Shown: piece by piece, positions 1-64,000 of the stretch
Layout: every line of letters starts with the position of its first letter
How positions within the stretch are numbered: position 1 is the first letter of the stretch
From: Octopus sinensis
Lineage: Eukaryota
DNA: 64,000 nt
Reading direction: 5' to 3'
Assembly: GCF_006345805.1 (NCBI RefSeq)
Contig: NC_043011.1
Span: forward strand, 35,042,464-35,106,463
The notes under the pieces: generated by a model
Told to the model about the DNA's origin: nothing
The model's database searches: none
Seen by the model: the letters and a program-made list of their open reading frames with translations, nothing else
Position numbers and translations under genes: made by a program

Positions 1-123
1 ACGCAAGAAGAGATCTAGGTCAAGATCTCGGGAGAGGCGGAGACGATCTCGTTCTCGAGATCGTGACCGAGACAGGGATCGAAGTGACAGAGAAAGAGAC
101 AGAGATCGGCGCAAGCGTTCAAG
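1..123 (+). CDS. SCAF8: SCAF8/SCAF4-family exon, RS/RD-rich region (5' end outside window)
   Basis: Frame from nt 2 reads RKKRSRSRSRERRRRSRSRDRDRDRDRSDRERDRDRRKRS; donor AG|GTAATT at 123/124; phase 2 fits the next exon. Confidence 0.85.
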
Positions 124-1071
124 GTAATTGTTGTTGTTTTATCTTTTCTTTTTATTGGTTTCAGTTATTGGTCTGTATAGCCATGTTGACATACCAACTT
201 CAGGACTGTTGATGACTATATCCAGTATGCTTGCCAACACAGTACATTTTCTACATCTGTGACTTCTATATCACTTCATTTGTGGTTTTTGTATCACTCT
301 TTTCTTCTTGCTACTGGTTTTGATGGCATATGATGGAATGCACTCACCTACAAAAAAAGAAGAAAATGTCTCAAAAAAATTTCCCCAAGCCCTATATGCA
401 AAGTTGGCCTCTCAAATAAGTTTGTCCCTGATGCTTGCTTTTTCCTGAATTGGACTGCATCTAGTATACCTCTGCATCTTTAATGTCATCAAATACAGTA
501 AATTAATTTCTATACTATGATAGTTATTTGCTATTGGACACATTATTTCATGTTGCTCCAGTTCACTCAGCTGTAGAAATGAGTTGCGATGTCACAGGTG
601 CCACTGGTGATGTGGAGAGGAGAGGCCGGTATACATGTGCGACTGCTGGTCTTCCATAAACAACCCTGCCCGGATTTGTGCCTGGGAGGGTAACTTTCTA
701 GGTGCAATCCCAGGGTCAGTCATGACCGAAGGGGGTCTCAATATATTTGCTATTGAAATTAATAATAAATATTTTATTTTAGATTGTGAAGTTAGTTTTT
801 TTGTAAAGACTTTCTCCTTTGTTTCATGATAGAAAGATTCCCAGCATTATTGAAACTCTGGTTATGGTTACAGAATTATATTAAAAGAAAAGTTTCATGG
901 AACTGATTTGCCATTCATAACTTGGTACTGAATAGGAAATTAGATTTTGTATAACGAAATTTGATCATTAGGACAAAGCTTTCAAGAATGCAACTTTCCT
1001 GTAACACATAGGGGATTGCTGTGTTGAGAATTAGGCAGTAACTTGAGAGGATACATAAAAACATATGCATG

Positions 1072-1291
1072 TATAAAGTGATTTCAAAAAGTTTCCAGAC
1101 TAGTTCTGTAGCAGGCCGACAGGTGGCAACACATGGTTTTTGTGCTCAGTGAGAGCTTGCAGTGACTTTTATGAGGCTGGTGTATTGTTGCACAAGGTGG
1201 CCATTTCGAAGGAGATGATATTAAAACTTACGTAAATAAGTTATTTTTTATTAGACATAAACTAGTTCAGGAACATTTGATATCACCCTGT
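1072..1291 (+). mobile_element. Internally deleted mariner-type DNA transposon remnant
   Basis: TIR-like ends (tcaaaaagtttcc / ggaacatttga...ccctgta) and a CIVAQGGHFEGD reading resembling a mariner transposase C-terminus. Confidence 0.45.
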
Positions 1292-1711
1292 AAGGCTAAA
1301 TTTGATCTATTGGATGGATGTGAAGTATGAATTTGAGGAATATGTAAGCAAAAAAAAAAAAAAAAAAACCAAGGGAGATAACTGTGCTGGTGTGGATACT
1401 TAATGTAGGTGAGGAAATGCTTAGAGATGTTGTCTGACATGTTTACATAAGGTAGAAGGGGATAAAAGAAGACTATTAGATCTAATACATAAAATATAAT
1501 TTGATGGTAAACCATGGCATGTTACCTTGTGGCAGACTCAGCCTGACAGTAATGATGATAATAAAATGGAAAGTGTTCGTGTTTGTTACTTAGTGTAAAA
1601 ACTTACCAAAATTTATACTTTGCTTTTGTATAATACCTCATTGATTTTTTTTCAAAATTGAAGAAAGTACCAGTAATTTATTAGCATAACTCGCAATTTT
1701 TTGTTTTTCAG

Positions 1712-1803
1712 ATCACGGGAAAGAGAAAGGGAGCGCCAGCGAGAAAAAGAACGGGAACGCAGAAGAAAGGGGCTTCCATCCATTAAAGAGAGACACCTTA
1801 GTG
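1712..1803 (+). CDS. SCAF8: SCAF8/SCAF4-family exon (end of RS region, start of RRM)
   Basis: tttttcag acceptor; SREREREQ-like run then RRRKGLPSIKERHLS, matching the RRKKGLPPI..LSV motif of SCAF4/8; donor G|GTAAGC. Confidence 0.92.
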
Positions 1804-1951
1804 GTAAGCATGGCATGGACCAACATTCTGTTTACATTTTGTCTTTATTTTATTCAGAAACTATCTTTATTTTTTAAATTTTCCTTCTACCTTTGCTTTT
1901 ACAATAAAAGAAGACAACACTTTGTTTAAATCTGATGCATTTCTGTTGTAG

Positions 1952-2052
1952 TGTGTACAAGAACTATATGGCTGGGTCATATAGCCAAAGTTACTTCTGA
2001 AGATGAACTGCGATTAGAAATAGAAAAGTATGGTGCTGTGGAAAGCATAAAT
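1952..2052 (+). CDS. SCAF8: SCAF8/SCAF4-family exon, RRM first half
   Basis: VCTRTIWLGHIAKVTSEDELRLEIEKYGAVESIN (RNP2-like IWLGHI); AG/GT boundaries with consistent phase. Confidence 0.93.
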
Positions 2053-2092
2053 GTAAGTAGACTACATTATTGTTATTATTAATAATAATAAT

Positions 2093-2530
2093 AAGGCGAG
2101 CTGACAGAATTGTTAACATGCTGTACAAAGTGCTCAGCGGCATTTCACCTGTCTTTATGTTCTGAGTTCAAATTCCACTGAGGTCGACTTTGCCTTTCAT
2201 CCTTTCATAGTCGATAAATTAAGTACCTGTTGCATACTGGGGTCGATCTAATCGACACCCTCCCCAAATTATTTCAGGCTTTGTGCCTATAACAGAAAGG
2301 ATTACTATTATTAAGGCATCGAGCTGGCAGAATTGTTAGCATGCTGGGTGAAATATTTGGTGGTATTTTGACCATCTTCACATTCTGAGTTCAAATTCTG
2401 CTGAGGTTGTCTTTGTCTTTCATCCTATTGGGGTTGATAAAATAAATACCAGCTGAGTATCGGGTGGGGGTCGATGTAATTGATTATCCCCCTCCCCCAA
2501 ATTTCAGGCCTTGTTCCTGTAGAGAAAAGG
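2093..2530 (+). mobile_element. Two copies of tRNA-derived SINE family B
   Basis: aaggcg.gagctggcagaa head, B-box-like gagttcaaattcc, core gcctttcatccttt.ggggtcgataaa.taagtacc, repeated many times in the window. Confidence 0.8.
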
Positions 2531-3080
2531 ATTATTATATGTGAAGACCCGTGGGGGTTGTTGTATGTTAAATATCACCTCCTGGTATTTAACAGCCATT
2601 TGCTCTTCATTTGCTTCAGTCATTGGACAGTGGCCCTATGCAGGGTCCCCATTGTCCTTGAGATCAGGTACCTAGTGTGTTGGTGTCTTTTGTCAAATTG
2701 CTAAAATACAGAGATGTAAACAAACTACCACCATCAAGCAGTAATGGTGGGAGACAAGCACAAAGACACACACACAAAACAGGTTTCTGCACAGTTTCCA
2801 TCACTCAAGGCATTGGTTGTTGGAGAAAACAAAATGCCATGCAGTTAGACTGAACTCCAGATCATATGATTGTAAAGTGAGCTTATTAATTACAGCCTGA
2901 GAAAAAATCTGATCTCAGCACTACAATAAAGGTGATGGGCGGAGAATCCCCGAGCATACGTAATTTTTCATTCAGATTGACACTTCCACCACGAAGTTGC
3001 TTTTGGCTTTTATCTGTTCTGCTGTCAGCTAGTGTGAGGACAGGAACAGTTCCACATAAAAACATGCTGCTTTCTATTTG

Positions 3081-3500
3081 AAGGCGGCAAGCTGACAGAA
3101 ACGTTAGTACGCTGGGCGAAATGCTTAGCAGTATTTCATCTGCTGTTACGTTATGAGTTCGAATTCAGCTGAGGTCGACTTTGCCTTTCATCCTTTCGGG
3201 GTAGATTAAATAAGTACCAGTTATGCACTGGTCTCAATATAATCGACTTAATCTGTTTGTCTGTCCTTGTTTGTCCTCTCTGTATTTAGCCCCCTGTGGG
3301 TAGTAAAGAAATAGGTATTTTGCCTACTGCTACGTTCTGGGTTCAAATTCCGCTACGGTTGACTTTGCCTTTCATCTTTCAGGGTAGATTAAATAAGTAC
3401 CAGTTACGCACTGGGGTCGATATAATCGACTTAATCCGTTTGTCTGTCCTTGTTTGTCCCCTCTGTGTGTAGCCCCTTTTGGGCAGTAAAGAAATAAAAA
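3081..3500 (+). mobile_element. SINE family B, dimeric (full unit plus headless second unit)
   Basis: Head at 3081; tail ...gtagtaaagaaataggtattt runs into a second copy starting at the internal ggtattt. Confidence 0.85.
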
Positions 3501-3607
3501 AAACATGCTGCTTTCTTTCTTAACTCTATCTTTCCCTCTTTGTAGCTGACTGATGGTATACTATATCACCATTGTTAAGCTAACAGATTGTTACTTCTTT
3601 CATTTAA

Positions 3608-3832
3608 CCCTTTTGTTACCACATTTCTGTTGAAATTCATTACTTTTGTTTCTATTAAGTTTGAAAATAAAGAATTCAATAAATACACCTTTTCATTAAT
3701 AAGCTGGTGTTTGGATCAAAAATTAACCTGCACTTTTGATGGAAGGTCTTAATTTAAATCATTATAAAAGGGCAAGTTTGTATAAAGGAAGAGTATCAAG
3801 GGCCACCTCAGACATGTTGGTTTCAAAAAGGG
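3608..3832. mobile_element. piggyBac-type MITE
   Basis: TTAA|CCCTTTTG ... CAAAAAGGG|TTAA: TTAA target duplication and CCC/GGG termini. Confidence 0.7.
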
Positions 3833-4364
3833 TTAACTTTTTTTCCTTTTTACTCTCCAAACATGAATGATAAATGGTTTAGTAATTAATCTTTCATTGG
3901 TTTATATGTTACTCATTAGCTCTTGATGATTAACTCTAGACAGTTCTCATTAAGGCCATTGTATCGACTAATCAATTAATGATCCACAAATGACCTGCTT
4001 GATGTCACTGTAATCTATAGAAAAATGAAATCTAACTTTGGTTGGCCCATCTTCATTTGGCTGGTTATTCTCAAATGTAGGTCTAGGGCAGGATCTCTGA
4101 ACCTCAATTCAAGAGCTGTGAGGAAGATAACCTATTGTTTTTTGTTTTGTTTTGTTTTTTAATAACAATCTTTGCTTATCGAATGCTTGGAGTTTTAAAT
4201 CTTCAGCTTTTAAAGTGACCATCTCTGGCCGAAATATTTTGTTTTGTTCTAACCAGCCAGATCCAGCCTCTCACAACTACCCTACAGTGTCATTCAAAAA
4301 ATAAACTTTACCATCATTGAACTCTTGAAGATAACTAACCCCATGTGAATAAAAATGCATCTCA

Positions 4365-4680
4365 GGTGGCAGAATGAAGTCACGTGGCTTTGTAGTTAGG
4401 GTATTCGACTCACGATCATAAGGTTGTAAGTTCGATACCTAGTGGCATGTTGTGTCCTTGAATAAGACAGTTTATTTCAGCTGGCAAAAATGAGTTGTAC
4501 CTGTATTTGAAAGGGCCAGCCATGTTACATTCTGTGTTGTGTTGAATCTCTTTGAGAAATATGTTAGGGGTACGTGTGTCTGTGGAGTTCTCAGCCACTT
4601 GCACCTTAATTTCATGTGCAGGCTGTTTCGTTGTTCAGATCAACTTGTACACTTGTCTTTGTAAGTTACGGATTGCCACT
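4365..4680 (+). mobile_element. tRNA-headed SINE (family C tail), degenerate
   Basis: Head with ggttgtaagttcgatacc B-box-like motif; body gttgtacctgtatttgaaagggccagcc...ctcagccacttgcac shared with the element at 8040-8422. Confidence 0.65.
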
Positions 4681-4734
4681 CACATGTGGCAAAGTAATCT
4701 GAATGCTAATAGGTTAATGTTGTTTCTTTTCCAG

Positions 4735-4842
4735 ATGATTCCTCCCCGAGGATGTGCTTTTGTATGTATGGCAAGGAGAAAAGATGCTCCTAAAGCTGTG
4801 GAAAAATTGAAGGGAGTGAAAATACATTCTAACCAGTTAAAA
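4735..4842 (+). CDS. SCAF8: SCAF8/SCAF4-family exon, RRM second half
   Basis: MIPPRGCAFVCMARRKDAPKAVEKLKGVKIHSNQLK; MIPPRGCA(Y/F)VCM is characteristic of the SCAF4/8 RRM; ttccag acceptor, GTAAGA donor. Confidence 0.95.
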
Positions 4843-4982
4843 GTAAGATTTATTTATTTATTTATTTGTTTCTTTTTCCTCCTCTATCTTCGTTACTTCT
4901 GTCATTAGTGGTAGCAGTTATTTCATGGAATAGCTAATAACGTCTGTTTTGTCTTTTTCTTTTCTGCCTGCTTTTCTTTTAG

Positions 4983-5148
4983 GTTGCTTGGGCTCCTGGG
5001 ATAGGTGTAAAGGATGCAGAATACAAAGATATGTGGGATGCTGAATTGGGTGTAACTTACATTCCTTGGGAAAAATTGCCACAAGATTTGACTCACCTAA
5101 TGGAAGGTGGCATGATAGATGAAGACACTATTCCTGAACACCTCAAAG
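4983..5148 (+). CDS. SCAF8: SCAF8/SCAF4-family exon, conserved post-RRM segment
   Basis: VAWAPGIGVKDAEYKDMWDAELGVTYIPWEKLPQDLTHLMEGGMIDEDTIPEHLK, matching WDV.LGVTYIPW.K...EGGMID of SCAF4/8; G|GTAAGT donor. Confidence 0.95.
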
Positions 5149-6740
5149 GTAAGTGTTTCTCTCGTTACGATATTCTGTGTGGTACAAGGTATATATGTTT
5201 AACGTGTAACTTGCTTCTGAACAACATTGCCTGTTTTCATCATTGGGAATACTGCTGGGAAAAAGTATATTAAAATTTACATATATTTACATTTTTTTTG
5301 TGTATCCTCTTCCTAATTTTTGTGTAGGGTCCTTGGAACTCATTATGACATGGTATTGATGGCTTTGTTTGGTTCTGTAAATTTTTTCCTCTTCAACTTC
5401 ACTTTTAAAATCAGAAACACTGTCTGTATGATCTATACTAAAATTGAAACATTTTCTCTCAGTAGATTGAGAGAGAAAAACCTGAAAATTTATCTTCAGC
5501 ATTTACTGTTGAATAAATGAAAGAAAAAAAAATCTTTCGAATTATTATTATTTTAAAAATTAAAATTGCATATCAACAGTTACTATTAATAATTGCAGAA
5601 TGTTTTATGATTAGTCAGTGTAAGAAATTTCCAAAGCAATTAAATTAAACCATCATCTTCATCATTTCATGTCAATTATCCATGCTGGCACCAATAAAAT
5701 AGTTCTATAAGCAGGAACATAATACTAAGCAGATCTTGGAATTAACTGGAAGTATTCAGGATCAAGAAATCTGACACTTTCTTTAGCTCCTATGAGTTAT
5801 CATGTGATCAAAACTTCAGTTAATAGTACTACTTCATTGCTTGTGGAGAGACTTGAATTTTATGCAGTATAGCTGTTTCGCTTCTGAATATTGTATGTTA
5901 CCACAGTGTAGAAGTTTATATGTTGATATAAGAAGCAATACAATATTACAAGCTGGTAAGCTGGCAGAATCATTAGACTGCTGGACAATATGCTCTACGG
6001 CATTTTATCTGTCTTTATGATCCGAGTTCAAATTCTGCTGAGGTCAATTTGTCTTTCATCCTTCCAGGCTATGTTAGGCCTTTGTTTAAGACTGAACCTA
6101 GATGTGAAGTGAACATACATTAAAATTTTTTTCTTTTAGGATCCCATTGGTCTTTTCAGAGTTGTAGGAAGATAGTTTAAGCGTCTCATAGCACTCCAGA
6201 CAACCTAGTTGTAAAACCTTAGTAGTGCAATTCCACCCAAAATAACTGCAATCTTGTGCTTTTGAAATCTGACCTTACATCTTCCTTGGTATTTTTTTGG
6301 TTCCACATAGAAAGCACCCATGCTAGTGTCATGTATAAAGCACCTATGCTGGTAACAAGTAGAAAAAGCGCCCAATACACTCTGTAAAGTAGTTGGCATT
6401 AGGAATGGCAACCAGCCGTAGAAATCCTGCCAAAACAGTCAATTGAAGTCTGGTACAGCTTCTGCCAAACTGTCCAACCCATGCTGGCATGGGTTGGGGA
6501 AACCTTAAGACCACGTAAATACAAACATTATAGAGTTGAAGAAGATACACAAATTCTTTTTTTAAAGAAGTATAGTGGTGGAAAATGGGTGCAATGGCTG
6601 TTTAGGTTTCTTTTGGCACTGCGTGGATATTTAGGTTGTATTTTTTTTATATGAAATAGTTTAGTAGTTTGCCTTCCTTGTCTCTCTGGTTGTCTTTCTC
6701 TGTCTTCGTGAATTAAAATAAATTTATGCATTCTTTGCAG

Positions 6741-6908
6741 CTGGTTTGCAACTTGAGAAAACAGAACCAACTGGAACAAACAACATAGAAGAACCTCAAC
6801 AGAATTTTAAGATGAATGAAGTGAATATAACAAACCCTCCAATAGCAGTCCCTCCTCCAACAGCAATACCTCCACAACAGCCTCAACTGCAAGGACAACC
6901 TATGCCAA
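6741..6908 (+). CDS. SCAF8: SCAF8/SCAF4-family exon, Pro/Gln-rich linker
   Basis: tttgcag acceptor, open frame AGLQLEKTEP...PQLQGQPMP, A|GTAAGT donor; phases 1/1 fit both neighbours. Confidence 0.8.
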
Positions 6909-7049
6909 GTAAGTAAGATTTACTTACTCAAAATTGATGTTTAGCTTCAGTCGACCATAACTGATTAAATCTATGATCAAAGACACTCCAGTTGTGATGA
7001 TCTCATTCCTTTTTTTCCTCATAGTGCATCAAAGACTGTTTCTCTACCA

Positions 7050-7228
7050 GAGTCCATATGGCCCTCGGGAGTCGATATGGCCCTCGGGAGTCGATATGGC
7101 CCTCGGGAGTCGATATGGCCCTCGGGAGTCTATATGCCCCTCGGGAGTCTATATGGCCCTCGGGAGTCCATATGGCCCTCGGGAGTCCATATGGCCTTCG
7201 GGAGTCCGTATGACCCTTGGAAGTCCAT
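7050..7228. repeat. 19-bp minisatellite, 9 copies plus partial
   Basis: Unit gagtc(c/g/t)atatggccctcgg read directly at a 19-bp period from 7050 to 7220. Confidence 0.95.
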
Positions 7229-7600
7229 TTTGTTAAAAATTATGTGCAATAGATTACACTTCTTCAATACACAAAATATTTCAACAAATATTTTTATACA
7301 ATTCCTGATATTTACTCATAAAAATATAAATGGCTCTGTCGGTTCAGTATAGTAAACTAGGAATGAAAGGGGTGCAATTTGCCACAAACTAAATGTATCT
7401 CAACTTCTGTAAGCCAGAATGTAGGGACATCACTGAAGAAAAACAAGTGGGGCATACTTAACAATTCTAATCTTTTTAGACCTTAAACCAACCATATTTA
7501 TCGCAAATATTCTACCAGTTTTATAGTCAAACCATCTAGATTCTGCCTCTTACATCCACCTTACAATGTCATTATAAAAAGTAAACAATTATCATAGGCT

Positions 7601-7965
7601 CAGGAGTGGCTGTGGTAAGTAGCTTGCTTACCAACCACATGGTTCCAGGTTCAGTCCCACTGTGTGGCACCTTGGGCAAGTGTCTTCTACTATAGCCTTG
7701 GGCTGACCAAAGCCTTGAGAGTGGATTCGGTAGACAGAAACTGAAAGTGACTGTCGTATATGTTTGTGTCTGTGTTTGTCCCCCCCCCCCACCATCGCTT
7801 GACAACCGATGTTGGTGTGTTTACGTCCCCATAACTTAGCAGTTCGGCAAAAGAGACTGATGGAATAGGTATTAGCCTTACAAAGAATGAGTCCTGGGGT
7901 CGATTTGTCTGACTAAAAGGTGGTGCTCTAGCATGGCCGCAGTCAAATGACTGAAACGGGTAAAA
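7601..7965 (+). mobile_element. tRNA-derived SINE family A, full length
   Basis: ggagtggctgtggtaagtagcttgcttaccaaccacatggttccaggttcagtccc head; tail ggtggtgctctagcatggccgcagtcaaatgactgaaac. Confidence 0.88.
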
Positions 7966-8039
7966 GACATCATAGAAATATTGAAGCTATGGGCTTAATA
8001 CAAAATAATGTAAATAAGCATTACATTTGGCTGAGTAAT

Positions 8040-8422
8040 CTGAATGCTGGATGGAAGCACTCGTCGGTTACGACAACGAGGGTTCCGGTTGATCCGAATC
8101 AACGGAACAGCCTGCTCGTGAAATTAACGTGTAAGTGGCTGAGCACTCCACAGACACGTGTACCCTTAACGTAGTTCTCGGGGGTATTCAGCGTGACACA
8201 GAGAGTGACAAGGCCGGCCCTTTGAAATACAGGTACAACAGAAACAGGAAGTAAGAGTGAGAGAAAGTTGTGGTGAAAGAGTACAGTAGGGATCACCACC
8301 ATCCCCTGCCGGAGCCTCGTGGAGCTTTAGGTGTTTTCGCTCAATAAACACTCACAACGCCCGGTCTGGGAATCGAAACCGCGATCCTATGACCGCGAGT
8401 CCGCTGCCCTAACCACTGGGCC
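8040..8422 (-). mobile_element. tRNA(Arg)-like headed SINE, family C
   Basis: Minus strand begins tggaggcgcaatggcccagtggttagggcagcggactcgcggtcataggatcgcggtttcgattcccag with A and B boxes. Confidence 0.85.
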
Positions 8423-8630
8423 ATTGCGCCTCCACCATCTGAATGCTAAACCCCTGCAAAGCTTAACGCAGAATCACAAGACATTAAACAATGATGTCAT
8501 GCCAACACACTTAACCCATTCCTGTACGTATTTGTTCATTTTCCTCTATTATATTATATTCTATGCGTCTAACTAATCTGCTGTAAATAACTTGTTTCTT
8601 TTTAAACCTGTATGACATTTGTTGTTTCAG

Positions 8631-8836
8631 GAATGCTAATGCAAATCCCACCTCCAACTGGCATGATGCCTCCGATGATGATGCCAATTGCTCCGGGAAT
8701 GCCTCGCCCACCAACCACAGGTGTACCTCCACCTCCATTAGGAATGGCACCAGCATCGACAGCCTCAGCAGTTCTTGCTCCTCGACCAGTGCCTCCGGTT
8801 CCAACTGCTGCTGGAGTGTCTATATCTTTGCCAACG
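8631..8836 (+). CDS. SCAF8: SCAF8/SCAF4-family exon, Pro/Met-rich
   Basis: tttcag acceptor; MLMQIPPPTGMMPPMMMP...SISLPT; ACG|GTAACT donor, phase 0. Confidence 0.88.
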
Positions 8837-8845
8837 GTAACTCTC

Positions 8846-9150
8846 ATGCTTTCTCTCTCTCTCTCTCTCTATCACATACTTTCTCTCTCTCTCTCTCTCT
8901 CTGTCACATACTTTCTCTCTCTCTCTGTCACATACTTTCTCTCTCTCTCTGTCACATACTTTCTCTCTCTCTCTCTCTGTCACATACTTTCTCTCTCTGT
9001 CTCTGTTTCATACTCTCTCTCTCTCTCTCTGTCATACTTTCTCTCCCCCCTCTCTCTTTCTCCCTCCCTCTCTCTTTCTTTCTCCCTGTCTCTCCCTCTC
9101 TCTGTCTCCCTCTCTTTCTCTCTGTTCCCCGCTCTCTCTCTTTCTCCTCA
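8846..9150 (+). repeat. Pyrimidine-rich (CT)n / ctctctgtcacatacttt tandem tract filling the last SCAF intron
   Basis: Repeated tcacatactttctctctctctc units followed by an irregular CT tract. Confidence 0.9.
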
Positions 9151-9209
9151 CTTTTTTTTGTTTTAAACCTATATTTTAACTGTTATTAAAAACTTTCTTC
9201 TCTTTCCAG

Positions 9210-11663
9210 ATGGCTCCAACTGTTGTATTGACTACAGTGGCATCAAACAATCCTGCCATGCCTTCATTACCGCCACCAGGTTTAGTGCAGCTTCCACAGT
9301 CTCTTCAGAATAATTTAAGCAGTTCCATTCTTGCTACAGGCGGCATATCAGTTCCTCCTAGACCACCCCCACCTAATTTCGCAGCGCAACTTCGACAACA
9401 GCCTAGGCCATTCCCACCTCAGCCATTTCCTGGAGGTCCAACGTTTCGCTTGCAAGTTCCAGCACCTGCTCCGGAGGGTGCTAGGGCTATTGCTAATGTT
9501 AGACCTCCCCTTGACACAAATGCTACTCTGACTGCTCAAGAATCCAAAGAAAACATTAGTGAATCTAGTCAGCAGGATGATTGGCTGAAGCGAAGCACAG
9601 AACCAGCCGGTGATGATGCAGAGTCTGAAACGAAACATGAAGGTATCACCACTCAAACTATTGAACCAACTTCTGAAGTGTTACAAACACCCACAGGAAC
9701 AATGCCAGCTATATCTGCAACATTACAACAGATGCTTGCCCAGCGTCCACCTCCAAATCCAGGAGTAGGGATGCGTCCCCCTCTACCACCTGGAATGGCA
9801 CCACGTCCCGGTATCAATGGCCCGCCTACTGAACTTCGTCTCGGTGGACCAAGCGGACCTCTTTTAACAGGTCCACCTAACCGAGCCACTGCTATCGGTA
9901 TACCAGGTATGCCTGCTGGTATTGCCATTGGTCCTCGGGCCATAAGTGTAGATGGCCCTCCGCCAGGCTTTCCAGCTGGCCGGATGGGCTTGCCTGGAGG
10001 ACCACGATTTACTCCCCGGTTTCCTCCTGTATTTCCAGGGGGCCCACCTCCCAGATTCCAGGGTCCTATGGGAACTATGCTACGACCACCACGTCCAGAT
10101 GCAGATGGCAGGTTTCCTGCCAACACATTTACTAATAATGGTACGTTTGACAGAGCTGGTTTTGAACGTGCCATACGTCCATTTGGTCCTATTGGTCCTA
10201 GACCTGACCGGCCAGCTAATGATAGGTGGATGGGGAGAGATAGATGGGCACCCAGAGAAACTGGTCCTGGGATGCGGTTCCGAAGGGATTTTGACCAGAG
10301 GGATGAGTTCTTTGACCGATCTCGCTATGTTCTTGATAATAGAGATCCTGATCGCAATGCAGGAGGGAGACGAATGTCCAGGTTTGATGGGGAGGAAGAT
10401 CACGAAGGTGAGCGTCCTCCTCACCATTACGAGGACGATCGCTCTCTACATGAAGACGAACATGCTCGTCATGGCGATGACAGAGATCGCTCAAGACGAG
10501 ACGACGAGAGGGATCGGTTGCGACACGTGGATGAACGTGACCGACTCAGGCGTCCCGATGAGAGGGAGCGAACCCGGCATGATGACGATAGAAATAGGTT
10601 ACGTTACGAAGTTAGAGATCGATTTAGGTTTGGTGATAATGGAAGAGAAGGTCCAGAAGGAATTAGACCTAGAAACCGTGAAGATCGTCCCAGAAAGTCC
10701 CGCTGGAGCGATGTTGATGATAAGGCTGTGGAGACTCCTTCGATGGAAGCTCCTTCGTTAGAAACTATTAAGGCATTTGACACAATTCCTGAAAATGCTA
10801 ATGCATTGCCAGACACTGATAATGCTGAGGAGTCGGTTGCCATGGAGATTTCTGATGCTCCTGGTGATGTTACTCCAACCTGTGAGGAATTAGAAGATGC
10901 TGTAAACAGCAGCCAACCAGAGAATTATACGGCAAATGAGGAGTTTCCAGCCACTCCCGTTGCAGACTTCGTTCCTTCAGAGGAATTTTCTCTCACAGAA
11001 AAATACCATCCGGCTGAAGAAACACCTGACGACCAGCCGCCATTGTCTGGCTCACCCCCTGAAGAAGCCCCGGTTGACAGTTTCATCCCCACTGATAGCT
11101 CTCCCCCTGCAGTGGATTTTACTCCAATGGAGTCTGATGCACCTGTGGAAAATTTTGATGCTCCAACCCCTGAGAATTTTCCTCTGCAGCACGGGGATGA
11201 TGATGATGATGATAATAACAATGATGATAACAACAACAATTACTTTAATGATGATGATGATGTTGTTGATAGCAACAACAACAACAGCAACAACAACAAT
11301 AATGATGATGATAATATTAATAACATCAATGATGATGATGATGATGATATTGATATTAGTAATAACATGGCTTTGCCGTCTGAAAATGAAACTCCTAGCT
11401 TCGCTGAAAGCTCTCCTCCTCCTGCCCTAGAGGAGGAATTCTCTTCAACAGAAAATTTTATCCCTCCTCAAACAGAGGAATTTACCCCTATGAAAAACTG
11501 CTCTCCAGAGGAGCCTATGAACGAGGCAGATGAGTTCCCTTCAGTGGAGGATGAGGTTTCAGAAATGACAAAGGCAGAGGAACCTGAGTATCCAACCGGT
11601 GAGGAATCACCATTACAGAGTGAAGAACAGACAACAGCTTGTGATGAAAATGATGAAGAATAA
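9210..11663 (+). CDS. SCAF8: SCAF8/SCAF4-family terminal exon (817 aa; Pro-rich, RD/RE repeats, acidic tail)
   Basis: tttccag acceptor at 9209, uninterrupted 2.45-kb ORF in frame with the upstream exons, TAA at 11661-11663. SCAF8 versus SCAF4 cannot be distinguished here; invertebrates typically have one co-orthologue. Confidence 0.9.
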   Translation: MAPTVVLTTVASNNPAMPSLPPPGLVQLPQSLQNNLSSSILATGGISVPPRPPPPNFAAQLRQQPRPFPPQPFPGGPTFRLQVPAPAPEGARAIANVRPPLDTNATLTAQESKENISESSQQDDWLKRSTEPAGDDAESETKHEGITTQTIEPTSEVLQTPTGTMPAISATLQQMLAQRPPPNPGVGMRPPLPPGMAPRPGINGPPTELRLGGPSGPLLTGPPNRATAIGIPGMPAGIAIGPRAISVDGPPPGFPAGRMGLPGGPRFTPRFPPVFPGGPPPRFQGPMGTMLRPPRPDADGRFPANTFTNNGTFDRAGFERAIRPFGPIGPRPDRPANDRWMGRDRWAPRETGPGMRFRRDFDQRDEFFDRSRYVLDNRDPDRNAGGRRMSRFDGEEDHEGERPPHHYEDDRSLHEDEHARHGDDRDRSRRDDERDRLRHVDERDRLRRPDERERTRHDDDRNRLRYEVRDRFRFGDNGREGPEGIRPRNREDRPRKSRWSDVDDKAVETPSMEAPSLETIKAFDTIPENANALPDTDNAEESVAMEISDAPGDVTPTCEELEDAVNSSQPENYTANEEFPATPVADFVPSEEFSLTEKYHPAEETPDDQPPLSGSPPEEAPVDSFIPTDSSPPAVDFTPMESDAPVENFDAPTPENFPLQHGDDDDDDNNNDDNNNNYFNDDDDVVDSNNNNSNNNNNDDDNINNINDDDDDDIDISNNMALPSENETPSFAESSPPPALEEEFSSTENFIPPQTEEFTPMKNCSPEEPMNEADEFPSVEDEVSEMTKAEEPEYPTGEESPLQSEEQTTACDENDEE

Positions 11664-14600
11664 TAATAATAATTATAATAATGATATATAATAATAATAA
11701 TAATAATCATCACCATCATCACCACCACCATCATCATCTACAAGAATAATTTCTACCACTACTACTATTGCACTTAGTTTACTTTTTCCTCATCTCTCAA
11801 CCCTCTCTCTCTCTCTCTCTCTCACGCAAACACTCTCACAATCTCTTTCTGTTGACTCTCTCTCTCTCTCTCAAACATTCTCTTCAGTGTGCATGCATGC
11901 ATGTATGTGTGTGAGGTGTTTGAGTTACATATGCAGCTATGTCTGTGTGTGTATATGTACATATGCTTGTGTGTGTGTGTGTGCGTGCATGTATGTTCAT
12001 GCACGCATGTGTTGGTGTATGTGTTGGTACACATGCACATATATGCACACGTACATGTAAACTTGCTTGCTCATGCATGGTGAACGTAAGCATCTTGATA
12101 ATAGTCTTTATAAGTATTCGTTATTTTAAGTTTAATTTATTAATGTTGTGGGTTTTTTATAAAAAAGAAAAAATCAGTGTATGATATAGTTGTATTTTTA
12201 GAAAGGTCATCAGGTGCGTTGATGCTGGGATGAGGGAAGATTAAAATGAAAGAGAATGAACAAGAAACATCTGACTATTCTCAATTATATAATATCTCCT
12301 AATATATGGAGGAATAATGCTTGTTAGTGAATCAGACTTTAGACTTGATCCTCCTTTTTATTTCATCTTATGAAATTTTCTTTTACTTAAGATGTCTTTT
12401 ATTTTCAAATATATAATACATACATGCACTCATACATATTTGGTATCATAGGTGTGGCTATGAGAAAATTTTCAGATTTTATAATTTTTACATCAGGGGA
12501 AAAAAAAAAGAAAGGGAAAATGTAATAAAAAAAAAAAAAAGGCTTAAGATATTACCCCCTCTCCCCCATTCCGCATATCCACACAGTTTCAGAAGTTTAT
12601 AAAAGAGAAAGAAAAAAAAAAATACTCAAAAGTTGATGGAGGATGAAATTAATGATGGAAATTACAACAATTTAGAGAGAAAAAAAAAAAAAACTTAAAA
12701 AAATTAAATAAACATACAGACAAGAATATATTTTTTTCAGGTATTGCAATAAGATGTGTTGAAAATAAGTGGTGTACATTATTTCATTTCCTGCTAAGAC
12801 AGAATAGGTTTGCTAACACAAAACACACACATATAAGCCATGATGTAAATGTATTTTTAGTTGCCAGTCAGATGATGATTATTATTATTTTTTTTAAAAT
12901 TTTGGTAGCATCCTTACATTGACCTCTTTCACACACTTGCATTCATTCATTCATTCATTCATTCATTCATTCATTCATTCATTCATTTATTCATTCATTC
13001 ATCCATACATACATACACTTGCATAGTCCATCACAAATTGTCATAAGTGTATATATATATACATATATGCATTGGAATACACAAACATGCTTGTGTGTGT
13101 GACTGTCTAGTGCGTATTTGTTTGAGTGAATGTGTGTGCATGTGTACTATATATATATATATATATATGTATAATGTATTTAGGTTATTATATATATATA
13201 TATAATATATATATATAATATATATATATAATATATATATATAATGTACATGCATGTTGTGTGTATGTTCACATTTTACCGGCCGTTTTTTTTTTTTTTT
13301 GGCAACAGTATAGTTTTAAATATAAAGAACATGTAATTTTGTACAAGCATGTAAAGTTCTCTCTTTGCAGGCTTTCACATGCATTGGTTGACGTTAAACT
13401 CTTGAAAAATTTTTAAACAAATATCTGTAGATGCTGGTTTGCTTTAATTGAATTTTTTTTTTTTTTCTTCTCTTTTCAATTCATCCATTCATTCTTCCAT
13501 ATCTCTGTTTGCCTTATTTTCCTGTTCATTAATATTCTTCAACATGCACCACAAATCTTTTTTTCTTGAAAGGAAAAAAAAAAAAAAAAAAAGAAGTTTT
13601 CTCTTAAATCGTAATAATTGAGAGTTAGGGTATATAAAGTAAAAATAAAATGAAATGCGAGAGAAAGGTTTATTGAAGCACTGTCCCCACCTTCTTCCCT
13701 TTTCCATGCAGGTCTCTCTTTTTGTCATTTCTGTTTCTCCTCTCCACCTCGCTCCCATCCCATCCCATTGTAGATACCTGATCAATTCATTTATTCTTTC
13801 TTTTGTCTTCTATCTGCCTCATCCTCAAAGTTTGATTTTTAAAATGGAAAAAGAAAATGTAAAACAAATAAAAAAAAAAATCTTTTATATATCTATATAT
13901 ATATATTATATAATGATATATATATATAATAGCAAAATACTAAAAAAAAAAAAAAAAGGTAGGTAACATATTAGCAAAAATGTCAAGCTGTTTCTGATTT
14001 TCAACTTGTGAAGCACTGGGTGGACAATCAAGAACACGGCGCCATTGGACTCTGGACACGTGCTGCTGTTCAATTGGACAGCAGCACCAGGTATGTGTTA
14101 CCTACTTGATTGTACGTGTGGTAGATGCTAATAAACGGCTCGCCTGTCACTAAAACTGACTCGAGGGAGTTGTTGGCTCGTCTTGAAAGACTGCACCGGT
14201 TTTTTCCCCCCTCCTCTCAAGCCTCTCCAGTGGCATGTTAAAGACAGTACACTAAAAAAAAAAAAAATTAAAAAAAAAACATAAGAAAAAATTAAAACGA
14301 GATGAAAAAAAAATAATGGGAGAGAGAGAGAGGAAAAGAAAAAAAAAATGTTATATATGAAGACAATTGAAGTTGTTGATAATAATGGTAATGATGAGGT
14401 GGTTTTCCTTGAAAAGGCCATCTGCCACTTTTTTGCAATGTTTTGAAGTAAACTTGTGGTGTGATAACCACTTAAATGGCATTTATGTATGTGGTGGTTG
14501 GTCTTGTTATTAAAAACCAGTCTCGTATTCTAGCTGATTGAGTTTTATTGCTATCTGTGTGTGTGAAAGAAAGCAAGGAGAAAAAAAATGTTTCCAAAAA

Positions 14601-15770
14601 AAAAAAAAAAATTCAGTTTTAAAATGATTTAAAAAAAAAAATGAAATTATATAAAATGGAAAAAAAAAAATATATATATATAATTCCAGCTCTATTGGAT
14701 TGCTTTCTGTGTTGCATGTTTTACGAGTGTGTTTTGCTGTCTCTCTTTCTGTTTCCATGTTTCCATTTTTTTTCCTTTCAGGTGTAGTCTTCTAGTTTTT
14801 CATATTTTTCTTCAAATATTTGGGTTACATATTTCTCAGGAAAGACCAAGCATAAAAGTTACTAAACCAAAAAAAAAAGAAACATGCAAGATTGAATCAA
14901 GTTGAACAGATTTAAACTAAAAAAAAAAAAAAAAAAAAAAAAAAAGTGAGGAGAGGGGGAAAGCAGTTGTAGTCTTTGAATGTATTGATTTAATTTTCAG
15001 CTTGCTTGAGATTTTCAGGGGTTATTTTTTGGTATGAAGAGCTGTGACCTTCTCATTGGCAAGGAGGAAGTGGTTTGTAACATTTGATAGTCTTTTTTTT
15101 TTTATATAAATATATATATATATTTTGCAAAGTGAGTTTAGCTGATATCAGAAAAAAGAGATAATTATATATTTTTAAATTTAAGTTTTTTAAAGGAAAA
15201 TTTAAAAAAAAAAAGTCCAGTCGATCATTTGTAAATTGAAGTAGTTCAGGTGTTTTGTAAAATTTGTTAAAGAAAAGTTAGAGTAGAAAAAAAATAATTA
15301 TAACCGTTAATGGAAAAAAAAAAAAAGGTCAATTATAAGTTGATTGTAACTTAGGTGTTGTATTTAGGTTATTATTTAGCGACTTTTTTTGCCCAAACTT
15401 TTTAACTTATTTTTGTACCTGGTTGATTCTCAGATATTATGGAGATTATTTAAATCTTTGAAGGTTTCTTATGATTATGGAGTAGTTCTTGAGTTGCGAA
15501 GGAGAAAAAAAAATGTGTATGTATATATATATATATATCTATCTATCTATCTATCTCTATATATCGTGTAAGATTATTTTAAATGTTTTATTTGAAATAG
15601 GGTTTTTAAGCTGTGTATGTGATGTTACTCGTCACGAGATGAGTGATTCCAAACTGGTAAGTTCTTTAATTGGTTGCTTTCTAGGAAAGCCCAAGTGAGA
15701 GTGCTGATATGCTCCATGTATTGGTGGGTGGGGGAAGGGGAAATAAAAAAAGAAACTAACAAATAAAAAA
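11664..15770 (+). other. Putative long 3' UTR of the SCAF gene
   Basis: About 4 kb of A/T homopolymer-rich sequence nearly free of SINEs after the stop; several AATAAA (e.g. 14130-14135, near 15742 and 15762). The true end is not determinable. Confidence 0.45.
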
Positions 15771-17639
15771 AAAAATTGGTGGGGCTTAAATTTTTATCTG
15801 TTGGGGCTCAAACAGGGTTTAGAGAATCGGGTGTAAAGTTAACTTTTTTTTAGATTTGCGTGCTTGTCATTTTCAGGTAAGCAGATCTCAAAACCTGAGC
15901 ACTAAGTGTTACATTATTGAGCTACAGCACTGCTAACTGGAAATAAAACAAATCCTATTGCTGATAGTTGTTTATCTTGAATTTTTTGGCTTCATATTAA
16001 CCACAGAAGTATATGTATACCATATATTGTATACCCTATATAATATATTATATATATATGATTAGTCAAAAGCAGCCTGGAGCTTTTGTTAGTTGTGGCA
16101 TGGCTGTCTTTACTAGTTTGTAGTTAGTTTTGTTTCACATTTTATTAGCTACATGCATTCCATGTGTTTTAGGAATATTTCATTTCTGCAATCCACTTTG
16201 CACCCTCCTTTTCCTTTTTATTTAAAAAAAAATATTATTATCCACAATCTTTGTGGTGATGGATTGGAAAAATGAGAGCATTTATATTTAGTGATGTATT
16301 TTTACTTTCTTAGCTCAAATCCTGCTGCAGTGAGCTTTGCTTTTCATTTTATTTATTTATTTTTTTGGTGTGGAGTGGTTTAATGAAAGGAAATAGCAGT
16401 CAAGTATTCAGATCAATTTGATTAATCCCACCTCCCGAACTCCACTCCCCATTTTCTGTTCCATTTAGTTCCCTGTGAGTGATGTGGAAACATCATCATT
16501 GTCAGGCTGTTTGGATTAGCAGAATCATGAAAGCATGCAACAAAATCCTTTATAGAATATCTTTGGGATTCTTTTACTTTTTCAGTTCAAATCCCTTCTG
16601 TAGTCAAATTTGCCTTTCAGTCCTTAGTGATGAAGAAACTTACTGGTCAAAGTACTGGGTTGGTTTTAATCATTGACCCCTCCCAGATTTCTGGCCGTGT
16701 GCCTTTGCTATTGGTTGAGGGGTTGGTAAGAGTGCTCTCAGTGTACAAGACTGGGCAATGCTAGATGTGTAGGATTTTTGTGATTGGCCCTAACTGATGG
16801 TTCTTTTTGCGGAGTTTTCTTAAGCATTTGTATAAACGAAATTTTTTTTTTTTGTAACTGGTTGCAATGAACTGTCGTTTGGCAATTTAGTGGCAATATC
16901 ATCAAGTGGGTAGGTGAGTGGGGTTTAACAAACTGGCAGCCTAGATGGCACGTCGGACAAAATCCTTAGCGTTTCCTGCTTGTTTGATTCTGAATGCAAA
17001 ATCTATTGCGATGAATTTCACTTCCCCATCCTTTTCGAGATTGGTAAAATGAATACCAACTTAAACACCCGGAGCAATATAATTAACTTACCCTGCCCCT
17101 TGGAATTACTGGCATTGGGTCTACAGTAGAATGCATCATTTTCATTTGTTGTTAGTAGTAATGATTGTTGTAAGATTCTAAATGTTTCTTTTACGGTTTT
17201 TGTTGTGTTAGTATCTTTAAAAGTTTTGGTACCTTCTAGAGGTTTCACAGTTTCTTTTCCTCTGTCCCTCTTTTTTTTTTTTTTTTTTTAAATTCAGTTG
17301 TTTGATTATTTATCTTTAAATTAACTTACCCAGCAGAGAATATTGAAAGGACAAAAAAAAAATCCACTGACAAGACAAGAAAATGTTATGATTCTTCTGA
17401 GGATGAGAGCATTCGGGAGAAAAGTGGTTTGTCACAGGTTTGTTATTGAGTAAGGAAGTTGGTGTATAGCATCAAGCATGCATAGATAAGTCTATGGATG
17501 TTACAAGAATGAGAAGAAAAAATTCCATGAAGAACAGTGAAGAGGCCATTGAAAAAACGTTTAAATGGTTGTGGCTGTAAAGAGATGATTATTGGGGGAT
17601 CAGAAGGTGTGTTGTCCTAGTATTGTTCCTATGCATCTA

Positions 17640-17945
17640 TTCTTTTATTGACTACGGCTATGCTGGATCACCACCCTTAGTCGAACAAATCGACCCCGGG
17701 ACTTATTCTTTGCAAGCCTTACACTTATTCTACTGGTCTCTTTTGCTGAGGATGTAAACACACCAACATTGGTTGTCAAACGATTGGGGGGGGTACAAAC
17801 ATGATGGGCTTCTTCCAGTTTCCATCTACCCAATCACTCACAAGGCTTTGGTTGTGCCAAGGCTATAGTAGAAGATACTTGCTCAAAGTGCCAAATGATG
17901 GGACTGAACTTGGAACCATGTGGTTGGGAAGCAAGCTTTTCATTA
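17640..17945 (-). mobile_element. SINE family A
   Basis: Reverse complement of the family A head and tail. Confidence 0.8.
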
Positions 17946-18139
17946 TATTGGCCATAAAAGGGAAATTACAAATGAAAATGATGATAAATGAGGGCAACAA
18001 GCAATGCCCGCTGATCGCTGCTTACCCGAGAACATTGATCTTTTATATTACATTCACGAGGCAACAAACCTCTTACATTGTTCACAATTCAAAAAACAAA
18101 ATGAGGTACTAAGCCTCTTACTTTTATTTTCAGTTACAA

Positions 18140-19560
18140 ACTTTCATGCCCGACCAGGTTCCTTGCCTCATTCAAGCACTTGGATGGTGCCAAGTCGGGC
18201 CACTTTAACATAAATCTAAGAGTATCCTTGGGGAAGGAGTTCACCCTGCACAAATTGGTCTCCCATATGACCTCTGCAGTCACCTGCGAAGGCCAGTCAG
18301 GGACCTCAGTGCAGGATAGAATCCCTTCCCTCTGGCCTTTCTTTTTAAACTTCTTATCGAAGCTTTCCAATGACCCTCCCTTATGAAAGAGGATCACAAA
18401 CTCCTCATTCATAGCATGGGAAAGGCCTACAGTTTCTACCATTGTTGGCACAACTCCCACCGAAAGTGCTTTGGAGCATACCAGTAGCGTGTCACAAACT
18501 GCTGGCAATGTCCCGTTTTTCTGTCCTTTTTTTTTTTTTTTTACCTTGAGCCACGGGAGGGTGGAGTTCTTCCGTTTTGTCCGGAAGATCTTCCCTCCCT
18601 CTTGTAGTGTTTGGTGGGCAACCATTGTTGCCCACCTTTCTCTTTTTTAACTTTTTTTGAGGAGGTGGAGTCCTCCATGACTGCCTCTTTCTCTCCCTCT
18701 GATGAGGGAGCAGGGAGTGGTATTTTTATTAACTGCTCCAGTACCATAACCTTGGTCCTGGAGACAGTTCTTTTTAATGTGGTTTGGTTCTAGGCACAGG
18801 TGACACTTTGGTGGAGACGTCCCTCAAGCATCACTGGATACCTAGAACCAACCATTCTCAAAGAATCTCGAAATACCAGATTTTTGGATGATTGGGTCTA
18901 TAGGATCAAAACCGCTTTTGACCCCTCCCAATCACCCACAGGCAAGATTTTCACATTGAGCAGCTTGGCTCTGCTGCTACCCAAACCCGAGCGGATAGTA
19001 TCCTCTATCCACTCGGGTTCTATTCTGGGTGGCAAACCACAGACCCAAGCCCTCGTCAACTTTCACAATAAGTGGGAAGGAACAAAACTTCTCTGCCCTC
19101 CAAGAGCTGGCTCGCAAATTTGCAAGCCTCCTCGGGGGGTGTCAAATAGCAATCACACCGTTGCGTACTTGACCCTCTTAGAGATGTATTTAATAGTTGG
19201 CAGATACTCTGCCAACTCTTTTTCAATCATAGTTTTTTTCAAATATGGTGATGGTGTTGAGCGACTTGGAGTATGTCCTCAACATCACCATCTTGGAAGT
19301 CCATTAACTGTTGTTTGGGTGGTACTATTTCCCACACCACATTATTGTCCATGTTCTTTGCCATATTTTTTTCTTTTAAATTAAAAGTCCAAAAAGCAGT
19401 TGACAATAAAATTCCAAGAATAAAGGAAGAAAAAGAAATCAAAAATAAAATCTCAACAAAAAGGAAGGAAGAAAAAAATAAATAAACAGCTCAATGAAGA
19501 AAGTTATAAATAATAGAAGAAAAGAGAACAACAGTTAAAAATGAAACGGCAAAAATCTTC
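18140..19560 (-). mobile_element. L1/Tx1-like LINE 5' fragment: degraded ORF1 with CCHC zinc knuckle
   Basis: Minus-strand translation across stops and frameshifts: ...AWVCGLPPRIEPEW...RYPVMLEGR(P)PKCHLCLEPNHIKKNC (C-x2-C-x4-H-x4-C). Possible decayed endonuclease start near 18150-18500 is weak. Confidence 0.7.
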
Positions 19561-20551
19561 TGGGCACTTGATACTCCAGACCTTCAATTTGAAACTGTAA
19601 CGCCACTACTTGGAATACAACTTTTCACAGTTGTTGCATCTATTCTAAAACACTATTCACCAAAAGTGAACACATTTTGCAAGTGAATTATGCCCCAACT
19701 ATTCTCAAAATTAAGTGAGAAAAACACTATTCACTCAAAATGAGCAAATTTTGGAAGCAGGGATATGCCCCCAAACAATAATTCTCACAAGTGAGAAAAA
19801 CTATACACTCTACTGTAGGCAGACTAGAGTTTAGAATCCAGTGAGGACCTCTTGCTTGCACACAAATAATTACTGCATTTCGTTGTCTGCAAGCCAGCAT
19901 GACAACTTCAATCAGTAGTGTGAACAGACAACATGCATGTGCAGGGAAGTGAGCTACTTACCACATGGACACTCCTGTTCAAGATGATTCCTTGATTACT
20001 GTTGGTAGCGTTCTTTTGCAGCTGTAGTGTGTCTTCTAATGCAGGAGTCAGATGCTGACTCCTGCATTGTTAGCTGGATGGCATTCTGTGACAGGCAGAA
20101 TGAATCGTTTAAGTGCTGACAATTTGGCAAGACTTACTGGACATGTGGCCTTTTCTTAGTGCTGAAGGCTGGCCTACATGCACATGCAAATATATACACA
20201 TATGGATAAAAAGAGGCAGGATGTTACAACCTATTTATTGAACCTCGTTTACTATTCTCATGGACATAGAAATATGTTCACAGATAAAGGGAGAGGAGTA
20301 TGAGATGCTAAGGCATCTGATGTTAACTGAGTTGGCGATCCTAATAAAGCAGTGCCAAAAATGTCTTGTGTTCTATTGCAAGTAATAAGCTTTATTCCTT
20401 TTGTGTTGAGGTGATATAAAAAAGTAACTCTTATTTATTCACATTTAAAAAGAAATTAATCTGGTATTGTAGCTTCAAGATTTCAAAGATGTAATTGTTT
20501 ATTTTTAGAATGACATTGCAGGGTAGGTGTGAGATGCTGGTAAAAGGTTAA

Positions 20552-20772
20552 CCCTTTAGCATTTAAACCGGCCATATCCGGCCAAAAGTATTCTGCCTGT
20601 TTTATGTTCAAGCTGGCCAGATCTGGTCTCTCACACCAACCCTACAATATCGTTTTAAAAATTAACAGCTACCACATTAAAATCTCAAAGCTACAAGATA
20701 ATGCATGATTAGTTCAAAACAATGTGGATAAAGAAGTATTAATTTTGGCAGAATAATGTGAGCACTAAAGGG
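20552..20772. mobile_element. piggyBac-type MITE
   Basis: TTAA|CCCTTTAG ... CTAAAGGG|TTAA. Confidence 0.75.
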
Positions 20773-21389
20773 TTAAAGAAGTGACAGGTGATGATGTTGA
20801 GATTATGTAGACAGTGGTTCTTATCCAGGGTCCACATAAGCTTTACAAAATAATCTTTTTTTTTTTAATAAACCCTGATACTAATTATATAAACAATGGT
20901 TTTTTTTAGAACTTTGAATGGTTGTGGGGATCCAGTGGAATAAAATAAGAATCAAAAGGGTCCATAGACAAAAAATGGTAGGGATGCTTGAAGAATCTTG
21001 TCTATTTAGCTTGTCTATTTACTCTTTGAATTTATATGTACAACAAGAGTACTGCTGATTAACACCTGATTACATTATCACTGATGGTTGCATTTGGTAA
21101 ATAAATATGTAAATGCTGTCTACATGAAGTAAAAAAAAAAAGATCATTTGACCTCTATGAAGATTAAAATAAATTCTAAAACGAAGAGAGTTTGAACCTT
21201 CAGGTTTTAGTGTTGGCTCAGTGTGACCTGCTGTTAGGAAGCTTGTTTTGCAACAATGTGTTTCTGAGTTCCACTGTGTGATACCATGGCCAAGTCCCTT
21301 CTACTATTGTCCCGAGTCAACGAACGTGTTAGTGAATTTGATGGATGGAAATTGTGTGAAATATATAATTTACATTGGATGGATATGTG

Positions 21390-21580
21390 TCCTCATCTTT
21401 AATGTTTCAGCTGATTTACTCTCCAGCCTTCATCAGGTGTCCTGGTGGAAATTTTGAACCTAACCCTAGGTTCTTGTTCCTAAGGTATTTTTTGCTGATG
21501 CTAGTATTATTTATTTAAGGCACTGCCTGGAGTTGAACTCGCAGTCTTGTGGTTAGTAGCCTGCGCTCTTAACCATTATC
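21390..21580 (-). mobile_element. tRNA-headed SINE-like element with a degenerate hammerhead in its tail
   Basis: Minus strand: taatggttaagagcgcaggctactaac...gagttcaactcc head, then CTGATGA-A-GGCTG-gagagtaaat-CAGCT-GAAAC at 21436-21404. Confidence 0.6.
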
Positions 21581-21659
21581 TGATAATCCTGTGGGCAACA
21601 TAGTGAATTTTAGGGCTTATAAACCTAATATTTTTGTATCCTTCCTTAATACCTATCTT

Positions 21660-22052
21660 TTATTTTTACTCTTTGACTTGTTTCAGTCGTTTGACTGCGG
21701 CCATGCTGGAGCACCGCCTTTAGTCGAGCAAGTCGACTCCAGGACTTATTCTTTGTAAGCCTAGTACTTATTCTATAAGTCTCTTTTGCCGAACCGCTAA
21801 GTTACGGGGACGTAAGAACACCAGCATCGGTTGTCAAGCGATGTGTGGGGGGCAAACACAGACACAAATACACACACACACACACACACATATATATACG
21901 ACGGGCTTTCAGTTTTCGTCTACCAGATCCACTCAGGGCTTTGGTCAGCCCGAGGCTATAGTAGAAGACACTTGCCCAAGGTGCCACGCAGCGGGACTGA
22001 ACCTGGAACCATGTGGTTGGTAAGCAAGTTACTTAACACACAGCCACTCCTG
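21660..22052 (-). mobile_element. SINE family A, full length
   Basis: Family A consensus on the minus strand with an internal (CA)n tract. Confidence 0.88.
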
Positions 22053-22802
22053 TGTCTATATATTTTTCGTTTGTTTTCTCTGTACCACTTGACAATTGGT
22101 GTTGGTTTGTTTACATCACAATAACTTACTGGTTGAGCAAAAGAGCGTGCCTAAACCCTTCAAGGTGTCTCAGCATGGCTGTAGTCCAACGAATAAAACC
22201 AGTAGAATGTATGAGAATTAGGCAGCACTTTTAATTATTCAATAAATCTTCTATTCAAGGTGGCGAACTGGCAGAAATATTAGCACGCTGGGCAAAATGT
22301 CTTTATGTTCTGGCGCTCAAATTCTGCTGAAGTCAACTTTGCCTTTCATCATCATCGTTTAACGTCCGCTTTCCATGCTAGTATGGGTTGGACGATTTGA
22401 CTGAGGACTGGCGAACCAGATGGCTGCATCAGGCTCCAGTATGATCGATAAATTAAGTACCAGTTGCATACTGGTGTCTATCTAATCGACTGGCTGCCAT
22501 CGCCCCCAAAATTTCGTTCCTTGCACCTAGAGTAGAAAAGAAATCTTTAATTCAAAGAGTCTAAACATAGAAACTGATAAAAGTGAAGAAATTGCAGTGT
22601 AGTTTCAATGGAGTGAAGTATATACAGGAATATTGTTTACTTGAACCATGGAAACAAAATCTAGTTTACTGTAGCAGTTATAAATTCAGGAAGCTATAAC
22701 TTCTGCAGACTCTTTATAATCTGCCTACATTTATTTCTGCTATAGTAAACAATGTTTAAGTATATATATATTTTTATATATACCTCGTTATATATCTATA
22801 TA

Positions 22803-23105
22803 TGTGGAGGCACAATGGCCCAGCGGTAAGGGCAACAGACTCGTGGTCGTAGGATTGCAGTTTCAATTCCTAGACCGGGTGTGAGTGTTTATTGAGCGAA
22901 AACACCTAAAGCTCCATGAGGCTCTGGCAGTGGGTGGTGGCGATCCCTACTGTACTCTTTCACCACAAATTTCTCTCACTCTTTCTTCTGTTGGCCTGCT
23001 CGCTTAGCCAGTGGGGTGGCGTCATTTGAAGGCTAAAACAATGCGAAGCGCATTGTGTCCAGCGATGTGTAGCAACATCAGATAGCCTGGTCGATCACGG
23101 TGATA
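22803..23105 (+). mobile_element. tRNA(Arg)-like headed SINE with an alternative tail
   Basis: Same head as 8040-8422; tail contains the acaatgcgaagcgcattgt hairpin; flanked by TA-rich runs. Confidence 0.8.
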
Positions 23106-23472
23106 TATCTATATCTATAAAAATACAGAGTAGAGGAAATTGAAAACGCAAATCATAGGTGGTGAAACGTATAAATGAAGATATTCAATCAATGTAATTG
23201 AATCGTATGTTTTTATATTCTGTATTCTGCATTATATACTCTTGGAGAATCTTTACACCTGTACATGCATAATTTATGTTAATGTGTATAAATATATGAT
23301 TCAAACTCATTGATTGAATATCTTCTATGCGTTCGGGAATCTGTTTGACTGCCTATGATTTTTATTTTCAATTTCCTCTGTTATGTATTTTTGCGCATTG
23401 GCTCTATGAGCACTCTGTAAAGAGCCCATACTTTCTATAACACACTTCATATTACATATATATATATATATA

Positions 23473-23857
23473 CTAGCAGTATCGCCCGTCGTTGCTCGGG
23501 TTTGTAAGGGAAATAACTATAAAGCATTTTTAGAGAGTTATAGCCAAAAAATGCATTAAAAATGGAAAAAAAATGATGGTAAATTTTTTTTTTAAATCGT
23601 TGACTCATCGTAGACACTTTTAGAGAGTTACTTCCCTTATATAATAGCGAAAAATGCATTAAAATGGAAAAAAAATTATGCTAAATTATTTTTTAAATCG
23701 TAGACTCATCGTAGACGCGCGCTAATACCCAGAAGGGCTCGATATGAATCACGACTATAAGATACCCGGTTTTGGTTAAACTGCACCGCAAAATGTGGGA
23801 GTAGTTAGGAATCTAAATCGTAGGAGACAGACACAACCTTACTTTTATATATAAAGA
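23473..23857 (-). mobile_element. Non-autonomous Helitron (385 bp)
   Basis: Minus strand: A|TC 5' end at 23857, 3' hairpin cccgagcaacgacggg followed by CTAG|T at 23476-23473; inserted between A and T. Confidence 0.8.
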
Positions 23858-24535
23858 TATATATAATGGGTATGCGTTTATTGCTTTTTCTTTTATTTCT
23901 CTTGTAATATGTACTTTTTAAAAACTGGAGTATCTTAACTTTTTTAATCTTCCTAAAGTAAACAATATTTCGTTTCGGTTTTTCAAGGCAACTATATTTT
24001 TATACATTCCCCATTCGTTCAAAACTATGCTGGAGTTCTCTACATTAAAGAGAGAGAGAGAGAGAGAGAAAGAAAAATAAATTATAGGATGAAATTAAAT
24101 GTATTTTTCAACAAATGACAAAAGATCTTTAAAGGTTGTACACCTGAGGTTCCGTTTCACTGATTTTGCAAGTGCGGCCGGTCGTACGCCAGGTGTTTCT
24201 TTACAAAAGTTATGCAGTCTCTAGATCTAAATGGTTTCCTTATTCGATAGAGCAGTCGATAAGTTTGAAACTAAATCCAGTAAATATCTTTATTTCATTA
24301 AAAGATTAAAGCATGAAATTAAAAAAAAAAAAAAAACATTCGTTGTCAGTACGGTTGAAGAGTTAGTTCCCTTGTATTCGAATCTGTAATTTAATCCATA
24401 TTGGCGCCGAAGGAATGATAACGTCCACAACTGCTATATTTGTAGTGTTATACAAGGCAACAATCACCACGATACTCAGTAACTCCCATGTGTGTCTGTA
24501 GAGGCGTGTTTTGTGGTTATGGTGTGGGGCAATGT

Positions 24536-24940
24536 TTCGTCTCTAGTAGACCTTTCCGTCGATTTCCGTAAAAAAAATTCTTTTCTTTTTACATATGGGC
24601 TTGCGGGAACTTTTGAAGTAATGAGAGCGAAAGAGACTAAGAGTAAGCTATTGTATGACGTGGGAAGTTCTTTTGAAGTTACCGTGCATGTGAAGCATTG
24701 ATGTACATGTGTGTGTGTGTTTGATGGGGTGTGGGAGACAGACAGTATGTTGTGTAAGTGAAGTGCTTCTGTTAGTGTGTGTGAAGAGACAGAGTAATGT
24801 GTGAAAGAAAGAGATAACTGAAATTTTTTACTCGGTGTATGTGTATATGTATGTATATTACTTCAAAAGTTCCCGCAAGCCCATATGTAAAAAAAATATT
24901 TTTTTTACGGTAATCGACGGAAAGGTCTACTAGAGACGAA
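24536..24940. mobile_element. MITE with about 85-bp terminal inverted repeats
   Basis: ttcgtctctagtagacctttccgtcgat...gggaacttttgaagtaat is mirrored by attacttcaaaagttccc...ggtctactagagacgaa. Confidence 0.75.
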
Positions 24941-25499
24941 TGATCGCAAGAGTGTAGTTTCGATTCTTGGCTCGAGCAATGTGGTATGCTCTCGATCACA
25001 ACACTTCATTTTATGTTGCTCCAGGCTTGCAAAAATGAGAAATGTTGCGTCAGGCTCGGTAACCCATTCATGGGAGAATACGTATGCCAGATAATCCGGA
25101 AAATGGCCTTCTGAGACTGGGGCTTGGGAAGGACTTTTTTATTTTATTTTTTCTGTGTATCAATTTTTTAAATGATTTAAGTTGAAATTCTGGAAGATTT
25201 TAAGAATTTTTCCCGAACGCAAGTTTTGGCATCTGAATCTTGGACATCTGCAAAATACAGGCAGGGTTTTAAAATGTTATGATTTAAAAATTTTATTTTC
25301 TTATATAACATAAACACGTACATCTTTTAGAACATTGTCATTTTATAAGATTTTACTGGCAAATTCTTAAATTAACCTAAACGTTTATTTGCATAAAATG
25401 AAAGAAAATTATCGGAGAACTTCTAATTCTTCCAAATTTTCCTGCTAAAACTACTGAAACCATTTGTGGAGGATAAAGAAAGAAAGAAGAAAAAACCCA

Positions 25500-25873
25500 A
25501 CAAAGCAATGCGGCACTAAACGCTTCAATTGGTCACACACCACAAAGTGCAACGGAACCTACTGAAGCAAGTCATCACGCAAGCAGCATTAGCACGGGCG
25601 ATGGTGAGGCTAAGGCGTTGGGAAAACCAGGTTTCCCCCCCCGCCCCGCGGGCATCACCACACATCGGCGAGAACGATAAGAAGAACTTTGCGGTTAGTG
25701 GCCCAATTCCTCCGAACGTGTCAAATGCCACAGGTTGGAAAGAGATAGTTTACTGTCAGGTCCCGGGTCCCGGTACTTCGGGGTTTTGTTCCGTTCGGCT
25801 ACGGAAGCAGTGACCCCCCCCCCCATTTACTGCAGCATCCTGGATGTGGGAGGGAGCAGAAGAATCGCAGATT
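25500..25873 (+). promoter_or_regulatory. CpG-enriched promoter/5' UTR-like segment
   Basis: Local rise in GC and CpG against the AT-rich background, ETS-like cggaag motif, directly upstream of a candidate start exon. Confidence 0.5.
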
Positions 25874-25899
25874 ATGGCGTCTCAAATGAAGGACAGAGG
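25874..25899 (+). CDS. Candidate first coding exon of an unidentified gene (MASQMKDR-G)
   Basis: attATGGCG start context, 26 nt, strong donor GG|GTAAGA; too short to identify the product. Confidence 0.4.
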
Positions 25900-25949
25900 G
25901 TAAGACCATCTGGTCTCTTTCCATCACTTCGGCAGCAGAACTGATTATA

Positions 25950-26306
25950 CTCTTTTATTTGTTTCAGTCATTTGACTGTGGCCATGCTAGAGCACCGCCT
26001 TTAGTCGAGCAAATCGACCCCTGAACTTATTCTTTGTAAGCCTAGTACTTATTCTATCGGTCTATTTTGCCGAACCGCTAGGTTACGGGAACGTAAACAC
26101 ACAAGCGATGTTGGGCGGGGGACAAACACAGATATACACATCGACGGGCTTCTTTCAGTTTCCATCTACCAAATCCACTCACAAGGTTTTGGTCGGCCCG
26201 ACGCTATAGTAGAAGATATTTGCCCAAGGTGCCACGCAGTGGGACTGAACTCGGAACCATGTGGTCGGTAAGCAAGCTACTTACCACACAGCCATTCCTG
26301 CGCCCA
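25950..26306 (-). mobile_element. SINE family A
   Basis: Family A consensus on the minus strand. Confidence 0.85.
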
Positions 26307-26319
26307 TGAAAGTTAAAAG

Positions 26320-26385
26320 CTGCTTGGGGACTCGAACTCAGATTACCCGAAAACACGGCCGACGTTCTACCATTGGACCAAGCAG
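26320..26385 (-). pseudogene. tRNA-like fragment (pseudo-tRNA or SINE head)
   Basis: Acceptor-like ctgcttgg/ccaagcag ends, tggtccaatggtagaac A-box-like and gagttcgagtcc B-box-like motifs; anticodon arm degenerate. Confidence 0.4.
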
Positions 26386-26494
26386 TTCTTCAACTGTTAA
26401 CTATTATAATGAAATAAAAATACTTTCGATTTTAAAAACTCAAAATTCAGTGTAAACAAAATTGTAGTATAAATATCAGCGGTATTTATCTTCG

Positions 26495-27190
26495 AGCTGG
26501 CAGAAACGTTAGCACGCCGGGCGAAATGCTTAGCGGTATTTCGTCTGCGTTACGTTGTGAGTTCAAATTCCGCCAAGGTCGACTTTGCCTTTCATCCTAT
26601 CGGGGTCGATAAATTAAGTACCAGTTACGCACTGGGGTCGATGTAATCGACTTAATACCTATGTCTGTTCTTGTTTGTCCGCTCTGTGTTTAACCCCTTG
26701 TGGGTAATAAAGAAATAGGTATTTATCTTGGGTGGTCCTGTCGTACAGACGCAGTGTTGATGTATTATTTTAAAGCTAAGAAAATGACTGGCGTGTTTAG
26801 AGCTTCGTTCCAAAGGCGTTTCCACGAAGCTGGGATGCACAGCTTAAAATTTATTTTTACATTTTTCTTTTCTTTGCTTCAGTCATTTTGATTGCGACCA
26901 TGCTGGAGCACCGCCTTTTAGTCGAACAAATCGACCTCAGCACTTATTCTTTGTAAGTCTGGTACTTTTCTATCGGTTGCTTTTGCCGAACCGTTACAGG
27001 GACGCAAACACACCTACATCGATTTCAAGCGATGGTGGGTACACACACATACACATATACGATTGGCTTCTTTCAGTTTCCGTCTACCAAATTCTCTTGG
27101 TCAGCCCACCCAAGGTGCCACGCAGTGGGACTGAACACGGAACCGTGTCGTTGGGAAGCAACCTTCTTACCACACAGCCACGCTTGCGCC
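26495..27190. mobile_element. SINE family B (+, 26495-26725) and SINE family A (-, about 26865-27190)
   Basis: Match to the two consensuses seen elsewhere in the window. Confidence 0.8.
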
Positions 27191-28275
27191 TATATTCACT
27201 TCAAAATTACCGCGAATTCCCAGTACATTCTCTCTAGGACATAGTAATTAATGTTTCTGTCTCGCTGAAGCTTTTAAAAATAATTACGAATCCTTATTTT
27301 TACCTTTCCTTACTCTCAGACAACATAGCATGAATAAATTTACGGCAAGACTTCCCTTACCCCGAAAACACCCCTTTTTGAAATTCAATTTTTTTTTCTA
27401 TACAAACCCCCGTTTTCGGCTACGGAGAATACGAATCTGCAAAGAAAGAAAGAAATAAATAAAAGGCAAACGTCGGCATTTTGAAATTGCACCCCTTCTA
27501 AATTCTTCATTTTAAACTTTTTTCACAAATTTTGTTTTTTTCAAAATATGCGGAAAAGTACGGAGATTATGAGTCTGAAAAAAGTTTCCAAAACTTTTTC
27601 TACTTAGGGTTTTAGGGTTAGGTTTACGGAAAAAAGTGAAAAATGAAGAATTGGAGCGGGGAGAGCAAAAAATATCAAAATTCCGATTTTTGGCAATTCT
27701 CCGGAATCTCCGTATCCGAAAACGTGGGTTTTTGGCAAATGAAATTAAAAAAAAACAATAATTTGCGAGAAAATGGTGGTGGGACGGGAGGAATACTTTC
27801 TAAATTTACTATATGGGTATACTGTGTAAAATCAATACTTTTAAATTGGAAATATTGTTCGTTAATCAGCGGTTGTGGCGAAGTAATTATTCGGTGTCAA
27901 AATACTGTAGCGAATCGAATATGCATAGCTCCAGAGAACTTACGATAATGCCGTTCAGCAAGGGAAACAACTCTTTACATTATTTCCCTTGGATCTTCAT
28001 ATTTTTTTACATTTGCTTCAGTTTGGAGATGATGTAACGCTTGTCGATTTTTGCAAACATCAGGCAGGCATTGCAGTGTGGTCAAGAAAGCTAGCTTTGC
28101 AATTACGTGAATTTGAGTTTGTCCCGCTGCGCGGCATCTTGAGCGAATGTCTGATGCTATAGTCTCCGCGATTACTTACGATTTATGAGTGAATATGGTA
28201 GATGGTAACTGTGAAAGCTCGCCATATTTAGGGCGGGGCAGAGAGGACGGACGTAATCGAAATTACTTATATATG

Positions 28276-28320
<45 letters not shown>

Positions 28321-28336
28321 ACTGAATTACGCTAAT

Positions 28337-28916
28337 GTCTTTTCAACTACCATGAAAATCTCCGAAACAATAACATACTTTTATATGAAGGTAATAAGAA
28401 ATATGATGAAACCACACACACGACTTTATAATTTCGCGTTTCGAATTTAAAGTAAATTATATGTTCCTATAATTCTCGTCTGTGTGGCACTCCGAGTTAT
28501 AAGTTTGCGAGTGTTAGGATTAAATACGGACGCGATCACAGTTAATTAATTTCACCCTATATTAGTATTAAAATTATAATTTCCTCCATGATCGAAACTG
28601 CAGTTCTTCTGCGGGATTGGTCTTAACACACACGTGGGTATAAAGGATACGTATCACTTTAGGCTGTATATTTTTCGGAGTGAGGTTGAATATCAGTTAT
28701 GCGATGACGCTTGATCGCATAAATATTTAATCCTAATACTCGCAAACTTATAACTCGGAGTATCACACCGAAGAGAATAATAGGTAAATATAATTTACTT
28801 TAAATTCGAAACGCGTCTGTGATTAACCGAAGTCGTGTGGATTCAGCATTTTTCTTTTTACCTACATAAAAAAAGTGTGTTATTGTCTCGGAGATTTTCA
28901 TGGTAGTTGAAAAGAT
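28337..28916. mobile_element. Foldback/MITE with about 200-bp imperfect inverted arms
   Basis: tcttttcaactaccatgaaaatctccga...ctccgagttataagtttgcgagt is mirrored by actcgcaaacttataactcggag...ggagattttcatggtagttgaaaaga. Confidence 0.75.
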
Positions 28917-29104
28917 TTTAACGTCTATTTCTAATTCAGTAGGTGGCGAGGCACTTAGCTAACCCCTGATAATAATTATGTATATAATTATAGAATATTT
29001 TGTATAATTCACCTAAAAAAGGTTTTTTAACGTAAAATTATTAATTATTAATTAATTTTACTCTATATTATTATTTGTATACACACACAAACACACACAC
29101 ACAA

Positions 29105-29148
<44 letters not shown>

Positions 29149-29341
29149 ATATATATGTAAATATATGTATATATATATATATGTATTAATAAATGAAATA
29201 AAACATATGCATATATATAAACATATATGTACGTACCTACCTCTACATGTACATATACACGCATATATGAAGGACACCAAAGGGACGTCGAACTCAATGA
29301 GAAACGAAAACATAGACACAAACCAAATATATATATATATT

Positions 29342-32300
29342 GTTTCAGCTCAGAGCTGCGGCCATGCTGATGCACCGCCGTTTTGTGCTACACTGTTATT
29401 ACTGAGAGCCTCCTCTAATATGTGGCACTTGGTGAAGAATGGAGTTTGATATAGCTACCTTCATTTGCACCTCTGGGACTCTCGACAGGAAGATGTCCAT
29501 CTTTGATTTAAAAACCGCTACATCTACTTTGTGCAAGTTCCTCAGACTCTTTGGGAGAATATTAAAAAGCTGTGGGCCCTTCAAACCCAGGCTGTTGCAG
29601 TAGCTGGTCCTGAAGCGTGATGGCATTGCTGGGATCTGTGGCACTATGCAGTGTCGTCCCGTTCTAGCATTGGTGTAGCTTACAATGCCAAAATTTGGCA
29701 CAATTCCTTCCAGGATCTTCCAGATATCTATTACTGCATACCTCTCCCGTCTTCTCTCCAGGGAGTAGAGTCTTAGCTGTTTCAACCTTTCCCAGTAGCT
29801 GAGCTGTTGCAAAGAGACGATCTTCTTTGTGAATCTTCTCAGGATTGCTTCAAGGTCCGGTATTAATTTCACACTGGTGGGTGACCATAGCTGTGAGCAG
29901 TAATCCAGGCTGCTGAGGACGAATGTCCGCCAGAGGACCATCATGGTTTCCTTATCTCTGGTTCTGAATGTTCTTAGGATCCATCCAGCCAGTCGTCTGC
30001 ACTTTGTCTCCATCCTGGTAATGTGCACTAGGAAAGAGGCATCATCACTCATGTCGATACCCAGGTCCCTCACAGACTTAGGCTCTGGGATTGAAATTCC
30101 CTGTGGACTGGTGTACCCTGTAAGTTTAATATTCAGTTTTGGATGCTGGTAGCGCAGGGCCTGGGATTTTTCAGCATTAAACTGCATATTATTATCCTCA
30201 GCTCATCTGTAGATTGAGTCCAACTCCTGCTGTAGGTGTGCAATATCGCTGGGGTTCTGTATTTTCTGCGAGACTTTCGTATCGTCTGCATAGCTTGCCA
30301 GAGTGGCTATCCGGGCATTTGAGGGCATATCTGAGAAGGCCACTATAAAAAGCGTTGGTCCCAAGAGAGTGCCCTGTGGAACACCGCTCACTATTTGTGT
30401 GTTCATAGAGGTGGCTCCATTAACCACTACTGCCTGACTCCTATCTTTCAGGAAGTCATGTAACCACACTCCAAGTTTTCCAGCTATGCTGAGGTCACGC
30501 AGTTTGTGGCATATCATACCATGATCCACCTTGTCAAAAGCTTTTGCAAAATCAAGGTATATTACGTCCACATTTGATTTGTTGAGTAACTGCCTAAACA
30601 CCCAGTCATAATGTTGTAAGAGCTGGGTCAGGCAGCTCCTACCTGGTCGAAAACCATGCTGGGTATCACTCAGCAAGTTATTTTCCTCAAGGAATGCGAT
30701 TAGTTTCTTTCTGACTATCCGTTCCATGACTTTGCTGATGTGTGAAGTCAGAGAGATAGGCCTATAGTTTTTGGCATCTGCTCTACTTCCCCCTTTATGT
30801 ATTGGGCATATTATTCCCTCCTTCAGCTTGCTTGGCAGTTTGCCATTTGTAAGAAAGCTCTGGAAGAGAATCTTGAGGGGTTTTGCCAGGGCATGCTTAC
30901 ACGCTTTGAGGAGGATTGCTGGGAAACCATTAGGAGCAGCAGTTGAGTTTGTGTCCACTTCATCTATGGCTAGTTGGACATCTTCTTCGCTAATGTCACT
31001 GTATTCTATTGTAACTGCCTCGCTGGTTATAGGTGAGGCGGCAAAGAAGTCCACTGGTTCGTTCACTTGTCTGTGTTCTAACGGGGTGGTAAAGACACTT
31101 TTGAACTGGTCATTCAGCATCTCACTGATCTTAGTTGGACTGTGAGGGAGCCATCCTTTTGGAGGAGGGGTCCTATCTTGTAGTGTACTGAAACTGTTTC
31201 TTTCGCGTAATGAAAGAAGGCCTTTGGGTTTGATTTAATGTTTTTTATAACCCAGGCTTCTTTATCTGCTTTCTCCCTCACATAGGATTGTTGCAGCCTT
31301 TTTTCGATCTCCATCAGTGTTGTTTTTAGGCGGGATGTTTCGCTACTTTTGGGATGTTGGTTGAGTCGATTTGCAACCTTCGTCCGTCGTCTCATGAGGA
31401 TCTTCCTGTCTCTTGGAATCTTGCTCCTATTTGTTTTGGCCTTGTGCTCTGGGACATATTTCTGGCATACGGCTTGCACAGAAGACATGAAACATTCTAG
31501 TTTCATGTCAATGTCTAGTGTGAGAGACATTTCGGCCAGTCCTCTCTGAGGATCTCTTTTTGGATCGATTTCCAATCTGCTTTGTGGAAGTTCAGATTGG
31601 AGAGATTTCGGGTGCTTTCTTTAGGCTGTATGTCTCTGGTTACTTTCGGCCCAAACATAGACAGTTCTATTATGTTGTGATCTGAGACCAATGTCGGTGT
31701 CACTTTCACATCATGAATGATGTCCATATTGTTCGTGAAGCAGAGATCCAGAATGTTATTCGCCCTAGTTGGTTTGAGTACAACTTGCTCCATGAATAAG
31801 GCATTGGTGAGGTTGAGCAGGGACTCCACCTGTACTTGCTTGCAATGATTCATTCCTGAGAGTATGAGACCTTCGGGCCATTTGACGTTGGGGAAGTTGA
31901 AATCACCCATAAGAAATATGGTCATGTGGTGTTTCAGATTCATGAGGATTTCTTTAATTCTTGTGAGGCAATCTTCAAACTTGCCTATGTGGTTTGGAGC
32001 TACCGGTGGGCAATATGTATTGCATATGACTATATTATGTTGTCTTATGTATACAATTAAAGTGTCACATACCGAATTTGAGTTTGTCAGTATGACCTAG
32101 GGTGTGAGGTCATCCCGGATGTATACAGCAACTTCATCATGGCTCCTTTCCCTTCCGTCTGTTCGCAGTATGGCATAGTTTGGTACGTGTACTTCTGCGT
32201 CCTCTATATCAGGTCTGAGGTGAGTTTCCACGAGTGCTGTGCATAGGGCTTGATTGCATGCAGTAAGATCTCTCAGGAAAGACATTTTTTTTTTATTTTG

Positions 32301-33960
32301 ACGCAAGAGGCCCCCAATGTTTAGTAAAAGTATTGGGGTGACGGCTGTGCAGGCGTTGGGGGAGGCCATCCCGTGTCTGTTGACTGTGGTGGTCTTGCAT
32401 AGTGGTGGGCAAGGTTCCTTTTTTGTGCTTGGTGTAGCCAGGTTAGCTGCCGAACAATTCTTTCCGCCATGCATAAAAAAGACTCTTGCTCAGCTGCTGC
32501 GTTGCGCAGAACATTTGAGGAGCAAACTTCTTTTCTGAATGTTTTCCTGGGAGACATTTCTTGTCTTCCCTCAGTAAAGCTTTTCTCTTTGAGTCCCCTG
32601 AAGTTCTGGCGGGGTGTCGGGTGAGCAAACCGGCAGTTTTTGCCGTCCTCCCCATGCCAACATTTGCCCCGCAGGTAGAATTTACAGGTTCTTCGGTGCC
32701 TTCCAGATGTCTTCTTTCCTGAAGTGTACTGGGTGGCGTTGGATCCTCCATGGGGTTCTCTGCTGTTTGTGTGGTGGGTTGGGGTTTCAGCTTTGGTTGT
32801 TTTGCCTTTTCCTTCCTTTCCTTCTTTATTTTTGTTTTCCGTCCTTCTTTTTTTCTTCTGTTCTTTCTAATTTCTCATTTCTTTGTAGGACCACTGGTAC
32901 AGGGGGGCTTCCAGTTTCTGCTCCATTGGCTCCCCTATCCTTCTCTGCCCGGTCGTTCACCGGGGTAGGTGATCTATTTTCTTGAGGAACCTCTGGATTA
33001 CAGAGACTTCCGGGTTCTTTTTCTTTTTCGTCCTCTTCATCCTTATTAGCCTTGCCACAATAATTTTCAATTATGTTATCCAAGGTGTTGATGTGTGGTC
33101 TTATAAGCATGTAAGACCGGATAAATTCATTTTTCTTCCGTTCTATCTGGTCAATGGTTCTATGAAAGCAATTGTTCTTTAGCGTAGCAGTGATGATGTT
33201 GTTTGGCGGATCGCCACTAGCAATCGTCCATGCTTGTAACAGAAGATTTAACTCTTTCTTTTCCCACTTTGGTGCCATCTTCGTTTTTGAAGCCCAGAGG
33301 GGGAGTAGAGGTTAGAGAGGTAATGAGAGATAGAGAGAGGTAGAGACGGAGAAACACTGAGGGGGGAAATAGGGAAAAAGAGAGGGAGATATGAAGGAAA
33401 GAGAGAGGTGCAATGAAAGAAATAGAGAGGGTGATAGGAGGAAAGCAAGTGTGGCGTGTTAAAGAGGTAGAGGAAGGGGAGAGAAAGAGAGACAACGTGA
33501 GGGAGAGGAGGGGAATAGAAAGAGAGACGGTGAAGGAGAAGAGAGGAAGAGAAAGAGAGGCAGCGTGAAGGAGAGGAAGGGAAGAGAAAGAGAGACAGAG
33601 GGAGGGAGAGGTTTACAAGAGCAAGAGAGACAGAGTGAAGGAGAGACAGGAAAGGATGAATGATGGGAGAGAGAGGGAGAGACGGAGTGAGAAGAATGGG
33701 CAAATGAGAAGTATATGAGAGAGAGGGTAAGGTGACGAGAGGAGAGGTAGATGTGAGATGAAAAGGAAAGAGAAATGAGAAAAGAGGAGGATATGAAAGG
33801 GAGGGAGAGAGATGAGAAAAAGGGTAAGATATGCAAGAGAGAGAGGGAAAGAGTAAGCGTAAAGAGAGGTAAAGGAAGGGAGAGAGGAGCTGGAAGTGGA
33901 GGAATATATGTAAGGAATATATGTACGGGCGTCCTGGCATATTTATCACTTTCACCTGTA
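29342..33960 (-). mobile_element. CR1-like LINE, near full length, frameshifted (ORF1 plus APE-RT ORF2)
   Basis: APE motifs (LNIGGL, ETHL, GDFNFP, LDLCFTN, SDH) at 32360-31600; RT motifs (YRPISLTS, LDFAKAFDKVDH, SGVPQG, YADDTK) at 31120-30200; CR1-type C-terminus LSYWERLKQLRLYSLERRR; long CT-rich 5' region. 5' boundary approximate. Confidence 0.93.
32440..33278 (-). pseudogene. LINE ORF1 remnant: Myb/SANT-like N-terminus plus CCCH zinc finger
   Basis: MAPKWEKKELNLLLQAW...FHRTIDQIERKKNEFIRSY; across a frameshift CKFYLRGKCWHGRT(G)KNCRFAHP. Confidence 0.6.
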
Positions 33961-33989
33961 ATCCTAGGTGGGGGGAGATTGGAATAGGG

Positions 33990-36826
33990 TCAGCAGGCCA
34001 AAGACAGACATCATCTCATTGCGCGGGTCTTCCATTTGAAATTATACAAACTCATGAACTTCATCACCAAAGGTCAAATATTTGACCCCGTGCGATGCGA
34101 CATGTATACCGTCGAATGGCAGAAAAAGGGTTTTCCTCATGCTTATATCCTAATTTGGTTGTCCACACAGATTGCATCCGATGCAATTGATAATTTAATC
34201 TCAGCCGAGTTCCCTGACCCCTCTATCGATAGGACTCTCTTTGAGACAGAAGGCTAACATGATCCAAAGTCCCTGCAGACGAGGATTCAACCTTCGATTG
34301 CCTTGCATGAAGGGGTCAGTTTGCAGCAAGAAATACCCAAAACAATTCCTCCAGGAAACACAATCCGGGCACGATTGGTACCCTCTGTGCAGACGAAGGA
34401 AACCAGAGGACGGTGGATTCACAGCGCATGTTGGTCCGTATGAAGTAGACAACAGATGGATAGTGCCTTACTGCCCAATCCAGTCGAAGGCATTCGATGC
34501 TTACATAAATGTCGAGCTCTGCAATTCTGTAAAGTCCATCAAATATGTGTGCAAGTACATCAACAGAGGCCCTGATGCTGCTGTGTTCGGCCTGCAACCA
34601 GACGGAGTCCGAGATGAAATAACGCAATACCAAGTAGGCAGATTCATAATTAGTAACAAAGCCTTCTGGCGCATTTTCGGGTTTCCATTGCATCAAAGGC
34701 ATCCGCCAATCCAGCAGCTTGCAGTGCACCTTGAAAACGGCCAGCATGTGTACTTCACCGCTTCCACTGCTACTCCAGTGTTTGAGCAACCAAAAGATAC
34801 AACACTCACGGCTTTCTTCAAACTCTGCCAGGTAGGCCTGTTTGCACAAGATCTGCTTTATCCTCAAGTCCCGTCATACTACACATGGAATAAGTGTAAG
34901 TGGCAGCGAAGGAAGTCAGGCCGAACCGTTGATGGTCACTCTGAGATTAAATTTGATAATTGCCTCGGCAGAAAGTATACGGTTCACCCGGGCCAACAAG
35001 AATGCTTCTACCTCCGATTGCTGCTTCACGAGGTAAGGGGTCCAAAGTCCTTCGACCAATTAAAGACCGTGAAACGCCATACGCCATACATGTGGTACGT
35101 TCAGGGAGGCCTGCTTACTACGTGGGGGTGTTAGAAGACGGTGCGCAGTGGGATGCTACGCTTGCGGAGGCTGCTGTTTCACAGTCACCGAAAAGTCTCA
35201 GAGCTCTGTTTTCTGTACTCCTGCACATTTGCCAACTTCACGATGCCCATTCATTGTGGTTGAAGTACAGACACGACCTATCAGAAGACTTCCAACTGCA
35301 TCATACCTGCTTGCCTGCTGAAAATGATTTCATTTACCTTGATATAGAGAACAAGACTGTTTCTCTGGGAGGTAATACCTTACCTACATACGGGCTGCCG
35401 CAACCATTGCGCCACGGGACGCCTTCAATACCAACAGAGTTAATACATGAAACATCCTATAACACTGAAGCCCTTAATCAAAACATCCAGTAAAATGAGC
35501 CCAAACGTCTGCCTGAGCAACAGTGGGCTTACACATGCAGAAACGAAAAAAGGGTATTTTTTTTCTTGATACGCCTGGAGGGACCGGAAAAACGTTTGTG
35601 ATTCAGCTTCTCCTTGCTAAAGACGTAGCCGTAGCTGTGGCTTCCTCTGGCATTGCAGCAACTTTACTGTTCAGTGGCACGACAGCGCAATCAACCTTTA
35701 AGCTACCATTTGATTTGGTAAGGTCCGCAGTGCCTTCCTGTAACATCACCAAAACGTCTGAAAAGGGCTTGCTTCTCTGGAGTTGCCAGCTGATAGTTTG
35801 TGATGAATGCACAATGACCCACAAGCGATCCCTCGAAGCTCTCAACACCACTCTTCAAGACGTCAGAGACTGTCCCGCTACGATGGGTGGTATAACTCTC
35901 TTCCTGTCTGGCGATTTCCGACAAACGCTTCCTGTAATACCCAAGGGAACCAGGGCAGATGTAGTCAGGGCCTACCCAAAGTCCTCCCCACTGTGGAAAA
36001 ATGTTACAACATTGTCTCTGAAAACAAACAGGAGAGCTCAGCTTCGTGGTGACCAGATGGCATCAGCTTCTGCATCTGACATATTGTCAATCGGAAACGG
36101 TACTGTTCCGCTCAATGAAGACGGAGAACTGTCACTAACTCACCTCTACACCACTGTCAGTAATTCCGATTAACTAGAGGCACATGTCTTTCCAAATCTA
36201 CAAAGGAACTACTTTGACATGAATTGGATTTCCGAAAGAGGCATTTTGGCTCCAAAAAACAGCACAGTAACCGCTCTCAACACTAAGCTGCTGCATTCGC
36301 TTCCCGGAAGGCTGCACAAGCACGAGTCAATCGATTCTGTACCCGGCGACGACCAGGCAGTGAACTATCCAGTGGAGTTTCTTAATTCCCTTGACCCACC
36401 TGGCCTGCCTCCTCAAACACTGGAAGTTAAAGTCGGAGCTCCTGTCATGCTGCTGAGGAATTTAGACTCTCCAAAGCTTTGCAATGGGACACGCTTGGTT
36501 ATTAAGAAAGCTATGCAGTACCTTCTTGAAGTCACCATTTTGTCCGGCTGTTTTCATCCCCAGAATCCCCCTCATTCCATCTGGTGCAGATATTCCCTTT
36601 GCTTTTCACCGTCTGCACTTCCCGCTTAGACTATGTTTTGCAATGTCAATCAATAAGTCACATGGGACAGACACTATTCGTGGCAGGGCTGCATTTAGAT
36701 GAATCATGCTTCTCACACGGTCAGCTATACGTCGGTTCTTCCCGGATGGGAAGCAAGGAAAGTCTCTTCGTTTACTCACGCCGGGGTAGAACGAAAAATA
36801 TTGTCTACCAAGAAGTATTAGGATGA
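33990..36826 (+). mobile_element. Helitron Rep-PIF1 helicase (RepHel) coding remnant, 5'-truncated, frameshifted
   Basis: Rep motifs VEWQKKGFPHAYILIWL and YVCKYIN; SF1B helicase motifs PGGTGKTF, DECTM, GDFRQTLPVI, CNGTRL, FAMSINKSHG, HGQLYVGSSR. Confidence 0.95.
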
Positions 36827-37559
36827 GACTTCGTAACTGTTTAGACTGTTAAAAGGTAACGTACAGCTTCACAAAGCAGCTGATTTAGACATCATCCTCT
36901 CAGACGTGTGTAATGGGCTTTACATCCGCTTTTACTCTAAAACTAACAGTACACAGTCAGCCCATTTCACAAAGAGAAACCTATTAAGTTACACTCCTCT
37001 TAGGGCAGCATTTAGTTTCTTTTTTACAAAAATTAGGAGGGATAATTACTCCAACAATGGCTTAAGGGGCGATCAAGCATCTTTAAGGACGTAACTTCAA
37101 CCGATCTGTATTTTCTTATGCGCTTCTAATGCATTCAGTGTGTAAGCAGAAAGGAGGCATGCAATGTTACGCCAATTAACTGGTAGAGGCTTATGAAAAG
37201 GGCAGAGATACATAGAACGCATTCACTATGACAGTTTCGGGCACTCTGCGACATAAATGGTGTGGACAAACATTCAACGTCGATACTACCCATACGTCAC
37301 AACAACTAATCAACATTCAAGCACTCTTCCCATTTTAATGACGGTCGTACTTAACGATTGTTTTAAACAGCCCAATCCCCAAAAATGCTCACTTGTGAAA
37401 TACACGTTTTGATTCACTCTCTGTGTCTACATCTGATAAACCCAACACAACTTTGCATTATCGGATGGCGCCGGGCAGCAGCGATACAGAGAGGTATACA
37501 ACACGAGTCACTAAATGGACGGACAAACACTTATTTGTCGTAGACTTAGTGCTGTCAGA

Positions 37560-37735
37560 TTACATTGTCAACTCTAACCGTATCCGTCCAATTATAAATT
37601 TTTTATTAAACTCCAATGAGCCTAGTAACAAACTGTATGTTACTTTAACATGTATGCAAAGTTTCATGAAGATTCATCAACAGGCATAGACAGCATCTTG
37701 ACACAAACAGACTGCCGTTTATATATGTATAGATA
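37560..37735 (-). mobile_element. Helitron-type 5' terminal segment
   Basis: Minus strand starts A|TCTATACATATATAAACGGCAGTCTGTTTGTG, resembling the 5' end of the element at 23473-23857. Confidence 0.5.
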
Positions 37736-37743
37736 GATATATG

Positions 37744-37800
<57 letters not shown>

Positions 37801-37812
37801 ATATATATATAT

Positions 37813-40800
37813 ATTAATTAATCAATATAGGGTGGCAAAAAAAAATTTTGTAGAATTCTTTTTGCCACCAGCGGCCTAGTGGGAAAAAATTAAATAGTCA
37901 TAGACCATTTTTAAGTTCAATATCAACAATCAAGGAACGGCCATAATAGGCCATTCACCCACTAGAAATAACAGCCAAGCTTCAACCGCAAATAAAGATT
38001 AATTCCGTAAACAGGAGAAAATTTAAAAAACATTACCCTGTAATTTCTTGTACGATGCACCGTTTCATCTGCTGTTTAATGGTAAACTAACCTGATTAAA
38101 TTAAATCAAGCCAATCTTCCATAGGCCCTCAGATTCTTCAGCAAGAAATAGCCAAGTCGGAACAGATATTTTCACGAGGCATTTCAGACCCTGCCAAGGT
38201 AATATCTGACCTAAAATTTTCAAATCGTCGCACTCGCGCCAAATTTATCGGCAGCAAAATAATATAAGCCGTCGATTCCATTACGGAATTAACCAGAAAA
38301 TTCATAATTAATCAATATAGGGTGGCAAAAAAAAATTTTGTAGAATTCTTTTTGCCACCAGCGGCCTAGTGGGAAAAAATTAAATAGTCATAGACCATTT
38401 TTAAGTTCAACATCAACAATCAGGAACGGCCATAATAGGCCATTCACCCACTAGAAATAACAGCCAAAGCTTCAACGCAAATAAAGATTAATTCCGTAAA
38501 CAGGAGAAAATTTAAAAAACATTTACCCTGTAATTTCTTGTACGATGCACCGTTCATCTGCTGTTTAATGGTAAACTAACCTGATTAAATTAAATCAAGC
38601 CAATCTTCCATAGGCCCTCAGATTCTTCAGCAAGAAATAGCCAAGTCGGAACAGATATTTTCACGAGGCATTTCAGACCCTGCCAAGGTAATATCTGACC
38701 TAAAATTTTCAAATCGTCGCACTCGCGCCAAATTTATCGGCAGCAAATAAATATAAGCCGTCGATTCCATTACGGAATTAACCAGAAAATTCATAATTAA
38801 TCAATATAGGGTGGCAAAAAAAATTTTGTAGAATTCTTTTTGCCACCAGCGGCCTAGTGGGAAAAAATTAAATAGTCATAGACCATTTTTAAGTTCAACA
38901 TCAACAATCAAGGAACGGCCATAATAGGCCATTCACCCACTAGAAATAACAGCCAAAGCTTCAACCGCAAATAAGATTAATTCCGTAAAAGGAGAAAATT
39001 TAAAAAACATTACCTGTAATTTCTTGTACGATGCACCGTTTCATCTGCTGTTTAATGGTAAACTAACCTGATTAAATTAAATCAAGCCAATCTTCCATAG
39101 GCCCTCAGATTCTTCAGCAAGAAATAGCCAAGTCGGAACAGATATTTTCACGAGGCATTTCCGACCCTGCCAAGGTAATATCTGACCTAAAATTTTCAAA
39201 TCGTCGCGCACTCGCGCCAAATTTTCGGCAGCAAATAAATATAAGCCGTCGATTCCATTACGGAATTAACCAGAAAATTCATAATTAATCAATATAGGGT
39301 GGCAAAAAAAAATTTTGTAGAATTTTTTTGCCACCAGCGGCCTAGTGGGAAAAAATTAAATAGTCATAGACCATTTTTAAGTTCAACATCAACAATCAAG
39401 GAACGGCCATAATAGGCCATTCACCCCTAGAATAACAGCCAAAGCTTCAACCGCAAATAAGATTAATTCCGTAAACAGGAGAAAATTTAAAAAACATTTA
39501 CCCTGTAATTTCTTGTACGATGCACCGTTTCATCTGCTGTTTAATGGTAAACTAACCTGATTAAATTAATCAAGCCAATCTTCCATAGGCCCTCAGATTC
39601 TTCAGCAAGAAATAGCCAAGTCGGAACAGATATTTTCACGAGGCATTTCAGACCCTGCCAAGGTAATATCTGACCTAAAATTTTCAAATCGTCGCACTCG
39701 CGCCAAATTTATCGCAGCATAAATATAAGCCGTCGATTCCATTACGGAATTAACCAGAAAATTCATAATTAATCAATATAGGGTGGCAAAAAAAAATTTT
39801 GTAGAATTCTTTTTGCCACCAGCGGCCTAGTGGGAAAAAATTAAATAGTCATAGACCATTTTTAAGTCAACATCAACAATCAAGGAACGGCCATAATAGG
39901 CCATTCACCCACTAGAAATAACAGCCAAAGCTTCAACCGCAAATAAAGATTAATTCCGTAACAGGAGAAAATTTAAAAAACATTTACCCTGTAATTTCTT
40001 GTACGATGCACCGTTTCATCTGCTGTTTAATGGTAAACTAACCTGATTAAATTAAATCAAGCCATCTTCCATAGGCCCTCAGATTCTTCAGCAAGAAATA
40101 GCCAAGTCGGAACAGATATTTTCACGAGGCATTTCAGACCCTGCCAAGGTAATATCTGACCTAAAATTTTCAAATCGTCGCACTCGCGCCAATTTATCGG
40201 CAGCAAATAAATATAAGCCGTCGATTCCATTACGGAATTAACCAGAAAATTCATAATAATCAATATAGGGTGGCAAAAAAAAATTTTGTAGAATTCTTTT
40301 TGCCACCAGCGGCCTAGTGGGAAAAAATTAAATAGTCATAGACCATTTTTAAGTTCAACATCAACAATCAAGGAACGGCCATAATAGGCCATTCACCCAC
40401 TAGAAAAACAGCCAAAGCTTCAACCGCAAATAAAGATTAATCCGTAAAAACAGGAGAAAATTTAAAAAACATTTACCCTGTAATTTCTTGTACGATGCAC
40501 CGTTTCATCTGCTGTTTAATGGTAAACTAACCTGATTAAATTAAATCAAGCCAATCTTCCATAGGCCCTCAGATTCTTCAGCAAGAAATAAGCCAATCGA
40601 ACAGATATTTTCACGAGGCATTTCAGACCCTGCCAAGGTAATATCTGACCTAAAATTTTCAAATCGTCGCACTCGCGCCAAATTTATCGGCAGCAAATAA
40701 ATATAAGCCGTCGATTCCATTACGGAATTAACCAGAAAATTCATAATTAATCAATATAGGGTGGCAAAAAAAAATTTTGTAGAATTCTTTTTGCCACCAG

Positions 40801-41037
40801 CGGCCTAGTGGGAAAAAAATTAAATAGTCATAGACCATTTTTAGTTCAACATCAACAATCAAGAACGGCCATAATAGGCCATTAAACAGCAGATGAAACG
40901 GTGCATTTACAAGAAATTACAGGGTAAATGTTTTTTAGATTTTCCTCCTTGTACGGGAATTAATCTTTATTTGCGGTTGAAGCTTTGGCTGTTATTTCTA
41001 GTGGGTGAATGGCCTATTATGGCCGTTCCTTGATTGT

Positions 41038-41040
<3 letters not shown>
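37813..41040 (-). repeat. Tandem array of about 489-bp hammerhead-containing units (6 full plus partial) with a terminal inversion; retrozyme-like
   Basis: Unit starts recur at about 486-490-bp spacing; inverted partial unit at 40884-41040; (TA)n on both sides. Confidence 0.92.
38043..38149 (-). ncRNA. Type I hammerhead ribozyme (array 1; further copies start at 38533, 39019, 39508, 39994, 40483)
   Basis: Stem I ATTTCTTG/CAAGAAAT, core CTGAAGA, stem II ATCTG/CAGAT, GAAA, stem III ACGGT-GC-ATCGT, GUA cleavage site between 38051 and 38050. Confidence 0.9.
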
Positions 41041-41091
<51 letters not shown>

Positions 41092-41379
41092 GTCTGTATA
41101 TCTATATACATGTATGTGAGTATATATGTACACACACACACACACACACATAATATATATATTGCGTGTGTGTACACATGTGTGTGCATATATAGATGAA
41201 TCAATTTATTGACTTTTGAAATTTCTCTAACCATGCTGTTACAGACAATCCCCCGCTTGGCTGTCTGATCGATTAATTTTCAAATCTAGATAGAATTTAA
41301 ATATGTTTGCTTTAAATTCTATAAATTTTAACCTTAACAGAACAAATAACTCTCCATTAGATAAATAAAACATTAGAAG

Positions 41380-41813
41380 TTGCTGTGTGGTAAGTAGCTT
41401 GCTTACTAACTACATGGTTCCAGGTTCAGTCCCACTGCGTGGCACCTCGGGCAAGTGTCTTCTACTATAGCCTCGGGCCGACCAATGCCTTGTGAGTGGA
41501 TTTGGTAGATGGAAAATGAAAGAAGCCCGTCGTATATATGTATGTAATATATATATAATATATTATATATATATATATAATATATATATATATATATAAT
41601 ATATATATTATTATATATATAGTATATTAATAAATGAAATACATGGTCATATATATAAACATATATGTACGTACCTACCTCTACATGTACATATAACACG
41701 CATATATGTGTACAGGACACCAAAAAGGACGTCGAACACAATGAGAAACGAAAACATAGACACAAACCAAAGGAACTATATATTATATATATATATATAT
41801 TATATATATTGTG

Positions 41814-41873
<60 letters not shown>

Positions 41874-42070
41874 TGTGTCTGTGTTTGTTTCCCCAACATC
41901 GCTTGACAACCGATGCTGGTGTGTTTACATCCCCGTAACTTAGCGGTTCGCCTAAAGAGACCGATAGGATAAGTACTAGGCTTCCAAAGAATAAGTCCTG
42001 GTGTCGATTTGCTCGACTAAAGGCGGTGCTCCAGCATGGCCACAGTCAAATGACTGAATCAAGTTAAAGA
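41380..42070 (+). mobile_element. SINE family A with a nested insertion in its TA tract
   Basis: Head at about 41380, tail ending near 42065; 41630-41790 is a separate repeat also seen at 29150-29330, 45300-45510, 46090-46260 and 52620-52790. Confidence 0.8.
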
Positions 42071-42324
42071 TTAAATTATTGAGTTCAGATTTTAGGACAA
42101 GGCCGGTAATTTCGTGGTGAGGAGATACGTCGTTTACATTGACCCTGGTGTTTAACTGGTACTTGTTCTTTGGGCCCCCGAAAGGACGAAAGGCAAAGCC
42201 TACTTCGGAAGAATTTGAACTCAAAACGTGCAGACGGATGATACGCTGCCAAATTTCTTGCCCGGCGTGCTAACCATTCTGCCAGCTCGCCACGTTAAGA
42301 TTAATTAATATTAATTGGATGTGA

Positions 42325-43380
42325 AGGCGGCGAGCTGGCAGAAACGTTAGCACGCTGGGCGAAATGCTTAGCGGTATTTCGTCTGCCGTTACGTTCTGAG
42401 TTCAAATTCCGCCGAGGGCGACTTTACCTTTCATCCTTTCGGGGTCGATTAAATAAGTACCAGTTACGCATTGGGGTCGATATAATCGACTTAATCCGTT
42501 TGTCTGTCCTTGTTTGTCCTCTCTGTGTTTAGCCCCTTGTGGGTAATAAAGAAATAGGTATTTCATCCGTCACTACGTTCTGAGTTCAAATTCCGCCGAG
42601 GGCGACTTTGCCTTTCATCCTTTAGGGGTCGATTAAATAAGTACCAGTTACGCACTGGGGTCGATATAACCGACTTAATCCTTTTGTCAGTCCTTGTTTG
42701 TCCCCTCTGTGTGTAGCTTCGTGTGGGCAGTAAAGAAAGAAGAATCGTTAGGATGCCGGGCGAAATGCTTAGCAGTATTTCGTCTGCCGTTACGTTCTGA
42801 GTTCAAATTCTGCCGAGGTCGACTTTGCTTTTCATCTTTTCGGGGTCGATAAATTAAGTACCAGTTGTACACTGGGGTCGATGTAATCTGTTTGTCTGCC
42901 CTTGTTTGTCCCCTCTATGTTTAGTCCCTTGTGGGCAATAAAGAAATACGAATCGTTAGCACGCTGGACATAAAGCTAAGCGGTATTTCACCCGTCGCCA
43001 CGTTCTGAGTTCAAATTCCGCCGATGTCGACTTTGCTTTTCATCCATTTGGGGTCGATAAACTAAGCACCAGTTGAACACTGGGGTCGATGTAATCGACT
43101 CATCCTCACCTCTCCCAAGCTATCTTTGTGGCCAAAATTTGAAATAATATTAATTGAATGTAAAGCTGGCGAGCTGGCCGAAGGATTAATATAAGTGTTT
43201 GGCGGCATTTCGTCCGTCTTTACGTCCTGAGTCCAAATATCGCCGAGGTCGACTTTGCCTTGCATCCTTTCGGGGTCAATAAATTTAAGTATGAGATGAA
43301 CTCTGGGATCGATGTAATCGACTTACCCCATTCCCTAAAATTGCTGGCCTTGTGCCAAAATTTGAAACCAGTATTAATTG
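42325..43380 (+). mobile_element. Head-to-tail cluster of about five SINE family B units
   Basis: Repeated gagttcaaattccgccgag...ggggtcgat..ataagtaccag blocks starting near 42325, 42557, 42742, 42950 and 43165. Confidence 0.85.
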
Positions 43381-43405
43381 GATATTGGTGTGGTCATTGG
43401 CATTT

Positions 43406-43505
43406 NNNNNNNNNNNNNNNNNNNNNNNNNNNNNNNNNNNNNNNNNNNNNNNNNNNNNNNNNNNNNNNNNNNNNNNNNNNNNNNNNNNNNNNNNNNNNNN
43501 NNNNN
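43406..43505. other. Assembly gap (100 N)
   Basis: Run of N. Confidence 1.
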
Positions 43506-44769
43506 CTTTTTCCATTTCTAAGTGAAGGGTAAAAAAAATAAAAAGCAACCCTGCAAAACACAACTGATCTTTAAACACAGACGCACATAAGAACAGCAAT
43601 CAAATAACGACAGCGGAGTGCACAACAAACATCAGCGATTTGACTGCCACCTGTACTCTTGACAAGAGATGCCAGTTAGTCTTTGACACCTAGCAGGCTC
43701 ATTCATATTAGCCCGAGTTGCTTGATAATTTTTCGTTCCTTTAAGAATATTGTAGAACGGAAACTTTTCATAGATTGGAATTTAAATCCTAATCTCTATA
43801 GAAATTTATTGTTTCAAGAAAACATTGAATTTGAATTACTTTTAATTTTTACGATTACAGATAACAACTCGGGCAGTAACCTCTGAGCTCGAGTCAGGCG
43901 CGTATGAACGATGTCAAGAGAACGTCTGCTTCGTGTGATATTTTTTGAAAGAGGGCACCTCTAAGACGACCTCCAGACGTTGAACGAAAATAAATGAACT
44001 GCGACCAGGCTCAATAAAAGGAGCTCAAGTTACTGGTTGAAATTACATACTTGAAGAGAGTGGTGGCAGAAATTAAATCAGCTTGCAAATACACATTCAC
44101 TTTATTAAATTTATACTCGGGCTAAGCACGAACAGCCCGAGTGCTGGAGTCACCACATATATATATATAGTTGATTGCCTCGTGTTTTATATATTTAAAC
44201 TAAGGTGTACCTGCTGATGAAGATTTCACCGAGCATAAGGTTATTGAATACAAGTATGGATGTCATCGTTTATCTATGTGTGTGTGTGTGTGTGTGCGCG
44301 CGCGCGTTTATAGATCGTTACTGCTTCAGTTGCTTTATCAGTGCGTGTGTATCTATATCAGTAAAAGGTTATCGAATATTTCCATAACGACACATACATG
44401 TATAAGCATGGCTTTTCATAGCCCATTTCAATTTATGCATAATAGTTTGTGCGTGGTGTGTGTGTGTGTGTGTGTGTGTAGATGATTACTGTCTAAGTTG
44501 ATTCATGTGTGGGTGTGTATGAATGTTAGTAACGTGTCATGAAATCAAATCAGTTTGTTAATATACATATAGTCTCTTATAGTCTATTAATATTCTTATA
44601 TTATATATGTTTTGTAATTTAGATTGGTTGTGAAGTGATACATTTATAAGCAATGTTAATTAATGAATCAATTTATATCCATTGAATCTCTCTATTTTCA
44701 AACTTATTAGCCACACACACACACACACACACACACACACCACACACACACCACACAGATATATGTATA

Positions 44770-44800
<31 letters not shown>

Positions 44801-44801
44801 G

Positions 44802-44832
<31 letters not shown>

Positions 44833-46675
44833 ATTTGTATATATATATATATCAGTATATATCTGCATGTATGTATGTATGTATGTATGTATGTATGTAT
44901 GTATGTATGTATGTATACATATATATATATATGTACATTTCTTACGGCCGTTTCCGATTCCAATCTTAGTCGGTGCTTATGAAAGAAATTCCGAAACTAA
45001 TATTCATCATCTCCATAGCATATTTGATCTAGTACACGGAGCTTCATCAGAGTGAAACGGAAACGGCCGTAAGAAAGGTCTTGAATTGAAACAGCTGTAA
45101 GGGATGTTTGACAATTTTTTAATTATTAAATGATTATTTATTATCTCTCTATTTTCCTATCTTATGATAAATAAATATATATATATAAACCATGGTTTAT
45201 ATAGTTACCTTGCAGTTGAGTATTAACTGTAATTTTCAACATTCTTTGTATAGGTAACTAACCAGTACATTCATAGGATTTTGCTGTCCCTGAATGAGGT
45301 TTTTAACCTCATTATTCATATATATATATGTTGTCCCCCACCCAAAGTTCGTTTCTATGTTTTTGTTTTTAGGTTTTTGTTTCTCATTGTGTTCAGCATT
45401 TTTTTTATGTCCTGTACCCATATATGCATGTATATATACATATATATGTAGGCATGTACATAAATGTATGTATATATGTATATATCTATATATTATTTAT
45501 ATTATTGTATGATCGAACGCCACGCATCCTTTTCCAAGTAAGTTTTATCTAAATAATTAAGATGCGCGCACTCTTCTATCTCTACTATCTCTCATCTGTC
45601 TATATATATCTCTCTCTCTTGTTCTTCATCCTTTCTAGTTTTCTCTTCTACCCTTCCCTATTCTTCTCTTCTCCTCTTCACCGTTCCCTCTCTCTCACTC
45701 CTCTACCTCGACTCTCTCATCGCTGACACGTAACGAAAGAGAATCTATCTTTCTGCTCGCTACCTTCCTAAAGACAAAGCGTGCTTATACCTGTCTCCTC
45801 TAATAAGCTCGTCTTCCTAGCGTTCATAATAATTTTTCTATCGTCTTGGCTTAACAACCCTCACTGTTTGTTTTTACAGTTTTGTTCTTACTGTCCTGTT
45901 CTTGTTACCAGTTTAACTCTCCGGAAAAAATCCCAAATTTTATTTAATTTGCTTTGCAGGAAAGTCTGTTTCAACGAAGTCGCGTATTGTCCTTGCCGTC
46001 GTAACGCGGAGTACATGAAACAGGGACAACTGATGAAGGGGAATATTCTTTATGTTGCATGTCTCGTTTCTCTGTTTTTTTCATTGTTCCCCCCAAAAGT
46101 TCGTTTCTATATTTTTGTTTTTATGTTTTCGTTTCTCATTGTGTTCAACGTTTTTTTTTATGTTCTGTACCCAAATATGCACGCATATAATAATATATGT
46201 AGATATGTACATATACTTATGTATTTATGCATATATTTATATATTATTTATATTATTATATATGGCCGTCTCTCAGCTTCCATCGACCAAATTCACTCAC
46301 TAATCTTTAGTTGGCCCGGAGATATAGTAGATGATATTTTCACAAGGTGCCACGCAATGGGATTGAACCCGGAACCATGGTACTGGGAAGCAAACCTTTT
46401 AACACAGAGCCACGCGGGAGGATTTTTTTTTTACCTATGCTTAGTGTTTGGGGCCCAATTTTAGAGTCAAAATGAAAGTCCGTGTTGAAGACGCACATTT
46501 AAAGGTTAATATTCACGATTAGGCAGTGGCGATATTATCGATAACATTCAATATAATGGTTCCGGCTTCAGTCCCTCTGCGTGGCACCTTCGGCAAGTGT
46601 CTTCTGCTATAAGCCTCGGGCCGACCAAAGTCTTGTGAGTGAATTTGGTAGACTGAAACTGAAAGTAGCCTATCC

Positions 46676-46763
<88 letters not shown>

Positions 46764-47049
46764 GTGTGCGTGTGTGGTGTGTGTCTTTGTATCTGTGTGT
46801 GTCTTTGTATCTGTGTGTGTTCTTCATCATTGCATGGCAACCGATGTTAGTGTGTTTACGTCCCGTAACTTAGCGGTTCGGCAAATGTGTTCGATAAAAT
46901 AAGTACAAGATTAACAAAAAAAAAAAGTAATAATAAGTACTGGGGTCGATTCATACGACTACAATATTTTTCAAGGGGGTGCCCCAGTATAACTACAGTC
47001 TAATGACTGAAAGAAGTAAAAAATAGAAAAAAAAGATGAAAGAAAAAGT

Positions 47050-47520
47050 TTAGGCTGCAGGGAAAGACCAATAGTTTAGGGGCCAGCTTAGAAGTTAATA
47101 ATTAAGGAATAAGTTCAGGGTCTCGATTTAAGGTTAATAGTTAATGATTAAAGTTTAGGGTCCAGTTTAGAGGTTAATAATTAAGGATAATATTTAGGGA
47201 TCTAGTCAGAGGTAGGATAATAGTTAAGGATAAAATTCAGGGTCTAGATTAAAGGTTAATAGTTAATGATAAAGATTAGGGTCCAGTTTAGAGGTAATAG
47301 TTAAGGATGAAGTGTAGGGTCCAGTTTAAAGGTTAATAATTAAGGATAATATTTTGGGTCTATCCAGAGGTAGGCTAATAGATAGAGATAAAATTTAAGG
47401 GTCAGGCTTGAGGTTAACAGTCAAGAATAATGTTTAGGGTCCAAGTAAATGGTTTATTGTTAAGGATTATGTTATGGTAAGAGCTTGGACCTGGGGAATA
47501 GGATTAAACTTGTGCTAATC
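47050..47520 (+). repeat. Degenerate tandem repeat of about 42 bp (ttagggtccagtttagaggttaata.ttaaggataa)
   Basis: Read directly; a reverse-complement array lies at about 55920-56330. Confidence 0.75.
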
Positions 47521-48503
47521 TTTATGGTTTGAATGTTTAGTGTTTCAAAGCAACTGTAGTTCGCCAAAGTTGCAAAATATATTCAGGAAAAATCAAAGGT
47601 ATATTGGTGTATGTGCATGTGTATATATGTGTGTATATAAGTACGAACACATACATAAATACTACACGCATGTAAAGAAAGGGGGGAGAGAGAAAGAGAG
47701 GGAGCAAGAGAGAAAGGGAGAGAGAGGGGGAGAAAGAGGAGGATATATAGATAGAGAGAGAAAGAAAAAGAAAACGAGAGAAGCCGGGATGAGGAGACAG
47801 AGTGAGAGAGAGAGAGAGAGAGAGGAGAGAGAAAGAAAGAAAGGAAGGAAGCAAGAGGGGAGGGAGAGAAGGGGATGTATAAACAGAGAGGGAAATGAAA
47901 AGAAAAAGAGGGAAGCCGAGAGTGAGGAGAGTGGGAGAGAGAGAAAGAGAGAAAGAGCAAGAGGAGGAGAGAGAAATAAAGAAAGAAAGGGAGCTAGAGA
48001 GAGAGAGAAAAAAGGGGAGCTATAGATAGAGAGGGAGCGGAAAAGAAAAAGAGAGAACTGGGAGTGAGGAGAGAGAGATAGAGAGAGAAAAAGAGAGGGA
48101 GAGAGAGGAAGAAAGAATGAGAGTGAGGTGAGAGCAAGAAGGGAAGCTTGGTCTATCAAGTGGAACAATGTGTCCGGAATATGGACGAATTTAGGAAGCG
48201 ATAGTAACTGGACTGGAAAGTCACCCGAGGATCTAGAAATAGAGCGACGGAACGAGAAGCGTCAACCGCGAATTCGAGGAACAATCACGAATATAGGTGT
48301 ATGTGTGTGTGTGTGTGTGTTGTGTCTTCCAACGGCTTAGTGATTCTGTCAATTCGCTGGCTTTAAACAATTATGTTTAGGTCAGTGCATACATACATAC
48401 ATACATACATGTACATAGTGTGTGTGTGTGTGTGTTTGTGTATATATGTATGTATATATAGATATGTAGTTATATACTGTATATATATATATATATATAT
48501 ATA

Positions 48504-48557
<54 letters not shown>

Positions 48558-48569
48558 TATAATATAAAA

Positions 48570-51500
48570 TAAATATAAAATAAATATAAGAGAGTGGTCA
48601 CTATATTGCTCACTCTAGCACCAGTTAATCCAAAAGTTTCAACCACGAAAATACATGTTTCCCATGAAAGCCAGTACGACTGTTAGCTCACACGGACAGG
48701 GCAAGTAAAAAATAACAAAAATACAGATTATTTTGGGACAATTGTTTCGCTATTAATGAATTAAATGTAATATTACTTACAAAAAAATCCATTGTAGCTC
48801 GTCAGCCAAGACTATCTGGATGAAATCCACTCAATCACACGCCAGATTTTACCATAACGATAAATACGCGTGTGGTTCAATTGATTACATCCGACGTTAT
48901 AATTCAAATGCCCCAACCAACAGCGCGCCAAACTTTCACGGAAAACAAATACAGCATTTAGAAATAAATGCAGCATAATTATAATTAATTAATAAGGGTG
49001 AGAGAATTAGATACTAATTTAATAGTATATTTATTCAACACCAAGTGGCCTAGTGCTACGAGAAACCTGGATTATTATAATATTTTATAACATATTATAA
49101 TATTTTTACAAAATAAATATAAGAGAGTGGTCACTATATTGCTCACTCTAGCACCAGTTAATCCAAAAGTTTCAACCACGAAAATACATGTTTCCCATGA
49201 AAGCCAGTACGACTGTTAGCTCACACGGACAGGGCAAGTAAAAAATAACAAAAATACAGATTATTTTGGGACAATTGTTCGCTATTAATGAATTAAATGT
49301 AATTACTACTTACAAAAAAATCCATTTGTAGCTCGTCAGCCAAGACTATCTGGATGAAATCCACTCAATCACACGCCAGATTTTACCATAACGATAAATA
49401 CGCGTGTGGTTCAATTGATTACATCCGACGTTATAATTCAAATGCCCCAACCAACAGCGCGCCAAACTTCACGGAAAACAAATACAGCATTTAGAAATAA
49501 ATGCAGCATAATATAATAATTAATAAGGGTAGAGAATTAGATACTAATTTATAGTATATTTATTCAACACCAAGTGGCCTAGTGCTACGAGAAACCTGGA
49601 TTATTATAATATTTTATACATATTATAAAATTTTTACAAAATAAATATAAGAGAGTGGTCACTATATTGCTCACTCTAGCACCAGTTAATCCAAAAGGTT
49701 TCAACCACGAAAATACATGTTTCCCATGAAAGCCAGTACGACTGTTAGCTCACACGGACAGGCAAGTAAAAAATAACAAAAATACAGATTATTTTGGGAC
49801 AATTGTTTCGCTATTAATGAATTAAATGTAATATTACTTACAAAAAAATCCATTTGTAGCTCGTCAGCCAAGACTATCTGGATGAAATCCACTCAATCAC
49901 ACGCCAGATTTTACCATAACGATAAATACGCGTGTGGTTCAATTGATTACATCCGACGTTATAATTCAAATGCCCCAACCAACAGCGCGCCAAACTTTCA
50001 CGGAAAACAAATACAGCATTTAGAAATAAATGCACATAATTATAATTATTAATAAGGGTGAGAGAATTAGATACTAATTAATAGTATATTTATTCAACAC
50101 CAAGTGGCCTAGTGCTACGAGAAACCTGGATTATTATAATATTTTATAACATATTATAATATTTTTACAAAATAAATATAAGAGAGTGGTCACTATATTG
50201 CTCACTCTAGCACCAGTTAATCCAAAAGGTTTCAACCACGAAAATACATGTTTCCATGAAAGCCAGTACGACTGTTAGCTCACACGGACAGGGCAAGTAA
50301 AAAATAACAAAAATACAGATTATTTTGGGACAATTGTTTCGCTATTAATGAATAAATGTAATATTACTTACAAAAAAATCCATTTGTAGCTCGTCAGCCA
50401 AGACTATCTGGATGAAATCCACTCAATCACACGCCAGATTTTACCATAACGATAAATACGCGTGTGGTTCAATTGATTACATCCGACGTTATTTCAATTG
50501 GCTGACGAGCTACAATGGATTTTTTTGTAAGTAATATTACATTTAATTCATTAATAGCGAAACAATTGTCCCAAAATAATCTGTATTTTGTTATTTTTAC
50601 TTGCCCTGTCCGTGTGAGCTAACAGTCGTACTGGCTTTCATGGGAAACATGTATTTTCGTGGTTGAAACCTTTTGGATAACTGGTGCTAGAGTGAGCAAT
50701 ATAGTGACCACTCTCTTATATTTTATTTGTAAAAATATTATAATATGTTATAAAATATATAATAATCCAGGTTTCTCGTAGCACTAGGCCACTTGGTGTT
50801 GAATAAATATACTATTAAATTAGTATCTAATTCTCTCACCCTTATTATTAATTATAATTATGCTGCATTTATTTCTAAATGCTGTATTTGTTTTCCGTGA
50901 AAGTTTGGCGCGCTGTTGGTTGGGGCATTGAATTATAACGTCGGATGTAATCAATTGAACCACACGCGTATTTATCGTTATGGTTAAATCTGGCGTGTGA
51001 TTGAGTGGATTTCATCCAGATAGTCTTGGCTGACGACTACAAATGGATTTTTTTGTAAGTAATTACATTTAATTCATTAATAGCGAAACAATTGTCCCAA
51101 AATAATCTGTATTTTGTTATTTTTACTTGCCCTGTCCGTGTGAGCTAACAGTCGTACTGGCTTTCATGGGAAACATGTATTTTCGTGGTTGAAACCTTTT
51201 GGATTAACTGGTGCTAGAGTGAGCAATATAGTGACCACTCTCTTATATTTATTTTGTAAAAATATTATAATATGTTATAAAATATTATAATAATCCAGGT
51301 TTCTCGTAGCACTAGGCCACTTGGTGTTGAATAAATATACTATTAAATTAGTATCTAATTCTCTCACCCTTATTATTAATTATAATTATGCTGCATTTAT
51401 TTCTAAATGCTGTATTTGTTTTCCGTGAAAGTTTGGCGCGCTGTTGTTGGGGCATTTGAATTATAACGTCGGATGTAATCAATTGAACCACACGCGTATT

Positions 51501-51910
51501 TATCGTTATGGTAAAATCTGGCGTGTGATTGATGGATTTCATCCAGATAGTCTTGGCTGACGAGCTACAAATGGATTTTTTTGTAAGTAAATTACATTTA
51601 ATTCATTAATAGCGAAACAATTGTCCCAAAATAATCTGTATTTTGTTATTTTTTACTTGCCCTGTCCGTGTGAGCTAACAGTCGTACTGGCTTTCATGGA
51701 AACATGTATTTTCGTGGTTGAAACCTTTTGGATTAACTGGTGCTAGAGTGGCCAATATAGTGACCATCTCTTATATTTATTTTGTAAATATTATAATATG
51801 TTATAAAATATTATAATAATCCAGGTTTCTCGTAGCACTAGGCCACTTGGTGTTGAATAAATATACTATTAAATTAGTATCTAATTCTCTCACCCTTATT
51901 AATTAATTAT
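48570..51910. repeat. Tandem array of about 530-bp hammerhead-containing units with a central inversion; retrozyme-like
   Basis: About 3.6 units in one orientation (48570-50493) and about 2.7 in the other (50497-51910); (TA)n on both sides. Confidence 0.92.
50498..50574 (+). ncRNA. Type I hammerhead ribozyme (array 2; + copies also at 51026 and 51553; - copies at 48733, 49266, 49794, 50325)
   Basis: Stem I TTGG/CCAA, core CTGACGA (50502-50508), stem II GCTA/TAGC, GAAA (50559-50562), palindromic stem III ACAATTGT, GUC cleavage after 50570. Confidence 0.92.
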
Positions 51911-51914
51911 ATAT

Positions 51915-51954
<40 letters not shown>

Positions 51955-52124
51955 ATATATATATATATACATACAATAAGAGGGATGACCACTAAATGGA
52001 CATCCATTATGCTAGAAGTAGACCCTCTACGGTCTACCACTAAGAAAGGATTGTTCTCAAGAATATTTAGCAAACGCCAGAACGTAAGCGACCAAGACAA
52101 ATGAAAAGATACAAAATTAAAGAT

Positions 52125-52200
52125 TAATCACAAACCCAGTTTCGTTGTTACCCCTTAGGTTATTACTTACATAATTGTCCGCAACTCATCAGTGCGATCA
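52125..52200 (-). ncRNA. Type I hammerhead ribozyme in a monomeric element of about 350 bp (about 51966-52320)
   Basis: Stem I TGATCGCA/TGTGATTA, CTGATGA, stem II GTTG/CAAC, GAAA, stem III ACT-G-GGT, GUU triplet (suboptimal). Confidence 0.75.
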
Positions 52201-52318
52201 TCATAGTAAAATATAATTTGAAGAACTATACAGGAGACGTCCGCATGAGATTGAACATGTGTACAGTTCTACCAATTACATTTGGGTCTATCTTTCAAAA
52301 GTCTTCGTTGTGACGCGC

Positions 52319-52377
<59 letters not shown>

Positions 52378-52966
52378 AAACAGCCCTCACCGTTTGTTTT
52401 TAATGTTTTGTTCTTACTGTACTGTTTTTGTTACCACTTTAACCCTCCGCAAAAAGTCCCAAATTTTATTTAATTTACTTTGTGGGAAGGACTGTTTTAA
52501 CGAAGTCGCGTCTTGTCCCTACCTTCGAACGCTGAGTAGACAAAACAGGTGACAACTGATGAAGTGAATGTTCTTTCTGTTGCCTGTCTCGTTTCTCTAT
52601 TTGTTTCCTTCCTTGTTCGAAAAAAGTTCGTTTTCTCTACTTTTGTTTTTTATGTTCTCGTTTCTCATTTTGTTGACGTTTTTTGATGTCCTGTACCCAT
52701 ATATTCATCTATATATACATATATATGTAGGTATGTACATATATGTATATATACATATATTTATATATTATTTATGTTATTATATATGTATATAATATAT
52801 ATATATATATACTCACAAACACGCACAATATATATATATATAGTCACAATGGGGATATTCAAACCTCTTTTGGGGATATTATTCCAAGATACACTGGTTT
52901 AATAAATTAAATTTTGGAGCAATAATTATTCAGTGAATATATTTAGTAGATTACCGTAAAATATCA

Positions 52967-53330
52967 AACATTTCTAACGAGTTAAAAAAACAGAGAGATC
53001 TAATGGATACAAATTTATTAATTAATCAGCATATTCACCAACAATTGTTTCATTTGACAAACAAAATTAAAATTACAAAACATATATAAATATATAATCT
53101 TAAATACCTTGTATGGAAAATGTATATGAATATATGATTTTGCATTTTAAATACATCCTGATAATTTTCCATACAAGGTATTTAAAATGGAAAATTATAT
53201 ATCTAAATACATTTTGTAATTTTAATTTTGTTTGTAAAATGAAACAATTGTTGGTAAATATGTTGATTAATTAATAAATTAATTTGAATCCATTAGATCT
53301 CTCTGTTTTCTAACTCGATAGAAATGTTAT
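52967..53330. mobile_element. Foldback/MITE-like long palindrome
   Basis: aacatttctaacgagtt...gagagatctaatgga...aaattacaaaa is mirrored by ttttgtaatttt...tccattagatctctc...aactcgatagaaatgtt, with an inner aaataccttgtatggaaaat / attttccatacaaggtattt pair. Confidence 0.8.
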
Positions 53331-53394
53331 ACATACATACATACATACATACATACATACATACATACATGCATGCATGCAAGCATGCATATAT

Positions 53395-54384
53395 ATATTT
53401 ACCCGGTAATTCCCAGGGGTAAATATGTTCTATTGAAACGCATTATTACTTTGATAAAAGAAAGCAATTTCATTATAACTGCCGCAAAAGGTGTATTTTC
53501 CGTCACTGAAAAGTACAAAAAACTGTCAGCTGGAGGAGGGAGAGATTGTTGGAGCTTGGCGAGAGAAGTTTCGGGAGCTTGGCGAGAAAGATTGTCGGAG
53601 GTTGGTTGAGAGCGGTTATATAAATATATGAATGAAGTGTTTGAAGAACGTGCAATAATAACGTTCACATTCACTGATGGTCGCTCTCAGTAACTGCCTT
53701 TAGCTTACGGAGTTTTTGTTTCTATAATTATTGAAAAGCAGCTTGAAGGATAGACATATTGTTGAGAACAAGTGATTTCGCTGGAGGTCTGTTATCTTCA
53801 ATCCAGCCAGTGGTGGTCTAGAAGAGGTTAGAAGGGTCAAGCGGCAAAGACATTATTCTGCTTAGCGAAAGCATCTGGGAAATGTATAATTGCTGTCATC
53901 ACAAAAACTATTGTAGTAGATAGAAGGATCCATTGGAGGAGCCCTATTATCGATTTTTTTTAACAATCTAAGTATGTCACGAGGTTTCCAGACATGAGTT
54001 TTATTCACGTGTCAAATAAAGTGATATTGTCTGCAAAAATTAGAAATTAGCCACACAAAAAATCTATATTCAGAGTAATCAAACATAAACAATGAAATGG
54101 AGTATTTCCCTTGAGTATTTAAAAAAAAATATATTGTGCAGATGCTATGGGTTATTTTCCTTGGGTGATTGATTAAAAAAAATTAGTTATATGAGGTAAA
54201 TATTAAGGTCCCGCCCAGGGGCGGTATTATCGATATTTTCAACAATCTAAGTATGTCACGATTTTTCCAGTCATGAGTTCTACTCACGTGTCAAGTTTCA
54301 TAAAAATCAATAAAACGATGTAGGAGGAGTTACATAACAATGCCACAAAGAAACACTCACCGATTTTCCACATATGTAGTAGAT
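53395..54384 (-). mobile_element. Probable non-autonomous Helitron-like element
   Basis: Minus strand starts A|TCTACTACATATGTGG; tttaccc...gggtaaa hairpin at the other end; internal direct repeat of about 65 bp (53945 and 54224). No CTAG seen. Confidence 0.4.
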
Positions 54385-54611
54385 ATATACGAGATGCGTT
54401 CCAGAAGATTTGAGACGTGTTTAGGAGAGACAGCTAAAACTGTCCTAGATTATTATAATTTTATCATATCATGAGCTTTTTAACCCGATTTCATTCAGGT
54501 CTATTCTCGAACCACCACATTTTAAAAAAAGGTAAATTTCAGGACTTTATTTCGTTTGGCATATCGTATAACTATACTAAAAATGCATGAAAAATAAGGC
54601 CTTAAGTTAAT

Positions 54612-54915
54612 ATGCTTGTTGTTGTTGTTCCTTCTCGAGCCACGCTTGGCTCATAGGGCCGGTTTCCCGGTTTCCTTAGCGTACAGGTTCCCCACCTGGA
54701 CGGGATGCCGGTCCATCGTAGGTGAGCTGCAATATGTAGGAGGAAAGAGTGAGAGAAAGTTGTGGCGAAAGAGTCAGCAGAAGTTCGCCATTACCTTCTG
54801 CCGGAGCCGCGTGGAGCTTAGGTGTTTCGCTCATAAACACACATCGCCTGGTCTGAGATTCCAACCCGCGATTCCTCGACCGCGATTCCGCTGCTCTAAC
54901 CACTAGGCCATGTGT
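54612..54915 (-). mobile_element. tRNA(Arg)-like headed SINE with an RTE-like (AAC)n tail
   Basis: Same head family as 8040-8422; tail ggaaaccgggaaaccggcc...ctcgagaaggaacaacaacaa. Confidence 0.75.
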
Positions 54916-56349
54916 CTCCACCGAGTTAATAAGCTTAACAACTAACAAAAACGTGAAGTGTTAACCAAAACGTGAAAAGATAATAAAACGAAGAAATATA
55001 GCTCATTGAAAAATTAATTTTCAAAGAATTAGTAAACCATTGTAATTTTTTTGAAGAAATCGAGAGGCATTTATTTCTATGACCGTTGATTGAAGATGCC
55101 TAAGTAGCAATGGAATAGAAGTAATTCAGCTTTAATAATGGACCAATCTATCCATGCTAGTAAGGATAAAATAAAAATGCTGTATGATACTATTGACGCG
55201 TCATTGATTAAAAAGTCGATAAGCCTTCTCGGCGAAACGCGTAAAAAATCACGCCTACCGTCTCGTGCCACTAAATCAAGAAAATAAAATAAAAAATAAC
55301 CGTAAACTTGATTATTTTTGTACTTATCGGCGGAATTTTTGAACGAATCAACATCCAAAAAATATTTCTACAAGGTGGTATAATTTTTATGCAGAACAAA
55401 TCGAAGATGCAAGCAACAAAAAAAGCAAATGGTAATACGACTAAAAATATAACTTTTTTTTTCACTTCATAAAATCTTTTCTTTTAAACAACAATTTCCA
55501 CAAAAAATTGACGAACTATTAAACAGAAGAGCCCGTAGATTATGCAAGTGTGCTTTTTATTAAAATCGCCCACAAAACATGACCTCCACAGCTTGCAGAA
55601 TCGATCGAAAATGGGTTTTGTTGTCCTAGTAACCACAGCTTTGGAGATGGAGATTTCTAACCTAGTCCAGTCGCTTCCTCGCCTCATTTTACATGTCCCT
55701 GTAAATTTTCGCCACAATCCGAGCACGCCTACTGTCATTGAATCCTGCATAACCACCAAATGAGACAAGCAAACATACAACTTTCAGCCATTTCACTTTT
55801 ATATAGAGAGACTACTAAACACGTTATAAGCTGACCTACCAATTTCTGTTTCAGCATATGCACAAGCACAATTTTAATCGTAATATCCAGATCCACGCTC
55901 TTACCGTAAGATAATCCTTGACTATAAACTTTTTACTTGGACCCTAAACATTATATTTAACTATTAACTCCCAAGCCTAACCCCTAAACTTTATCCTTAT
56001 CTATTAATCTACCTCTAGCCAGCCTCTTCAATATTATCCTTAATTATTAACCTCTAAACTGGACTCTAAAACTTTATCCTTAACTACTAACCTGTAAATT
56101 ACACCTTTAAACTTTCCTGGACCCTACATTTTATCTTGGACTATTAATCTCTAAACCTAACCCAAAATATTATCCTTGACTATTAGCTTCCAAATTGGAC
56201 CCTAAACTTTATCGTTGATTGTTAGCCTTTCACCTGGACCCTGAACTTTATCGTAAACTACTAATCTCTAAATCTGACCCTAAATGTCATCCTTGATTAT
56301 TAACTTCTAAACTCGACCCTAAACAGTTGTTGCATATACACAAATGTGT

Positions 56350-57420
56350 GTGTGTATGCCTATCTCCTCACAGGCACCCATCATCGATCCTATCATACCA
56401 CTGACTCCACCTGCACTTCTAGCAACGTCATCAACTGCATCTCCTGCACTCTCTGTCCTTCTTTATACATCAGTCAAACGGGACGCCGCTTGGTTGACCG
56501 GTTCGCGGAACACCTCCGAGACATCCGACTTGGTAACGACACCCCGGTCTCGCGCCATTCCCGCTCTACCGGTCACTCTTTACAACACCTATCTGTGTTC
56601 GGATTGTCCTTGCACAAGGGCCATCTGGACTTCTTCGTCGTGAGCAGGGATTAATTTTCTCTCGTTGCTCCTTTGTGCCACATGGGCTCAACTCTCTTCC
56701 CCTCTTCATCTAATCCTCCTCCTCTCTTCTCTCTTCCTCTCACACCTACTTCCTCCCACCCACTTCTCCTCTCTTGCTCTGGTACCTACTTCCTCTCGTC
56801 ACTTCTACCTACCTTCTCCCTTCCACCCTCTCCCTTCATCATCACCTTCTCCCTCGTTACCCCACATTCCAATCCACCATCCCTCTACATCCCATCCCCC
56901 ATCCCATCCCTTAGACCCCCACATTTGCTTCCCCCATTCTCGCATCACCCAGACCTCAACACCACCACACAACACCACATCACAACACCCAGCACACACT
57001 AGCACTGACCATTTCCCAGCACCCACGCCAGCGCACACACTAGCACTGACCACTTCCCAGCATCTACACCATCATCCACACACCTATACATGCACACACG
57101 CACACGTCAATGTCACCAGCCCCCATCCACACGCACATACACGCTCTCACATACACACACACGCGCAACTTTATTTTGGGATCACCACTACTTTATTATC
57201 TCCACTTCTTCATAGCTCTCCTGTGTGATCCCTCTGCCCGGCATTCACCATGATAGATCACTTTTTCTATTTTCTGTCCCTGTTTATTTCAGTGTTCTTT
57301 TCTGTGGAAGAGCGTAGGCTCGAAGCATAAAAACTTTCTCACTTCCCGAGCGTTAAACTAATACATCTGTTTGTTGTTTACACACCCGTCGTCTTTTGTT
57401 TTTTTGTTAATTCCCACTAT
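56350..57420 (+). mobile_element. Penelope-like retroelement 3' remnant (GIY-YIG endonuclease plus 3' repeat with minimal hammerhead)
   Basis: CTSSNVINCISCTLCPSLYISQTGRRLVDRFAEH (decayed VIY..YIG-QT-R-EH motif), C-terminal PHGLN-like end, hammerhead-like motif at 57297-57333. Confidence 0.8.
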
Positions 57421-57855
57421 ATATATATATATATATATATTTAAGCTTATAACAGATAACGGTGAAATTTCCCTGTGGTGAATTCATAACGGTGAACTTA
57501 CCGTGCGGTGAATTGATAACTGTGAACTTGCCCTGTGGTGAACTAATGACGATAAACTTTCCCAGCGGTGAATTGATGACGGTGAACTTTACATGCAATG
57601 AATTGATAACCATGAACTTACCAGATATGATAATCTCGTCATGGTTGACTCCACCGAGTATTCTGACCAACTACGCGTATTAACTTGTAAGTGATTTATG
57701 GTTAACACAGAAAACTATGATTAAGGTTAATGATGACTTAAATTTTAATGTTGAAGTGAATCTAACGGTTTTTGTGTGTTTCTTAAATGGCTCATAAACA
57801 AACACCTTCCACGCTACAATTGTTATATAATATATATATATATAATATATATATC

Positions 57856-57899
<44 letters not shown>

Positions 57900-57943
57900 A
57901 TATATATATATATATATTATATATATACACGCGCGCGCACACA

Positions 57944-59163
57944 CAGAGATGACAGAAGTAAATAGACACTCAATAAACTCTGTGTTCTATGCTTATTTTA
58001 ACTTGAAATGATTTGTATTTTTATTAATTGACATTTTTATGCTTCTGGTTCTACACGTGACTATTCAATCATGTCATGTACAAAATAAACCTTCTTACTG
58101 TCTGAATTTCAAAGAGGCCGTATTGTGGGGCAATCTAAAAGTGAACTTAGTGTAAAACTGCAGAAAACCTAGGGATCCTGTTTTCTACAGCTAATAGAGT
58201 GATTCCCACCAGAGATGGGAAAGAATCCACATCACCTCATCCAGATCAATAGGGGCCCTCTGACAGGATCCTTCTCTTTGTTAAGAGAAGTGTGGAGGAT
58301 AATCCTCGTTGCAAGTCCTCTGACATAGTAGAACAATTTGATGTCAGTCCCAGAAGAGCTGTCGGGTATCTCCACAAACTTGGTTACTATGGCAGAGCAG
58401 GAAGAAGGAAGCCACTTCTTCGACCAGCCAACATCAGGCGGAGAAAAGATTGGACCAGTGAGTTGATGGAGAGGCCACTAGCATTTTGGGCCACTATCAT
58501 ATTCCCTGATGTATTTTCTGACAGTGGTCGAGTGTGGGTCTGGAGACTCTGTGATCAAGAATTCGACATGAAAAGATTTCTGCCAACAATGAAACAGGCC
58601 TGCTATTTTGTGATTGTCTGGGGAGCAATTTGGAGCAATGGTCAGTCAGGGTTGGTAGAGTGTGATGGAAACATAAACCCAGATAAATATGTGTCCATAT
58701 TGCAGAAAGGACTCCTTTCAATCTTCTCCAATGGCGAAAGGATTAAAGAAGACTATTTATGGAAGATGGGAATCCTTGTCACACAGCTAAAACGACCCAA
58801 GATAGGTTGGAAAAGAATCGTATCAAAAAGTTTCTATGGCGAGACCAGTCACCAGATATGAACCCTATTGAACACGACTGGGACATAATGGACAGGACAC
58901 TTCATAAAAAGAACAAGAACGCATCCTCAAAGCCGGATCTTTTGAGATTACTACATGAAACTTGGTAAGAAATTCCTCAAGAGAATATTCATCTGATCAG
59001 GAGCATGTTTTATAGCATCCTTGAATTGAAAAATGCAAAGGGCACGTCTACTAAATAATAAGTATTGACATTATAATAAATATTAACTAATTTGAATGTA
59101 TAATTTCAGATTTAAATACATTTTAATGATCATAAGGGTGTCTATTTACTTCTGTTATGTCTG
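57944..59163 (+). mobile_element. Tc1-family transposon, near full length, frameshifted
   Basis: TIRs cagagatgacagaagtaaatagacac / gtgtctatttacttctgttatgtctg; transposase motifs LSEFQRGRIVG, VWGAIW, EDGNPCH, QSPDMNPIEHDW. Confidence 0.9.
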
Positions 59164-59361
59164 CGTATATATATAATTAAATCAAAGATACAAAATCCTC
59201 TTAATCTAATTTAATTTCTCATATTGAATTAATTTGGCATGGAAACAATTGTAGGTGGTGTGAGTTTGTGTGTTTAGAATTGAATATGTTCTAATAAATT
59301 GATGTCTATATCTTAATGTCTCCGTTTTCTTTTTCTTACATACATACATACATACATACAC

Positions 59362-59424
<63 letters not shown>

Positions 59425-59649
59425 ACACACACACACCACACACACACACACACATATATATACAGTATCAACGGCTACTTCAAACTATTGTAAATTTCTA
59501 CTAATTGCCAACTTATAAGTGGATGTTTCGCATTGTGTTTATTACAGATGAAACATTGGCCCTGTTGGAGCCATTTCCATACCTAACCATTATATTTTGC
59601 AGTAGGGGATATGAATGAGAAGAGAAGATGCGAGACGACCACCCAAAAA

Positions 59650-60700
59650 TGGCCGTGCAAAAGTTTTCGGCCACTTCACATAAACCAATCAAGATACAGT
59701 GTTATAAAACAGAAAAATGACTAGAATGAAAATTTATTACATAATGTTCATTTCAAGAAGTTACTGTACATTGTAGATATTCCGTGTGGCTTCCCTTGGC
59801 TTCAATAATTGCTTCAATGCACCTGGGAAGAGATGCGTACAAATCCTTCACCATCTTCACAAGTATGAGATGCCATTCTCTGTGGCTGAGCTCCCACAAC
59901 TCTTTTACTCTTTTACTTGTTTTAGTCATTTGACTGCGGCCATGCTGGAGCACCGCCTTTAGTCGAAAAAATCGACCCCAGGACTTATTCTTTGTAAGCC
60001 TAGTACTTATTCTATCGACCTCTTTTTGCCGAACCGCTAAGCTACGGGGACGTAAACACACCAGCATCGGTTGTCAAGCGATGTTGGGGGGACAAACACA
60101 GACACACAAACATATACACACCCATGCATGCACATATATATATATATATATATGACGGGATTCTTTCAGTTTCTGTCAACCAAATCCACTCAATAGCAGA
60201 AGACACTTGCCCAAGGTGCCGCGCAGTAGGACTGAACCCAGAACCATGTGGTTGGTAAGCAAGCTACTTACCACACAGCCACTCCTGCGCCTAACTCTTC
60301 AAGATTGTGTGGATTTTTCTGACGAACTCTTCTCTTTAGTTCTGCCCACAATTGCTCGATGATATTTAAGTAAGGGCTCCGGGCTGGCCACGGTAACACC
60401 TTTATCAGCCAGACTGTTGTGTTGCGCGTGATCTGCGGCATGGAACTCCGTCATGCCGAAAAATCCCATCTTCATTCATGCCTGGTATCAAATTGTCCTT
60501 CAACAACTGGATGTATTTGGCACTGTTCAAGTAAGTAACCATGAATTTAAACCAACTTTCTTGAACCATCACTTTTTATGTATCCTCAAAGCTTTAGACT
60601 CTTACCCACAAACTTCACTGTTTTCGTCATGTACGTAATGTGGGTTGTTTCGCTTTCTAAGAAGCAAGAATTTGTTAGAAGACCTCCAGGACCCAAGATT
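59650..60700 (-). mobile_element. Tc1-family transposase remnant interrupted by SINE family A (about 59893-60292)
   Basis: Minus-strand WPARSPYLNIIEQLW and LPRCIEAIIEAKGSHTEY; aactctt duplicated around the SINE. Confidence 0.8.
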
Positions 60701-61062
60701 TCTTGGATGAGAATGGCATTGAAAAGCTTCCATGGCGAAGCCAGTCTCCAAATATGAACTCTATTGAACAACTCTGGGGCATAACGGACAGAACACTTCA
60801 TAAAAATAACAAGAAGGCATCTTCAAAGCCATATCTTTTGAGATTATTGTATGAAACTTGGCAAGAAATTCCTCAAGAGAACATTTGTCATCTGATCATT
60901 AGAATGCCTAATAGGGTCCTTGTATTGAAAAAGCAAGGGGCATGTCTATTAAATATTAAGTATTCACATTTATAATAATTAATAAATAATTTGAATGTAT
61001 AATTTCAGATTTAAATAAATTTTAACGATTATAAGGGCGTCTATTTACTTCTATCTTGTCTG
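60698..61062 (+). mobile_element. 3' fragment of the same Tc1 family as 57944-59163
   Basis: WRSQSPNMNSIEQLW and a matching right TIR gcgtctatttacttctatcttgtctg. Confidence 0.85.
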
Positions 61063-61251
61063 TGTATGTATGTGTGTATGTATGTATGTATGTATGTATG
61101 TATGTATGTATGTATGTATGTATGTATGTATGTATGTATGTGCGTATGTACGTAGATTGATAGATAGTTTGATTAGTCGCCATGATAGATCGTTAGCCAT
61201 TACACACATTTTTTTCTCTCCTTGTTTCTCTCCTTGTTTTTTTCTGTGTCC

Positions 61252-61287
61252 CTTTCTGTAGAAAAGCGTAGGCTCGAAACGTAAAAG
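61252..61287 (+). ncRNA. Minimal hammerhead variant (Penelope-type) in a 3' repeat fragment (about 61200-61380)
   Basis: CTTT-CTGTAGA-A-AAGC-GTAG-GCTC-GAAA-CGT-A-AAAG: stem I CTTT/AAAG, loopless palindromic stem III ACGT, U at core position 6. Confidence 0.6.
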
Positions 61288-61439
61288 ACTTTTTCTATTC
61301 CTGAGCGTTATACTAATACATCTGTTTGTTTTGTACACCACCTGTCTTCGTCTTTTATTTTTTTCGTAAACTCTCCCTAGGTAGATAGATAGATGGGCTG
61401 AACATAGAAGGGACAAAATACGAAGTAGAGCTTTTCTTT

Positions 61440-61810
61440 TTGGGAAGAAGAGGGGAAAGAAAGGGCCGAATTCCAATCAAAAGGGATTGTGAAAAAAAAA
61501 AAAGTGGGGCCGATCAATAGGGATCGTGTATCACGGAAATGTCAATGTAAAAAGGGAAAGCAAATTTTTTCTATTGGTTCATTGAATTATGCTCAAGCTG
61601 GCTCCGTCATTCACATGTGCCATCCTTGCTACATTCACCCATCTTTTTTGAAGCATTCACTAGACAAAACTTTCATCTCTACTCTCACCTTCCTCTTCAA
61701 GTGATACTTGAAGAAGTTGATGAGAGATTGACCAGAGAGGAAAGTGTTTGTCTCTAGACCATTCAGACGCGTCCACCATACACATTCTTTCGCCATAGCC
61801 ACAAGGATAG
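61440..61810 (-). mobile_element. L1/Tx1-like LINE ORF2 C-terminal fragment
   Basis: LVAMAKECVWWTR...FFKYHLKRKVRVE...FKKRWVNVARM resembles the C-terminal helical end of L1/Tx1 ORF2. Confidence 0.5.
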
Positions 61811-61859
61811 ATAGATAGATAGATAGATAGATAAATAGATAGGTAGATAGATAGATAGG

Positions 61860-61900
<41 letters not shown>

Positions 61901-62116
61901 GGAACAATTATAATCTTGGATATTGCCTCATTAGCACATCATGTAGGATACTGGCTTGCGTAATGTTCCAAAATCAAAAGGAAATTCATAAAGATTTCGA
62001 TTGATGTAAAGGCCCACAGGCCTAATATTAGTCTTGCAGAGTGAGTTATAAAAGTCATAATTTAAACGAGGAATTTAAATGAGAAATGATTCATTCATTT
62101 AAATTTTATACATACA

Positions 62117-62147
<31 letters not shown>

Positions 62148-62696
62148 ATGTGTGTGTACATGTGTGTGTGTATCCATGTGTGTTGTGTGTATATATACAT
62201 GTGTGTTGTGTGTGTGTGTATGTGTGTGTGTGTGTGTATGTGCGTGTAGCTTGTCCCCCACCAGTGTTTGTTCCCCACCGGTGTTTATCTCCCACCATCG
62301 CCTGGCAGCCGGTGTCGGTGTGTTTACATCCCCATAACCTTAGCGGTTCGGGGAAAGTGACGATAGAATAAGTACCGACTTTAAACCATTTTAATCACTG
62401 GGGGCGATTCATTCGCCATGGTAATGCCCCAGTATGGCCGCAGTTTAACGACTGAAACAGATAAAATATCTTAATTATTTCCATTAGGTTTTAATCTTTC
62501 TCAATTATTTTTCTGTTTTAAAATATTTTAAATGTTTTTAAAGTACTTTAATTATTTAATTATCATTAAAATCTTTGTCTAAATATTTTCTGATTATGGC
62601 TTAATTTTATATCTTTAAACGGAATCTTTCAATTTCTTGCTTTTTAAATCTTTAATCTTAATATTTCATTTTGTTTTATAATATACACTACTTAGA

Positions 62697-62975
62697 AGGC
62701 GGCGAGCTGGCAGAATCGTTAGCACGCCGGGCGAAATGCTTAGCAGTATTTCGTCTGCGGCTACGTTCTGAGTTCAAATTCCACCGAGGTCGACTTTGCC
62801 TTTCATCCTTTCGGGGTCGATTAAATAAGTACCAGTTACGTACTGTGGTCGATATAATCGACTTAATCCGTTTGTCTGTCCTTGTTTGTCCTCTTTGTGT
62901 TTAGCCCCTTGTGGGTAGTAAAGAAATGGGTATTTCGTCTGTCTCTACGTTCTGAGTTCAAATTCCGCCGAGGAT
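62697..62975 (+). mobile_element. SINE family B with a partial second unit
   Basis: Full unit, then ...gtagtaaagaaatgggtatttcgtctg restart. Confidence 0.85.
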
Positions 62976-63062
62976 ATATAATTCACTTATACACACTGAC
63001 AACTGAGCTTTTTAAGTCGTTTTGACTCCTATTTCCAGCAAAAATGGAGCTATATACATATG

Positions 63063-63141
<79 letters not shown>

Positions 63142-63171
63142 CATATACACATATATATGTATATACATATG

Positions 63172-63215
<44 letters not shown>

Positions 63216-63469
63216 TATATTATATATATATGTATATGTATATACACACATACATACACACACACACACACACATCTATATGCATATATCGATAAAGCTG
63301 TATGAGTGCTTCTGTTGACGTCTATGTATGAGCATAGCTGTTTGCGTGCATGTGTGTATACGAGTGTGTGCGAACGTGCGTGTATGTGTGTGTGTGTGAA
63401 GGACTTTCGTCAGCTACTGACAAAAACCTACATTAAAAGCTTCTGTGTTTGTCAGAAAAAACATACAGT

Positions 63470-63548
63470 CTGGCGGCTGGGTATGCTGGGTGGCTGGGTA
63501 TGCTGGGTGGCTGGGTATGCTGGGTGGCTGGGTATGCTGGGTGGCTGG
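63470..63548 (+). repeat. 17-bp G-rich minisatellite (gctgggtggctgggtat)n
   Basis: About 4.5 copies read directly. Confidence 0.9.
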
Positions 63549-63648
63549 TAGATTATGTAACTGGGCAACTACTACACTTCATTATGATCATCTCTCTGTT
63601 CTGGCTCATATATATATATATATATATCCATACACATTATATACATAC

Positions 63649-63689
<41 letters not shown>

Positions 63690-63829
63690 TACATACATGT
63701 CTACATATATATATATGTATATATATACATACATGTGAATGTGTTTGTGTGTGCGTGCGTACAAATGCATATATGGGAATGGCTAGATGCATTTTTATTT
63801 TTCTATTCAAACGTATATCCCAACATATC

Positions 63830-64000
<171 letters not shown>

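What the first reader, a model, noticed from the sequence alone, without database searches (positions are those of the whole stretch)
51845..52015. Three unrelated hammerhead families end at the same 3'-terminal stem-bulge-stem motif
Seen, in ribozyme-sense orientation. Family 1: CACTAG-GCCGCT-GGTG[hairpin]CACC-CT-ATATTGATTAAT (minus, about 37875-37815). Family 2: CACTAG-GCCACTT-GGTG[hairpin]CACC-CT-TATTAATTAAT (plus, about 51836-51908). The monomer at 52 kb: CTAG-CATAAT-GGATG[hairpin]CATCC-CT-CTTATT (minus, 52015-51975). The hairpin interiors differ completely, but the frame (AG/CU pair, 6-7-nt 5' bulge, GG..CC stem, CU, AU-rich tail) is kept. In all three cases the insertion stops at this motif and abuts (TA)n. 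Inference: a cis element recognised by the mobilising reverse transcriptase or endonuclease (Penelope-like being the obvious candidate) that defines where cDNA synthesis starts. The stem-bulge-stem shape recalls the hepadnavirus epsilon priming element, as an analogy only. This is the most novel-looking signal in the window.
Basis: partly seen in the sequence, partly recalled or inferred. Interest (0 to 1): 0.88.

Follow-up and report, generated by a model that had tools for sequence, protein, structure and literature searches.

The report
Retrozyme repeats' conserved reverse-transcription start sites
Three diverged but related families of hammerhead-ribozyme repeats (retrozymes) all end, next to (TA)n microsatellites, at one of two conserved hairpin-plus-AU-tail sites, which matches the internal reverse-transcription start sites already shown experimentally for Penelope-like retrotransposons, so this is a good new example of a known mechanism and not a new kind of signal.

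Summary
The motif is real at the stated coordinates, but two parts of the description are wrong.

- **Not terminal-only.** It occurs in every monomer: 7 of 7 in Family 1 and 6 of 6 in Family 2.
- **Families are related.** They are colinear, diverged relatives (alignment z 5.9 and 5.5).
- **Different fold.** In whole-unit folds, 'CACUAG + bulge' is the 3' strand of a long-range helix (P1/P2) with compensatory changes. Hairpin B and an accessible AU tail follow it.
- **Two extra ends.** Each ends at a second, upstream hairpin+tail module (A).
- **Five of five.** All five 3' ends lie about 9-17 nt past a hairpin at site A or B and abut (TA)n. Each two-armed insertion has one A end and one B end.
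- **Controls.** A CTAG at that distance occurs at 1 of 29 other (TA)n flanks. Microhomology alone does not select the sites.

This matches Frangieh et al. 2024 for a Penelope-like element (PLE): nicking and extension of both strands of AT-rich DNA, and internal RT initiation at two sites downstream of the hammerhead, which define the 'tail'. Evidence is five ends in one window, with no external copies found. Interest is about 0.4.

The parts
37720..37814 (.). (TA)n tract flanking the 3' end of the F1 main arm
   Evidence: TRF; sequence
37815..40883 (-). Family 1 retrozyme array, main arm: 6.3 tandem units of 486-489 nt. Each unit has a type-I hammerhead and both modules A and B. The 3' end is at 37815.
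   Evidence: TRF period 489, 97% matches; self-BLAST; hammerhead descriptor hits
37815..37881 (-). Terminal F1 module B: CACUAG-GCCGCU-GGUGGC[hairpin]GCCACC-CU-AUAUUGAUUAAUUA. The inferred RT start site B is at 37815.
   Evidence: hairpin z -3.9
38045..38147 (-). Example F1 hammerhead: CUGAAGA...GAAAC, helix III ACG/CGU, cleavage after GUA, 8-bp helix I
   Evidence: Descriptor; helix table; helices I and II reproduced in the circular MFE
40879..41043 (+). F1 inverted arm (165 nt, ribozyme sense on + strand), joined head-to-head to the main arm through the 5-bp microhomology CCATT. It reads through the hammerhead cut site.
   Evidence: Self-BLAST; sequence
40998..41043 (+). Terminal F1 module A: CUAGUGGG-U-GAAUGGCC[UAUUAU]GGCCGUUC-CUUGAUUGUUGAUAU. 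The inferred RT start site A is at 41043.
   Evidence: hairpin z -3.5
41044..41108 (.). (AT)n tract flanking the F1 inverted arm
   Evidence: TRF
48441..48576 (.). (TA)n tract flanking the F2 minus arm. It includes an 11-nt duplicate (ATATTTATTTT) of the tail right at the junction.
   Evidence: TRF
48577..50492 (-). Family 2 retrozyme array, minus-sense arm: about 3.6 units of about 529 nt, with its 3' end at module A
   Evidence: Self-BLAST
48577..48624 (-). Terminal F2 module A: CUGGUGCUA-GAGUG[loop]CACUC-UCUUAUAUUUAUUUU. The inferred RT start site A is at 48577.
   Evidence: The hairpin is weak: z -1.3, probability 0.56.
50493..50499 (.). 7-nt filler (TTCAATT) at the head-to-head junction of the two F2 arms
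50500..51911 (+). Family 2 array, plus-sense arm: about 2.7 units, starting inside the hammerhead (GGCUGACGAG), with its 3' end at module B. The arms are up to 100% complementary to each other over 178 nt.
51551..51631 (+). Example F2 hammerhead: CUGACGAG...CGAAAC-AAUU-GUC, with a palindromic helix III loop
   Evidence: Descriptor; helix table
51836..51911 (+). Terminal F2 module B: CACUAG-GCCACUU-GGUG[hairpin]CACC-CU-UAUUAAUUAAUUAUA. The inferred RT start site B is at about 51911.
51912..51969 (.). (TA)n tract shared by the converging 3' ends of the F2 plus arm and F3
   Evidence: TRF
51970..52324 (-). Family 3 single partial unit (about 350 nt), flanked by (TA)n on both sides. Its 5' end lies at the TTGGCGCG block. 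The 3' end is ambiguous between 51970 and 51975.
51970..52044 (-). F3 3' domain: UUAGUGGUAGACC[GUAGAG]GGUCUACUUCUAG (P2 register closing a plain hairpin), then CAUAAU, then GGAUG[hairpin]CAUCC-CU-CUUAUUG(UAUG)
   Evidence: Fold z -4.5; helix table
52125..52200 (-). F3 hammerhead: CUGAUGAG...CGAAAC-UGG-GUU, with an 8-bp helix I
   Evidence: Descriptor; weak Rfam Hammerhead_3 match, 16 bits
52325..52377 (.). (AT)n tract flanking the 5' end of F3
   Evidence: TRF

Best explanation
F1, F2 and F3 are three diverged families of metazoan non-LTR retrozymes. These are non-coding tandem repeats carrying a type-I hammerhead, and here they were inserted into (TA)n microsatellites by the machinery of a Penelope-like element (PLE).

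Each unit carries a conserved structured domain about 60-290 nt downstream of the hammerhead cut. A long-range helix (P1+P2, containing the CUAG sequences) encloses hairpin A and its AU-rich tail. It is followed by hairpin B, CU, and a second AU-rich tail.

The tails are mostly single-stranded. Reverse transcription starts in them, about 9-17 nt 3' of the hairpin base (9-13 in F3, whose junction is ambiguous), primed by the nicked AT-rich target DNA. Initiation is internal, on an uncleaved multimeric or a circular RNA.

Both DNA strands of the target are primed. This gives head-to-head two-armed insertions with one arm ending at site A and the other at site B. The A-to-B segment (104 nt in F1, 129 nt in F2) corresponds to the PLE 'tail' that is present at only one end of an insertion.

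Shown here: the positions of the ends, the structures, the covariation and the target. Inferred: that a PLE RT/EN did this, and that the hairpins, and not just the tails, are what the protein recognises.
For: ENDS
- All five 3' ends abut (TA)n with sharp junctions.
- They fall at only two kinds of site. Site A is 38 nt (F1) or 39 nt (F2) after the P2 5' strand. Site B is 55 nt (F1) or 64 nt (F2) after the P1 3' strand.
- A CTAG 38-80 nt upstream occurs at 5 of 5 retrozyme ends against 1 of 29 other (TA)n flanks.
- Microhomology is insufficient. In F1, 60 unit positions are more (TA)n-like than either end used.

STRUCTURE
- Helices are highly probable in circular ensembles: F1 at least 0.97, F2 0.8-0.9. 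Tails are unpaired at 0.49-0.77 against a unit mean of 0.36.
- Compensatory changes: P1 C-G to U-A; P2 G-C to C-G and G-C to U-A; hairpin B U-A to A-U and G-C to U-A.
- CACTAGGCC and the site-B junction ATTAATTAT are among the few identical colinear blocks between F1 and F2.

TEMPLATE AND ARMS
- The ends are not at the hammerhead cut, and the F1 inverted arm reads through it. The template was therefore uncleaved or circular.
- Arms are head-to-head, with 5-bp microhomology or a 7-nt filler at the inner junction. F2 arms are up to 100% identical.

LITERATURE
- PAc PLE nicks and extends both strands of AT-rich DNA and starts RT internally at two sites downstream of the hammerhead. The 'tail' is the segment between them, and unprocessed RNA is the template (PMC11167929).
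- PLE insertions are tandem or inverted, favour (TA)n and carry a tail at one end. Non-autonomous elements share 3' ends with autonomous ones (PMC8557442).
- Retrozymes are proposed PLE derivatives (PMC7229834; bioRxiv 10.64898/2026.07.22.740005).
Against: - Only five ends in one 64-kb window. Because the families are homologous, these amount to about two independent site types.
- The module definition was partly post hoc. A broad null, in which AT-only sites lie 38-78 nt after a CTAG, gives only P of about 0.005-0.01 for four ends.
- Hairpin A of F2 is weak (z -1.3, probability 0.56).
- No PLE RT/GIY-YIG ORF is present in the window, so the partner element is unidentified.
- In PAc, initiation is inside an AC-rich stem-loop, the tail is about 34 nt, and no strand preference for either site was seen. 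Here the sites are AU-rich single-stranded tails 104-129 nt apart.
- No further copies or relatives could be retrieved.
- The published mussel retrozyme shows no significant similarity.
- The source organism was not identified.
Confidence: 0.68

Rival explanations
1. Microhomology only (twin-priming-like). The nicked (TA)n target simply anneals to any accessible AU-rich stretch of the RNA. The hairpins and CUAG helices are ordinary structure of a self-paired retrozyme RNA and are not recognised by any protein.
For: - All five junctions lie in AT-rich tails, and the target is (TA)n.
- The tails are more accessible than average.
- The F2 ends are fairly (TA)-like, 5-6 of 8.
- An 11-nt slippage duplicate sits at the F2-A junction.
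- EN-minus PLEs are known to attach to telomeric overhangs, reportedly aided by specific sequence stretches (PMC8557442).
Against: - The F1 ends score only 4 of 8 for (TA)-likeness, with 60 better positions in the unit.
- The long AT-rich spacer in F2 (AAUAUUAUAAUAUGUUAUAAAAUAUUAUAAUAAU) is not used.
- The same two structural positions are used in diverged families: 38 and 39 nt after P2.
Confidence: 0.15
2. The arrays grew and were trimmed after insertion. Unequal crossing-over made the tandems, and (TA)n microsatellites were born or expanded from AT-rich parts of terminal units. On this view the 'ends' are not RT start sites.
For: - (TA)n is extremely common in this window: 17 tracts in 64 kb.
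- The 2026 preprint favours local amplification for array growth.
Against: - Junctions are sharp.
- The most (TA)-like unit segments are not where the tracts sit.
- The 5' end of F3 also abuts (AT)n, although its own sequence there (GGCGCG) is not AT-rich.
- Inverted arms with 5' junctions at different unit positions, joined by microhomology or filler, are typical of retro-insertion.
Confidence: 0.07
3. Read on the opposite strand, each module is 'hairpin, 0-9 nt, CTAG'. That is the signature of a Helitron 3' terminus, and the repeats could be Helitron-carried satellites.
For: - All five modules fit hairpin-spacer-CTAG on the reverse strand.
- A PIF1-like helicase lies on the + strand at 35523-36629, about 1.2 kb upstream of the F1 array.
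Against: - Insertion boundaries are at the AT tail/(TA)n side, never at CTAG. Unit sequence continues on both sides of every CTAG.
- The array ends at 40883, 75 bp past the last CTAG.
- 51838-52014 would hold two outward-facing termini sharing one (TA)n.
- Only 2 of 5 CTAGs are followed by T, and no 5' TC follows in tandem.
- No Helitron Rep domain was detected.
Confidence: 0.03
4. CACTAGGCC is conserved at the DNA level as an antisense Pol III A-box (GGCCTAGTGG matches TRGCNNAGTGG), not as RNA structure.
For: - The reverse complement in F1 and F2 matches the A-box consensus at 10 of 11 positions.
- The same 9-mer is the A-box of a tRNA-derived SINE-like head at about 54.9 kb.
- F1 has a B-box-like AGTTCAATATC about 42 nt downstream on the antisense strand.
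Against: - One extra occurrence of a 9-mer in 128 kb is expected by chance (about 0.5).
- F2 and F3 lack a B-box, and F3 lacks the A-box match.
- ARAGORN finds nothing.
- Compensatory changes in the RNA partner strand argue for RNA pairing.
- This reading does not explain the insertion ends.
Confidence: 0.05

Closest known systems
Internal RT initiation sites and 'tail' of Penelope-like elements (Poseidon PAc of Anolis; Frangieh et al. 2024, PMC11167929)
   Same: - Initiation is internal to the RNA, downstream of the hammerhead and next to or within a stem-loop.
- There are two start sites, and the segment between them appears at only one end of an insertion.
- Both DNA strands are nicked and extended.
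- The target is AT-rich.
- The RNA template is not hammerhead-cleaved.
   Different: - Here the elements are non-coding retrozymes.
- The sites are 104-129 nt apart (about 34 nt in PAc). They lie 129-288 nt after the cut (about 55-90 nt in PAc).
- Each site has its own hairpin. The start lies in an AU-rich single-stranded tail, not in an AC-rich stem-loop.
- Some homology to the (TA)n target is possible.
- Nothing here is experimentally shown.
Metazoan non-LTR retrozymes (Cervera & de la Pena 2020, PMC7229834)
   Same: - Tandem repeats with one type-I hammerhead per unit.
- Low GC (33-36%) and no ORF.
- Short helix III with a small, often palindromic, loop.
- A predicted highly self-paired circle.
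   Different: - Units are longer (486-529 nt) than the 150-450 bp described.
- Helix II carries a 40-65-nt insertion, so Rfam models miss them.
- Defined array ends and two-armed architecture are not mentioned in any passage of the held retrozyme papers returned by my term searches. These were term searches, not full readings.
- There is no significant similarity to the mussel Mg353 unit.
Shared 3' stem-loop of stringent LINE/SINE pairs (eel UnaL2/UnaSINE1, Kajikawa & Okada 2002; from my own knowledge, not checked here)
   Same: A non-autonomous element carries the structured 3' region that the partner's RT recognises. cDNA synthesis starts in a short repetitive or AU-rich tail just 3' of a stem-loop.
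   Different: In LINE/SINE pairs the site is the true 3' end of a linear RNA. Here it is internal in every unit of a multimeric or circular RNA, there are two sites, and a PLE-type and not a LINE-type RT is implied.
EN-minus PLEs (Athena/Coprina) attaching to telomeric overhangs (cited in PMC8557442)
   Same: PLE-family elements that use an exposed DNA 3' end as the primer for reverse transcription.
   Different: Those elements lack an endonuclease and target chromosome ends. Here the complementarity to (TA)n is weak and does not by itself select the sites.
Hepadnavirus epsilon
   Same: A stem with an unpaired segment near which reverse transcription begins.
   Different: Epsilon directs protein-primed synthesis of a few nucleotides on its bulge, followed by primer transfer. 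Here priming is from nicked target DNA, and the 'bulge' is actually one strand of a long-range helix.

Membership tests
Metazoan non-LTR retrozyme | Type-I hammerhead with conserved core (CUGANGA / GAAA / UH) and helices I-III in the repeat unit | tested here: met
   Strict descriptor gives 10 hits, all in F1/F2/F3, and 0 in 50 shuffles. Helices covary between families. Rfam is below threshold. Self-cleavage was not tested.
Metazoan non-LTR retrozyme | Short head-to-tail tandem repeats (about 150-450 bp) of low GC, without LTR/PBS/PPT or ORF | tested here: met
   Tandem units of 486-489 and about 529 nt, slightly above the published range. GC is 0.33-0.36. There are no ORFs of 120 aa or more inside the arrays. 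PBS and PPT were not searched for explicitly.
Metazoan non-LTR retrozyme | Expressed as small circular RNAs | not testable with these tools
   No transcript data. The only indirect point is that cDNA reads through the hammerhead cut site.
PLE-type insertion (mobilised by a Penelope-like RT/GIY-YIG) | Insertion into AT-rich DNA or (TA)n microsatellites | tested here: met
   All three insertions are flanked by (TA)n on both sides.
PLE-type insertion (mobilised by a Penelope-like RT/GIY-YIG) | Partial tandem plus an adjacent inverted 5'-truncated copy (head-to-head arms) | tested here: met
   F1: 37815-40883 (-) plus 40879-41043 (+). F2: 48577-50492 (-) plus 50500-51911 (+). F3 is single-armed.
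PLE-type insertion (mobilised by a Penelope-like RT/GIY-YIG) | Two internal RT start sites downstream of the hammerhead, with the segment between them ('tail') present at one end only | tested here: met
   Ends lie at unit positions 129 and 233 (F1) and 159 and 288 (F2) after the cut. There is one A end and one B end per insertion. These are inferred from genomic ends only, and the tail is 3-4 times longer than the published 30-40 bp.
PLE-type insertion (mobilised by a Penelope-like RT/GIY-YIG) | A cognate autonomous element (RT + GIY-YIG ORF) sharing this region | tested here: not met
   Pfam on 20 of the 31 ORFs of 120 aa or more finds only a LINE APE/RVT_1, a PIF1 helicase and a Tc3-like fragment. 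Absence from a 64-kb window says little about the genome.
Helitron 3' terminus | CTRR is the physical end of the inserted element, with a hairpin about 10 nt upstream and insertion between A and T | tested here: not met
   The hairpin-spacer-CTAG form is present on the reverse strand, but no insertion boundary coincides with CTAG. Boundaries are on the other side of the hairpin.
Hepadnavirus epsilon-like priming element | Protein-primed initiation templated by a bulge, followed by primer translocation | not testable with these tools
   This is an analogy only. The junctions with target DNA point to target-primed synthesis, and the supposed bulge is predicted to be base-paired.

The most novel reading that the evidence does not exclude
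The P1/P2-closed domain is a bipartite, pseudo-symmetric docking platform for a dimeric PLE RT/endonuclease. One protomer starts at tail A and the other at tail B, each priming from one strand of the cut (TA)n. Every complete event would then yield a two-armed insertion with exactly one A end and one B end. It would also allow a circular RNA with no 3' end to serve as a rolling-circle template. This would be a defined RNA element explaining both the odd tandem/inverted architecture of PLE-type insertions and how retrozyme circles are copied into tandem DNA.
Probability: 0.15. Interest if true: 0.65.

Novelty: new member of a known kind. Interest (0 to 1): 0.4.

Why it matters
How animal retrozymes are copied back into DNA is still only hypothesised. 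How Penelope-like elements choose their start point has been worked out for a single lizard element in vitro.

If the reading here holds, retrozyme arrays carry the PLE-specific genomic signature: two internal start sites, a tail at one end, both strands primed, and a (TA)n target. That is direct evidence that PLE machinery mobilises them.

It also points to a compact, covarying RNA domain that could be tested as the RT-binding and start-site element. It shows too that the hammerhead cut does not define the cDNA end.

The concept itself is already published, so the value is confirmatory and practical (a candidate element and clear predictions), not conceptual.

Tried and rejected
- **Rfam.** The gathering scan of the whole window gave 0 hits. 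The permissive scan gave only microsatellite-type miRNA matches, and a local scan gave Hammerhead_3 at 16 bits. The long helix II insertions explain the misses. I replaced Rfam with an explicit descriptor.
- **Metagenome scan.** CACTAGGCCRCT(N)GGTG returned 120+ loci. None had similarity to any unit or the rest of the module, so they are chance matches.
- **Repeat-encoded ORFs.** Exact-protein look-ups of two ORFs and a homology search with a 67-aa ORF, meant to fetch other genomic copies, found nothing.
- **Source organism.** The 817-aa ORF at 9210-11663 has no homologue at 1e-10.
- **Mussel retrozyme Mg353.** Local similarity is marginal with F1 (z 2.6), absent with F2 (z 0.5), and it has no CTAG. 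This was a lead only.
- **Fourth hammerhead candidate.** The site at 44930-45075 (-) abutting (TA)n has a CUGAUGA...GAAAC core, but helices I and II do not form, and the descriptor rejects it.
- **Helitron-terminus reading.** Rejected on boundaries, as given under the rival explanations.
- **tRNA-likeness.** ARAGORN finds nothing.
- **Covariance model.** I did not build one from the modules. With three to five sequences, very different hairpin interiors, and only this window to search, it could only re-find its own training set.
- **Automatic alignment.** MAFFT puts P2 one column out of register, so pair counts were made on a manual alignment.
Full report
**1. What is there**

The window holds three repeat families carrying a type-I hammerhead.

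| Family | Structure | Coordinates |
|---|---|---|
| F1 | 486-489-nt unit, 6.3 tandem copies in minus sense, plus a 165-nt inverted arm | 37815-40883 (-); 40879-41043 (+) |
| F2 | about 529-nt unit, two head-to-head arms | 48577-50492 (-); 50500-51911 (+) |
| F3 | one partial unit, minus sense | 51970-52324 (-) |

- Rfam does not recognise the ribozymes: 0 hits at gathering and 16 bits for F3 in a local scan.
- A strict descriptor finds 10 sites, all in these families, and none in 50 composition-preserving shuffles. It requires CUGANGA, a 4-bp helix II base, GAAA, a 2-4-bp helix III with a small loop, UH, and at least 5 of 6 bp in helix I.
- The three helices keep pairing with different sequences in the three families.
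- Helix III is short, with a small, partly palindromic loop, as described for metazoan type-I hammerheads (PMC4209133).
- Long (40-65 nt) helix II insertions explain why Rfam misses them.

**2. The observation**

Three parts of the description fail.

- **The motif is not terminal-specific.** It is present in all 7 F1 monomers and all 6 F2 monomers, and the TRF consensus unit starts with it.
- **The families are not unrelated.**
  - They are colinear and share the blocks TTGGCGCG, ATGTAAT, CACTAGGCC and ATTAATTAT, the hammerhead, and TGTAAGTAA in helix II of F2 and F3.
  - Global alignment scores exceed shuffles by z 5.9 (F1-F2), 5.5 (F2-F3) and 2.2 (F1-F3).
  - They are nonetheless very diverged, with only 8-13-nt identical blocks.
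- **The structural frame is different.**
  - In isolation, the F2 module does not even fold as proposed.
  - In circular folds of whole units, CACUAG+GCCRC is the 3' strand of a long-range helix. P2 is CUAGUGGG/CCCACUAG in F1 and CUGGUGCUA/UAGCACUAG in F2. P1 is GCGGU/GCCGC in F1 and GUGGU/GCCAC in F2.
  - Pair probabilities are at least 0.97 in F1 and 0.8-0.9 in F2.
P2 has two further double-sided changes. F3 keeps the P2 register as a plain hairpin. Hairpin B has two compensatory pairs between F1/F2 and F3.

**3. Two extra ends**

Both arrays have an inverted arm whose outer end is also a 3' end in ribozyme sense.

- The F1 arm ends at 41043: CUAGUGGG-U-GAAUGGCC[UAUUAU]GGCCGUUC-CUUGAUUGUUGAUAU|(AT)n.
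- The F2 minus arm ends at 48577: CUGGUGCUA-GAGUG[loop]CACUC-UCUUAUAUUUAUUUU|(TA)n.
- These are the hairpin and tail enclosed by P2, which I call module A.
- The units contain exactly two CTAGs (F1, F2) or one (F3), and each belongs to these helices.
- All five 3' ends therefore lie in an AU-rich tail about 9-17 nt past a hairpin base. The F3 junction is ambiguous, which gives 9-13 nt there.
- They fall at two structurally equivalent sites. Site A is 38 nt (F1) or 39 nt (F2) after the P2 5' strand. Site B is 55 nt (F1) or 64 nt (F2) after the P1 3' strand.
- Each two-armed insertion has one A end and one B end.

**4. Is it more than chance?**

- Among the 34 flanks of the 17 (TA)n tracts in the window, a CTAG 38-80 nt from the junction occurs at all 5 retrozyme 3' ends and at 1 of the 29 others. 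By my arithmetic this gives a hypergeometric P of about 2e-5. Because the families are homologous, this really reflects two site types, not five independent events.
- Under a null of random AT-only sites within the unit, the four F1/F2 ends give P of about 0.005-0.01.
- Microhomology alone does not pick the sites. The F1 ends are only 4 of 8 (TA)-like, with 60 better positions in the unit. The long AT-rich spacer of F2 is unused.
- The tails are about twice as accessible as the unit average.
- CACTAGGCC and the site-B junction ATTAATTAT are among the few blocks conserved between F1 and F2.

**5. Anatomy of the insertions**

- All three insertions are flanked on both sides by (TA)n.
- Inner junctions are at unrelated unit positions, joined by a 5-bp microhomology (F1) or a 7-nt filler (F2).
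- The two F2 arms are up to 100% identical over 178 nt, which fits one event or one template pool.
- No 3' end is at the hammerhead cut, and the F1 inverted arm reads through it. The template was therefore an uncleaved multimer or a circle, and initiation was internal.

**6. What is known**

- Metazoan non-LTR retrozymes are tandem type-I hammerhead repeats expressed as circles and thought to be mobilised by PLEs (PMC7229834). A 2026 preprint derives them from PLE pseudo-LTRs.
- PLE insertions are typically partial tandems with an adjacent inverted 5'-truncated copy, a 30-40-bp 'tail' at one end, and a bias for (TA)n. Non-autonomous relatives share 3' ends with autonomous ones (PMC8557442).
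- Frangieh et al. 2024 (PMC11167929) is decisive.
  - The purified PAc PLE nicks and extends both strands of AT-rich DNA.
  - It starts reverse transcription internally at two sites in a stem-loop downstream of the hammerhead.
  - The tail is the segment between those sites.
  - Unprocessed RNA is the main template, and the protein is predicted to be a dimer.
- The A/B pattern found here is the same signature in retrozymes, with differences.
  - The sites are 104-129 nt apart, against about 34 nt in PAc.
  - Each site has its own hairpin.
  - The start lies in an AU-rich single-stranded tail, not in an AC-rich stem-loop.
- In the held literature I found no paper linking retrozyme array ends to PLE start sites.

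**7. Rivals**

- **Microhomology-only priming.** This remains possible (about 0.15).
- **Post-insertional trimming or microsatellite birth.** This is unlikely, given the sharp junctions and the (AT)n at the non-AT-rich 5' end of F3.
- **Helitron terminus.** I took this seriously because the reverse strand reads hairpin-spacer-CTAG in all five modules and a PIF1-like helicase lies just upstream of F1. It fails because no boundary coincides with CTAG.
- **Antisense Pol III A-box.** The resemblance (GGCCTAGTGG) is probably chance and does not explain the ends.

**8. Limits**

- The evidence is five ends in one window.
- The partner PLE is not in the window.
- No further copies could be retrieved.
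- The mussel retrozyme comparison was inconclusive.
- The organism was not identified.

**9. Verdict**

- The structure proposed is replaced by a P1/P2-hairpin A-hairpin B domain with covariation support.
- Novelty: a new member of a known kind. Interest is about 0.4.

Noticed in passing
window 29399-31943 (-): Remnant of a LINE: ORFs with an APE-type endonuclease (Exo_endo_phos_2) and RVT_1 reverse transcriptase, split over several frames. It is not a Penelope-like RT.
   Followed up: partly
window 35523-36629 (+): PIF1-like helicase ORFs (PIF1, Pif1_2B) in two pieces, possibly a decayed Helitron-type gene, about 1.2 kb upstream of the F1 insertion. No Rep domain was detected in the upstream ORFs.
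   Followed up: partly
window about 54830-54925 (-): tRNA-derived SINE-like head with an A-box (TGGCCTAGTGG) and a B-box-like GGGTTGGAATC. It shares the 9-mer CACTAGGCC with the retrozyme motif, probably by chance. ARAGORN calls no tRNA.
   Followed up: partly
window 47114-47516 and 55865-56110: Inverted arrays of a 39-40-bp minisatellite (78-84% complementary), each next to a GA/TC-rich tract, bracket an 8.3-8.7-kb region that contains the F2 and F3 insertions. This may be a foldback-like element or the ends of a large transposon.
   Followed up: partly
window 44930-45075 (-): A 17-bp inverted repeat (TTCTTACGGCCGTTTCC ... GGAAACGGCCGTAAGAA) encloses a CUGAUGA...GAAAC-GGCC-GUA string and abuts (TA)n. 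It looks like a hammerhead at first sight, but helices I and II do not form and the descriptor rejects it.
   Followed up: partly
window 42390-43096, gap 43406-43505: Tandem copies of a 184-208-bp SINE-like unit (GGGGTCGAT... motifs) lie shortly before a 100-N assembly gap.
   Followed up: no
F1 unit positions 270-282 (e.g. window about 38570-38582, -) and F2 tail A: The 13-mer CTTATATTTATTT is identical between the F2 site-A tail and a non-colinear place in F1, the loop of a CGGC/GCCG hairpin 37 nt past site B. The mussel Mg353 unit has the similar TTATATTTAT. Its meaning is unknown.
   Followed up: no
window 58292-58861 (+): ORF with a weak Tc3-type transposase HTH match (below the Pfam cut-off).
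   Followed up: no
window 48566-48576: An 11-nt direct duplicate (ATATTTATTTT) of the end of tail A sits exactly at the F2-A junction. This would fit slippage or reiterative copying at initiation.
   Followed up: no
window 9210-11663 (+): An 817-aa uninterrupted ORF with no Pfam domain and no homologue at E of 1e-10 or better in the large protein collection.
   Followed up: partly
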